Source of the DNA: Vitrella brassicaformis CCMP3155
Lineage: Eukaryota; Protista; Chromerida
Reading direction: 5' to 3'
Length of the DNA: 64,000 bases
Assembly (NCBI GenBank): GCA_001179505.1
Contig: CDMY01000227.1
Location: 310,001-374,000 of the forward strand
How positions within the stretch are numbered: the stretch's first letter is position 1; every line of letters starts with the position of its first letter. Positions 1 to 64,000 of the stretch are shown here, in pieces. A model generated the notes under the pieces. That model made no database searches. It was not told where the DNA came from and was given only the letters and a program-made list of their open reading frames with translations. The translations under genes and the position numbers were made by a program.

Positions 1-481
1 GCTGCAGGGCGTGTGGGCCCCCTGTGTGTCTGTATGTCTGTGTGGTTGTTCAGCACCCCGTCTGAGCGTCCCACAGCGTCAGCGTTGCTGAGGCATCCCT
101 TTCTGCGGCAGGCAGCCATGCGACACGCGGCGAAGGCCAAACGGGACACACCTGGCCGCAGCCGGGAAAGCCAGTGAGTGGAGAGAGAGAGAGAGAGAGA
201 GAGAGGGTGTAGGCTTTAGATGTAGGTGTAGGGGACGGCTGTGTGAAGATAGCTATGTATGTGTGTGCGACAGCCATCAGGAAGTATTGATTTACTTGTC
301 TGTAAGGTGTCACCATACATACGCACTGCGGCGCACGCTTCCCCCCATGACTCGGCTCAGTCAAATCTCACCGATAAGGTTTGTCTTCATATCGTGAAGA
401 AGTGCAGGCAGGACTTGTTTGCTTGGTCGGTCACTCGGGGATGTGGGATCAAAGACAGGAAATATAAAATGTAGGCAGCTA

Positions 482-1758
482 TCAGCAAAGACCTTTACCC
501 CCACAGCGCTCAGCACCACAATCAACAAGCCAGGCAGCCCCATGTAACATCAACAGGCAGGCGTTGATGTCGTTGAGGTCGGTATTGTTGTAGGTGGCAC
601 ACCGGTCTCGAGGTCTTGCCGACTGGCTGTGTCGCCAGCCAGTGGTTTGCGGGAAAATGGAAAGATAAGTCGCCGACAAATACAAAAATGTCGGCAGCGA
701 TTTGAAAACACCTGCGATAGGGAAAATGTTCACACACATGTGTCTTCGCATTTCTCGGCAAGTGACGTAGTTCCGTATTGTGTACCTGCAAGGCAATCAA
801 GCGCTCGCTCAAGCTGCCCGCTGCGACTTGGAGGCGTGCAGCGCCCAAAGCAAACCCAGCAAAGCGAAGCAAACCGAAGCAAACCTGCGTCTTGCTTGTA
901 TCGATGCAAGACAAATCAATGCAAGCAAAGCAAAGCAAGGCAAAGCAAGGCCCAAGCCAAAGGTGACGAGGGAGAGGAGACAAGCAAAGCAAAGCAAAGC
1001 AAAGCCAAGCCACCAGGTCCGTGTGCTGTGGTCGAACCCCCCGACACGCTCGCCCAGCCCACCGTCGAGAGATGACATAAGGGGCGCAGACCTCGGCGCA
1101 CACGAGCTCGGCGAAGATGATACACGCGATGTAGAGTCCCCTACACACGAACCTGTTCCCTGGTAACGCCAGGAGACAGGCAGAGCAAAAGATCACCCTC
1201 AGATGCCGCCAGACGCTGCTTTTGTAGCATCTCCAGCAGAGCGGCGGGAGGGGGATCTATGCTGCTGTGCCGCGGGGGAAGGAAATAGAGCTGTCTCGGC
1301 TGAGGATGTGCAGCTCCCCGTCCGCCGCATCTCGCCACAGAAACCAGACCAGATGCGGTCGTTGACGATCAGCTGGTCCGACAAATATGGAATGTAGGCA
1401 GCCATCAAAGCCGGCCAACTGTCTCCGGCGAGCTGCGGAAAAGGAATCCCTCGACCGCCTCGCGCTAAATGCCAGTCGAGTTCTGCTGCAGGTTGAGCTG
1501 TGTCTCTCTGCTGCCGTTGTGGCCATTGTGGCCGTTCTGCGTCCTTCCATTCCCGTTGTGGACGCCCTGCATGTTGGGGCTGCCGTGCTTCAGGCCAGCC
1601 TCAGGTGTCTTCTTCCTGCATTGGGTTGCCATCTGCAGACGTCGATCTCTCGGCTTGCTAGAAACCGGGGCCCCTGACGCTTGCAGAGAGTAGATTACGA
1701 AGCCCCCGAGACCAATCACTGTACCGCCCCACCAGATTCTCAATGAAGATGGCCACAC
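482..1758 (-). CDS. Possible multi-exon hypothetical membrane protein (exon chain not resolved; may extend beyond these bounds)
   Basis: GC3-rich hydrophobic segments such as GLYIACIIFAELVCAEVCAPYVIS (~1070-1140) and GVFKSLPTFLYLSATYLSIFP (~650-710) are flanked by AG/GT sites and microsatellite introns. No recognisable family motif. Confidence 0.3.
845..1012. repeat. Degenerate (GCAAA)n pentanucleotide microsatellite, probably intronic
   Basis: Visible runs such as aagcaaagcaaagcaaggcaaagcaagg and caagcaaagcaaagcaaagcaaagcc. Confidence 0.85.
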
Positions 1759-2438
1759 CTGTGATCAGCTGCCAAAAGCACTATATGTGCGATACACAGG
1801 ACCAGTGCAGATCCGCTGCATCGTCGCTCAGGGCGCGAGAAGCCACATCGACACCAGCGCCGACTCTTTGCTTCACCCCCAGCCCGTCCTCGAGCCCCAC
1901 CCCAGCCGCAGCCGCAGCGGTGGAAGCAACTGCCTCTCTGAATCGCCTGAAGAGGAGAGAAGGGCATGCCCACGCCCATCACCGCCACTTCTGCGGACAC
2001 CTTGCCATTGAGAACAGGGAGTATGACACGCAGGAAGAAGTGCTCACCTGACGGAGACAAAGGTATGGCACGTGGTATGGCGCACTGCCCAGCTGCCAGG
2101 CGGACGACAGGCACTCGCCAGCCGCTCGCAGAAGGCGGGTCGCCACCTGCCACGGAGGCTGGTCAAGGAAGTGGCGGGCGGCTCCGGACAAAAGGGGAGG
2201 CATGGGAGGGGGCGGGGCGGACCACGGAAACCAACAGCCAGCTCAAACGAAAAAGAAACAGAGGCGGTGTGGCTGACCAAAGTCTGGAGAGCTGCGAACG
2301 GCCGAAAATTGCAAAGAACGAGTGAAGAAGGGAGAGACGGAAAGACCCGTCTCGGCGAGAATTCTCGAGCGCTTTGAGCTTGCGGCATTCCTCTTTTGTT
2401 GGGCGAGCATCACACACCTCAACAAAGGGAGCATAGTT

Positions 2439-3685
2439 ATGGCGCACAAGAAAGATTCGTCATCCGTTGCCACGTCAGCTGGTCCGGCGGCGGAGAAGGG
2501 TCTGAAGATCATCGGAGCTGGTAAGCAGGAACGTGACAGCAGTCGCACAACACCAGCATCCGTGCGTGTGCATGCGTGTAGGTTACGGGCGCACCGGGTG
2601 GGTGGATGCACAGGCAGATGATATACTCCATCATCTCTTTTAGCAGTGGGTGATTCGCTTGCAGGACCTTCTCTCTCAAGAATGCTCTGGAGCAGCTGGG
2701 CTACCCGTGTTACCACATGGCGGAGCTATTCGCCAACCCTGCAAGGATGCCCGTGTGGCGGGAGATCACGAGGAAGAACGGCAAGGGCGTTGACTGGGAC
2801 GCCGTCTTCGACGGCTTCACAGCAACAACCGACTGGCCCGCTGCGCCCTTCTTCGATGAGCTCTTCCAGGCATACCCCGACGCAAAGGTGAGCACTCACA
2901 TGGAGAGAGATGCCTGGCTGGCTGGTCTCATTTCAGGTCTGTTGTGTCTGCCTTGCGTGTGAGTGTGCGTGCAGGTGGTTTTGACGGTGAGAGACCCCTC
3001 CAAGTGGTACCAAAGCATCCGACAGTACGCCACTCATGCAGATGCACGCACGCCACTCAACACACACGAGACAAGGGCTCTCTGAGGACATCTGCCGGCC
3101 GGCCTCTCTCTCTGGTTGTGCAGGACGGTCATCAGTTTCCGGAAGCACCGCAAGTCGCCCATCTACCGACTGGGTCTGCGCCTCTGCCCCATCTTTGTTT
3201 TGCGCGAGTTCCAGCGGATGTGGCACGAGCTGCAGCTGGCCCGCCCATTCACCGACGCATTTGACTTCGACGAGATGACCGAGGAGGGCACCGTGGCCAT
3301 GTTCAACCAGTGGACACAGCACGTCAAGGAGACTGTCCCGCCACAACAGCTGCTCGTGTACGAGGTGGGCAAGGATCTCACCCCGAGGCACGCTCACATG
3401 TCCTCACTGCGCGTGCCTGTGTGTGTGTGTGTGTGTGTGTGTGTCGATCAGGTGAGGGACGGTTGGGGCCCGTTGTGTGCTTTCCTAGGCCATTCCATCC
3501 CCTCCACACCCTTTCCTAACCTGAATGACGTCGAGACGTGGAAGCGAAGGGCGCCGAGTGGGGAGAGACTGCTGTATGGCATTGGCTATACTACGGTGGG
3601 GCTTGCTGCACTCGCTTCTGTGGGGGTCGCCTGGGCTCTGCTCACTGCTGTAGGAGCAGCTGCTCGAGCAAAGACACGGGCGTAG
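2439..3685 (+). CDS. P-loop sulfotransferase-family protein (Sulfotransfer_4-like) with C-terminal hydrophobic anchor, spliced
   Basis: Spliced product: KIIGAG|YGRTG|TFSLKNALEQLGYPCYHM, TTDWPAAPFFDELFQAYPDAKV|VLTVRDPSKWYQS, PPQQLLVYEV|RDGWGPLCAFLG..PFPNLND. These are the typical family motifs. Canonical GT-AG introns. Confidence 0.85.
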
Positions 3686-4880
3686 AGAGAAGACAGCTGT
3701 GTGTACGTGTGTGTGTAGTGCTTTGTCATGTCATGTACATTATGGGCAGGTAGGTGATCTAAATGGATGGATGGGATGGATGGTGTGTGTGTTCCTGCGG
3801 TTTATGCTTTCAGTGACGCAGGTCACTGCGTGAACGTCAGGATGTGCCGGCCAGTCGAAAAGACAGACACAGTCTTGCTTGGGGGCTTCTTGGTTGGTTG
3901 GTTGGTTGGGCGGGCGGGTGGGTGGGTGGCCGGACAGACAGCAAGAAGAGAGGAAAGAGACACGTCTGTTGTTTTTCGGCCGGTGCTGCATCGGGCGTTC
4001 TCTTTTCGGCGGGCTCGTGTGTGCTCACCGCCTCTCAGGAGAGATGCGTCGATTCTCGGTCTCTTTGCTGTACTTCGGCCGGTGCAGCGGTGCGTGTCCC
4101 TAAGTAGCGGATGGATGGATGGATGGACGGGCGAGATCGCGGCCATGTGTGCGCAGACAATGTACGTTCCTTTGTGCTGACGAGAAACTGGTTGCACGGT
4201 CAGACATGTCTGCCCTTTGGGCGACAAACACATGTGTGACAGACACACACACAGATACACAAACGTGAACGTGCACATCAACAGATAGAGTTGCCGTACG
4301 TAAGCAACTCACTCCCTTCTGCTGTCTCTGTCACTCACTTGCCTCAGGAATCGCTTTCGTCTGACCTGTGTGGAGCACTAGCCACGCCAGCCAGACCAAG
4401 CACAGGCTGACGCACATCCACAGATAAAAGCGGCAGCTCGACCGCTCGTACACTCATCAAGGCTGACTGACCCCCATTTCGCTGTTTCGGTCCGCTGAGT
4501 CTGTCACTAACTTGTCACCAGAGTCTGCGTCCCATGGCGCGAGTGGAGAATTTGCCACATCGACCACGACACGCACGCCACGGTGACAAGCCAGAGACAG
4601 AGCCAGGTGCCAGGAGACGGGGACGTGTACAGACCAGACCGACTGTGTCGGCAATGCAGCGTATACAGAGATCGAAAAAGCGGATCAACCATCGTCTGCC
4701 CGGCTGGCTAGTGGTGTACGTATATAGTATGTGCACTCTCGCCTCTCTCGTCTCTCCTTGAAAGTGCACTGCTCTCTCAGACAGACACACACACGACACC
4801 ACTGGCACAAACCAAAAAGACCCAATCCAATGCCAAACCACACCAACAATCGCCCCACCTCCCCCCCGCGGGGAAAAACA

Positions 4881-7800
4881 CTAGGGCGTGAACACCGTCC
4901 TGGGCACATATGGCTCGAACGGCTCGAGCGATGGCGGCGGTCCCTCTGCCGGGAACGTCTTGACCCAGTCGTTGAATTTGGCGCGGCAGTCCTTGATCTC
5001 GGGGTCATCCATGTCGGGGGCCGGGGCCGTCGGCGCGCCGTCCGCCTTGCCTTTCAAGCTCTCGGTTGGGAGTTTCGAGGCCTGGGTATGGAACTGCCAC
5101 GCCCAGATGTCCGCATAGTAGACCACCGACTGCATGCGGGGCAGCCGGATCGACTCGCACTCGCGCAGGATCGTGGGCACCACGTCGGCCGGCAACTCCA
5201 CATGGCTGTGGCCATTCACATCGGCAGACATTCACACAGGATGAGAACGAAAATGGTGACCGGTTGAATCACATTTCCTCCTCCTCTGTCCGGTCAATCT
5301 TGCCTGGCTTGTGGGTGGTGCCGTTCGTCATGTCGCCGTTGCTCACGGTGGTCGTGTTCGGTGCCTGAATGTTTGGCACGTGTTTCTCGAACATGTCGAT
5401 GAGCACGCTGACGTCCTCAAAGGTCATGTTGGCCCCCTGGCCGGGGCCAGGATAGGGCGCATGGGCGGCGTCGCCGATCATGATAACGCGGCCCTGTGTG
5501 TCAACCGACGAACATACACAGTCAGGCAGGCCATCGAGCATCTTCTCATTGCAGGCCACTGTTACCTTGGGTGTGGTGATGGTGGATGTGGCGGCCCTGT
5601 CGTAGATGCACCGCTCGTAGATCTTCTCCTCCGGTGTGGCCCCCACCATGCAAATGATCTCCGACATGTCGGGCTGCGTCTCACCGGCCGGTATCTGCGG
5701 CTTCCCACCCTCTTGGCCGATAGGCACTGCCAGGTCAGTGCCGTCACGCAGGCCACGAAGTAGGTGCTCTTTGAGACCTTGGCGCCCCGCAACGGCGCGG
5801 TGACCGGCCTTGGACAACTCAGGCACTCGGATCTGAACACAAAAGCACAGTCAATCGAATGTGCGGGTCAATGAGAATCTATTGACTGTGTAAGATTCGA
5901 GGGCTTTGTGTCCATATGTGCAAGTGCGTGGGTCACCCACCTGCCAGAAGACGTGTGTGCCGACATCAATGATATACGCCAAGACGTTCGGGCAGTCTGA
6001 TGTGAGGGCGACTGTGCCGCGCTCTGTGTAGGGCAGCGGCACGCCCTCGGACTCGGCGTAGCGCGCGATGTCCTGCAACGCAACAAGTACCAGATTATGA
6101 ATATACACTTGTAGAGAGGCGTCGATGGCCGGCTCCTACTTCTTTCTTGACGAGTGCGTTCCAGTTGAGGAAGCCATGGTACTTGGGCGGGTCCTCGATC
6201 ATCAGCGCCGCAGCAGCCGACCCCTGGCCGTCTTTCGTGACCTGCATTACGCCGTCGCGCTTCTCACGATGCCGCGATAAGATCTGGGGCCGGAGGGCCG
6301 AGAAAGCGCCGTCGACAGCCACGATCATCTTGGCCCTGGAAGATGAGTGCACTCACAGGGAAGGATGGCCACGGCTGGGGTGATTCCGTGTAATGGTCGG
6401 TCACACTGACCTGACTTGCTCGTTCCTGCCCTCGAACACGAGTGTCGCGCCGGTGTCGTCCTCAGTGAAGTCGCGACCGCCGCAGCTGCAGTGGATGACC
6501 TCGTCGGGCACGTGGGAGGCGAAGATGTTCTGTGCCTTGGTCCAGCGGATGGTCACCTCGCCGTTGCCCTTCTTATCGACGCGGATTGTCTTGACCTGGA
6601 TGGATGAGCACCACGACATACAGCAGGGATAGGTATGTGGGCGCATATGAAAGTATGTGTACCTCCTTGCCCAGCATGCGTTGATGTAGGGCTACGGTCG
6701 GGTCCATGACGCCAGAGGCCAACATGGTATCTGCAATGTCGCACTTCACCCGCCTCACTGCCGATATTCCGTTCGTGAAGGCCATGAAAATGCCCTGCAC
6801 ACACGGCACAATCAACAGTGGAAAGGGTCCTTCCCATCTCCCTCTCTCTCTCTGTCTGTCTCTGGCTGACCTGCGATGCATTTCTCAGAGCAGGGGCACG
6901 CTCAAACACATGGGCGTCGATGCCACGACATCTGACGTACACACACGTACACACAGAGACCATCATCACACAGGAAGTAGTAGATATCTCTCCCCTCTCC
7001 CGGCCACACTCACTCACCTCAGCCCGGCGCACAGCAGCAGGCCGCCAAGCCCACCTCCGACAATGGCCACGTCCACATGCGTCGGCAGTGGCTTTGCCGC
7101 AGCCAACAGGGGCCGCGACACGCCCATCGTCGATGGCCGCAGCACCATGTGCTCCAACGTCGTCCCACACGCCTGCACCAAACAACCACACCGTGCACGG
7201 ACACCATCTTTCCCAGCCCGCCCACCTACCTGTTGTATCTTCTCGCATGTGGCTGGTGTGGACAGTTCAAAATGGCCCGTGAGGCCTCCATCGATCCTGG
7301 CGCTGCGGACGGCCTCTTGGATGGCGATGAAGACGGATGTGCTGCCGAGGAGGGGCGGCTCGCCCACCGCCTTGCTGCTCGCGAAGCCCTGGGGATGGGA
7401 GGTCTTCTCCAACAGACGCACGCGCATGTCACTGAAGCACAGAGAGAGAGAGAGAGAGAGAGGTGCACAGTGTTTGTTAGTATGTTGTGTGGTGGTTGGG
7501 GGGACGGGCGTACGTTGGGATATCGCCGGCGAGTGGTGGTTTGTATTCCCACGTGCCGTCGGTGAGGAGGCGGCCGGTCGACTCGTCGATGACCACCTCC
7601 TCGCTCGTGTGGAAGCCGATGCCCTGCAGTGCATGTCACAATATGCGGGACACACACCGAATGAATGCGGCACACGCAAGGCACAAGACATGTGCTCTCT
7701 CTGTGTATGACGCACCATGACCAGCGCGCCCTCAGCCTGCCCGATGTCAATCAAAGGATTCAGACTCCTTTACACACACAGCATACAAACCCCAAAGATT

Positions 7801-10800
7801 ACCACACATGGAAGTCCCCATTTCTTTCCCTCCCTTCCTCCCGCCCTCCCTCTATCCTCCCCTCCCTCTCGCGTACTTGCCGCAGTCGTAGAGCATCTCG
7901 CAGTAGTGGATGCGCCTCTCCCCTGTCAGCACGTCGATCTCCACCTCACTCACGGCCGCGCCATAGGTGTCGTAGAACTCAAAAGGCTTGCCGCTGAGGG
8001 GCTTGTACTCGCCCTGCTGCTGCAGGCTCACCTTGGCCCCATCAGCTGCCGTGATGACCTCTCGCCACCTGTCCGCCACACTCGCGTCACCCTGCGCACA
8101 CAACACACACACACATGAAGACAGTGCGATGGTGTGAGTGACCTACGGACACACCCACCGGTTTGCAGAAGGGCATGAGTTTGTCCACGAGCTTGGTGGC
8201 CGCGTCGTGGATGGCCCAGCACATCCTCTCTGATGCGGTTGAGCCGGCCGATGGGCCGGGGTTGGGCATGAATGCCGTGTCCAGGTCGGCCATGCGCACC
8301 AGGGAGGTGGGGAGCGCCTCGCCGAACAGACCCATTCCCAGGGTCTCGCACGCCGTCTGGGAGATGGATACATACACACATCATGGGCGACAGGCTGATG
8401 GACGTGGTGTGTGTTTGTGCGCGTGTGTGTGTGTGTGTGTGTGTGTGTATTTACCTGGACGGTTTTGATGGAGAGACCCTGGCCCATCTCCACCCCCTCA
8501 TGATGCAACACAACGCTGCCATCCTGCATCCAGGCACCATAGACACACAGACACACACACGAGGCATGCAGACACACCAGTGTCCTCTGATATACGCACC
8601 TTGTAGACGTTGATGAGTGCACTGCTGAAACTGAGCGGCCGAGGGTACCGCAACGTCGTCATCGCCAGGCCCCTCTTGCGCCACCGGTTGGCGGTGTTGA
8701 ACCGCTCCACCTCACTCTTCCGCCCCTCCCACCCACTGGTGGCCTTGAGCTCCTCCCATATCCTCGGCAACACATACGGCTCAGTCAGGGTGCGTGGTGG
8801 GGGCATCGGGCGGCCCATCATCGACACGGACGGGGGGCACATGTCTGTTGCCGTGGGCGAGTAGAAGTTGGTCTCGCGGACGGCTGATGGGTCCAGGTCG
8901 AGATGGTGAGCGATGCGCTGCAGCACCGACTCGATGAAGGTGGACGCCTCGGGGCCTGAATGGCGAACCAACACGTGGGAATGTGTGTTGGGGGGGGTGT
9001 GTGTGTGTGGTGGGGGTACCTCCTGGGCCTCTGACGGGAACTCTGAGAGGGAGGTTGGCCGTGTACATCTTGGTGGCGACGTGCAGGTGAGGGATGCTGT
9101 AGGTCTGGTCCACTGTCTCGGTGGCCTCCTTGCACCCGATGATGGCGCCGCCCTGCGTGACGCCACACACACACACACACAAACAGAAGGAATCGCACAA
9201 TCGGCCTACGCACACATGATATCGGCATATCAGCGCACCGGCACGGCCCCCGTGATGGCGTGTATGGTGGCCCTGAGAGCGTGGATGCGCCCCTTTTCGT
9301 CCACGGCAACAGCATACTCAAACTCCATCTCCTCACTGACACCAAGACATAGCCATCGACACAGACAATGATCGGCATCGACCCCAGTGCCTCTACGCCG
9401 TACCGTCCTCCGGTCATGGCGCAGTCCTGGTTCCGGTTGAGAACGAGCCGCACCGGGCGGTTGGTGGCCTTGGCGGCCACGGCCGCGTTGACGGCGTGGG
9501 GGATGGACAAAAAGGCCTTGCCGCCAAATCCGCCACCCAATCGACTGAAAGTCACACAGACAAGGGAATGGACAATGGTTGGATGGTGTGTGTGTGAGGG
9601 ACTTTCGCTCACCGAATCCTGATGTTGACCTTGTTGTGGGGGACATTGAGAGCACTAGCCACACTCGCATGTGTGTACTGCGGCCCCTGTGTGCTGGACC
9701 ACACTGTCATCGTCCCGTCCTCGTCAGGCACCGCATACGCCGCCTGTGGCTCCATGTAGAAGTGCAGCTGGCTCCCGCACTCAACCACACCTCGCAGCAC
9801 GTGCAGACCACCCTCTTTCGACCCCTCTGCCGCCAGCAGGTCGTCGAACTGCGAGACGTCGCCCTTCTTGGCCTCCATGGGGATGGGTGTGAGGGTGCTG
9901 GCTGCCCTGGCCTGGGCGAGTGTGACGACAGGCGGCTTGACGTCGTCCCAGGTGAGCTTGACGAGCTTGATGGCCTGCTCTGCCGCTGCGGACGTGGTGC
10001 CGAGCGCCAAGGCGGCCGGCTGCCCGAAGTACTTGGACCTGCCGCCGATGGGCACCATCACCTCCATCAGAGGCTTCCCTGCGACACACAGAAACACATG
10101 CATTGCATCCCTTCACCTGATGCCTCTTGGTGCTGTGTTGCGTACCGAATAAGGAGAAAATGTTGGTCCCAGGGATGTCAGCAGCGGTCACCACCTTGAC
10201 GACCCCTTCCACCCTCTCGGCCGCACTGCCGTCCACCGCCACCAGCCTGGCGTTGCCCTGGTCGCTCCCGACGTACACGCCGTACAGCGCCCCCTTGCCC
10301 ACATGGACGTCCCCGGTATACCTCGCCTCGCCGCTCGACACAAGATGCGCGTCAGGCTTGGGCAGTGGCTGCCACAGCACCGCGCCACCCTTGCCATCCG
10401 CCCTCCTTGTCTTCTCGCGTCCGTCTCTCTCCAGCTGTTCGGTCGACTCATCGACGGGAAGCACTTTGCCCATGGCGGGGTGGGATGACGGGACGGGCGG
10501 GGTGCTGAGGGACAGCTGTGGCTCGGCCGCCGAGAGGATGGATTGTGCGGGGGCGGTGGGGTGGGCGTCGGTGTAGGTGCCGCGGGCCTCCTCGGCCGCC
10601 AGCAGCACCAGGAACTTGTAGAGGTAGCTGCCGATGAGGGACCGGCGGAACGACTGACGGTCGAGGGAAGGGTCGATCGATATCTGAGCAGGACACACAC
10701 CACGACGGCTCTCTGTATCCACCCACACACATCCACACCACACCTTTTGTCGGCTGCTCTCTTACCTCTGATGTGATGAGCTTGACGGCCTCTCTGACGG

Positions 10801-12429
10801 TCTCGTCGGTGAGGCCATACGTCTTGAGGAAGCTCTCTGTCTTGACGGCCCGCTGCGGCACCGCCCCCACCGCCCCCACCACCAGGCGCACCTCACACGG
10901 ATGACGCACGACAGGGTCCAGCTCCATCCAGAAGGCCGCATTGGCGAAGGCGTGGGCGTACCGCGGCCGCATTGACGTCCTGTACGAGCGGAAGACGGAT
11001 TGTGTGGCGATTTCGTCCGACGGCAGGGGGATAGAGATGGACGTCACGATGAAGGCGTGCGAGGGGGGAGTGGTCCAGAGGGACTGCAGGGGGAGGGTGT
11101 GAGAGGTCCCACTGGATGGGTCGATGTACTCGATGGCCGCGTCCCATGCCGTCAGCAGGGGGGCGAGGTCGGAGTGGAAGCCCTTGTGGTGCACCAGCAT
11201 CAGGTTGCCCGCTACGCTGCCCATGTTGCGGACCTGCTTGCTCGCCACGGCATGCAGGTGCGATATGAGGGGCGTCAGGTGCGATTCGGCAAAGTGCCGC
11301 CCATCGCCTCGCGCCAAATCCTCCAGCGCCTTGACGAATGTCGACACGCTCACTCCGCCGCCGATGCGTATCTCACCCCCACCGTCCCTCTTGTGCGCCA
11401 CCGACACGTCCATCAGCAACGCAACGCGGTCGAGCGCAATCACCGTCGCCGCCGTGTCGTTTGTCCGCCAGCAGGATGACGGCGGGCCGTCCTTGTAGAT
11501 GCCGACAGACGTGTTGCCGAACACCAGACGGACGTTGGCCGCGCCGTCCTTCTTGGCCTGCTGCCATATGGTGATGGCCTTATCGAGTGTCGCCGGGCTG
11601 TGCCAGGTGACGCCCATGCTGCTGCTGGTGAATGATGAGGACGGCAGGGGGCCGGTGAGTGCGGGCGGGAGAGCGGGGGTGGGCCATTGGGATGGGGGAC
11701 AGGTGGTGAGGTCCTCGATGTCTGCGAGGCCGATCGATGACAGGTGGGGCGGCGCATCCTTGCAGAAACTGCGGCAAACGTCCCACAGAGGGCGGTAGCC
11801 TACATGCAGATGGAGAAACCATCGAACGATTCACGCACCCATTCCGTCCACTCACCGGTGCATCGGCATATGTTGCCATCGATCTTGCCCGCCATCTTGT
11901 CGCTTGTGAGCTCCCCATCCTCCCCAGTCAGGGCATCGTACAGGCTCACGACGAAGCCAGGGGTGCAGTAGCCACACTGCGACCCTCCCAGTGCCTGCAC
12001 ACGGCGGTGCAGCACCGCCGGCCCATCGCCTCGCTGCTTGTCATTCTGCAGTCCATGTGCCGTCGTGATGGCGCACCCCTGGACGGAGGGGAGGGGCTTG
12101 AGGCATGAGAGGGCCGTGTGGCGGTGGGTCTGAGAGGTGGCGGGATCGAGGCGCTCCACCAGGACGGTGCATGCTCCGCAGCCTGGGAGAAGAACACAGC
12201 ATACTCATGTGTGGGCGCTTGGCATGCTTGTCTCCAGGCGTGTGAGTGCAGTGCTCCGTGTACCGCCCTCAGCGCATCCGATCTTGACATTGGTGACATC
12301 GAGTGTGTCCCGGAGGTAGGCCGCCAGCGACACCGAGGGGTCCACTTCATGTGTCGGGATGCGCACCTCTCTGCTGTCCACAGTGAAGACAAGATCACCT
12401 CCTGCCGATGGCGCACTGGAGCCGGGCAT
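4881..12429 (-). CDS. Aldehyde oxidase/xanthine dehydrogenase-family molybdo-flavoenzyme fused in frame to a C-terminal class A FAD-dependent monooxygenase (copy 1, apparently complete)
   Basis: 2Fe-2S motifs KIGCAEGG|CGACTV and SQCGYCTPG..GNICRCTG. FAD domain LVFGNTSVG and QVRNMGSVAGN..SDLAPLL. Moco domains RLGGGFGGK, VRGPGGPEA, HHEGVEMGQGLSIK, LNPLIDIGQAEGA, GTWEYKPP, SSKAVGEPPL, PATCEKIQQ|ACG. Then with no stop: VDVAIVGGGLGG, FERAP, VAVDGAFSALR, GRVIMIGDAAHAPYPGPGQGANMTFED, ILRECESIRLPR, and TAG at 4881-4883. Confidence 0.92.
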
Positions 12430-12550
12430 GGTCGATGATGATTCACAAGACAGATGCTGTCACTGTGTTCCCCCCCTCTGCGCTCCTGGTGCGCTCGAAA
12501 TTCGTTCCTCTGTTTTCACGCTAAGCTCGCAGGGCGAGCTAAGAGGTGCC

Positions 12551-14469
12551 ATGTCCTTACTTCCCTTTACTGGTGCCATGTCCTTGCTGAAGTCCCTTTC
12601 CTTCCGAACATCATGCTCACCGCAGTACAGAGCTGTTCATCCACTCCAGTGCTGCCCTGTAAGCACTAATCATTGCAATGGACACCATGAGTCAATGACA
12701 TGCAGCTCCCCCTGCCTGCAGGCGTTGCGACCGTCCGTCCCTGCCCCGCGGGCAGCAGGTCGAAAGTGGAGCTGGGCCTCCCTGCTGCGGTGGCAGCCGA
12801 GAGAAGAGGACCGTCACGACGATAGAGACGTCCAGGTGGTGCAAGAGGCGAAGGTACAGTACGAGAGTGTTCCGTCCCTTGCGTGTCAGCAAATCTCTCT
12901 TGCTTGCCTCAGGAGCACAGTGCGGTCAGTTGCTTAGCTTTCAGCCCGTTGCTGCCCGTGGAGGAAGATCCGCAAGAACCGCCGCACTATCTCGTTGCTT
13001 GCGGCTGCCAGGATGGCCACGTCACTCTGTACAAGTGTGTGTGCAGCGAGTTTGACCTGGCGTACCTCGGTGCATCGACACCGCTGGAAGCATACGCCAA
13101 GCCGCACTCCCCCGTCGCCACCCTTCACAGGATATTGTTCGGCCATTTGGCGGCAATCACGTCTTTGGTGTTTCTGACCGAGACTGACCCGCCCGTGCGG
13201 CTGTATACCACGTCCATCGAGGGCGTGGCCTTCCTTTGGGACGTGGAGAGAGGTGAGACACGAAGAATGCACACCCACTCATTCACTGCCTGTTGTCCGG
13301 CTCGTTCAGGCATCCCGCTGCGGCATTGGCGAGCGGGGCCGATAATTGGAGCAGAGCTTGTTTGTGTGGACCTCTCCTCGCCTGTGGTCGCTTTTATCAC
13401 GGCCGACGGCAACTTCCACTGCGTCGATGTCAATCGTGGAGATATGATAAACAAACTCCAATTGGGTGGTCAGCTCAGATGTCTGGCGATAGATGATGTG
13501 ACCGGCAGCTACGCATTCTGCGGTGGCCTGACGGGGAGGGTGACGGCAGTGCGAATCGCCCTCTCGCCCAAGGGGAGACACCACACCATCCGCGCAACCC
13601 TCACCAAAAGGATATCGAAGGGCTCGCTTACTTGCTTGTCTTTCGTGGGCGGCGAGGGGGAGCACTGCATCTCTCCGGGTCCCTTCCTCATTGCCAACAC
13701 GACTGACGCGTCCCTCGTCATTGTGGATTGTGTCTACCAGCCATTGGCGAGGCGGAAGGACACCACTGGCGAGAGGAGGCGCGTGTGGGTGCTGGTGGAT
13801 CTGATTGTCAGAAGGCGGCTTGAGGTACAGCTTTCCCGTCATGCTGGCTGGCTGGCTGGGCTTTGATGTCTCCTTCCTGCTGTGTGATAATGCATGCACA
13901 CATGCAGCTGGTACAGATGAGGCTGCCCATTCGTCACACGTACACGAGCTACGGTGGCACCTATGTCGTTTCGGCATCGGAAGACAAAACGGTCGGCAAC
14001 CAAACACACGGGAAGTCCACCGTGCACCCCCTTCTTTGGTGTTCAGGTGACGGTGTACTCACTCAGCCTCCACGGTGACCTGCGCTGTACCTCACTGCAG
14101 CACCACAAGAGCCCGGTTCTCTCGGTTGCCCTGTCTCCGCCATCCACGCTGCTTGTCTCGGGCGACACGTCAGGAAACCTCGCCTTCTGGAGAAGGCTGA
14201 CGTTCACACAGCAAACACAGAGCACGTGCCAGTCACAACACTCCCTCCCCACCCCCATACTGACGGGCCACTCTTTCTCTTCCCCCGAGGCGGCGTCGAC
14301 GCCCTTCAAGGGCGCATATTCGTGCACTGAGGACGAGAGTGAACATGCGGTATTTGTGATAGGTGAGGCGGAGCCAGATGATCACGAGGCAAGGCGGGAT
14401 GGGGAGGGGGGAGAGGAGGGGCAGAGACGGAGGTCGAGGGTGGAGGAGGTGGAGGATGGGTGGGTGTGA
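12551..14469 (+). CDS. WD40-repeat protein (C-terminal part loosely WDR44-like), spliced
   Basis: EHSAVSCLAFSP..LVACGCQDGHVTLY, LFGHLAAITSLVF..TSIEGVAFLWDV, YVVSASEDKTV, HHKSPVLSVALSPPSTLLVSGDTSGNLAFW. The start codon is tentative. Confidence 0.75.
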
Positions 14470-14657
14470 AAGGAGGCGATAGGGCATGTGGCTCAAGGCC
14501 GGTATGTGTAGACAGAAAGACATGTGGCTTGCTCAATGTACTTATGCACAGCTCATCATGGAAGTTCGAGCACAACACTCGTCATTTTTTGTTATCAAGA
14601 GCACTCATTGTTCCATACAACCCACCACCCACGAAATTATGCAGTCCACACAATGGC

Positions 14658-15664
14658 TCATGCGGCAGCCATGGCCCTCGGCTCTTCGTCCGCTGACTGA
14701 CTGCTCCTCTCCGATTCGACGAAGCTCTTGCTTCGCGAACGCCTGCTTCCCCTTTCTCTCTTTCTCACGACAGGCGGCCCCACCATAGATGCCAGCGCCG
14801 CAGGAGAAGTGACAGCCCCCGAGGACAGACTGCGCCCGACGGGAGAGGGGCACTTGCCGATAGCCCCCTCACTGTTTCCTTCTGCAGCTGTCTCAGCGCT
14901 CTTTTCCTCTACTGGCAGGGAAGGAGAGCTGTCAGGGGGAACAGGTATGGGTGAAGCCAGTAGATGTGTGGGGCGGACTCGTGGTCGAGCGACACACAAT
15001 GCCAGCGGGCCCAGAAGCCGTCCGAACCATGTCTGCTCCCCCGGATCATGTGTCTGTGGGAGACACAAAGGAACGAAGATAAGCGCGTCGAGTTCCATCC
15101 CATCTGTGTGGTCTCACCTGCTGGCTGGCCTCACTCACAGCAATCGACCGCTGGCTGTCGGGCGTGTGGGGGTAGGAGGGGCAACTACCGGCCAGGGGAG
15201 AGGGCGTATGTGGCTCCGACGGATAATCGAGCTCAACGCCCGTCTCCAGGACAATGATGCCTCGCGGCCGCCGAAGGGCCTCCAGTTCCTGCTGCAGATC
15301 GTTGACCTGCTGCTGCAGCCAAGCCTTCTCACTCGACTCGTCAGCTTTTCTGCAGGACAGCGCACTGTATTCCATTCACGTGACCCTTGGTATCGCTCGC
15401 TTACATGATCTTGTCATGTTTGGCGCTGGCCTCCCGACATTCACCCGTCTGATGAGCTGAGATGGCTGCGTGAGGAGAAGGGAAACTGGCATCATCACTG
15501 TCACAAGCCCAGGTGGGCTGGCGCTGCACCGGCAGGGTGTGTGCTGCTTGGCAGGGAGGAAGTGAGCCACTATCGTCACAAATGCCGGTGGATTGGTGGA
15601 GCATGGCAGGGGAAGTCGGGGAGCAACCAGGAGATGCCATTCTGGCCCTCTTCTTAGCTGGCAC
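14658..15664 (-). CDS. Hypothetical low-complexity protein with a short coiled coil; 5' exons may reach ~16.3 kb
   Basis: Exons KADESSEKAWLQQQVNDLQQELEALRRP and a Ser/Pro-rich last exon joined by GT-AG introns. Confidence 0.5.
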
Positions 15665-16360
15665 GCCCTTTACACCGCCCCCATGAGGCCCCCCGTCTCC
15701 ACTTGAAGATACTATGCGATCAACTCATGGATGCAGCCTCCCTCTCCGGCAGTATGGTCAGACAGGTCGGCGTCACGCATCCTGCGCGAAGCGGCTCATG
15801 CAATGATCATGCTATCGGAAACCAAAGACATGGATATTGAATCAACAGACATGGAAGCCGCTGTTAACACATCGTTCGTTCGTTCGTTCGTTTGTTAACG
15901 GACACCGAGGTCCCACACATCGGTGGGGTCTCACTCACGCATGGCCACTCGTACCAGGCAGATCCTCCGTCGACCCACTCGCGTGATTGCACTGAGGGGG
16001 GTGCTCGTGGGTCATTGACTGATGGCTTGGTACGGATGTGAATCGCTTTGATGGTTTCCAAATTGCTAGACAAGGACGTGACGTGAAGCGTCAACACGGA
16101 CACTCAGGAAGCACGCAGCGAGAGGCAAGCAAGACGCGACGGATGCGACATTCGCACACTCATGAACGGTCTGTCCGTGCCATGCAGGGTGTTGTTTCCC
16201 CAGTGCTCATGATGCCCCGGCAGGCAATTCAGGCGCCGCCCCGCCTTCCCCCCCCCCCGACCCCCAGCGGACATGGCCGGTCTGGTGCAAGCAAATGTAC
16301 CAGCCACGACTCCCTGGAGCCTACTTTTCCGCTGCACGATCCACTTCCACGTCACCACCC

Positions 16361-17765
16361 CTAGAGGTCTGTCAGTCTGAGTGTGTCGTCATCCCTGTCC
16401 TCAGACAGCCCTCTCGCCTCGATGAGTGCAGGAATGCCGCCCATTAGCCCTTTGATGGCCCATTTGACACCGGGCCGCCCTTTCTGCATCCCTGTGGCGC
16501 CACCAAGGACGGAGCCAGCCAGACTGGAGAGCAGCAGGGCCACGCTGCCAATTCGACAAACCTCCACCCACAACGGCTGCACACATTCAGACAGACAGTG
16601 GGTGCTACCCTACCCATGTCTATCCATTCATCGGTGTTGTACCACTGAGATGAGTCCAGTGGTCTCTTGCTGCTGTATGATCAGCTCCTCGGTGCCCCTG
16701 CCCCACGCCAGAGCGACCACAAGGGCGAAGGCGGCCAGGTGGACGCGCTGTGGCCATCGCAGCTGTAAAGCCTCGAAGCGGCGCTGGTTGTCCCTTCTTC
16801 TGAGATCGCCGCGTGAGTCTTCCGAGAGCTGATTGCCGCGCTGGAACAGCCGCTCGTCCAGCGCATCACGGGCCCGCTTCTCCTCCGCAGTCAGCTGTAG
16901 CGACCACATACATCGACAGACAGACACATCAGAGCGTTTGTGCTGCATTGTTGCCAGCTCACCGGTTTGGTGTCCTCAGACGAGACAAATGGCAGCTCCT
17001 CGAGCAGCACAATGCCTTCCTTCATTTGCAGGTCGGCCGCCGTCAGCTTCTCGCCCCTCCTCTGCCGCTCCACTGCCTCTGCGCATGCAGTAAGGTTCTG
17101 GCGGGACAGGGCAGAGCGCAAGGCATCTTCTACCAGCCTGTATGTTCACACACATGAGTGAAACCAGGCAGGTGGCACCATATGTAGCAGTTTGCTTGGC
17201 GTACACTGATGGCTGCGACGGCTGTGGTGCTGTCCTGGAGTTCTCTTGTGTGGTCGTGTCTTGTTCCCTGATGCCGAGGCGGTCATTGAGCTCCGACATA
17301 CCGCCGTTCCTCAGGATGGGGCGAATCAGATAGCCGTAGCCTGCCGCTCGCAGCTCGTCATACGTCACCCGCTTTGCCCTCCTCAACCTCATGGCCATGA
17401 ACTCCTCCAACTCCTCCGCTACCTGCTCACACAAGACAGCACACCGCCATCAATCAATTGTCTGCCATCGATTGTTCGACTCTCAACATGTCTGCCACTC
17501 ACCCACCCACCTTATCCATGCTTTCCCAGTACGACACCCGCCTCAGGCGAGATCTCAGCCGGCGCAGCTTGGCCCATGACGGACGTGGAGTGAAGCGGCT
17601 GCCGATGAGTGATGTTGCAGTGTCGTCATCGCCTTGGCGGGCCCTGAGATGAGTGCGGCTGACTGCAGGGGGCAAGGGGAGGCAGGGTTGGGGTTGGAAG
17701 AGTGGCAGCGATGAGCCGAGGCATGCTGACGAAGGCAGAGAGACCGCTGCTGTTGTAATCGTCAT
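16361..17765 (-). CDS. Hypothetical membrane protein (two C-terminal TM helices), possible organellar presequence
   Basis: Exons VTYDELRAAGYGYLIRPILRNGGMSELNDRLG, VHLAAFALVVALAWG and IGSVALLLSSLAGSVLGG..VKWAIKGLMGGIPALIE. The N-terminus is Ser/Pro/Arg-rich. Confidence 0.6.
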
Positions 17766-17967
17766 TGAATCAAAATCTGACAGATCCACGCCAGAACTGG
17801 CACAGGGATGTTGACAGATGCCTGCCCTTCGAGGAATGAAGGGAATGTGGAAATTCAAGCTCGAGAAGCCACTGAGCTCGCAACTTGGGCCCAGGAGTCG
17901 GACAAAGGAGAAGGGAAGAATCATTGTAGAAGTGTTGGCGTGCCTGACTTGGGACAGTTTCTTCATA

Positions 17968-20360
17968 ATGGCTTCGAGCTGCGACGCCATTATGATGCAG
18001 CAGCTGCGGGAGAAGTTACGGGAGAAGGACGAGCACCTGCATACACTGCGTAAGCACAGGAGGCCACTTGCCACCCACGGCATGAATGCATCCACGTGCT
18101 TTCAGGTCTTGAGCTCGAAAGGGCCCAGCAGGAGTCGCGCGTGCAGAAGAGCGCCTCAGAGCAGCGGGAGGCGGCACTGCTGGTGCAGTTGCAGCAGCTT
18201 CAGTGAGCAGAACACACTATGCAATGCACAGTATGCGATTTGGTTGCCTTACCTGTGTCTGCCTGCACACAGGGCTGAAGCCGAGGCGCACAAACAGGAT
18301 GAAGAGCGCACGAAGGCAGACACAGGTGGGGTACACAAGCAAACGTTCCTCCTTTACTTCCTGATTGACTTGTGTGCGCCCTCATGTCTGTGCCATGCGT
18401 GTATGCAGAGCACTTGCGCACCAAGTTGGCGGACCGCACATCCCAGCTGGCCGAGCTCAAGACCCACACAGACCAGCTGCGGGCTCTAGTGGATGAGCTG
18501 CTGGCCACCCAGCCGAGGCGTCCGCGCCTGCCCAGGCCCGCCGGCACCACCCTCCGGTCATCGCATGCCCCCTCTGCTGGCATGTTCCCCATCCGGCACC
18601 CCATCCACCCGGCCCCACCCATCCATCCGAAGAGAGACGAGTCAGCGCCGGCCAGGGCGGCCGACGGAGAAGGGCGGGGGGAGGACGGTGCGGCCGCTGC
18701 TGCTGTGTCTGCGTCAGCGCCTGAGGGCGAGAGGGACAAGGGGGCTAGGGAGCCGGTTCCGCCACTGCATCCCAAGCAGTCCCTTGCCAAGGTGGGCTGT
18801 AGTGTCACTTCGCGAACCTATTTTTTATGGATGTTCATCTTATTTGTCTGTCAGGCTCGGAGGTACGAGACGCAGGTGGCCGAGCTGAGGAAAAGATGGG
18901 AAAAGGTCAGTCAGTCAATCAAGGAACCGAGGGCGGCAGAGAGGCATCCGGATCCATCCATCAAATGTCTTCTATCTATCTATCTATCTGTCTGTGCTGC
19001 CCCCTATGCCAGAGTGAGGTGGCGCGTCAGTCTTTGATGGAGCGCTTGCGTGACCAGCAGCACCACAAACTACACGCACAGAAGATGCAGCAAAACCTGG
19101 CCAGGCAAGTCGGTTGGTCCGTGCATTCAGGAGCTGAGTGGACCTCTCTTGTGTCCTGGCTGGCGGGCGGGCTGGCTGGCTGACTGGCTGTCGTGGCTGA
19201 TTGCGTGCAGGTGTGCAGATGCTATCACGCGTCTCGAAACGGAGCGCAATCAGCTGCGGCAGCTGATGCTGGACAAGGAGTACTACTGCAGAAAACTCGA
19301 GATGAAACTGCTCAAACTACACAAAAGAACCGAAAGGCAAGACCCACATTATTACATGAAAGCTGGTAGGCAGTCCCCCCTGTCTCTGACAAATGGCTTT
19401 TCTGCCTGTCTGCAGCGGTGTGTGTCAAAGGAAGGTGGTGAGGCGCCCCACTGCCGGCTCCCAGCCAGCGTCACGGCACGCCACACCCATAGCCAGCAGA
19501 GGTATGACGGGCCATAAGGTGTCTATCGGCTCGGCTGCCCTGGACACTCCCGAGGTGTCGGACTCCCTGCCCTCACCAGACACGACCAAGGACAAAAGAG
19601 ACGATGTTGGTGCGCGACCATCGGCGAGTGCTGAGCATAATGCTGAGAGGACGGCTGGCGTCGAGCAGAGGATCACCAAGGAGGACGTCCTTGCTCCAAG
19701 ACACCAACCACCACAATCCTCAGCACCAGGCCCGCCCCCACTCCTCCACAACGAGACGTTCCCCCCATTTCGCATATCCCCCGCCCCCTCCCACCCCCTT
19801 GACGACCCGGCCAGACGGCTGCGGTCCTCCCCCGGCTACAGAGAGATTCTCGACATCTTGCTTGACACACTCGATGATGAGGACAGCGCAGATGACGACG
19901 ATGAGGGCATCAGCGACGTCGCTCTTGAGCCCACCTGCGTCAGGAGGGATGGTGCTGGTGCGGTCAACACGGAGGGCAGCAGTGAGTCGGCTGAGAGCTT
20001 GAGGGAGAGGGAGGAGATGAAAGGCAAGGCGGGGACTCTGTGTGGTGCTCGGGCAGTGGATAGGGTGGACAGGGTGCCGCTGCTGCCTAGGAGGGTGGTG
20101 GAGGCCGCGAGAGCCATGGAAGGCGTCAGAACCAGGTGTGTAGTAAAGATGGAAAGAGCCACCCCCTCACCAAGATACGGACATTGTTGGTATCTCTGCT
20201 GTCTCTGTGTGTGTCTGTCAGCGATGAGGACGCCTCCGTGGAGAGCGAGATGAGGGCTATGAATCCTCGTATGGACATGCACAGGCTGTCGACTGGCGAG
20301 AGCGTGTCGGCCATGGACAGCAGTGACATCTATGTGGACGGCGCACCGCTCAGCTCATAG
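17968..20360 (+). CDS. Hypothetical coiled-coil protein, spliced
   Basis: Heptad-rich exons QQLREKLREKDEHLHTLR, HLRTKLADRTSQLAELKTHTDQLRALVDELL, AITRLETERNQLRQLMLDKEYYCRKLEMKLLKL. Stop TAG at 20358-20360. Confidence 0.6.
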
Positions 20361-20639
20361 CTGGCTTGCTTGCTTGATGGATGGATCGGTGAGAGGCGTG
20401 GGAAGACGTGTTGTGTACAGCGATGGATCGGTGTATTCACTGTGAATCGGCTCGCCCGTTGACTCCATCATGTCCACTAAATGGCACAAATGGCACAGAA
20501 AAACGGCCTGCCCATCCCCATGTCCCACTCTATCGCCCAATCCACCCATCCCACCCAGCCTCCCTCCCTCCGTCCCGTTCTGCTCATTCATTCCTTGCTT
20601 CACTGGTCGTCGTCTCTTTTCCTCTTCTTGTCCTTCTTG

Positions 20640-20939
20640 NNNNNNNNNNNNNNNNNNNNNNNNNNNNNNNNNNNNNNNNNNNNNNNNNNNNNNNNNNNNN
20701 NNNNNNNNNNNNNNNNNNNNNNNNNNNNNNNNNNNNNNNNNNNNNNNNNNNNNNNNNNNNNNNNNNNNNNNNNNNNNNNNNNNNNNNNNNNNNNNNNNNN
20801 NNNNNNNNNNNNNNNNNNNNNNNNNNNNNNNNNNNNNNNNNNNNNNNNNNNNNNNNNNNNNNNNNNNNNNNNNNNNNNNNNNNNNNNNNNNNNNNNNNNN
20901 NNNNNNNNNNNNNNNNNNNNNNNNNNNNNNNNNNNNNNN
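20640..20939. other. Assembly gap (300 N)
   Basis: Run of N. All three gaps are exactly 300 N, so the size is probably a placeholder. Confidence 0.99.
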
Positions 20940-20940
20940 G

Positions 20941-23900
20941 CCCCGACATACAGCAGGGATGGGTATGTGTGCACATATCAAAGTAAGTGTACCTCCTCCC
21001 CAGCATGCGTTGATGCATGGCTGTGGTCGGGTCCATGACGCCAGAGGCCAACATGGTATCTGCAATGTCGCTCTTCACCCGCCTCACTGCACACATTCCG
21101 TTCGTGGAGGCCGTGAACATGCCCTGCACACACGGCACAATCAACACTGGAACGGGTCCTTCCCACCTCCCTCTCTCTCTCCCTCTCTCTCTGTCTCTGG
21201 CTGACCTGCGATGCATTTCTCAGAGCAGGGGCACGCTCAAACACATGGGCGTCGATGCCACGACATCTGACACACACACATACACACAGAGACCATCATC
21301 ACACAGGAAGAAGGGTATCTCTCCCCTCTCCCGGCCACACTCACTCACCTCAGCCCGGCGCACAGCAGCAGGCCGCCAAGCCCACCTCCGACAATAGCCA
21401 CGTCCACATGGGTCGGCAGTGGCTTTGCCGCAGCCGACAGAGGCCGCGACACTCCCATCGTCGATGGCCGCAGCACCATGTGCTCCAACGTCGTCCCACA
21501 GGCCTGCACCAAACAACCACACCGTCCACGCAGGAACGCAGGCGGACACCATCTTTCCCAGCCCGCCACCTACCTGTTGTATCTTCTCGCATGTGGCTGG
21601 TGTGGAAAGTTCAAAATGGCCCGTGAGGCCTGCATCGATCTTGGCGCTGCGGACGGCCTCTTGGATGGCGATGAAGACGGATGTGCTGCCGAGGAGGGGC
21701 GGCTCGCCCACCGCCTTGCTGCTCGCGAAGCCCTGGGGATGGGAGGTCTTCTCCAACAGACGCACGCGGATGTCACTGAAGCACAGAGAGAGAGAGGTGT
21801 ACATGTTTGTTGGTGGTATGTTGTGTAGTGGTTAGTGGGGGAAGGGCGTACGTTGGGATGTCGCCGGCGAGTGGTGGTTTGTACTCCCACGTGCCGTCAG
21901 TGAGGAGGCGGCCGGTCGACTCGTCGATGACCACCTCCTCGCTCGTGTGGAAGCCAATGCCCTGTAGTGCATGTCACAACATGCCGCAACACACCGAATG
22001 AATGCGGCACAAGGCACAGGACATGTGCTCTCTCTGTGTATGACGGACGTACCATGACCAACGCGCCCTCAGCCTGCCCGATGTCAATCAAAGGATTCAG
22101 ACTCCTGTACACGCATAGCATACTCTCTCCCTCCCTCCCGCCCTCCATCCCTCCCTCTCGCATACTTGCCGCAGTCGTAGAGCATTTCGCAGTAGTGGAT
22201 CCGCCTCTCCCCGGTCAGCACGTCGATCTCCACCTCACTCACGGCCGCGCCATAGGTGTCGTAGAACTCGACCGGCTTGCCGCTCAGGGGCTTGTACTCG
22301 CCCTGCTGCTGCAGGCTCACCCTGGCCCCATCAGCTGCTGTGATGACCTCTCGCCACCTGTCCGCCACACTCGCGTCACCCTGTCAAACAACATTAACAC
22401 ACATGAAGACAGTGCGATGGTGTCAGTGACGTAAGGACACACCCACCGGTCTGCAGAAGGGCATGAGTTTGTCCACGAGCTTGGTGGCTGCGTCGTGGAT
22501 GGCCCAGCACATCCTTTCTGATGCGGTTGAGCCGGCCGATGGGCCGGGGTTGGGCATGAATGCCGTGTCTAGGTCGGCCATGCGCACCAGGGAGGTGGGG
22601 AGCGTCTCGCCGCACAGACCCATTCCCAGGGTCTCGCACGCGGTCTGTGAGATGGATACACACCACGGGCGACAGATTGATGGACGTGTTGTGTGTGTGT
22701 GTGTGTCTTTACCTGGACGGTTTTGATGGAGAGGCCCTGGCCCATCTCCACCCCCTCATGATGCAACACAACGCTGCCGTCCTGCATCCAGGCACCATAG
22801 ACACACAGACACACACGCGAGGCATGCAGACACACCAGTGTCCTCTGATATATGCACCTTGTAGACGTTGATGAGTGCAGTGCTGAAACTGAGCGGCCGG
22901 GGGTACCGCAACGTCGTCATCGCCAGGCCCCTCTTGCGCCACCGGTTGGCGGCGTTGAACCGCTCCACCTCACTCTTCCGCCCCTCCCACCCACTGGTGG
23001 CCTTGAGCTCCTCCCATATCCTCGGCAACACATACGGCTCAGTCAGGGTGCGTGGCGCGGGCATCGGGCGGCCCATCATCGAAACGGACGGGGGGCACAT
23101 GTCTGTTGCCGTGGGCGAGTAGAAGTTGGTCTCGCGGACGGCTGATGGGTCCAGGTCGAGATGGTGAGCGATGCGCTGCAGCACCGACTCGATGAAGGTG
23201 GACGCCTCGGGCCCTGAATGACGAACGAACACGTGGGAATGTGTGTGTTGGGGCGTGTGTGTGGGTGGGTGGTGGCGGTTACCTCCTGGGCCTCTGACGG
23301 GAACTCTGAGAGGGAGGTTGGCCGTGTACATCTTGGTGGCGACGTGCAGGTGAGGGATGCTGTAGGTCTGGTCCACTGTCTCGGTCGCCTCCTTGCACCC
23401 GATGATGGCGCCGCCCTGCGTTACGCCACACACACAAACAGAAGGAATCGTACAATCGGCCTACGCATGCTATCGGCATATCAGTGCACCGGCACGGCCC
23501 CCGTGATGGCGTGTATGGTGGCCTTGAGAGCGTGGATGCGCCCCTTTTCGTCCACGGCAACAGCATACTCAAACTCCATCTCCTCACTGACACCAAGACA
23601 CAGACATCGACACACACAACGATCGGCATCGACATCAGTGCCTCTACCGCCGGGCGTGGTGATAGTTTACGCACCGTCCTCCGGTCATGGCGCAGTCCTG
23701 GTTCCGATTGAGAACGAGCCGCACCGGGCGGTTGGTGGCCTTGGCGGCCACGGCCGCGTTGACGGCGTGGGGGATGGACAAAAAGGCCTTGCCGCCAAAA
23801 GCGCCACCCAGACGACTGACAAACACACAGACAAGGGGATGGACAATGGTTGGATGGGGTGTGTGTGTGTGTGTGAGGGACTTTCGCTCACCGAATCTTG

Positions 23901-26689
23901 ATGTTGACCTTGTTGTGAGGGACATTGAGAGCATTAGCCACGCCCGCGTGTGTGAACTGCGGCCCCTGTGTGCTGGACCACACTGTCATCGTCCCGTCCT
24001 CGTCAGGCACCGCATACGCCGCCTGTGGCTCCATGTAGAAGTGCAGCTGGCTCCCGCACTCAACTACACCACGCAGCACGTGCAGACCACCCTCTTTCGA
24101 CCCCTCTGCCGCCAGCAGGTCGTCGAACTGCGAGACGTCGCCCTTCTTGGCCTCCATGGGGATGGGTGTGAGGGTGCTTGCTGCCTTGGCCTGGGCGAGT
24201 GTGACGACAGGCGGCTTGACGTCGTCCCAGGTGAGCTTGACGAGCTTGGTGGCCTGCTCTGCTGCTGCGGGCGCGGTGCCGAGCACCACGGCGGCCGGCT
24301 GTCCGAAATACTTGGACCTTCCACCGATGGGCACCATAACCTCGATCAGAGGCTTCCCTGCGACACACAAAAACACATGCATCCCTTCACCTAATGCGTT
24401 TTGGTGCGTTTTGGTGCTGTGTTGCGTACCGAATAAGCAGAAGGTGTTGGTCCCAGGAATGTCAGCAGCGGTCACCACCTTGACGACCCCTTCCACCCTC
24501 TCGGCCACACTGCCGTCCACGGCCACCAGCCTGGCGTTGCCCTGGTCGCTCCCGACGTACACGCCGTACAGCGCTTTCTTGCCCACACCGACGTCGCCGG
24601 TATACCTCGCCTCACCGCTCGACACCAGATGCGCGTCAGGCTTGGGCAGTGGCTGCCACAGCACCGCGCCACACTTGCCATCCGCCTTCTTTGTCTTCTC
24701 GCGTCCGTCTCTCTCCAGCTGTTCGGTCGACTCATCGACGGGAAGTACTTTGCCCATGGCGGGGTGCGATGACGGGATGGGTGGGGTGGTGAGGGACAGC
24801 TGTGGCTCGGCCGCCGAGAGGATGGACTGTGCGGGTGCGGTGGGGTGGGCGTCGGTGTAGGTGCCGCGGGCCTCCTCGGCCGCCAGCAGCACCAGGAACT
24901 TGTAAAGGTAGCTGCCGATGAGGGACTGGCGGAACGAGTGACGGTCGAGGGAAGGGTCGATCGATATCTGAGCAGGACACACACCACGACGGCTCTGTAT
25001 CCACACACATCCACACCTTTTGTCGTCTGCTTTCTTACCTCTGATGTGATGAGCTTGACGGCCTCTCTGACGGTCTCGTCGGTGAGGCCATACGTCTTGA
25101 GGAAGCTCTCTGTTTTGACGGCCCGCTGCGGCACCGCCCCCACCGCCCCCACCACCAGCCGCACCTCACACGGATGACGCACGACAGGGTCCAGCTCCAT
25201 CCAGAAGGCCGCATTGGCGAAGGCGTGGGCGTACCGCGGCCGCATTGACGTCCTGTACGAGCGGAAGAGGGATTGTGTGGCGATTTCGTCTGACGGCAGG
25301 GGGATAGAGATGGACGGCACGATGAAGGGGTGGGAGGGGGGAGTGGTCCAGAGGGACTGCAGGGGGAGGGTGTGAGAAGTCCCACTGGATGGGTCGATGT
25401 ACTCGATGGCCGCCTCCCATGCCGTCAGCAGGGGGGCGAGGTCGGAGTGGAAGCCTTTGTGGTGCACCAGCATCAGGTTGCCCGCCACGCTGCCCATGTT
25501 GCGGACCTGCTTGCTCGCCACGGCATGCAGGTGCGAGATGAGGGGCGTCAGGTGCGACTCGGCAAAGTGCCGCCCATCGCCTCGCGCCAAATCCTCCAGC
25601 GCCTTGACGAGCGTCGACACGCTCACCCCGCCGCCGGTGCGTATCTCGCCCCCACCGTCCCTCTTGTGCGCCACCGACACGTCCATCAGCGACGCAACGC
25701 GGTCGAGCGCAATCACCGTCGCCACCGTGTCGTTTGTCCGCCAGCAGGATGACGGCGGGCCGTCCTTATAGATGCCGACAGACGTGTTGCCGAACACCAG
25801 ACGGACGTTGGCCGCGCCGTCCTTCTTGGCCTGTTGCCATATGGTGATGGCCTCATCGAGTGTCGCCGGGCTGTGCCAGGTGACGCCCATGCTGCTGGTG
25901 AATAATGAGGACGGCAGGGGGCCGGTGAGTGCGGGTGGGAGAGCGGGGGTCGGCCATTGGTGGGGAGAGGTGAGGTCCTCGATGTCTGACAAGCCGATCG
26001 ACGACAGGTGGGGCGGCGCGTCCTTGCAGAAACTGCGGCAGACGTCCCACAGAGGGCGGTAGCCTACATGCAGATGGAGAAACCATCGAACGATTGACGC
26101 ACCCATTCCGTCCACTCACCGGTGCATCGGCATATGTTGCCATCGATCTTGCCCGCCAACTTGTCGCTTGTGAGCTCCCCATCCTCCCCAGTCAGGGCAT
26201 CGTACAGGCTCACGACGAACCCAGGGGTGCAGTAGCCACACTGCGACCCTCCCAGTGCCTGCACGCGGCGGTGCAGCACCGCCGGGCCATCGCCTCGCTG
26301 CCCGTCATTCTGCAGGCCATGTGCCGTCGTGATGGCGCACCCCTGGACGGAGGGGAGGGGCTTGAGGCATGAGAGGGCCGTGTGGCGGTGGGTCTGAGAG
26401 GTGGCGGGATCGAGGCGCTCCACCAGGACGGTGCATGCTCCGCAGCCTGGCAAGGAGAGAACACAGCATATTCATGCGTATGTGCCTGGCATGCCTGTCT
26501 GCAGGCGTGTGAGTGCTCCGTACCGCCCTCAGCGCATCCGATCTTGACATTTGTGACATCAAGTGTGTCCCGCAGGTAGGCCGCCAGCGACACCGAGGGG
26601 TCCACTTCATGTGTCGGGATACGCACCTCTCTGCTGTCCACAGTGAAGACAAGATCACCTCCTGCCGATGGCGCACTGGAGCCGGGCAT
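20941..26689 (-). CDS. Second paralog of the aldehyde oxidase-flavin monooxygenase fusion; monooxygenase part cut off by the gap and carrying an apparent 1-nt deletion
   Basis: Same exon/intron structure and motifs as 4881-12429 (MPGSSAPSAGGDLVF start, RLGGAFGGK, SSKAVGEPPL, VDVAIVGGGLGG). Exons are highly similar with scattered substitutions; introns are more diverged. Confidence 0.88.
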
Positions 26690-27310
26690 GGTCGATGATG
26701 ATTCACAAGACAGATGCTATCTCTGTTTTCACACTAAGCTCGCCAACTAGCCTCAAAGAATCCATCGCCTTCGAGTGCGGCAGCGAAGAATGGTGAGTGC
26801 TTGACTAACAGGTCCTGCACACGCACACAGGTCCAGCAGAGGGAGAGAGCAGCACATGTCCACCATGCAATTCCGTTATGCACCAGCGTTCGTGGTGCCA
26901 CTCGCTCTTTTTTCTTACCTTCTTCTCGTAGAATGTTTGTTTTGCCTCTGCTGTTCCAACGACTATCCTCCAGCGACGCCTCTCCCATCCACCGCACTTT
27001 TTTGTGACCGTCTGCGGCCCGTGTGTTGTCTGTGCACGTCGGATAAATGCTGAGATCTCCGATTGTTGCGCTACTTTTCGGTCTGCTCGCATCAGATAGC
27101 GGCGTAACAATGGCAACGAACGAACGAACGGCAAGAAGAGATCCTCACTCTCAAGCTCGCACTGGACGTCCGGACGGCGCTTTTTGGTTTCTTGGCGCGG
27201 GGGCTCGCACTGGATGTGCAGCAACGCTTTGTTGGTGCCTTTTTGCGCGGTACAACAGGGACTGCGTCAGCAGACGGCAGACAGCAGAGATCTGTCATCA
27301 ATCTGCCCAT

Positions 27311-28903
27311 ATGATCATGCCGCGCAGTGTGCTCAAGCTCTGGCTCTCTGCAGCCCTCTTTCTGGTGCCTCCGCCCGCCACAGCCCGCCTGCTGTCGCCC
27401 GATGGCGAGCGATCCTTCCTCACGACGCGTGGGCCTCGCACGAGGAGATGGGGCTGGAGATCATGGGCCTTGACCTAAGCCAACCACTGCCAGGCAAAGT
27501 GAAGAGGGAGCTGCGGAGACTCATCCACGAGTATTCGGTCCTGCTGTTCCGCGGGCAAAACCGCACATGCCACCATGGTGAGCAGACACTCTCACGCAGG
27601 CACTCCTAATGGTTCGAGTGCTGGTGTGTGTGTTGGTGCAGAGGCGGATTTCCTGCGCATTTTCCCCCACAACGAGACTGCATACGAGCTGGGCGAACGA
27701 GGAGCAGGTGTGTACGTCTGCACACCACGTACCCATGCAGGCAGCCAGCCACCCAGCCAGCGTGTGTGTGTATGGTGTAGGCTCCACTAGCAATCGTATC
27801 GGGGGCATTCTGGGCTGTCCGCACACCGTCGCTGAGTTCAAGGCGCCTTATAGGATATCGGAAGACGAAGAACGGAATCGGAAGTACTGGTTCGGCCACA
27901 GCTGGCACTGTGATGAGGCCTTCAAAGCGGTTGCGCCTCCCCTCTACACCGCAAGTAGCAAGAACAGAAGCAAAGGGCTGGTTAAGGTCTCTAGCTGTGG
28001 ATGTATCTCCTCTCCTCTCCTCTCCTTTCTTTGGGTGCATTGCTGCCTGCAGTTTCGATGAAGGTAGCCGCCGCCACTGGCGGCGAGACACTTTACATCG
28101 ACTCGCGCAAGGCCTACGAGCAGACACGCCGAGAGCTGAAATCCATCATCGACAAAGCACGGGTGGGTGAGCACGGATGATGGACGAGTGGACATGGGAG
28201 TGTCGCCCTTGTTTCTGTCTGCTGCAGCTCGAATACTACGTCATCGATAAGAAGTTCGGCGCAGAATTGCATGACACCGGGAGACACCGAATGGATAACA
28301 TGACCAACGCGCGCCTGAAGGCCATGCAGTCGGACTTGCCAGCCATCCCGTCCGGGGTACACCCGCTCGTCACTCAGGTATGGTCAGGAGTGTGTGTGAG
28401 ATGACGAGCATGTCCGGTTGATTTGGCTGCTCTCATGTCCAACCATGCGGTGTGTACTGTACAGGACCCTCGCACTGGCCGCCGCTCTATCTATGTGACC
28501 CCTGAGGCTGCGTATGCCTTCAGCGGCTACACACCGCAGGATACGCACCGCATCCTCCACGAGGTTAGTGCAATCCGTTGACGCACACACTTCTACGCAT
28601 GCAAGGCAGATTGATTGGTACGCTGATCAGGTCCTGTCACCTGCAATCAGTGCTGAAAATGTATACGTCCACGTAAGCAGTCGTCCATCAGCACACAGCC
28701 GACACAGGGAGCTTGGATGCATGTGTGCCGTGCCTTCATCGCGTTGTGTGTGTGCACAGCATTGGCGAGCGGGCGATATTTTGGTGTGGCCCCAGCGTCA
28801 GGTCATCCACAGCTACACGCCCAAGAGCCGATACGAGGGCCGAGAGAGGCACTTTCACCAGCTCCACGTGCCGGCACACCTTCCCGTTTTCCCAGCCACT
28901 TAG
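27311..28903 (+). CDS. TauD/TfdA-family Fe(II) dioxygenase-like protein with signal-peptide-like leader; apparent frameshift near 27437
   Basis: HEEMGLEIMGLDLSQPL..YSVLLFRGQ, HSWHCDEAF (HxD), GGETLYIDSRKAYE, VHPLVTQ|DPRTGRRSIYV, HWRAGDILVWPQRQVIH. Canonical introns. Confidence 0.8.
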
Positions 28904-28949
28904 AGTGGGGGCATACACTGTATTGATGCCATTGGGGGCTGTGTGTGCG

Positions 28950-29408
28950 CACGTTTGTGTGTATGGCTGTATGTGTGTGTGCACGAATCACCACTTTCGA
29001 TGGTCGATGGTTCCTTCGGCCATCCAGCCGATCTTGCGCAGTTCTGTCTTCCTTGCCCCCTCCCTCTGTCGTTGTGGATGTTTTTATGCAGTCTACCGCT
29101 CATAGTTTCCCCGGTCGGTCTTTATCAGTGATCCATCCATTCGGTCTCTGTGTGTGCGGAAGGGGTGGCTTTACGGCAGGGGATCGATGCATGCATTTTG
29201 CCTGGATGCCGGAGTGCTATCTCCGAGTTTTGTGTGTGTCGTCGAGCGGGTGAGTGTTTGACTGCTGACCTGTTCTAGCTGCCTTACACCGGGCTCCTTG
29301 TCTGATGGGGAAACCTGCCTCGTCTGTGTCTGTCTAAGTGTGTGTGTGTGTGTGTCATGCGAATGCGAGGCTCGAAGGCCACCCGAGCCTGAGCCCGTCT
29401 GTGTGTGT

Positions 29409-29444
<36 letters not shown>

Positions 29445-30850
29445 TGTGTGTTTGTGCATGTCTTGCTGGCGTGCCCTATTTTGCTACATGCTGTATGTGG
29501 AGCCAGTGCACCATCGATCCATCGCCCTCTCGAATGTCTGTTTGCAAACGCACATGTCAGCCAGCAGTTTGGGGTGTTTTACCGCCAGTTTGTTTTGTCC
29601 CATGCATTGCATTCATTGATGGGTGGATGGGATGCAGTCTGTAGTGCGTGCGTACGTTTGTATGACCATCTTTCTCTCATCCTGGCACGGCGAGCAAGCA
29701 GGCAATCCGGCAGGCAGGCAGGTAGGCAGGTAGGGAGGCACAGTGGTGTTTTGTGTCTGGTTGTTTGCTACCAGTGGGCTCTTTGCCATGGATGTGAGTG
29801 GTGTCAGTCACGTGTGCGGAAGGGACCTTAATTGCGTCACCTTTGTCCTAGCATGCACCTCTTGCGCCATCGACCAGCCGCCCCTAATTACTTGGGGCGT
29901 TTTTGCGATGAATGAATCTTTCCTATGTGGCGAGTGCGTAGGTCGGTTGCTCCATGCTGCTGCCTGAAGTGAAGTGCGTGCTAATACTGGCACGAGTGTG
30001 TCAAAATGGCAAGAGCTCAAAGAGCTACTGGCTGCGTCTGTGTGTGGCTGTATGTGTGTGTGCACGAATCACCACTTTCCATGGTCGATGCTTTCTTCGG
30101 CCATCCCGCAAAGCATCGACCATCCCGCCGATCTTGCGCAGTTCTGTCTTCCCCGCTCCCTCCCTCTGTCGTTGTGGATGTTTTAGTATGCAGCCTACCG
30201 CTCATATTTCTCCCGGTCGGTCTTTATCAGTGGTCCATCCATTCGGTGTCTGTTGCGCGGGAGGGGTGGCTTTGTGGCAGGGATGGATGGATGCATTTTG
30301 CCTAGATGCCAGAGGGCTATCTCCGAGTTTTGTGTGTGTCGTCGAGCGAGTGCTGACCTGTTCTGTCTGCCTTGCACCGGGCTCTTTGTCGGATGGGGCC
30401 CTGTGTGTGCGTACGTCCGTGCGTGAGAGAGGCGAGGGGGGCTCTGTGTGTCTGTGGGGTGAGTTTTGTGCAGTCCGTAATACGCACGTTTGTGTGACTG
30501 TCTTTCCATCACTCGTGCTGGCAACCAGGCAGGCAGGATTGGTATATGACGTGTCACGTGTGTGTGACCTTCATTGCTGTCAGTGTCCGTTGAGCTTTGT
30601 CCGCCGTGCGATGTGACCCAGGGAGAATGGCATGTTTATCCTAGCACCTGTTGCACCATCGACCGGCCGTCTTACCTGTGGCGTTTCTGTGAACGCATCG
30701 CGGCAGTCAAGCTTTTGTAAGGGCTCAAGGAGCTCTCCATGTGTCGGCTAATGCAGCGGCAGGTGTCCGTGTATATGTCGGCTAGTGATGGATGAGTCTG
30801 CCTGCCTTTATGCGCAGGTCGGCTCTTGGGCTGCTGCCTTGCGGTTGGGT
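28950..30850. repeat. Imperfect non-coding tandem duplication (units ~28950-30030 and ~30035-30850)
   Basis: Shared blocks gtgtgtgcacgaatcaccactttc..gccgatcttgcgcagttctgtcttcc..cggtcggtctttatcagtg..ctatctccgagttttgtgtgtgtcgtcgagcg, and later cctagca..ccatcgacc(a/g)gccg. Confidence 0.85.
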
Positions 30851-31384
30851 GTTGTGAGTGCCAAACGCTTCAGAAGCTGATGAGTGCGTCTTTTATGTGC
30901 TTGACCCTCGTTTGCGTGTGTGTGGATATGGACATGGTGGAGTGAGGGCAAAATGACGTGAACCAGCCGACCACAGTCCTTCTCGCTCCCGCAATCCAAT
31001 CGCCCACCCACCCATACCACCCATACCACCCCTCCCTCCCTACCAAGGGCACGTGCGCACATGTCTGTGTGTGGTCAACACACGTTGCTTCCCCTCGACT
31101 GAGAGGAACGACACGATCCGTTGTGTAGAAGGGGAAAGGCTGCACTTGTGGCATGGTTCAGTGAACAGGCTGTGTCTCCGTGTGTTGAGGCGTAATTCGT
31201 AATCTCGCTCGAGGATGGATAACAAATATGTTCACTCCGCATGTAGGGCGGTCCGTGGCACGAACAAGAAGGAGTCGAATACGAATCGACACAGACCCCC
31301 TACCACCCGCTACCCCACACACCGGACTGACCAAACTCCCTACCCTCTACACTCCCTCCCTACCCTCCTCACCCGTACCCCCCT

Positions 31385-32843
31385 TTAGTAGCCCATGAGC
31401 ACCTGCACGTCCCGGCAGGTGTCGCTGAGGCGCAGCCGGCCCAGCGTGCAGCGCAGGCCGTTCTCGGTGGCCGTCTCGATCAGGTGCTCTAGGAGGTCGT
31501 CCCCGGGCTGCAGCGGGTGGGTGGCGAGCAGGCCCGCCCCGACGTGGTGGAGCTCGCCGTTGGAGAAGTCGTAGTCGGCGGGCTGGCTGGGCACCTGCGC
31601 CCCGTTGGCAGCGGAGACCCGCAGGCCAAACAAGGCGCACCGCAACCCGATGCAGTCCCGGGGGTGTGCGTAGAGGTACGACACCTTGCGGACGGCTTGG
31701 GCAAAGTGAGCGCTGCACACACGACACATACACAGAGAGAGATGCCGTGACATGACGATAGTGACATTATCTCCATGTGTCTCCCTCCTCGTCAGTCTTA
31801 CGGATGGCGGCAGGCTTGGATGACGGTCCGAATCCAGGCCTTGTACGCCGCATCCGCCCTGCTCCGGTCGATCTTGTCCCGAGATCGGAGCCGTCGCTGG
31901 GGCACTGTGAGGCCTCTCGTGTAGAGATTGATCCCCGCTCCCCGTAAGGCTGCCGCCTGCGCGTTGTTGAGGAGGAAGAGCGCTTTCGGCAAGGCAAAGC
32001 TTACGGGGATGAGGATGTCGGCGCCGTTCATCATGCGGATCCACAGCCCGCCCGCCGCCCGTCGCCACATGACCGCGCCCCTTGCGTTAAGCATGGGCTG
32101 GTCGGGCAGGCGGGCCAGCAGCAGGCGGGCGATGGGGACCGCTACGCAGCAGAACCACACGTAGAGCCGCACTCGTACTGATGGACAAACAAACAGGGAA
32201 CAGTCATGCGATCACTGGTTTTGACCGACATGTGTGTGAGGAGTGAGGTGGTTGAGGTCTCCTTACACTCAGGGCAGGGCTGGGGCGTCCACACGTGACA
32301 TATAGCATTGATGAAAATCCACTCATAACTGACACAAAAAGACAAAGAAGCAGCCACACATAATTGACACAGCCTAGCTGTGGTCATCCTGTCCGTCATT
32401 GTGTGTGTTGCCTTCCTTCCAGTCCGCGTTGATGCCCACGGAGTTGTTGTGCAGCTGGAGGTAGCGGACTATGAAGGGCAGGTAGTACCATAAATGAATT
32501 GTCACGTGCTGCCAAACAAACACACAAACACACAAACACACAAACACACAAACACACAAACACAAATTAAACAAATTAAACAAATGATGACATTGTGTTG
32601 ATGCATTTTGCATGCATCAATGTGAGAATGCATGTAGTGCAATGATGCATCACTCACTTGGTTGGTGTAGTGGTGGCGTGCACTGAAATGCAGCAGATGG
32701 GCGTACAACTCCCGGTGGTCCGGGAAGATGAGGCCCGCCACTGACCACACCCCAGCCACCAGGATCGGCCGCATATTCGGGAACGCCAGGCTTCGAAACC
32801 GGCAGCGCTGCACGATTCTCTTGGCCTCTGCGGGAGGCGGCAT
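31385..32843 (-). CDS. Hypothetical protein, spliced
   Basis: GC3-rich exons MPPPAEAKRIVQRCRFRSLAFPN..HHYTNQ, PIARLLLARLPDQPMLNARGAV..IQACRHP, and AHFAQAVRKVSYLYAHPRDCIG..VLMGY*. No known motif recognised. Confidence 0.6.
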
Positions 32844-35298
32844 TGTGGCGGCCTTCTGCGGATGGGCTGGTAGATGGGGGGAGGGGAGAGGGGGGGCAGC
32901 CTTTGATAGGATATCAGCAAAAGAGAGAGAGAGATGGGATGGGCGAGGATGCAGGATTATCAGAGTGCTTGAGCGGCGAATGCGCAAGCAGCGAGGGGTG
33001 GGCGAGGGCGATCCATCATCTGGGGGCCAAGCACGCACAAGGAAGACAATGAATGAGACTGGCTGCCTGTCTGGTGGTTCTCACGTACGTCTGTCACGTG
33101 CTTCGTTGGCGGTTTTCATCTCTGCAATGGCTGGTTCACTAAAGCGGGAGCGCTCCTGTGAGTGAGTGGTTGGATGAGGAGAGAGGTCACCAGTACGAGT
33201 CAACCAACCAGCAATGAGTAACTGAAGGCAGACACACGTGATAGGTGGCGTTCAACGGTGGCTACACGACTGCAGGAGACCATCATTGCAGGGTTGGGTG
33301 TCATCCACACACTCATTGATCAACACACACACAGATTGATTGTCCATCCTATCAATCACACACGTACTCATTGATCCATTCATTCAGTCACTGTGTGTCT
33401 GTGCTTTGCTTTGCTTCCCTCTCTGTGTCTGTGTGCTCTGTACGCAGAGCACTGTTCACCTGCCAGCTGCTCGATCACGGCTGCTCAATGCCTTGCTTCA
33501 CTTCCCATCTCTGTATTGCGTCGATTTCGTCGCCTCAACGTCACAAGCAGCTCGAGATCTGTGCGGAGATGATGTGTACCTACCAACGATCCAGCCATCC
33601 CGTCATTCATCGGGTCATTCCTTCATTCGCAGCAACAAAAAACAGCAGCGATCCTGTACGGTCTGTAAACGACTGCATTTGGCGTGTGTGCAGGAGAGGA
33701 CGTTCACTCCTTCACAGGGTGCCTACACATACGTACGGTGTGGTCCGATCGCTTCGGAAGGCGTCCTTCATCATCGCATTCGCACACGGTACGTATTGCT
33801 CATGAGGGAGGGGAATCTCATACGTACTGCTCATTTGGAGGTGTGCACTGTGTGTATGTGTGCACGTGTGCAGGCGTTCGTCACGCGAGGAGGCGTTGGT
33901 TCGATGTACAAAACGTTCTGCGCAGGTGGGGGGCACAGATGCGTCACTGTGCATTGGACGTCATTCCATGTGTATATGCATGCATATGCGCAGGTGCGAG
34001 GCGGCGATGTGTGCCATGTATACGTGTGAAGCGTTCCGTCGTGATCATTGATCGTTCAGGTACGTGCACACACCTATCGGATGCCGTACGATCAATCTGC
34101 ACATACCCCATGCATACTTGTTGCTTGTTCTGCAGGTCTTCCCATGCGTGTGTGTGTCGGCATGATGGGGGCCATCTGCGCGTAGGAGTGGGTGTGGGAG
34201 GAGGGGGAGGCGACGCCCCATGCGCGTTTCGACCCCGTCTGTGTGTGTGGACACAGGTTCAAACCTCTCAGTGTGACGTGACAATGCTTGGCGAGACTGC
34301 TGTGCCACACATGGCTTGGTGAGCGTGGTGGCGGGATGGGATGGGACACACTTCAGGAGGCTAGCTATGCCCATGTGTCATACACACTTCTGGGCGAGCG
34401 AGGATGCGCAGGCGCGAGTGACGGTGATGCCCCTCTTCGTCTGCGCACAGCAGAACACAGGTGTGTATGCACACAGTGTACGTACGGCGATCTGTGTCTT
34501 CAAGATCGGCGAGGGGGAGTGTGGTGTGGGTGCTCACAACACACCACACTCGCTTACATGAACGAAACCACATGTGTGTCCTCATGTGTTATACACCCAG
34601 ACGGGGGGTTAAAATGAGACTGGAGTCGTTGGAGACTGTGGCGCCTCTCTGTGGGAAGCAGCGAGCGAGCGAGCGAGCGAGCGAGCGAGGGGTGATTCAT
34701 GGTTGTCGGTCTGTCTTTGATGGATGGTATGGTGTCTCTGCGATGAGTGGAGAGGCCGCTGTGGGATGTGCCGATCGCTGCCTACGTTTTATATCTGTCG
34801 AGTTTCGTTCGATCCAGATTGATGCGATGCGTTGACATGAGAGGTTGTTCAGCTTGACGTCGGGTTGTAGATCAGTGAACATTCACACGATGTCATTCAT
34901 ACGTGAAGCTTCGTACATCACTCGCTGTCTGGGAGCCACACGCATGAAACCGGCAGATACACCCAGTCAGTGGCAACACTGATACGTCCATCCATCCATC
35001 CATCCATGTGTGCATGAAGCCAGACAGAGATGTGATGACGGCCTACACTCTATCGTGATAGGATCGTCTTCCTTATGGTTCACGCAAAGGCATCGACACG
35101 AACCGTTGCTGAGACATATTCTTGTCCATCAGTGGATATTTACACCAGTTTCGCATGCATGATGACAGAAATCATAGTGCCAACACAACTCCACCCACCC
35201 ATCCCACGCCATGTACTCGACTGACACGAACCCACATAGAATAGAGACACGTGTACTGTCCCCCTGGCTGGCTGGCTGGCTGGCTGGCTGCTGGAAGT

Positions 35299-36989
35299 CT
35301 AGGTAGCCTTCCCTGCCAGTGCCCATTCCCTGAGCCGCCTCACGCCCTCATGAACATGCACCCGTCCCTCATACCCCAGCTCCTTCCGTGACACGCTGTC
35401 ATCCACCTGCACGCAACGTACACAGAGCGCACACGACTGACTGACTGACTGACATGTGTGTGTAGGTGTGCTCTCATATGTGTTTGTTTGTGGATGCAAT
35501 GCACACCGTGAATGGCCCCTCGAGCACGTGCCGTATGACCTCCATCTGTGTGCCCCTCCTCAGCAAGCGCAGTGCGCTGCGCCATCGAGGAAGGTTGGGG
35601 GCCTTCCCGTCCTTGTAGAGGGATGAGGGCAGCGCATCGAGGTCCCAACCAATGGCAGACATCACTGCAGTGAAGAACTCCCGCCACCTGCATCGATGCA
35701 TCCACGACGGGAGAAATGCTCCGCGCGCAGGTTGGTGGGAGGGTGGTCGGGCTTTTGCTCACTCACTCGACTGGATTGCCATCGGTCACGTGATAGGCTT
35801 GGCCTGACCTGCAGGGCAGACACACGGCCACACCGGGACGCACGCGGGTCGGCACATGAGAGACTGGTTGGCTGACCGTCCATTGACGCAAGCTTTGAGC
35901 AGGCCCTCGACCACGTTGCTCACATAGCAGGTGGACTTTAAATATCGACCCTGCCCTGCCCACGTGTGCCGTCCAGAGGATACCTGCACGCACACGACAG
36001 GCGCGTGCAGGTGAGTGATCTACACACGGAGGTTGGCAGCTGTACGTGTGGATCCCTGACCCCGTTCCCCTAACCGTCATATTCCAAACTCGCAGCAGGG
36101 AGGTGTCATTCGGGCCCCACACGATCGGTGGCCGAAGCACTATGCGCGTCATGTTTGAATCAGATGCACCAAGCACCATCCTCTCAGCCATCTGTGAAGA
36201 CGCACATACACACACACACACACACATACACACACACACACACACACATGCGCACATTCAAAAGACTTCCCGCACGCCTTGCCTGCTTGGACTTCGCGTA
36301 GAAGTTGAGCGGCCTTCTCGGATAAGGGCTTCCCTCGCTGATATTGCGGTACCTCTTGGCCAGCCAGCGGCTCCTCGCATCGAGGAAGACCAGCGTCGAT
36401 GACGCATAAATGAATCGTTGCACCCCCGCTTTCTCGGCAGCCTCGAGCAGGTGGCGCGTCAGATTCACAGCGGGAGACTCAAATGCTGACCAACCCTGCA
36501 CACCAACACAGCACATGCATGCATGTGCTGTGTGGGGTTGTGCGTGAGTGCTGCACGCACCTGTTCGTCCGTCAGGGCCACATTGGCCGCCAAGTGGATG
36601 ACAACGTCAACACCGTCAAGCGGCTCATCCATAGCACACGCCTCAGCCCCGAACCTCCTCACCTTCTCCGCTGCCTCCTCGCTCCTCACATACGCCCGTA
36701 CCTCCCCCACACGCAGCCCCGCCCCCTCCTCCCTCCTGCCCTCTTTGATCGCCTGCAGGGCCTCGAGCAGATGCTGACCGACGAACCCAGAGCCGCCAAC
36801 CACACCGATGCAAAGGCCCCTCCCTTGCTGCTGCTGCTGCTGCTGCTGCGATAGTTGCTGCGGCGGCTGCTGCTGGCTTGGAGCCCTGCTGCGTAATCGA
36901 GTGCATTTCTGGTGCTGCAGCGGTTGAGATGGGGGTAGGTGGACGCCCAGAGATGGCAGCACGAACAGGAACGTGCCCAGAGGACCCAT
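35299..36989 (-). CDS. Extended SDR / NAD-dependent epimerase, 3-beta-HSD-like, with N-terminal leader and poly-Q
   Basis: IGVVGGSGFVGQHL (GxxGxxG), VDVVIHLAA, RFIYASS, FYAKSKQ (YxxxK), LRPPIVWGPND, CYVSNVVEG, AYHVTDG. Confidence 0.88.
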
Positions 36990-37354
36990 CTAAGTGAGGA
37001 CGTTGCAGTGGAAAGCTGCTTGTTGGAGCGGAACCCGGTGAGTGCGAAGCTGATTTTCTCTCAGATCCCCGTCTGATTCATGTCCACTAGACACAGGGAA
37101 GCCCTTTTCTGTCCCAAATCGCTCCCTTTGCCTCTGCCGATCCCCGAAGGAAGGAGCGTTTGAAGGAGTCAATGGTGAGATTGCCCCGCTTCTTTCATCG
37201 AACACAAGCCAATCTTTCGGACTTTTCCTTTCCAGTATCCTGCCTGAGTCTGTGCGTGTGTCACGCGCTCGGAGGGCCCATCCACCGTCTGCAGCCAGCA
37301 TTTTCTGCGGCTGACATCGGTCCTCACACACAGGCGACACGAGGGCTCGCAAGC

Positions 37355-38648
37355 ATGGCCGCATTCACCAGCAGAACGGTCGTCAAGGTCAGTCAGCTCA
37401 GGCAGGCAGCGATGTTCACTCACCCGTTGATTGTGCAGACCGTTCTGAGCCGGGAGCAGAGTGAGGGCATGGGCGCGCGCGTCAGAAGGAGCATTGGGAG
37501 GTGAACGGATTGACAGACACACCGAACGCATCATCTGCCACACGTGCTTTTGTGTTGTTCTGTGTTCTGTGCATATGCCAGGCCCGAGCTGCCTCGTTTC
37601 GACCCATTTCTGTTGCTGGATGAGTTCAATGTCGGCGCTCCTGCCGGCTTCCCCGACCACCCACACCGGCAAGTCGAAAAGAGGAGGCAGACAAACGACA
37701 CATGACACAACCACACACGCACATGTGTTCCGCTCGGGCGTGCAGTGGGTTCGAGACGGTGACGTACATCTATCCCCACAGTGAGGGGACCTTCCAACAC
37801 GAAGATTTCTGTGGACATAAGGGCACCATTGGTAGCTGAGGGCAGGCAGGCAGGCAGCCGAATGAGCGCCCGATGCATGTGTGTGGTGTGTGTGTGTAGG
37901 TGCGGGTGACGTGCAGTGGATGACTGCCGGCCGTGGCATCGTCCACGCCGAGATGCCGCATGACGAGCGCAAGTCGCAGGGGCTGCAGCTGTGGGTCAAC
38001 CTGGCGGCAAAGGACAAAATGTGTGAACCTGCATACCAAGAACTGACACACAAGTAAGCCAGCCAGCCAGACAGACAAGTGGCAGCTCCAGACAGACATA
38101 CACACGATACATGGCGTCCTGATCTCCCAGGGAGCTCGCGGTGGCCGAGAAAGAAGGCGTCAAGGCAAGTGCCACTCATGACCTTCTACCAGATGAAGCC
38201 AGCATGTCTGTCCCTGCAGGCCATCGTCATTGCCGGTGAGGCGCTGGGCGCCAAGAGCCCCATCTTCACACGAGTGCCGACCACCTACATCCACCTGATC
38301 ATGCAGCCCGGCGCCCGGCTCCAGCAGCCGCTAGACCCTTCCCACAACGCCTTCGTGTACACCATTCAAGGCATCCTCACCATCGGCGGCTCAGATGTCG
38401 GCCCTCACCACACGGTCGTCCTGTCTGCCGGCGACAACACCGACGGTGTGGAGATCGTGGCCGGGGAAGCCGGGGGCCAGCTGGTGCTGCTGTCCGGGCA
38501 GCCGATAGGCGAGCCGGTGGTGCAGCACGGGCCTTTCGTGATGAATACGGATGAGGACGTCCAGCGGACATTTATGGACTACCAGCTGGCGCGGAATGGG
38601 TTTGAGCGGGCCAAGGGGTGGCAGTCGGTCATCGGGCTGCACTCGTGA
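37355..38648 (+). CDS. Pirin (bicupin Fe protein)
   Basis: EQSEGMGARVRRSIG, FDPFLLLDEF..GFPDHPHR|GFETVTY, GDVQWMTAGRGIVHAEMP, GLQLWVNL, GQPIGEPVVQHGPFVMNT. Confidence 0.95.
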
Positions 38649-39002
38649 CTCAGTGAGTGAGTGGGTGGGTGGGGATGGTTACGTGCAGACGTGAGTCAAG
38701 TGAGTTTGTGAAGTGGTCTTGTGGTTTTGCTCGTCGTCGAGAGGGCGAGGGGAGGGGAGGGGAGGGGAGGGGAGGGGCTGGCCCGATGGACCAGCAGCAT
38801 GTGGGTGTACATATATGGAATGTTCCTTGAAGAGTATAATATACTCGAGTGAGTCGGTCGATACGTCAGTCTATCAAGGTCACATTATAAAGAATCACGA
38901 CAGCCAACCAAACAGCTCAGTCAGTCAGCCAGTCTCGCTATCTCACCCACCCCACCCATTCACTACTTCACCACTCACGCAATTCCCCGACGCATCCATC
39001 CA

Positions 39003-40023
39003 TCACAGGGCCTTCTCCCTGTCCGCGGCCGCCATCTCCAGCCGGTCAAGAGCCGCCTTGGCCCTCAACTCACGATCTGCAGCACCATCCACCCTGTCCT
39101 TCGTCTCCTTCTCTGCGCCACCCTTATCCCCTCCCTCCCCACTGCTGCTGCCGCCCCCGCCCAGCCAAGCCCCGGCAGCGGACCACAGCAACGGCCTCTT
39201 CTGCTCCTTGTTGGTGCTGGCGGGCTCGCTACCGCCTCCCAACCGAAAGCCTTCGCCCTGGAACAGGGGCTGGCTCGGCTGAGAGGCGGCGGATGCGGCC
39301 TCGGCCGCCGATTTGTTCCTCTGCTGCCGGTCGAACTCGGGAGGCAGGAGGCAGGAGCAGAACTGACCCCACCATGCCAACCTGCACACGCAGCGGACAC
39401 CGACACACGACACACGAAACACAGAGAAATGATTGGTCAAGTGCCGGCGTGTGAGGTTGTGTGTGTGGGGTGCGGACCTGTTGATGGAGGCGGGTATGCC
39501 TCTCTTGAGGACGGCCTTGCTGAGCGCGTCGCTGAAGTGGTTGCAGTTGCGGCGGATGAGGTCGTACTCGTCGGATTTGAACTCCAGCCGAAGCTGGTCT
39601 ATCTTGGATGTGATCTCGGAGCGCGACAATGTGGTCTCCCCCAGCATCATGGAACCCCGGAACCGGCCGTCAGGCGCTGTCTTGGGCACACACTCATACA
39701 CGCCTGCAGGCAGGTGCCAATGAACGGGCAAACCGACCATCAGTGGCCGTCCGCACACTGAGGAAGCGGGCTCTTGCTCAGCGTGGCGTTGCCAGTGCGC
39801 TGTCGCTAGGTACCTGCTCCGTCGCCGAAAGAATACTCGATCCCCTCGATCTCCACTCCTGTGTGGTAGAGGCCGCAGCAGGGGTTCTCCTGCGGCACCA
39901 GGTCATACACTGCACAACAAACACCACCAGCCTCCGAAACGTCGTGATGCTCCTCGCACCTGCTTTCTCTGTGTGCGTCCTACCATTGAGCTTCAGGACT
40001 ATCGGTGATCCTTGACGAGGCAT
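39003..40023 (-). CDS. PPPDE/DeSI-family desumoylating/deubiquitinating cysteine peptidase (DESI2-like)
   Basis: LN|VYDL, GLYHTGVEIEGIEYSFG (catalytic His), YDLIRRNCNHFS (catalytic Cys), INR|LAWWG. Confidence 0.92.
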
Positions 40024-40324
40024 TATGCTGCTCCTTACGTGTCAGATGACGTCGATTTGTCGTTATCTCTTCTCTCCATGCTTATTCTATCTGGGTTTTT
40101 GACCCTTCAAACCCTGCTGCTCCGAAACCCTGCACACACTTTTCGCGTGGTGGGGTTCATTGCAAAAACGGCCGGACAGCATTCATTCTGTAGTGCATGC
40201 ATGTCTGAAGTGTGCATGTCTTTCCAAGAGGTATACAGGCGCACGCCCACGCAGCCATCCCGTCTCCTTCCACTGGCACCCACATCATGCAGCAAGCAGC
40301 CCGTCCAACACTCTCACTCCCCCC

Positions 40325-43300
40325 TCAGTCATCGAATCGTGCGGTGATTTGGAGCGTCTGCCGCACCCCCTGCACATTGGTCAGCAGCGCCTGCAGGTCC
40401 TCCTCGATGTCACCACCACCACCACCATAACCCCTCAACAGCGGCTGCTGATGCTGATGCTGCTGCTGCTGCACACCCGGCCCCCGAGAAGACACCGTCA
40501 CGCCTGCCATGTGCAGCGCCTTGCCGCGCCCCACACCCACACCCACACTCTTCCCTTTGGTGGGACTTCCCCGTACCAAGCCTCTCCCACCAGCACCGCC
40601 GGCGGCAGACACGGCACTCTTCACCGACGGCGGCCGACTCCCCTTCGGGCGGACAGCTATTTGTGAAGTGCCGCCGATGACTTTCCGGCCAGTGAGGGAC
40701 TGCTGCGACGTCTGCTGCGCCTTGGGGCGTGCTACTGTGGGCGACGGGGGGTGCGTGGCGCTGCCCGCTCTGGATGAGGGTCGTGAGATGGAGTTGGCTG
40801 CAGATGGGTTGAGTGAGGGAAGCGGGCGCGGCTGCATGGGCAGCTCGTCTGACGGCCGACAGATGGGCGAGGGCGGCGGCTGGTGCTGCTGCTCCTCCTC
40901 CTCCTGGCCCCCTTCTGGATGATGGTTGTCGAGACACAGCGTCGCATATGCCCGGCCGTGGAAGAGGATAGGCTCGGGCCCTTCCGCAGCCACATGCTGT
41001 TGACCCTCGATGATGAGCTCCTCTGATCCCCCTCCCTCTCCCTCCGCAGCATGCCCCTCTTCAATGGCCGGGTTGATCTCGATTGAGTCCCCTCCTGCAG
41101 CAGGTGGGTCGTCCATGAGTGAGCACGACAGCGCACCGCCGGTGCCGTCATCGAGTTCGAGTGGCGCGCCGAAATGAGGGGTGGGGGCGTGGGGAGGGGG
41201 GTCGAGGGGTGGCTCGGTGTAGGCAGGTTCCTCTGGTGTCTGTGTGTGCTGTCTTGTGGCCTGCAGCGCCGCCTGGAGGGTGGTGGCGAGCTCGCGCTGC
41301 GTGTCGATGGTCCTGGCTTGGGTGAAGACGGTCTCAGACAACTGAACACATCGAGGGTAGCATTGCACAACAATGCCACACACAACAGACACAGGGGAGT
41401 GAGCGAGTTGGTGCACGCGTCAGGCTGTCTGCTGGTGGGGTGGTGTGGGTGGGATTCCCACCTCGTCTATGCGAGCGGCTTGTGTGGCCCGCTCAGCTTC
41501 CAGCGTGGCCTGAAAGGGAGACGACGGACGCCTTCCTTGGCTGGCACTCTGTGTGTGTGTGTGTGTGTTGCCTGCCTGCAGTTGTTCGATCTTCTGGGTG
41601 GCTTCCTGCTGCAGCTGCCTTGCCTGCCGCTCGGCATCTCTGAGCTGCTTGACGCGCGAACGCTCGTTGGCCTCTGCTCGATGCAGCCTGGCCTGCACAC
41701 GCATCCACCCAACAGACAGACACAGAGAGAGATGAACACACACACGCATGAAGACGCATGAGGGCTGTGAGTGCGTGCCTGGAGGTCCCGTATGCGGGCG
41801 TTGAGTTTGTCCTGGATGGATGTGCGCTCTGTGAGCTGTGCGGCCATACTCCGCAGCTCCCTCTGCAGGGAGGTGTTGGTGCTCACGGCATCGGTCTTCT
41901 GACGCTGGAGCTCACGCACCTGACGGACCAATCCGTCCGTCCATCCATCCATCCATCCACACACACAGAGAAAGCGAGAGGGATGTGTGCAGAGAGAGAG
42001 AATGAGAGCTATGCAGGGATTCGGATTCTTACCTTGGTCTGCAGCTGTGTGGCCGACTTCTCCGTCTGTTTAAGGCGTTCCGCAATGTCGACCCGCAGCT
42101 TCTGTTTCTCGCCCTGGCTGGCCTCGAGCTGCCGACGCACATCCGACAGATCCTCCTCAAACCTAATGAGCGAGCGCATTGGTCGAAGGCAATACAACCA
42201 CACTCGCAGACACGGTCGGCTCACGAAACAAGTGCCAGCTTGCTGACTTTTTGCGTGCCTCGTCGGCCTGGTTCTTCTGGTTGGTCATTTCCTGGGCCTC
42301 GGCCGTCTTGGCGGCGATGGCCTCCCTCGCCGATGACACCTCTGCCTCTAGCCGATCCTGGATGGATAAAGGTGAAGTGATGGTTAGCTAGCACGGGCTA
42401 CGACTGTGAGGATGGATGTGCAGTGCGTGCCTTCATTTGGGTGAACTGGCTGTGTATCTGGGACCGGAGCTCCTCCAGCTGTTTCTTCAGGGTCTCGGAG
42501 TCGGCATGGCGGACTTTATCTGATATGGTGTGAGTGATTGTTAAGAGGCAGTCACACCACCAGTCGTCAAGAGGTTTCCTTGTCTCTGTGTGGTGTGCGT
42601 GTGTGCGTCTGGATTCCCTAACCTGCGTCATCGGTTAGGTGGCAGAGCTGCTGCTCCAGGCTGCGGCAGCGCTCCTCCAACTCTGAAACACACACATGAC
42701 ATCAAAGCTTGTTGCTCAGGGAAGGACTCGATCCGTGTCTGTCTGTCTGTCTGTCTGTCTGTCAGTACCTACCTTTGCACCTCCGGCCCCTCTCCTCGGA
42801 TATCTGAGCAGCCGCCTGGAGGGACGTCAGCGCCTGGACGAAAAGGCAAATCAAGGGAATGCCATCAATGGCTGGCCTCTTGTTGCGTACCTGCAAGAGC
42901 TTCTGCGTCTGCTCCTCCAGCGACCCATCCCCATCCCCACCGCCACCAGCACCAGCACCAGCACTCCTGCATCAAACAACATGAAAGTGCTTTACTGGCA
43001 GGTGATAGATGTACTGTGGTTGTGTTGTGCCCACCCTTTATCGTCAGTGGTCTGGCCCTGCGATGGCTCGAGTGACCAGATGTTGAGCAGGTGCTGCAGC
43101 CCACTGAGGATCTCCTTCACCCACTGATCGACAGAGCTCCCCAGCGGCGTGTCGGGTGGCGCGGCGCTCTGCAGCCTCCGGAACTGGGAGGCCAGCCGGC
43201 GGACCGATGTCTGCAGACTCTTGCTCCTACACACACATATGCCGACACACAACGGCTGCCTGAAGTGTGTGTCGTCTGTTGGTGCGTTTGGTGTTACTTG

Positions 43301-44380
43301 ACGGCGAGCTCCTGTTCCATCTGGGCAAGGGAGTCGCGGAGGCTGACATCAGTAAGACACACGCAGAGAGAGGGAGAGGGAGAAAGTGACACAGTGCCCG
43401 CAGCCTGCGTTGCGTTGGGTGACTCACCAGTCGAGTGAGTGTCCGGTGGAGTTGCGCTGCTCCTCGCTGGCCGCCTGGTGCTCATCCAAAGCCCTATAGA
43501 CACTCACACAGAGAGAGATGCATCTATGTCTGTTCGAATGCCGACATTCTCTCTCATTGTCTGCCGTACTTCTGCAGACGTTCGTTGTCTTGTTTGAGCT
43601 GGGCGGCGTCCATCTCGGCCTTGTCGCGGTCACCCAGCAACCGCTGCAACTCTACCTATGGGTGGGTGCATCAACCACACAGAACACTGAAGCGTTATCT
43701 GCCTCATCCACTCACTCACTCAGGCCATCTCACACCTTGGTCTCGTTGAGCGCGTTGGTCGCCTCACCTGCGGCCGTCCGATGCCGCTCTGATGGCCAGA
43801 AATGGAGTCCGTCCGTCAATCACACCGAATCGATCCATTTCGTCCACCGTCATGCATGTCACCTTATGTGTGCTTTGGTTTGCGTTGCCTTGCCCACCTG
43901 CTTCCTTTGCGTTGTCATCGGCACGGCAGCGGGCGGTCTCCAAGGCCTCGCGAGCACTGATTGACGGATGAGTGATGCATACCACCAAAAAAAGCAAAGG
44001 ACAACCAGCGCCACCACTACATGCATCCCTTCCAACACATTTTGCTGACCCTTCGCCCACCCACCTCACCTCCTGAGTTCCTGCGTCACCGACTGCAGGG
44101 CGTTGATGGTGTCCATGCTGTAGACCAGCTGATGATGCCGCGACGATTTGGTCCCGCCGTGCAGCGCAGAGGACGATGAAACAGATGACGACAGCGGGCT
44201 GTTTGGCTGAGGGAGGCTTCTATCGCCAGTTGGCGGGCTCAGCCGAGCGCCTGCTGCTGCCGATGGTGCTGGTGCCGCAGATGCATCGGCGATGAATCCT
44301 CGACGGCCGAAGTGGGGAGTGGTGTTGTGCGATTGGGGTGGGCTCCTGCTCTTGTCCGATAAGGCTACGATAGACATCAT
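40325..44380 (-). CDS. Large hypothetical coiled-coil protein, many exons
   Basis: Serial heptad exons: LIRFEEDLSDVRRQLEASQGEKQKLRVDIAERLK, VRELQRQKTDAV..ELRSMAAQL, LRDSLAQMEQELAVK. Pro/Ser/Gly-rich tail. Confidence 0.65.
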
Positions 44381-44484
44381 TCATCTGCACGCTCAAAACG
44401 TGTAACTTGTCGCCGCTCTAACGCAACAACGCGACACGTGTTTGGATGCTCTGAGGCCTTCGGATCTCGCACCGCGCTGCTATC

Positions 44485-45742
44485 ATGGCTGCTCCTTTGC
44501 TCGTTGCCGCCACTATCCTGGCAATCGGTGAGTCGGGCAAAGGCGAAGATCTGTCTCACCTGTCGCAGCACCAGATCTGTGGCTTGTTCTCCCTTGATCA
44601 GTGCTGGTCTCAGAGGCGTCGATCAAGTACCACCACCGCCATCATGGCGGCAAGCATCATGGCTACGGAAGCAAGACCATTACGCAGGGGTGCCCTCGGC
44701 TTTGCGACTGTGAGACGGACTGTCCTAGCAATGGCGGTGGGCGGCAGCTCAAGGGCAAGAAGCATCATCACAAGAGCCACCACAAGAGCCACCACAAGAG
44801 CCACCACAAGGCCGTCAACTACGGCAAGTGTCCCACTGAGTGCATCTGCGAGTTGGAGTGCAAGGACGGCGGCGGGATTGTCAAATGCAAAGAGACCGCT
44901 GACTGCCCCAAAGGCCTCGTGTGTGTGGATGGAAAATGTTCGTGAGAGGGGGGGAAGGACACAAAGAGACCAACCACACTGATCCATTCACCGCTCACAA
45001 ACACACACACACGTGTCTCTGTCTGATGTGTCTGTTGTGGATGCGCCTCTGGGTGTGGTTTGCTTCTGTATGTGCAGGTGTGGCTGAAGGCGGCCCGACC
45101 GACTGTGTGGCTTTGGGCGGGGAGTGCTTCAGCCAGTCCGAGTGCTGCTCCGAGACATGCAACCTCTTCACAGTCCCTGTCCTGATGGGCACGTGCGCCT
45201 CGCCCAACTGCTGCGTCGACCCCCCGGATCCGTGTGTTATCGTGCCCGATGGCAACAACGTCCCTTGCTGCGCCACGGGTGTTGAGCCGTCTGTCAAGTG
45301 CGATGTGCGCCCCTGTAACGGCAACGTCGGCTGCTCTGACGGCGGGTTTTGCATCGATGGCTTCTGCAACCCAGCTCTCAAGGATTGCTGCGGGTTTCCT
45401 GGGTTGCCGATATGCCCTGGCAAGGATTGCGGCTCGGATGGTGCCCTCCCCTGTCTGGACTGCTGCACCAGCGAGGCGGCCCTGGTGGATGGCCTGCCTG
45501 TGTGCCCTGGGCCGTGCGGCATTGTGGACTCCGACGAACCTGGTGTGGCGGAGTGCTGCTTCTCGGACATTGACTGCGCGGGAGAAGCCATTGCGCCCCG
45601 GTTTTGCAACGCCGAGAACCAGTGTAAGAGGATGATTGTGACTTGTGTACTCGTGTGGCTGGTATGCATGTCTCATCTGGCTCCGGTGTGATCAGGTGAG
45701 GTCTCGCCAGGACCCGAACCAGAACCCGAACCAACACCCTGA
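44485..45742 (+). CDS. Secreted cysteine-rich, His/Lys-rich protein (4 exons)
   Basis: Signal peptide MAAPLLVAATILAI|VLVSEA. (HHKS)n repeats, two CPxxCxCExxC motifs and a Cys-dense third exon. Last exon EVSPGPEPEPEPTP*. Confidence 0.8.
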
Positions 45743-46742
45743 GCTGTGGTTGGTGTAATTAATTGCGAGGCTCTCTGAACTTGACGCTCATACGTGAATT
45801 TCTTCGTTAAATGAATGAGCGGTGTGTGGTCTTCTGGTTAGTGTCGTTGCGGCACGTAGGTGTAGACGCATGTCAGCCGGTCAAGGCAGACAGACAGACA
45901 GACAGGGAGACAGACAGGGAGACATGCAGAGAAATGTGGCGTCGTGTGCCTAATTAGCGGTGTGTGTATGTGTGTGTGTGTGTGTGTGAGGGTGGGAAGA
46001 TTGGTAGACAGGCCGGAATTGCTGGATGAATGATGAGGCGCGGGTGAATGAGCCACCTGTGTTTGCGGTGCACGGTGCTTCTGACTACCCACGCCTATTA
46101 TTAGTTGAGTTGAGTCCTGACTGACATGAGCTAACATGAGCTAAGAGAGGGTGACTTCGATGATCGTTCAAGTATGACCATTGGATGAGCTGAGCACTCA
46201 TGCAGCTGACAAGCACGAGAATCCCGCGCATGTCCTCATCCATCCATCCATCTGGCTCTTCGCATACACAGTTAACATATTCAATTTTCACCTGCGAAGA
46301 CAGTCCTCTGGGTTGTTCCGTCTCGTCGGCCCGATACCCAACCCGCCCGAACTTGAGCACACCACGAGTCAGCGTGTGTGCTCGACTTCAGATGGGCTTG
46401 GCACCGTGACAAGACTGACGGGACAACACACGCATCCATCAACACACACACACACACACGCCATCAGGTCATCCCGGCTCCCTTGGCCACGTCATGGAGT
46501 CTGTCTGTCGACTCATCGCCATCCACGCAAAAGCAGTACACGTGCGTTGTGTGCCGGACTCGAAAAACCAGACTCCATGCCCACGTCAAGCTTCAGCAAG
46601 AATGGGCACCTCTGCTGGACTGACTAAATGCCTCAGTGAGCCCGACACACACACACCACAAAAAAGGGCGACCGGCCGCCACCAATCTATGCACAACCCC
46701 CCCACGGCAAAACACGGTACCTTCCTTCGTCCATTCATTGAT

Positions 46743-47377
46743 TCACTCAGCCGCCAGGTCAGCCACAGTGGGCTGCAAGGTCCTGATGAGATCGTCCACG
46801 GCCATCCTCAGCACCAGCTGGCGGCTCCCCCCATTGATGTACACGAGCTCCATCTCTCGGATGCCCTCCTCCATGTACACCGCCATTGCCTCCCGGGTCC
46901 CGAAGGGGCTTGTGCCGCCGAAGTCGTACCCAGTGAAGCGTGCGGCCATGTCTGCGTCGGCCGGCTTGACGTTCTTGACGGACGCGCCGAGCTCTCTGGC
47001 GAGTTTCTTCTTGTCCACCTGATTGATGCGCACAACCGAGTCAGAGGCCAAACGCACCCATCGTATTGGGGTGTGCGCGTGTACTGTTGCTCTCTCTTTC
47101 CGTCTGTGACTGACTGACCGACCTGTTTGTGTCCGTGCATGAGCACCAAGCAGGGAGAGTCGACACCGTACTTGAACACCATCGTCTTGACCAGCTTGTC
47201 GGGCTCGGTGTTCATCTGCCGCGCAAGCACATCGCACAGGCTCTCGCCGCCATCGGGCTTCTCATAAGTAACGGAGATCTTCTCGAACGGCACGTTGTGC
47301 TCACTCAGGTAAGCCGTGGCGGCCGTCGAGGTGCCCTCCGCGTCTGATGCCGCGCTTGACTCTTCCAGTGAGCCCAT
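46743..47377 (-). CDS. ybaK: YbaK/EbsC Cys-tRNA(Pro) deacylase-family protein (one intron)
   Basis: KLVKTMVF (catalytic Lys), LVLMHGHKQ|VDKKKLA, TGYDFGGTSPFG, VYINGGSR. Confidence 0.9.
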
Positions 47378-48255
47378 TTCTCATCGCAGCAGAAATTTCA
47401 CGGTTTACCCTAGCGTCAGAATATGCGAGCTTTCGAGGTTTTTCTGCCGCGCCCGCGCTTCAACCGGCCCTCAGCAGGCTTCTGTCTTCCGTGCTGACTA
47501 GGGATCTGTGCAGATACAACCCCTTGCCTTCTCAGTTTGCTTTTTCGGCCCAGTGCTGCTGCACAACACTGCCAAGGGCCTGGCTGTCGTCTCTCACACA
47601 CCTGAATCGCCCATCTGCCTTCCTGGTATGCATGCGTGTGGACACGGAAAGGGAACGAGGACACGAAAATGGACGCATATGTGCGTCGTCGATGTGCTGT
47701 TGTGGTGTGGTATGGCATGGCAGGTTGTTTTTCGCACTCTTCTGTCGCCTCGCTGTTCCGTTTGGGTGCGCTGTACAATACTATCTGGTTGGCAAGCGCA
47801 CACACTGACTGGATGGCTGGCTTATGAGTGTCCATCGTGTTGGTGGTGTTGTGTGTGTTGGTGGCAGGTTGGTTTTCGCACCCTCCGTCGTGTCGCTTTT
47901 CGTTCGGGTGCACTTTTGCCATCACTTTCTGGTGCGCATCAAGGCAGACAGACAGACAGACAGACAGACAGAAAGACAGACAGGCATCAGACACACCGAC
48001 CACACACACCACACTGTCTGTGTGGCTGCCTGGCTGTGCATGCGATGTCCTCAGACGTGGTATGTGCTTTTGCGGGTCGTCTGCGAGTTTGGCAGCGGCA
48101 GTTCCCTGCCTTGTCAACGCTCACAGCGCCCCTTGGTTGAGCTCGCTGCATGACCGGCACTGTCTGAGGACTTTCACGACAGACGTTCATTCATTCAATC
48201 GCTCTCCCTCCCCACGCTTGAGTCAACCTGTGTTGATCTAGACCATCTCCTTCGG

Positions 48256-49212
48256 ATGGTCTGAGCAGAGCACAAGAAAGCTCCTGTCTTCCGTGCTGAA
48301 TAGGGATCTGTGCAGATCTACCCAATCGTTATGATTGTGGCCAGCGGCCCGCTGCTTTTCTTCGTGGCTGCTGCTCATCATCAACACGACGCCTTCATCC
48401 CCCTCGCACAGCCGCTGACCAGCAGCCAACGGATTCGGCAACCGAGAAAGCAGCGACTCATTGACAGAGCCCTCCCGCGCCTTTCCAGCATCGCTGCAGC
48501 CAGTGCAGATGAGTCAGCCTTTGAAGTGGCAGCCAAGACGGACCACTTCCGTGTCCTCATTGTCCCATCCGAGGCCCCTTCATCTGACGTGCCGGTGCCT
48601 CTAGGTGGCCAGCTGCAAGACATTCATCTGCGTCTGCATGACGGCTGGGGCACCGGAGCCCATCCATCCACCCGCCTATGCATGGAGTTCTTGGAGCGGC
48701 GTGTCAGGCGCGGCGACGCTGTGCTCGACTACGGTGTGGGCTCAGCGATCCTGAGCGTCGCTGCGGCCAAGTTGGGGGCGTCGCATGTGCTGGGTGTGGA
48801 CATTGACGACGACATCCTGACCAACGCCCGTGAGAACTGTCGGCTCAACGGTGTGGACGGATGTGTGGAGCTGATGCACACGCGGGAGGTGGTGACGGGC
48901 GACACGGCGATCTCAGGCCGCTTCGACGGGTGTGTGGCCAACATCTTGGTTGGCCCGCTGAAGCGGCTGGCTCCCGCGCTGGGCGATGCTGTGAGGGCAG
49001 ATGGGTGGCTGTGTCTGTCGGGCGTACGGCCCAGCCAGGTGGACGACGTCATGCAGGCGTATAATGTGTTCTATGACTTTGATCACAAGGCCGTCCGGAC
49101 GGGTGTGCATGACGTGTACGGGGAGTGGGCGTGTGTGGTGGGGCGGAGGAGAGAGAGGGGGGAGGGGGAGGCGCGAGAGAGGGAGTATATGAGTGACCTT
49201 GCCGTGTCATGA
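48256..49212 (+). CDS. prmA: Ribosomal protein L11 methyltransferase PrmA-like with bipartite (signal + transit) leader; start 48256 (spliced) or 48331
   Basis: GWGTGAHPSTRLC, VLDYGVGSAILSVAAAKLGA, GVDIDD, CVANILVGPL, LCLSG. The hydrophobic leader ends DA-FIPL, which suggests plastid targeting (inference). Confidence 0.88.
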
Positions 49213-49940
49213 ACTGAACGGTGGACGGAACGTGTGAAGGAAGCGAGCGGATTGAGGACAGACAAGCATTCACTGAGAAAAGTTGTGTGTGTCAGTCACT
49301 GTTCATCTGTGGGAACCCGCAGACGCACGCGAACACGCACGTCCACAAACACGCACCTGCGCACACAAATACTCACAGTGCATGATGGAGTATGCCGAAC
49401 GTCCTTCGCAGGCTGCCTGGACCCCTCAGTGCTGCACGGCTGCAACATTCGCATCAAAACAATCTTGCGTCGGATTTGAAACCGACGTGGGAATGTCAGA
49501 TGCCGCCGGTACAGCCGTGCAGCACTAGGGTGTCCAGCCAAGCCACCAGGCTCACATAGCATGGTCGGTGCTGGCCTGGCTGTCGTGTTTGCTTGATTCA
49601 GGAGTGGTGATCTGATCTATATGTTGTCTCCCGCACCACCCATACAGAATGCATGATCTGTATGTATCGACAAGAGCAGCGGCGGGCGCAGCGCTCCACC
49701 CCCCACCTGTCTGCCCCCCCCTCCCCTCCCCTCCCATGCGGCGAGACTGACTGTATCTATGCACACAGACACACAAAACAGTCCGGGGCCACAGATGGAT
49801 GGCCAGTCAGGGGCGGCACTGCACACCCTTAAAACCCCCTTGTGCTGGGGTTGATGTCTATGGTGTGGCCACAAATCCTCTCCCCTCGCCCTCCACCCAT
49901 CCCCGGCAGGCCATCCTATGCTACAGGTGTGGACGCTACG

Positions 49941-52900
49941 CTACGCCTTTCCGGCTCGCCGGCCTCCCCGCCCCCCGGCCAGCCATTGAAAAAGGAAACA
50001 CAACAAACCCACAGACAGACACACAGACAGATGGACAGACAGACGGGCAACCCAGAAAACCCGCACATATCGGTGTGCCGGGGGAAAGATCAGACGGACA
50101 GAGAGATCGAGGCAGAGAACTAGAGGCGATAGGTCACTTGGAGACGGTCCTCTCGCAGGCCACCGAGTGCTGCATCGTCTGAAGGAACCGACCAATGGCA
50201 GACAGACAGACAGACAAGGAGAGAGATGTGTGTGTCGAGAGCGGGCAGTGCACTGTGGGCACGCCTCCCTCCCTCCCTCCCTCCCGGCCTTGATGACGGT
50301 CTGGCTTACCATGACGACGGCCTGGTTCATGTCTACGGGCACCTGTGTGGCCATGATAAAGTCCTCCAGCACCTTGGTCTTGTAGTCATCCAAACGGCCC
50401 TGCTTCACAGACCTACACACAACACACACACACACACACATGAGTCTTCCCCCCCTTGTGCCTCCCTCCCTCCCTCCCTCCCTCTGTCCCTCTGTCTGTG
50501 CAGCCCTGGGCACTTACATGAAGTTCCATATGACGGCCATGCTGCCTGTGGACGTGATGATGCCGTTCTCCTCCCCATCTGCTCCGTATGAGAAGTGCGC
50601 GGGGGTGAAGCAGACGTCGGTGAGCTTGTAGCGGATCCAGTCCTCGTTCTTGAGGGACAGCTTGTAGGGCCGCGGCTTGAGCTTCCCCAGCGACTTCTGG
50701 AAACCCGTCTTGTCGCTGTCGCGCAGCTTCACCGGCAACACCACCAGGTAGTGATCAGTCGTACCTGAATCGATTCAACACACACGCAGCGGGAGGAGGA
50801 GATGAGATGTCAGACATGCTTCCCTCCCTCGCGGCCTTCCTCTCCCTCTTTCTCTATTCTCTCACCGACAATCCAGTGTCCGTCTCGCGTGGCCGTGACG
50901 GCCGTGAGCGGGTCCCCCAGGCCGGACACGAGCGTCTTTGCGATCTTGTACTTGCCGTCGCGGTTGGGCTTGCCGTCGTAGAGGCGGAATTCGCCCATTT
51001 TGTTGCCCAGGACGATCTCCTCATCCTCAGTCGTCGCCCCGCAGGTGAACTGGGGGTTGCTGGCGTAGGTCAGGGTGTGCTGCCGCGGCCGGGGGCCGAC
51101 CTTGGTGTCCAGCTTGAAGAAGGCACGCGAGCTGTGGCCCACCAGGTGCTGGGTGCCGCGCTTCTCGGCGCCCTTGTAGGACGGCATGACGTTGTGCATC
51201 TGACAGACAGACAGAGGGGGGNNNNNNNNNNNNNNNNNNNNNNNNNNNNNNNNNNNNNNNNNNNNNNNNNNNNNNNNNNNNNNNNNNNNNNNNNNNNNNN
51301 NNNNNNNNNNNNNNNNNNNNNNNNNNNNNNNNNNNNNNNNNNNNNNNNNNNNNNNNNNNNNNNNNNNNNNNNNNNNNNNNNNNNNNNNNNNNNNNNNNNN
51401 NNNNNNNNNNNNNNNNNNNNNNNNNNNNNNNNNNNNNNNNNNNNNNNNNNNNNNNNNNNNNNNNNNNNNNNNNNNNNNNNNNNNNNNNNNNNNNNNNNNN
51501 NNNNNNNNNNNNNNNNNNNNNAGGGAGGGCGAGTGGGTTGTTGTTGATGGGTGTGTGTGGTAGGGTTGTGGTGCTTACGGGTATGTCGTTTTCGTATTTG
51601 GCGACGACGGTCTCGCGCTCGATGTCCATGAGGTAGAAGCTGTGGGGGTCGTGCTCCGGCCGCAACACGAACTTCTCCTCCTGCACAACCAACGATACCA
51701 CCATACACAGAGAGAGAGAAAGATGTGTGGGTGGGTGGAGAGGCGATTCTGTTGTGTTGGGTCGTGGGGTCGGTCGGCTTACCGAGTCGAAGAGCAGGCT
51801 CTGGGCGACGTCGAACTGCTCGCCCTGCCACGCCAACTGCACTCACAGATGCACACAGACAGACACGGACGGACAGACGACAAACGAGTGTGTGATGGGA
51901 TGTCGTTGGCGCAATTGGTGGGTGACGAATGTGCTTACACACCCTGCTTCTGTGGATGCTGGCGCTCTGCTCCAGACCACCTGGCGAGTTGGGGTTGGGC
52001 CTGACCACACACACACACACACACACACACGCGCAGGCGGTCGTCCACCTATGGAGCGAATGCATTGATGTGGTGATTAGGTGTGTTGAGTGTCGAGGTA
52101 CCTGTAGACTTTGACGCTCTTGGTTCTGTATCCCCCCCGTCTGTCCTTCTGTGGCGTGCCGGCGAGGGCGTATGTGCGGTCGGTGCCCGCACACATACCG
52201 AAGTGCACATCCTCATCGCTGCCAACACTGACACACAGACACACACAGACACACACAGACACACACAGACACAGACACAGACACAGACAGACACACATGC
52301 GGACAGACAGTCTGTTTGTCCAGTGTTTTTGCGCATGTGTGATGTATGTCAGCGTACCGGTCCGGTTTGCACTTGACGGGCGTCTGTCTGTGTTCCTCCG
52401 CCTCCTCCCAATCCATCTCCTCCGCCTCACCTGTGGGACACACACAACACACCACACCACACCACACCACAACACATGCAGGAATGCCACGCCAGCCACC
52501 ACCCACACCGTCCCTCCCTCCCTCCCTCCCTCCCCGCTCACCCACCCTGGTCCTCAGCATCGAACATGTCGTCATCGTACATATCCCCCTCCCCCGCCTC
52601 ACGCCTCGCCCGCCGCGCCTTCTCCACCAGCGTCTCATCCAGCTTCGCCAGGAAACTCTCGCGCTCAGGCACAGGCACAGCCGTGAACACCACGGCGTAC
52701 ATGCGGCGGTTCCCCGAGCCGTCCCTCTCGGCCCCAAAGAACGACAGCTGGTCGCCGTTGGCGCTGGGTCTGAGGTTGAGGTCGTTGGAGAGGGTCTCTT
52801 GGTAGAGCAGACCCTCCGGCCCCTCGAATGCGCGGATGGACAAGAACGCCTCCTGGTCGGAGGCGCGCTGGCTGATGGTCAGGACGGCCTGCTCGGCGAC

Positions 52901-53356
52901 GGTGGCCCACTGCGTGTCGGGCGCGGTGTGGTCGAGCTCGGTGAAGGTCACGGGCAGCCGGCACACCTCTTGGGAGGTCTCGACGAGCATCGACTGCACC
53001 TTGTCGCGGAACTGCTGGCCCTGCTGTGGCGTGTCGAGTATTAGGCCGTACTCATGCAGCCCATCGGACCGCTTCATGCACCAGCGGAAGCGCACCAGAT
53101 CGTCCTGCGCGAAGTTGCGGAGCTGAGTGGCGACGAACTCTACTGGGGCGGTCTCGCTGTCGTGCTCTACGTCGGATGCGACGAACAGGCTGTCCTCGAA
53201 CTCGATGCTGGCCCGCTCGAAGATCTCCACCTCCTCGAGGCCGTCCAGGCCGACCAGCGTGCCCGTGATGGCTGCGTCTTGGTCTCCATTGCCGAGCCGT
53301 GAGCTATTTGCGGCCGATTTGGTGGGTGTGAACAGGTTCGAAAGACGCGCAAACAT
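49941..53356 (-). CDS. VID27/CYPRO4-like protein; spans a gap, 3' end uncertain (49941 or ~50134)
   Basis: FKLDTKV, FTCGATTEDEEIVLGNKMGEFRLYD, AKTLVSGLGDPLTAVTATRDGHWIV, YLVVL, IITSTGSMAVIWNF match the VID27 C-terminal propeller pattern. Confidence 0.8.
51222..51521. other. Assembly gap (300 N) inside the VID27-like gene
   Basis: Run of N. Confidence 0.99.
52228..52300. repeat. (GACACA/GACA)n intronic microsatellite, representative of many such tracts
   Basis: acacacagacacacacagacacacacagac... Similar tracts occur at ~32515-32570 (CACACAAA)n, ~55260-55295 (ACAACC)n and ~34665-34690 (GAGC)n. Confidence 0.9.
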
Positions 53357-53595
53357 CGCGGATGCGTTCTCGGTGAAAACAAGGTGGACACCTTTAAGCT
53401 CGCAAACACGATCCACATCCACTTCCCTCTCCCCCCCGCGTCAAGTGAAGTGAGTTTGTCTGTCTGGTGTTGCCGTTTGCACTGAACGCAGCCAGCTTCT
53501 GCAATGAAATCAGACACCTCTGTCGGTCTCTCTGCACACATGGCTGGCTGATCGCTCCCATTCGGATCTCCCTCCCCCTGTCTGTTCCTTGTCCT

Positions 53596-55656
53596 TCACT
53601 CGAGTGCGAGTGTCTGATCCACCGCCGCCCAGTCTGGCGGCGGCGCCAGCGACACTCGTATCCTTCTGCTGCCCTCGGGGCTGTCACGGGGGTGGAAGGG
53701 GTCCGGCACCTCCAGATGGAACAGCTGCACACCGAGGGATGTCACTGGATGCCGCGAATCGGAAGGGGTGTCGTCTTTTGCCGATGCGGAGCTGGGTTCG
53801 TTGGCGAGCCAGATGTCACGGCTGCAGCTGGGATGGTAGTAGGCGTCGCCGATGACAGGACAGCCGGCCTCGGCGAAGTGGACCCGTATCTGATGCGGGG
53901 CGTGGCTGTGCAGCTGAACGTGATAAAGCGCATATCGCCCTCCAGAAGGTGCGCCGCCGTCCGACTGAGTCCTTCTCCGCCGTCCGCGCGCTCGCCTCCG
54001 CCTCACCGCCCCCATCCCTGCTGACCGGCCAGCAGCGGCCGACTCGGCCACCAGCTCGTATTCCGTCACGGCCAAGCGGCCGCAGGTGGCTGTGTCGGGC
54101 AAGGAAGGGCGGAGGCGCTGAGAGGCAGCTGTGAGGCTCTGGAGAGAGGGATGACAGGGGACGAGAGTACACCATTCCATTGGTGGCTGTTGGTTGCTGA
54201 TTGGTATCTACTTGCTCTGCTCACTTTTGCCAGTGTGTTGAGAAGCGGGGGAGGGACGCCATCGCCATCAAGGGCACGCTGCGCCTCCTTCCTGCACACC
54301 CACACACCCACATCACAACCGCCCACGACAGACAGACAGCAATGTCCTGCCGTGCAGCGGAGCGACATTCACGCACCGGTGCAGGTCTCCGATTCGCCGG
54401 AGGAAGCGCTCCACGTCCGTCTCATTTTCCGCCCCGCCATCCACAGGCGACTTGGTCCGCCCCTTCTGCCGCCTTCTCAGCGTCCGCCCGTCGCGACCGA
54501 CGCCGCCCTCGCCCATCCACTCATCGATGACGTCATCGAGCAACCTGAAGTCCAAAACCCGCACACACACTACAATACACCCTCACGTCAGCAATCGGTG
54601 TAGTTTGTGTCGTTTTCTCGTTCACTCGTCTGGTGCGGCGGCCGGCTGGTCGTCGACGGGATGGTAGGCACGCAGGTGCAGGGGGCGGGGGCGGATGTAT
54701 GACTTGAGGAAGCCGTACCTGCGGAGCGACACTCCGTCGGTCGCAAAGAGGCTGCCCTGCAGAGACCCAACGCAGGGCCTGTCGACTCCCTGATGATGGT
54801 AGGAAGGTGGCAATGGAGAAGACGAGAAGATGCATTTGCATGTGGCTGAGTGTGCAGTGGTCGACTCACTCACTGACCAGGAAGGGGAGTGCTTGCAGGT
54901 GCTGGCTGTCGGCGTCTGAGAGGGGATGCTGGGAGGAGGGGATGCATGACATGTCCGCCAGCACACGATACCTGCACAAGACAGACAAACAAGCAGCGGA
55001 AGCGATGAGTGAATGTCTGGTGAGGTGTGCAAATGGCCGACCGACCGACCGACCCACTCACCCACCCACCTCCGTATGATGGCATCGTCGCGATACAGAC
55101 GTGCTGAATCAAACGGGCAGGCAGGCAGGCAATGAAGAGAAAGCGAATGGCATGTGATATGTGCCCACACACGCCCCCGTCATTAATGCATTCCCCTTCG
55201 TCACTCAGCAGGCGGTGGGTGAAGGCGTCAGTGGCAACGGGAACCAACCCCTGCATCCACACACAACCACAACCACAACCACAACCACAACCACACACAA
55301 CTGAAGCGATTCACATATATGCGGCCGTCTTGTGCATGCTGCCCACCCCACCCCACCTGCACATCTTTCTCCATTCTGAGAGGGAAGTAGAGTGGCCTGT
55401 CTGCGAAGGGCTGCAAGGCGGTCTGCACTGAGGGATGAGTGCCGGAGGCCGCCAGCAGGAAGCCGGGCGGCTTGTGCACCACGAACCACCGGTCAGTCAA
55501 CTCGCCCCACACCAAAGGCACCTCCACCCGACTCAGTGCGTTCCGCATCGACTGACTCAGGCGGCAGTTGATTCGTGCAGCTTGAACCAAGCCTCTCTGC
55601 AGATCTTTCCCTGTTTCCTGTCCTTTTAAGCTCGCACCGCGGGTGAATGCATTCAT
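53596..55656 (-). CDS. RluA-family pseudouridine synthase-like protein with non-canonical catalytic motif
   Basis: Motif I VVHKPPG, motif II variant PLRMEKDVQ|GLV, AVTEYELV, motif III HQIRVHFAEAGCPVIGDAYY, and LGVQLFHLEVPDP. Confidence 0.8.
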
Positions 55657-55761
55657 CTTGGCGTTCTGTGCGCTTGCGGAGGTGCTCTGAGGCTGCTGAG
55701 ACGTTGGGTATCAGAGATCTTGCAAAACTCGTCGGATTTTATCGACCCCCTTGACACGAGG

Positions 55762-56647
55762 ATGGCGCTCAGCGCTGCGGTGTTCGTGCCTGTGGTGGTG
55801 TTCACTGTCCTCAACGCCCTCGAGAACATCCTCCTCCACTCCTTATCGCGTCAGTCAGTCCACACACGACACGCAACACACACAAGAAAAGAAACTCATC
55901 GTGCATGATGTGTTCAATTTGTTTGGCTGCAGGTGCACGTTCAAGTGCTGTTGGGAAGTGGGGCTGAGCAAGGCGAGGGTCTCAATGGCGCTGGGGGAGT
56001 GTCGAAGGAGACCTCCATGCAGGTCCTGGCCCGCAGCAGGGCGCATTCCAACCACACCGAGATGATGTCTGTGCACCTGCTGCTTCTCCTGACGATGGGC
56101 GTCTGCCTGGGCACGGAGGGCGGCCTCGCAGGCCTGTCGACGACCGTCCTCTACGTCTACGGGGCCCTATTCTTTGTCATGAAGGCGAGAGCGAAAGGCA
56201 GATGCACACAGCCGAACGCGCGCCGGGCCCACAGGCAGGCCGTGTGTGGTTTGTTTGTTTGTTTGTGTGGTCTCTTTGCGAGTGCAGACTCTGCACACGA
56301 TTGCGCTGCTGCAGAAGGACTCTTACAAGAAGGTGCACATATTCCGACCGGTGGGTGAGGGAGATGAGGGCTTGCTGACCGACCGACACATGCCATGCCA
56401 TGCAGCCAGCCAGCCAGCCGGCAGATTGATCTTCCACTACACTGACTAATGTGTGCAGGCCGGCTATCTGGGTGCGATCGGAGTCATGTTGGCCATGTGT
56501 GGTGAGGGAGGAAACAGCGACACAGGAGACAGACACAAGAGAGAATAGCGGGCAAGGAGGACACCACACTGGGACGCCTGTGTGTGTGTGTGTGTGTGTG
56601 TGACTGCAGTGCACTTGACGGTGTTTTGTGTGGCGAATGCCGCCTGA
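55762..56647 (+). CDS. MAPEG-family membrane protein (microsomal GST-like)
   Basis: Four hydrophobic segments, the RAHSNHTE (RxHxNxxE) signature, K|TLHTIA and HIFRP|AGYLG. Confidence 0.8.
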
Positions 56648-57816
56648 CCTGGGTGGGTGGGCGGGTGGGGCGCAGAGGCAACGCGCCTCTGAGGTATGCG
56701 TGTGTGTGGGTTACCGTATGGCGAGTCACTTCCTGGCGCCTGCAGCAGCCCCCCAATTTTGATGTCTCTCGATGCCAACGCTCGATCTGTCTGTTTTGTG
56801 AGTGAATGGAACGAACGTATGTGGTCTGTCTAGCGCATCCTCTCGTTACACCGTCAGTCACGCCACGCACTGCAGTCATATGTATGTATGCGGTGCTCGC
56901 TTGTCGGTCCGCGAGCGCACACACGCACATACACAACACACATACACACACACATAGGGAGAGAGCCATTCTGGTCAGTCAGTCAGTCAGTCAGTCAGCT
57001 TGAGTTGACTGACCCCGATACACAGACAGACGCATTCATTTCAGAGACGGCGAGGGGGTATCGACACGACAGACTGGCCCATGCGTGTGCATGGCTGGCT
57101 TGGCACGCACACGGCACAGGGCCGGCCGTCAGTGATCCCTCAGCGAGTGATCATGAGTGAGTGAGTCACGCATAGACGCAAATTAACACACACACATGCA
57201 TGCATGCATGCCATGCAGGAAAATAGGAATACAAATGACTCACTCACTGACTGACCGAAGGAAGACGCCGTGTACTGTATGCTACCCGCATAAGGATACG
57301 TACATACTGCTGGCGCCGGACCGGGCTGCCGGAAAAGGGAGGGCCGCGAATGCGACCTGACCACCCATACACACGAATCGGTGGGGTGGGTGGACGGACA
57401 AGGACATCCTTGTCCGTCCAATGTCCTTGTCCGTCCACCGTGGCCATCGGCTATCTCTCTCTCTTTCTCTCTCTCTCCCCCAGACCCACCCTCACCTGCG
57501 GCTTAAAACTCCGCGCAGGGTGTGATGTGGCCTCTCGCTCCTTCGCCCGCTATGTATCACTTGTTTCAAGACTGCGATACACAATGAATGCTACACACTC
57601 CTCTTTGCCCAGGCCTGCTTGTGCCTGCTGTGCTGTGTGCCGCTCTCTGTGGGCACGCTCGCTACTCGCTACTCACGCACACACACACATGCATACATAG
57701 GTATGCATCACACACATCCCTCCCCCCGACACCACACACACCATGCCCTCCCCTGGCTCCTCCACCCCTCCCCTCCCTCCCTCCCTCTCTCGCTTGCCTG
57801 CCGCTCTGTCGCTCTC

Positions 57817-58549
57817 TCACGCCTTGGCCTCCTCCTCCTTGGGCGCCTCCTCGGCCTCCTTGTCGGCTTTGCCTGCGGCCGCGTCAGCCTTCTTGTCGGC
57901 GGCGGCCTCGCCCTCGCCCTCAGCAGGCACCTCGGTGTCGTCGGTTTTGGTCTTCTTGGCCTCCTTCTCGCCCTCAGCCGCCTCCTCGGCAGGCCGCTTC
58001 TCGCCCGCCTCCTCGCCCTCCTGCAGGCCACACACACATGCAGCCAGCGATGGACGGAGAGACATACATGGCACGGCATGGCGTTGGTTGTGTGGTACGG
58101 CGTATTTGATGTTGCTGGCACACCTTCTTGTCGTCCATCTTCTTGTCGGTCTCTTTGGCTTCTTGCTCGGCGGGTGTGTCCTTCTTGCCGTCGGTGTCGG
58201 TCTTCACCCCGTTGGTGTCGGGCTCCACCTTCTTGGCCTCATCCTGCACACACATGCGACGCGCACACACACACACACAGGAAAGAGAAAGAGGGAGGTA
58301 GGTCGTGTCGACAGCCATCCCGACACGCGTCTGTCTGTGTGTCCCTCCCTCCCTCCCTCCCTCCCTCCCTGCCTCCCTCCCGCAGTGCTGAGCAGAGCAG
58401 CCACATGCTCATCTACTCGCCCGCCTCCATCCCTTCCTTGTCCCTGGCTGGCTGCCATGGTGTCTGCATTGCGTCAGGCCTACCTTGTCGGTCTGCTCCT
58501 TGGTCTCTTTGGTGGCCGGCACCTCAGCGGCTTTCTCCGTGGTCGACAT
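57817..58549 (-). CDS. Small acidic/Lys-rich intrinsically disordered protein with putative bipartite NLS (3 exons)
   Basis: MSTTEKAAEVPATKETKEQTDK|DEAKKVEP..MDDKK|EGEEAGEKRPAEEAAEGEKEAKKTKTDD..EEEAKA*. Clean phase-0 introns and strong GC3. Confidence 0.8.
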
Positions 58550-58998
58550 GCTTACAAAAGATGCGGAGACGACGGAAGGGCGGCGAGAGAAAGATCCAAA
58601 CGACAAGGCGTCTCTACAAGTGGGGAGATGCTAGAGGGGAGTGCTTTTTCGAAGAGCGAGCTCAGCTGCGGTATGTGTTTCATTCCTCCTTTCTGGCCCT
58701 AACCCCACCGAAAGTGTGAAAGACGACGGAAAGGCGAGGAGGAGGCTCTCGGTGACGACAGGTCACTGTCCGCTTCACATCCGCCAAGCTTGATCTCTCT
58801 CATCTGCATATATCTGATCACCAGTACTGTCAGCAGTCATCCGCCACAACCTCTTGTGACATCCCCAGGCCGTCTGTACTCTTTCATCAAGTGCTCTTTC
58901 GTCAGTGAGTGCTGCTGTTGACCAACCTTCCAGGATTCTCTCAGATCTGCCAGCGGTACGTCCATCTGATCCAGCTAGCTACCCAAGAGTCATCCATA

Positions 58999-61900
58999 AT
59001 GCCGCACGAGCCCAAGCCCGTCACTGAGGGCGGCTCTGCGCCACAGCCATCCACAAGCAGGTCGGCACTGCACAATACGCACACAGACAGAATCCACGCA
59101 TCCCTCCCTGATTGGCCAACTGCCGTCCGCCGTCTTGTCTGCTATCTGTCTTCAGCGACTCTCACGCCGACCCGGAGCTGCCGCAGGCCGCCGACCAGCA
59201 GCAGCAGCAGCAGGAAGCGAAGAACGAGTCCCAGCCGAAAGTCAAGGTGGTCGATGCCGATGAGCCGAAGGCTGCTGTGGTCGAGGCGAGCGAGGAGGAG
59301 GGCCTGAGCGACGCGCAGGTGGAGCGGCTCCGGGAGGAGTGGGGGTACAATGAGGTGACCGCCAAGCAGACGCCCGAGTGGGTGCAGATCGCGATGCGCT
59401 ACCTGGGGCTGGTGCCCATCATCCTGCTCGTCACCGCCGTACTCAGTGCCGCCATTGTGGACGCAGACGGCAACCGAGACTGGGTGTCGTTCGGCATGCT
59501 GGTGTTCCTGGTGAACCTGGTTGTGTGGAGCGACTATTTGGGTGATCGCAACGCCAAGAACGCCATGAAGGCGGTCGAAGAGCTCAGCGCGCCCCAGTGC
59601 ACTACCAGACGAAACGGCGAATGGGTCACCATGAAGATTCGAGAGCTGGTGCCAGGTGACATTGTCAGCCTGCGGGCTGGCGTGGTGGTGCCTGCGGATG
59701 GCACCATCATCGGCGACGGCGAGCCGCTGTCAGTCGACGAGAGCATGCTCACCGGGGAGAGCCTCGCAGTCACCAAACGCACCGGAGACGACGTAAGCAA
59801 CCAGCGCAACACAACACACAAGACACAGACAGACAGACAGACAGACAGACAGAGAACCGCTGTGTGTACCTGTGTGGGGGATGATCCAGATGTTGTCTGG
59901 TGCCATGATCAAGCGCGGCGAGAGGGCGATGCGGGTTACGGCGACTGGCGAGAACTCGTTCTTCGGCAAGACGCTCTCCCTCCTCGGCAAGGCCTCCCAG
60001 CAGTCGGCTGGCCACCTCAAGATGGTCCTCAACAAAGCCGCCAAGTAACACACACACACACACAGACAGACACTTACACACCCTCCCTCCCTCCCTCCGT
60101 GTGTGGTGTTTTGTCCCACTGTGTCCATCAATGGATTGCCATTACTCCAGGGTGATCACTCTGACGGGGTTCGTGTTCGTGGCTGTGATATTCTTCGTCA
60201 AGATCTTTGCGCGCGGCGAGGACCCGCTGCTGGCGTGGAAACTGGCCTTCGTCGTGTGGTCGGCCATCGTGCCTTCGGCAATGCCTGTGGTGACCACCAC
60301 GGTGCTCTCGGTCGGGGCCGTCATGCTGTCGCGACACAAGGCGGTCGTCCAGCGACTGAGTGCGATTGAGGAGATGGCTGGTGAGGGAAGGAGGGGTCGA
60401 CAGAGGGCAGGATGCCGGCATGCACTCTCATTGCGTGTGGGTGGTGGTGGATATGGTTGTGGTGTGTGCAGGTCTTGAGATATTGTGCAGTGACAAGACG
60501 GGGACACTGACAAAGAATGAGCTGCAGCTCGACAAAGCGGAGGTCGTGGCGGAGCCCGGCTGCTCCACCGAGGAGATCCTCCTCTTCGCGTCACTGGCCT
60601 CCGTCACCCACAATCCGGTATGCCAAGCTAACCACGTGCATCCCTCTCTCCCTCCCTCTCGGCGTATGTATGTATGTGTATGCCTCGTAGGAGGCGATTG
60701 ACATCGCCATCAATGCCGTAGCCAACATGGAGGAGCGCGCCAAGTACAAGATCGAGCGGTACATTCCGTTCAACCCAGTCGACAAGCGCACAGAAGCCAC
60801 GCTGACAGCGCCCGACGGCACCAGGATGCTCGTCAGCAAGGGCGCCCCCCACATCATCCGCGACATGGTCGCCAAGGACGATACCGACCTCGACCGCATC
60901 GACGCCATCATCAACTCAAAGGCCGTCAGGTCTGCTCAACTGTCGGATATGTGTCGTTCACAGAATCACCCCTTGCGAGGTCTGTCTGTCTCAATCTCAG
61001 TCTGTTTGTGTCTGTCAACTCAGGGGCCTGCGCACACTCGGCGTGGCGCGCTGCACCCTTCCCCCAGCACCAGCAGCGGCAGCAGCAGCAGACACAGCAC
61101 CACCAGAGGCCGCTGAGCTGACATGGGAGCTGATGGGGTACATCTCGTTGTTCGACCCGCCTCGCGAGGACACCGAGGAGACCATCCGTGAGGCGGTCCG
61201 TCTGGGTGTGGACGTCAAGATGGTCACAGGCGATCAGCTCGCCATCGCAATCGAGACTGCCAAGAGACTCGGCATGGGCACAAACATCGTCGGCAGTGAG
61301 GTCTTCGAGTCCAATCACGAGAGCGGCAGCGGCCCCTTCCTGGGCAAGTCCACCTTTGCCGGGTACGTCGAGTCGGTCAGCGGCTTCGCCGGAGTGTACC
61401 CTGAGCACAAATTCAAGGTAGGTAGGTAGGTACATGCCATGCATGGTGGGAGAACGGGGGAAGAGGACAACGAGCCTTTCTTGGATGGATGGCCCTCGTG
61501 TGTGGTGTGTGCAGGTGGTGGAGACGTTGCTTGGCACAGGCAAGCTGGTGGGAATGACAGGCGACGGCGTCAACGACGCCCCGGCGCTAAAACTGGCAAC
61601 CGTCGGCGTGGCCGTTGCCGGCGCGACGGATGCGGCCAAGAGCGCCTCGGATATCGTGCTGCTCGCCCCCGGCCTGTCCACGATCATCCACGCCCTTGTG
61701 CTGTCGCGGCAGATCTTCCGGCGCGTGGAGGCCTACATCATCTACCGCATCGAGGCGTCGATCATGATCTTGCTGTTCTTCTTCTTTTCCATTGTGGTGC
61801 TGGAGTTCGACGTGCCGACGTGGATACTGATCCTGCTGTCCATCATCAACGACTTCACCTTGATGAGCACGTCGCGCGACCGGGTGCCGGCCAGCGAGAA

Positions 61901-63033
61901 GCCCGAGATATGGGACATGGGCAGGGTACGCAACGCAATATGTGTGTGTGTGTGTGTGTGGGTGGGTGGGTGTGCCGTGCCACACAGGGCCCCCAGCACA
62001 GCTGTCTGTGAATGGCTCTCCCTGTCTCTCTCTGTGTCTGTGTGGGGATCAGGTTGTTGCTGTAGCCTTCACGCTGGGCGGGCTCTATGCCTGTGCGGGC
62101 TTGCTGCTGGTGTACCTGGCTGGCAACGACACTCACAGCCCGCCACTCGCCTACGACGACTGGTGGGAGGCCTGGGGCCTAGACTCCATCTCAGAGCCCC
62201 AACTGGTGGCCTGCCTGTTCCTCAACCTGACCATCATGCTGCAGCTCTCGTTCCTCTCCTGCCGCAGCAAGACCTGGTGGTTCTGGTTCGACGGCAAGAC
62301 CACCAAGGCGCCCTCGCTCATAGTGCTCATCCCACAGGTCGGCGCACTCGTCCTGGCGACCCTCCTCTCCGTCTACTGGCCGGCAGAGCTCGCACTCGGC
62401 GGCGGCGCAACAATGGCGGGATGCGGGTGGGCTCACGCGGGAGTGGTCTGGCTCTACTCGGTCGTCGTGGTGCTCATCCTCGACGTCATCAAGGTGATCA
62501 CCTACCAGATCTGGTGGGCCGCCACCGACAGCGAGACGCTCTTCTCCTCCCTGTGGCGGGACCCACATGCCGCCAAGAAGGAGGCTGAGAGAGAGGTGCG
62601 TAAGCAGCGGCGACGGCTGGACAGCAAGCGGTTCACCAGCAAGGACTACATCCAGCGAAAGGTGGAGGACTGGGAGGAGGCCTCGCGGCAGGGCAGCTTT
62701 GCGCCCTCTGAGTACTCGCGCCTCAGTCTCGCCATGGGCCCTCCGTCGGTCATGCGGTCGTCCTCTCGTCTGTCGACCGGTGCTGGTGCTGCTGGGGCAG
62801 GTTTACGCGTGACGCCAGGTGGTCCAAGTGTGGCGGACGCACGGGTCCACAAGGTGCGTGGGGTGGGCAGAATGACAGACAGACGCATTGATTGATCTGG
62901 ATGGATGGAGTGTCGTCGTATGGTTGTGTGTTGTGTGTGTCAGCTGGAGGCTCGTCTGTCGATGCTAGAGGAGAAAATGACCGAGCTGATTAGCCAGATG
63001 AAGGTCCTGGCAGCCGCATCCATGAGAGACTGA
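58999..63033 (+). CDS. P-type H+-ATPase (P3A, PMA1/AHA family)
   Basis: [86 protein letters not shown] and IINDFT (proton-binding Asp/Arg of P3A). Confidence 0.95.
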
Positions 63034-63106
63034 AGGAAAGACTCGGCCGATGAGTGTCTGAGTGGCCAGTGAGGGCGATCTGGGTGTGGGGGAGGGGGAG
63101 GGAGGG

Positions 63107-63406
63107 NNNNNNNNNNNNNNNNNNNNNNNNNNNNNNNNNNNNNNNNNNNNNNNNNNNNNNNNNNNNNNNNNNNNNNNNNNNNNNNNNNNNNNNNNNNNNN
63201 NNNNNNNNNNNNNNNNNNNNNNNNNNNNNNNNNNNNNNNNNNNNNNNNNNNNNNNNNNNNNNNNNNNNNNNNNNNNNNNNNNNNNNNNNNNNNNNNNNNN
63301 NNNNNNNNNNNNNNNNNNNNNNNNNNNNNNNNNNNNNNNNNNNNNNNNNNNNNNNNNNNNNNNNNNNNNNNNNNNNNNNNNNNNNNNNNNNNNNNNNNNN
63401 NNNNNN
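63107..63406. other. Assembly gap (300 N)
   Basis: Run of N. Confidence 0.99.
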
Positions 63407-64000
63407 GGGAGGGAGGGGGGAGGGGGAGGAGTCTGTTGGTGGTGTAGATTAGCTAGCTGGCCGGACCGGACGACCAACTAGATAGAGCTTGTGTACGTAC
63501 CTGTGTGTGGTCGTAGTAGGGGGTGCTCCCGTAGCAAGCTTATCATATCAACCTACCTACGTGGCTAGCTTCCTACTGTTTCTGTTATGTCATTTGCCGT
63601 CAAGTGAGAAGCTCTGTAAGATGCGATCGATGCCTGTGATGCATGTGGGGTGCGTGGGGTGGGGTGCATGGCATGGGATGGGATGGGTAAGTGCGTTTTA
63701 TCGCATCGCATACAAACGTCACATCGTGTGGCCTGGATGGAGGCAGGCAGGGCTGCCATGCCATTTTTTCTCTTGAAATTTGTCCCATGTGTCTGTCGAT
63801 ATGTAGCAATTGACGTACGCCGGCGTACAGTGCACGTGAACTTTCTGTTTTCTTCCCCAACTCTCACACACAGATAGTTTTTTCGGGACCCACCTCTCTC
63901 TCTCTCTCTGAGTGTGTGTGTGTGTGTGTGCGTCTGATGCCCGAGTGTTGTGCCGTTTTGGCAGCCAGTGAGGTTTTCTGATATCTGGGGTTGTTTGCCT

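What the first reader, a model, noticed from the sequence alone, without database searches (positions are those of the whole stretch)
4881..12429. Aldehyde-oxidase-type molybdoenzyme fused in frame to a complete class A flavin monooxygenase
Seen: after the normal end of the Moco domain (SSKAVGEPPL..PATCEKIQQ|ACGTTLEHM) there is no stop codon. A ~20-aa linker (RPSTMGVSRPLLAAAKPLPTH) leads straight into GGGLGG, then the DG motif (VAVDGAFSALR), the GD motif (IGDAAH..GQGANMTFED) and the C-terminal helix, all joined by in-phase GT-AG introns. Known: AO/XDH enzymes oxidise aldehydes or N-heterocycles, and class A monooxygenases (salicylate hydroxylase, NicC, HpxO type) hydroxylate or decarboxylate activated aromatic acids and heterocycles. 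Separate enzyme pairs of this kind act in sequence in bacterial nicotinate and purine catabolism. Inference: a ~1,900-aa two-step enzyme with Moco, 2x[2Fe-2S] and 2xFAD that converts, for example, an aromatic aldehyde to its acid and then a hydroxylated product, possibly with substrate channelling or internal redox coupling. I know of no described protein with this architecture, but could not search.
Basis: partly seen in the sequence, partly recalled or inferred. Interest (0 to 1): 0.92.

Follow-up and report, generated by a model that had tools for sequence, protein, structure and literature searches.

The report
Aldehyde oxidase fused to flavin monooxygenase
In the alga Vitrella brassicaformis an aldehyde-oxidase-type molybdenum enzyme really is transcribed as one reading frame with a flavin monooxygenase, an unreported domain combination, but in this copy a lost splice site puts the monooxygenase's last ~105 residues out of frame.

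Summary
The core observation holds. A 24-exon minus-strand gene (ATG 12429) encodes a full XDH/aldehyde-oxidase-type enzyme. Inside one exon (7172-7018) it runs without a stop into a class A FAD monooxygenase (FMO). Spliced RNA contigs from four runs in three studies bridge the junction, and one 5,360-nt contig matches CDS nt 1-5359.

The claim of a complete monooxygenase joined by in-phase GT-AG introns fails at the last intron. Every RNA contig uses a 98-nt GC-AG intron (5303-5206) that shifts the frame. The product is 1,857 aa, ends at 5054 after a 50-aa out-of-frame tail, and lacks the conserved C-terminal helices. The cause is visible: the acceptor AG kept in a 92%-identical tandem copy (window 26689-20940) reads CG here (C5223).

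That second copy, as assembled, has a 1-nt deletion in FMO exon 17. A third, divergent paralog (P0003) keeps an intact FMO but has a gutted oxidase half. dN/dS between the tandem copies is 0.21 for the oxidase half and 0.48 for the FMO half.

The organism is Vitrella brassicaformis. I found no such fusion outside it and no paper describing it. Best reading: a genuine lineage-specific fusion, probably once a two-step oxidation enzyme, now decaying differently in each paralog. Substrate unknown; not HpxO by NCBIfam score.

The parts
5054..12429 (-). Copy 1 coding region as supported by RNA: 24 exons, 23 introns (22 GT-AG, 1 GC-AG), 1,857 aa
   Evidence: Exon model and translation. Thirteen introns are listed as joints. 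The X7 RNA contig of 5,360 nt matches CDS nt 1-5359 with a constant 1-nt offset.
7146..12429 (-). Aldehyde-oxidase/XDH-type half (aa 1-1377): 2x[2Fe-2S], FAD_binding_5, CO_deh_flav_C, a/b hammerhead, MoCoBD_1, MoCoBD_2
   Evidence: Pfam hits on exon translations. PDB alignments to human AOX1 and to bovine and rat XDH.
9406..9543 (-). Exon with RLGGGFGGKA: Ala at the position of bovine XDH Glu802
   Evidence: residue-by-residue alignment to bovine XDH chains. The table places the match at 1fo4_A 793-838.
7173..7229 (-). 57-nt GT-AG intron just before the junction exon; in frame and free of stops even if retained
   Evidence: Joint 7171/7229 in X1, X7 and X8. Sequence.
7018..7172 (-). Junction exon: oxidase C-terminal tail (ACGTTLEHM), linker of about 25 aa, FMO beta-alpha-beta start with GGGLGG (7058-7041)
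   Evidence: RNA contigs X1 record 1 and X7 record 11 cover it and both neighbouring exons.
5304..7127 (-). Class A FAD monooxygenase half, in frame (aa about 1384-1807): GXGXXG, DG motif (exon 6335-6140), GD motif (exon 5493-5304)
   Evidence: Pfam FAD_binding_3. PDB matches at the GD motif. Translation.
5206..5303 (-). Last intron as spliced in RNA: 98 nt, GC-AG, length 2 mod 3, which shifts the frame
   Evidence: It is the only joint at this place in X1, X2, X7 and X8. Frame analysis.
5222..5223 (-). Lost ancestral splice acceptor: CG here, AG in copy 2. An 82-nt intron ending here would be in phase.
   Evidence: Alignment A1 of copy 1 against copy 2 (L001).
5054..5205 (-). Out-of-frame 50-aa tail read by the mRNA frame, stop at 5056-5054
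4881..5221 (-). Former C-terminal coding frame of the FMO (helix with the conserved Arg pair, ...ESIRLPR...). The ORF is still open and G/C-rich at third positions, but it is not in frame in the mRNA.
   Evidence: The Arg pair is nearly invariant in alignment A2. dN/dS between the copies is 0.70 here.
20940..26689 (-). Copy 2: tandem duplicate, 92% identical, with the same fusion. Its 3' end is cut by a 300-N scaffold gap (20640-20939) and continues on public contig CDMY01000219.1 (L001 / P0001).
20993..21123 (-). Copy 2 FMO exon 17: 131 nt against 132 nt in copy 1 (1-nt deletion near 20998). With the conserved splice sites this causes a frameshift and premature stops.
   Evidence: Rests on the assembly only; not checked on reads.

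Best explanation
This is a genuine gene fusion, so far found only in Vitrella. A complete single-chain aldehyde-oxidase-type molybdenum hydroxylase (2x[2Fe-2S], FAD, Moco) is joined through its natural C-terminal tail and a linker of about 25 aa to a group A FAD monooxygenase (FMO). The whole is transcribed as one mRNA with one reading frame.

The fusion predates at least two duplications, because three paralogs carry it. The most likely ancestral role (inferred) is two consecutive oxygenations of one aromatic or N-heteroaromatic substrate:
- The Moco half adds an oxygen from water (aldehyde to acid, or C-H next to a ring N to C-OH).
- That activates the ring for flavin-hydroperoxide hydroxylation, possibly decarboxylative, by the FMO half.

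In the copy under study the FMO half is crippled. An A-to-C change destroyed the last splice acceptor. Splicing then moved 17 nt downstream and the last ~105 residues are replaced by 50 out-of-frame residues. This locus therefore most likely now makes a working aldehyde oxidase carrying a vestigial FMO appendage.

The other paralogs are damaged in different places. The tandem twin has an early frameshift in the FMO. P0003 has lost its Fe-S cysteines and most of its Moco domain but keeps an intact FMO.
For: Shown:
- The ORF is continuous across the junction within a single exon.
- Spliced RNA contigs bridge the junction in X1, X7 and X8. The X7 contig of 5,360 nt equals CDS nt 1-5359.
- The same junction is open in copy 2. 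The paralog P0003 is also fused and carries PF00941 plus PF01494.
- The oxidase half has all family domains, 8 Fe-S Cys and the catalytic Glu, with Ala at the Glu802 position.
- The frameshifting GC-AG intron is the only joint seen in four RNA runs.
- The acceptor is AG in copy 2 and CG in copy 1.
- The lost segment holds two Arg conserved in >=90% of relatives. In the AF2 model of the paralog's FMO (pLDDT 85.8) it forms two long helices.
- dN/dS between the copies is 0.21 for the oxidase half and 0.475 for the FMO half, Fisher p=0.002.
- tblastn finds the P0003 oxidase half missing about 460 aa of the Moco domain.

Precedent:
- In Aspergillus nicotinate catabolism an XDH paralog (HxnS) and a class A FMO (HxnX) act consecutively as separate genes (PMC9304392).
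Against: - RNA evidence is from assembled contigs only. These drop minor isoforms and cannot prove a single molecule or exclude an internal start site.
- There is no protein evidence.
- That the truncated FMO is inactive is inferred from family conservation and a model of a paralog, not measured.
- FMO exons 18-22 still show dN/dS of 0.31, so the domain was constrained until recently or still is.
- The copy 2 deletion rests on a 2015 short-read assembly.
- Substrate and pathway are unknown.
- The sequence of events (fusion, then duplication, then decay) is the simplest reading but was not tested on a tree.
Confidence: 0.7

Rival explanations
1. One reading: copy 1 is a fully functional bifunctional enzyme of about 1,900 aa. 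The C-terminal helix would be supplied by a minor in-frame isoform, or the truncated FMO would still work.
For: - All three FMO fingerprint motifs are intact.
- The old C-terminal frame is still an open 116-codon ORF.
- FMO exons 18-22 have dN/dS of 0.31.
- An in-phase alternative intron, GTGAGC at 5346 to the AG at 5197-5196, exists on paper.
Against: - No such joint appears in any of four RNA runs; only the frameshifting one does.
- The natural acceptor is mutated.
- The lost part carries near-invariant Arg residues and two core helices.
- dN/dS in the last exon is 0.70.
Confidence: 0.15
2. These are two adjacent genes whose transcripts overlap. The FMO would be translated from its own mRNA starting at the Met of MGVSRP (7127), and the apparent fusion would be an effect of contig assembly.
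For: - A Met sits 19 residues before GGGLGG, a typical N-terminus for a stand-alone FMO.
- By the tool's own caveat, contigs cannot prove single molecules.
- The public annotation lists a partial FMO-only model for copy 2, P0001.
Against: - The oxidase frame has no stop before the FMO, with or without the 57-nt intron.
- One contig of even depth runs through the junction in three runs.
- The junction frame is conserved in copy 2 and a fused protein is annotated for P0003.
- P0001 starts at a contig end, not at a Met.
Confidence: 0.1
3. The fusion is an assembly or scaffolding artefact.
For: The window is a gapped scaffold with three 300-N gaps. It contains near-duplicate copies that could be confused in assembly.
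Against: - DNA contigs from independent runs (X3, X4, X5) match copy 1 stretches on both sides of the junction (7222-7424 and 6048-6725) with few or no differences, and word depth is continuous across the junction exon.
- RNA contigs match with 0 differences.
- The junction lies inside one exon, far from any gap.
Confidence: 0.02

Closest known systems
Eukaryotic single-chain aldehyde oxidases / xanthine dehydrogenases (human AOX1 4uhw, mouse AOX3 3zyv, bovine XDH 1fo4)
   Same: - Same domain order: Fer2, Fer2_2, FAD_binding_5, CO_deh_flav_C, hammerhead, MoCoBD_1, MoCoBD_2.
- Same 8 Fe-S cysteines and the catalytic Glu in KAVGEPP.
- Ala at the Glu802 position. That AOs also lack this Glu is from my memory, not tested here.
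   Different: These enzymes end about 25 residues after the PATxEKI motif. Here the chain continues for about 480 more residues into an FMO. Electron acceptor (NAD+ or O2) and substrate are unknown.
Group A flavoprotein monooxygenases (TrlE 8rqh, HpxO 3rp6, 3-hydroxybenzoate 6-hydroxylase 4bjz, NicC 5eow/8uiq, salicylate hydroxylase 5evy, TropB, SorC)
   Same: - GXGXXG, DG and GD fingerprints.
- The paralog's FMO model superposes on these structures with TM 0.7-0.8 normalised to target length.
   Different: - Sequence identity is only 15-21%.
- Every NCBIfam equivalog scores far below its cutoff, for example HpxO 66 bits against 500.
- These are all stand-alone proteins.
- In copy 1 the C-terminal helices are out of frame.
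HxnS + HxnX of the Aspergillus nidulans nicotinate pathway; also bacterial nicotinate dehydrogenase + NicC, and XDH + HpxO
   Same: An XDH-family Moco hydroxylase and a class A FMO act on consecutive steps of one pathway. The first hydroxylation prepares the ring for the second (PMC9304392; the bacterial pairs are from general knowledge).
   Different: There the two are separate, co-regulated genes and HxnX is peroxisomal. Here they form one polypeptide. I have no evidence that the substrate is nicotinate or a purine.
Stand-alone algal FAD-binding proteins (Edaphochlamys P0002, Cyanoptyche P0061, Haematococcus P0064, Mesotaenium P0065)
   Same: Nearest sequence relatives of the FMO half outside Vitrella, at 29-39% identity.
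   Different: None carries XDH/AO domains. Their functions are uncharacterised.

Membership tests
XDH/aldehyde oxidase family (eukaryotic single-chain molybdenum hydroxylase) | Two [2Fe-2S] sites with 8 conserved cysteines | tested here: met
   - The motifs are GCAEGGCGACTV, CL at the position of the fourth Cys, QCGYCTPG and CRCTG.
- The motifs from GCGACTV onward were aligned to human AOX1 residues 48-153; the first Cys (GCAEGG) is read from the sequence.
- Pfam Fer2_2 at E = 4.8e-15.
XDH/aldehyde oxidase family (eukaryotic single-chain molybdenum hydroxylase) | FAD domain (FAD_binding_5 plus CO_deh_flav_C) | tested here: met
   E = 1.8e-21 and 1.4e-10 on exon 11797-10766.
XDH/aldehyde oxidase family (eukaryotic single-chain molybdenum hydroxylase) | a/b hammerhead plus both Moco-binding domains | tested here: met
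   On exon pieces: PF01315 at 1.1e-11, PF02738 at 1.1e-18, PF20256 at 1.6e-10.
XDH/aldehyde oxidase family (eukaryotic single-chain molybdenum hydroxylase) | Catalytic glutamate (Glu1261 in bovine numbering, recalled from general knowledge) in KAVGEPP | tested here: met
   SSKAVGEPPLL aligned to rat XDH residues 1239-1306.
Xanthine dehydrogenase proper (purine-specific) | Glu802 and Arg880 for xanthine binding | tested here: not met
   The Glu802 position is Ala. The Arg880 position could not be aligned by tool, because exon 9152-9021 gave no PDB match. By eye against the bovine sequence from memory it is not Arg.
Group A flavoprotein monooxygenase | GXGXXG, DG and GD fingerprints | tested here: met
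   GGGLGG, AVDGAFSALR and IGDAAH...GQGAN are present. Pfam FAD_binding_3 hit. GD-motif alignments to KMO and others.
Group A flavoprotein monooxygenase | C-terminal helices with the conserved Arg pair, in frame with the rest | tested here: not met
   They are encoded at 5221-4881, but every RNA contig joins 5304 to 5205, which is out of frame. The two Arg are >=90% conserved in alignment A2.
FAD-dependent urate hydroxylase HpxO | NCBIfam NF033623 equivalog score at or above 500 bits | tested here: not met
   66 bits for P0001 (copy 2) and 75 bits for P0003.
6-hydroxynicotinate 3-monooxygenase (NicC/HxnX) | Substrate-binding His and Tyr (NicC His211 and Tyr215) | not tested
   NicC is one of many equally distant structural neighbours. 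No residue-level comparison was made.

The most novel reading that the evidence does not exclude
The paralogs may still make a working two-step oxygenase together. XDH-family enzymes are dimers. P0003 keeps an intact FMO on a catalytically dead oxidase scaffold, so it could pair with the intact oxidase halves of copies 1 and 2. Alternatively, a minor in-frame isoform could exist. Either way the result would be a Moco hydroxylase physically coupled to an FMO. NAD(P)H made, or electrons taken, at the oxidase FAD would be spent by the monooxygenase on the product of the first step. The net reaction would resemble a dioxygenase, carried out by a previously undescribed enzyme architecture.
Probability: 0.12. 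Interest if true: 0.85.

Novelty: new variant of a known kind. Interest (0 to 1): 0.55.

Why it matters
A fusion of two enzymes usually marks them as partners in one pathway (the 'Rosetta stone' logic). Moco hydroxylases and class A monooxygenases are known as separate consecutive enzymes in nicotinate and purine breakdown. A natural covalent fusion would be new support for that pairing in a eukaryote. It also points to an unknown aromatic or heterocycle oxidation pathway in chromerid algae, the photosynthetic relatives of apicomplexan parasites.

The three paralogs also give a compact example of a fused gene that was duplicated and then lost different halves in different copies. For annotation, it matters that the tempting full-length reading of this copy is contradicted by its own transcripts.

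Tried and rejected
- XDH plus HpxO (xanthine to urate to 5-hydroxyisourate) was my first idea. I rejected it as a membership claim: the Glu802 position is Ala and the HpxO model scores 66 bits against a cutoff of 500.
- An in-phase GT-AG last intron (5346-5196) was considered. It is not seen in any RNA contig.
- I first suspected an assembly error or heterozygosity as the cause of the frame problem. It was rejected because DNA and RNA contigs match the window exactly there. The 'other letters' seen in DNA runs come from copy 2.
- Searches for the fusion elsewhere found only Vitrella P0003:
  - exhaustive HMMER with the FMO exon;
  - word-indexed searches restricted to long proteins with P0003 and P0002;
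  - the ESM Atlas;
  - Pfam on all long hits.
- The window's own annotated protein was not recovered, either as a 277-880 aa or as a 705-2240 aa entry. I therefore cannot say how the public annotation models copy 1.
- The Arg880 position could not be aligned by tool.
- Four literature searches for the architecture found nothing relevant.
- The search of earlier findings gave nothing.
- The spliced 1,857-aa protein could not be handed to the search, fold or family tools because it has no reference. Exon pieces and paralog ids were used instead.
Full report
**What is there**

The region holds a minus-strand, intron-rich eukaryotic gene. Exon translations give every domain of a single-chain xanthine-dehydrogenase/aldehyde-oxidase enzyme, in order: Fer2_2, FAD_binding_5, CO_deh_flav_C, the a/b hammerhead, MoCoBD_1 and MoCoBD_2. 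Downstream lies a FAD_binding_3 domain of the class A monooxygenase type.

On the minus strand the exon 7431-7230 ends with ...PATCEKIQQ. A 57-nt GT-AG intron follows at 7229-7173. The next exon (7172-7018) reads ACGTTLEHM, then a linker, then VDVAIVGGGLGG, with no stop codon. Even the intron is in frame and free of stops.

**Transcripts**

Six of the nine public runs listed were laid on the region. X1, X2, X7 and X8 give spliced contigs, so they are RNA. X3, X4 and X5 cover the introns, so they are DNA.

- X1 record 1 (3,887 nt) and X7 record 11 (5,360 nt) each run through the junction exon with the 57-nt intron removed, at even depth.
- I built a 24-exon model. The record coordinates of the X7 contig match CDS positions 3903 and 5359 of that model with a constant offset of 1.
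- One assembled RNA contig therefore covers the CDS from the start codon to the GD-motif exon.
- Thirteen introns are listed directly as joints. Four lie in masked microsatellites but fit the record coordinates. Six upstream introns are inferred from sequence and from the matching total length.
- Contigs cannot prove single molecules. However, the oxidase frame has no stop, so a separate oxidase mRNA would be a non-stop message.

**The flaw in this copy**

At the last intron all four RNA runs show one joint only, 5304 to 5205. This is a 98-nt GC-AG intron.

- Its length is 2 mod 3, whereas joining the two conserved coding frames needs 1 mod 3.
- The mRNA frame therefore reads 50 out-of-frame residues and stops at 5056-5054.
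- The conserved C-terminal frame (5221-4881) is G/C-rich at third positions and still open, but it is not translated.
- Aligning copy 1 with its twin shows why. The twin has TGCAG|AT, an acceptor giving an in-phase 82-nt intron. Copy 1 has TGCCG at 5223-5222, so splicing falls to the next AG, 17 nt downstream.
- The GC donor is shared by both copies.
- The lost segment includes two Arg that are at least 90% conserved among 19 relatives.
- In an AlphaFold model of the paralog's FMO (pLDDT 85.8, pTM 0.88) this segment forms two long helices after the GD-motif helix.
- I infer, but have not shown, that the FMO half of copy 1 is inactive.

**Paralogs and organism**

An exhaustive HMMER search with the FMO exon gave two proteins of Vitrella brassicaformis CCMP3155, P0001 and P0003.

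- A self-comparison shows a tandem second copy. Window 20941-26730 is 92% identical to 6611-12470.
- The 3' end of copy 2 is cut by a 300-N scaffold gap.
- It continues on public contig CDMY01000219.1, whose first 618 nt equal window 21557-20940. That contig carries P0001.
- All 23 splice sites map onto copy 2, and its junction frame is open.
- Exon 17 of copy 2 is 1 nt shorter, which shifts the frame early in the FMO. The public model P0001 avoids this by predicting a 73-nt intron inside the exon. This deletion rests on the assembly alone.
- P0003 (1,281 aa, contig CDMY01000603.1) is a divergent fused paralog, 43% identical over the FMO stretches matched.
  - Its FMO is complete.
  - Its N-terminal part lacks the eight Fe-S cysteines.
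  - By tblastn it has lost about 460 residues of the Moco domain plus more. It keeps FAD_binding_5.
- The fusion therefore predates these duplications, and each paralog is damaged in a different place.
- Between copies 1 and 2, dN/dS is 0.21 for the oxidase half and 0.475 for the FMO half (0.70 in the last exon). Nonsynonymous/synonymous counts are 56/84 against 59/38, Fisher p=0.002.

**What kind of enzymes**

Oxidase half:
- The Fe-S motifs align to human AOX1, which is slightly the best PDB hit.
- RLGGGFGGKA aligns to bovine XDH residues 793-838, with Ala at the Glu802 position.
- KAVGEPP keeps the catalytic Glu.
- The enzyme looks catalytically competent but not xanthine-specific.
- The Arg880 position could not be aligned by tool.
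- XDH chains end about 25 residues after the PATxEKI motif. The 'linker' is therefore simply the oxidase tail plus a normal FMO N-terminus.

FMO half:
- Its structural neighbours are TrlE, CtdE, SorC, HpxO, 3-hydroxybenzoate 6-hydroxylase, NicC, TropB and salicylate hydroxylase, all about equally distant.
- All NCBIfam equivalogs fall far below their cutoffs.
- Its nearest sequence relatives outside Vitrella are stand-alone proteins of green algae, a streptophyte alga (Mesotaenium) and a glaucophyte.
- The substrate cannot be named.

**Mechanism (inferred)**

Moco hydroxylases add oxygen from water at an electron-poor carbon. Class A FMOs need an already activated ring, either phenolic or a hydroxy-heterocycle. 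Pairs of this kind act consecutively in bacterial nicotinate and purine catabolism. In Aspergillus they do so as the separate genes hxnS and hxnX (PMC9304392). The ancestral fusion most plausibly coupled two such steps. Redox coupling through NAD(P)H is possible but untested.

**Novelty**

I found no AO-FMO fusion outside Vitrella and no paper describing one. The searches have limited reach for distant eukaryotic relatives.

I rate this a new variant of known kinds. The architecture is real and unreported, which is moderately interesting. That is tempered by evidence that this copy, and perhaps every copy, no longer carries both activities.

Noticed in passing
window 20640-20939, 51222-51521, 63107-63406: Three scaffold gaps of exactly 300 N. 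The first cuts the 3' end of copy 2. Public contig CDMY01000219.1 overlaps the gap edge by 618 identical bases, then continues with the rest of copy 2 and a CobN/Mg-chelatase gene. The scaffold join at this gap may therefore be wrong.
   Followed up: partly
window 5303-5206 and the matching intron of copy 2 (L001): A GC-AG intron with a strong AG|GCAAGA donor is conserved in both tandem copies. All 22 other introns of the gene are GT-AG and are 56-109 nt long.
   Followed up: partly
window 29409-30693 versus L001:2486-3666: A stretch of about 1.2 kb downstream of copy 2 on the public contig recurs in the window at 80-87% identity. It is probably a dispersed repeat or another duplicated segment.
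   Followed up: no
window 8390-8450, 7440-7470, 6830-6870: (CA)n and (CT)n/(GA)n microsatellites sit inside introns of the gene. The read tool masks them, which hides the two introns 7513-7432 and 6870-6795 from its joint list.
   Followed up: partly
window 59112-60155 (+), 48310-49212 (+), 12883-13866 (+): Other genes in the window: a P-type cation ATPase N-terminal part, a PrmA-like methyltransferase, and a weak WD40-like match below Pfam's cutoff immediately upstream of copy 1. None has an evident link to aromatic or purine catabolism.
   Followed up: no
P0002 (Edaphochlamys debaryana, 1,183 aa): The closest non-Vitrella relative of the FMO half is annotated as two to three tandem FMO units in one protein. 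This could be a real internal duplication or merged tandem genes.
   Followed up: no
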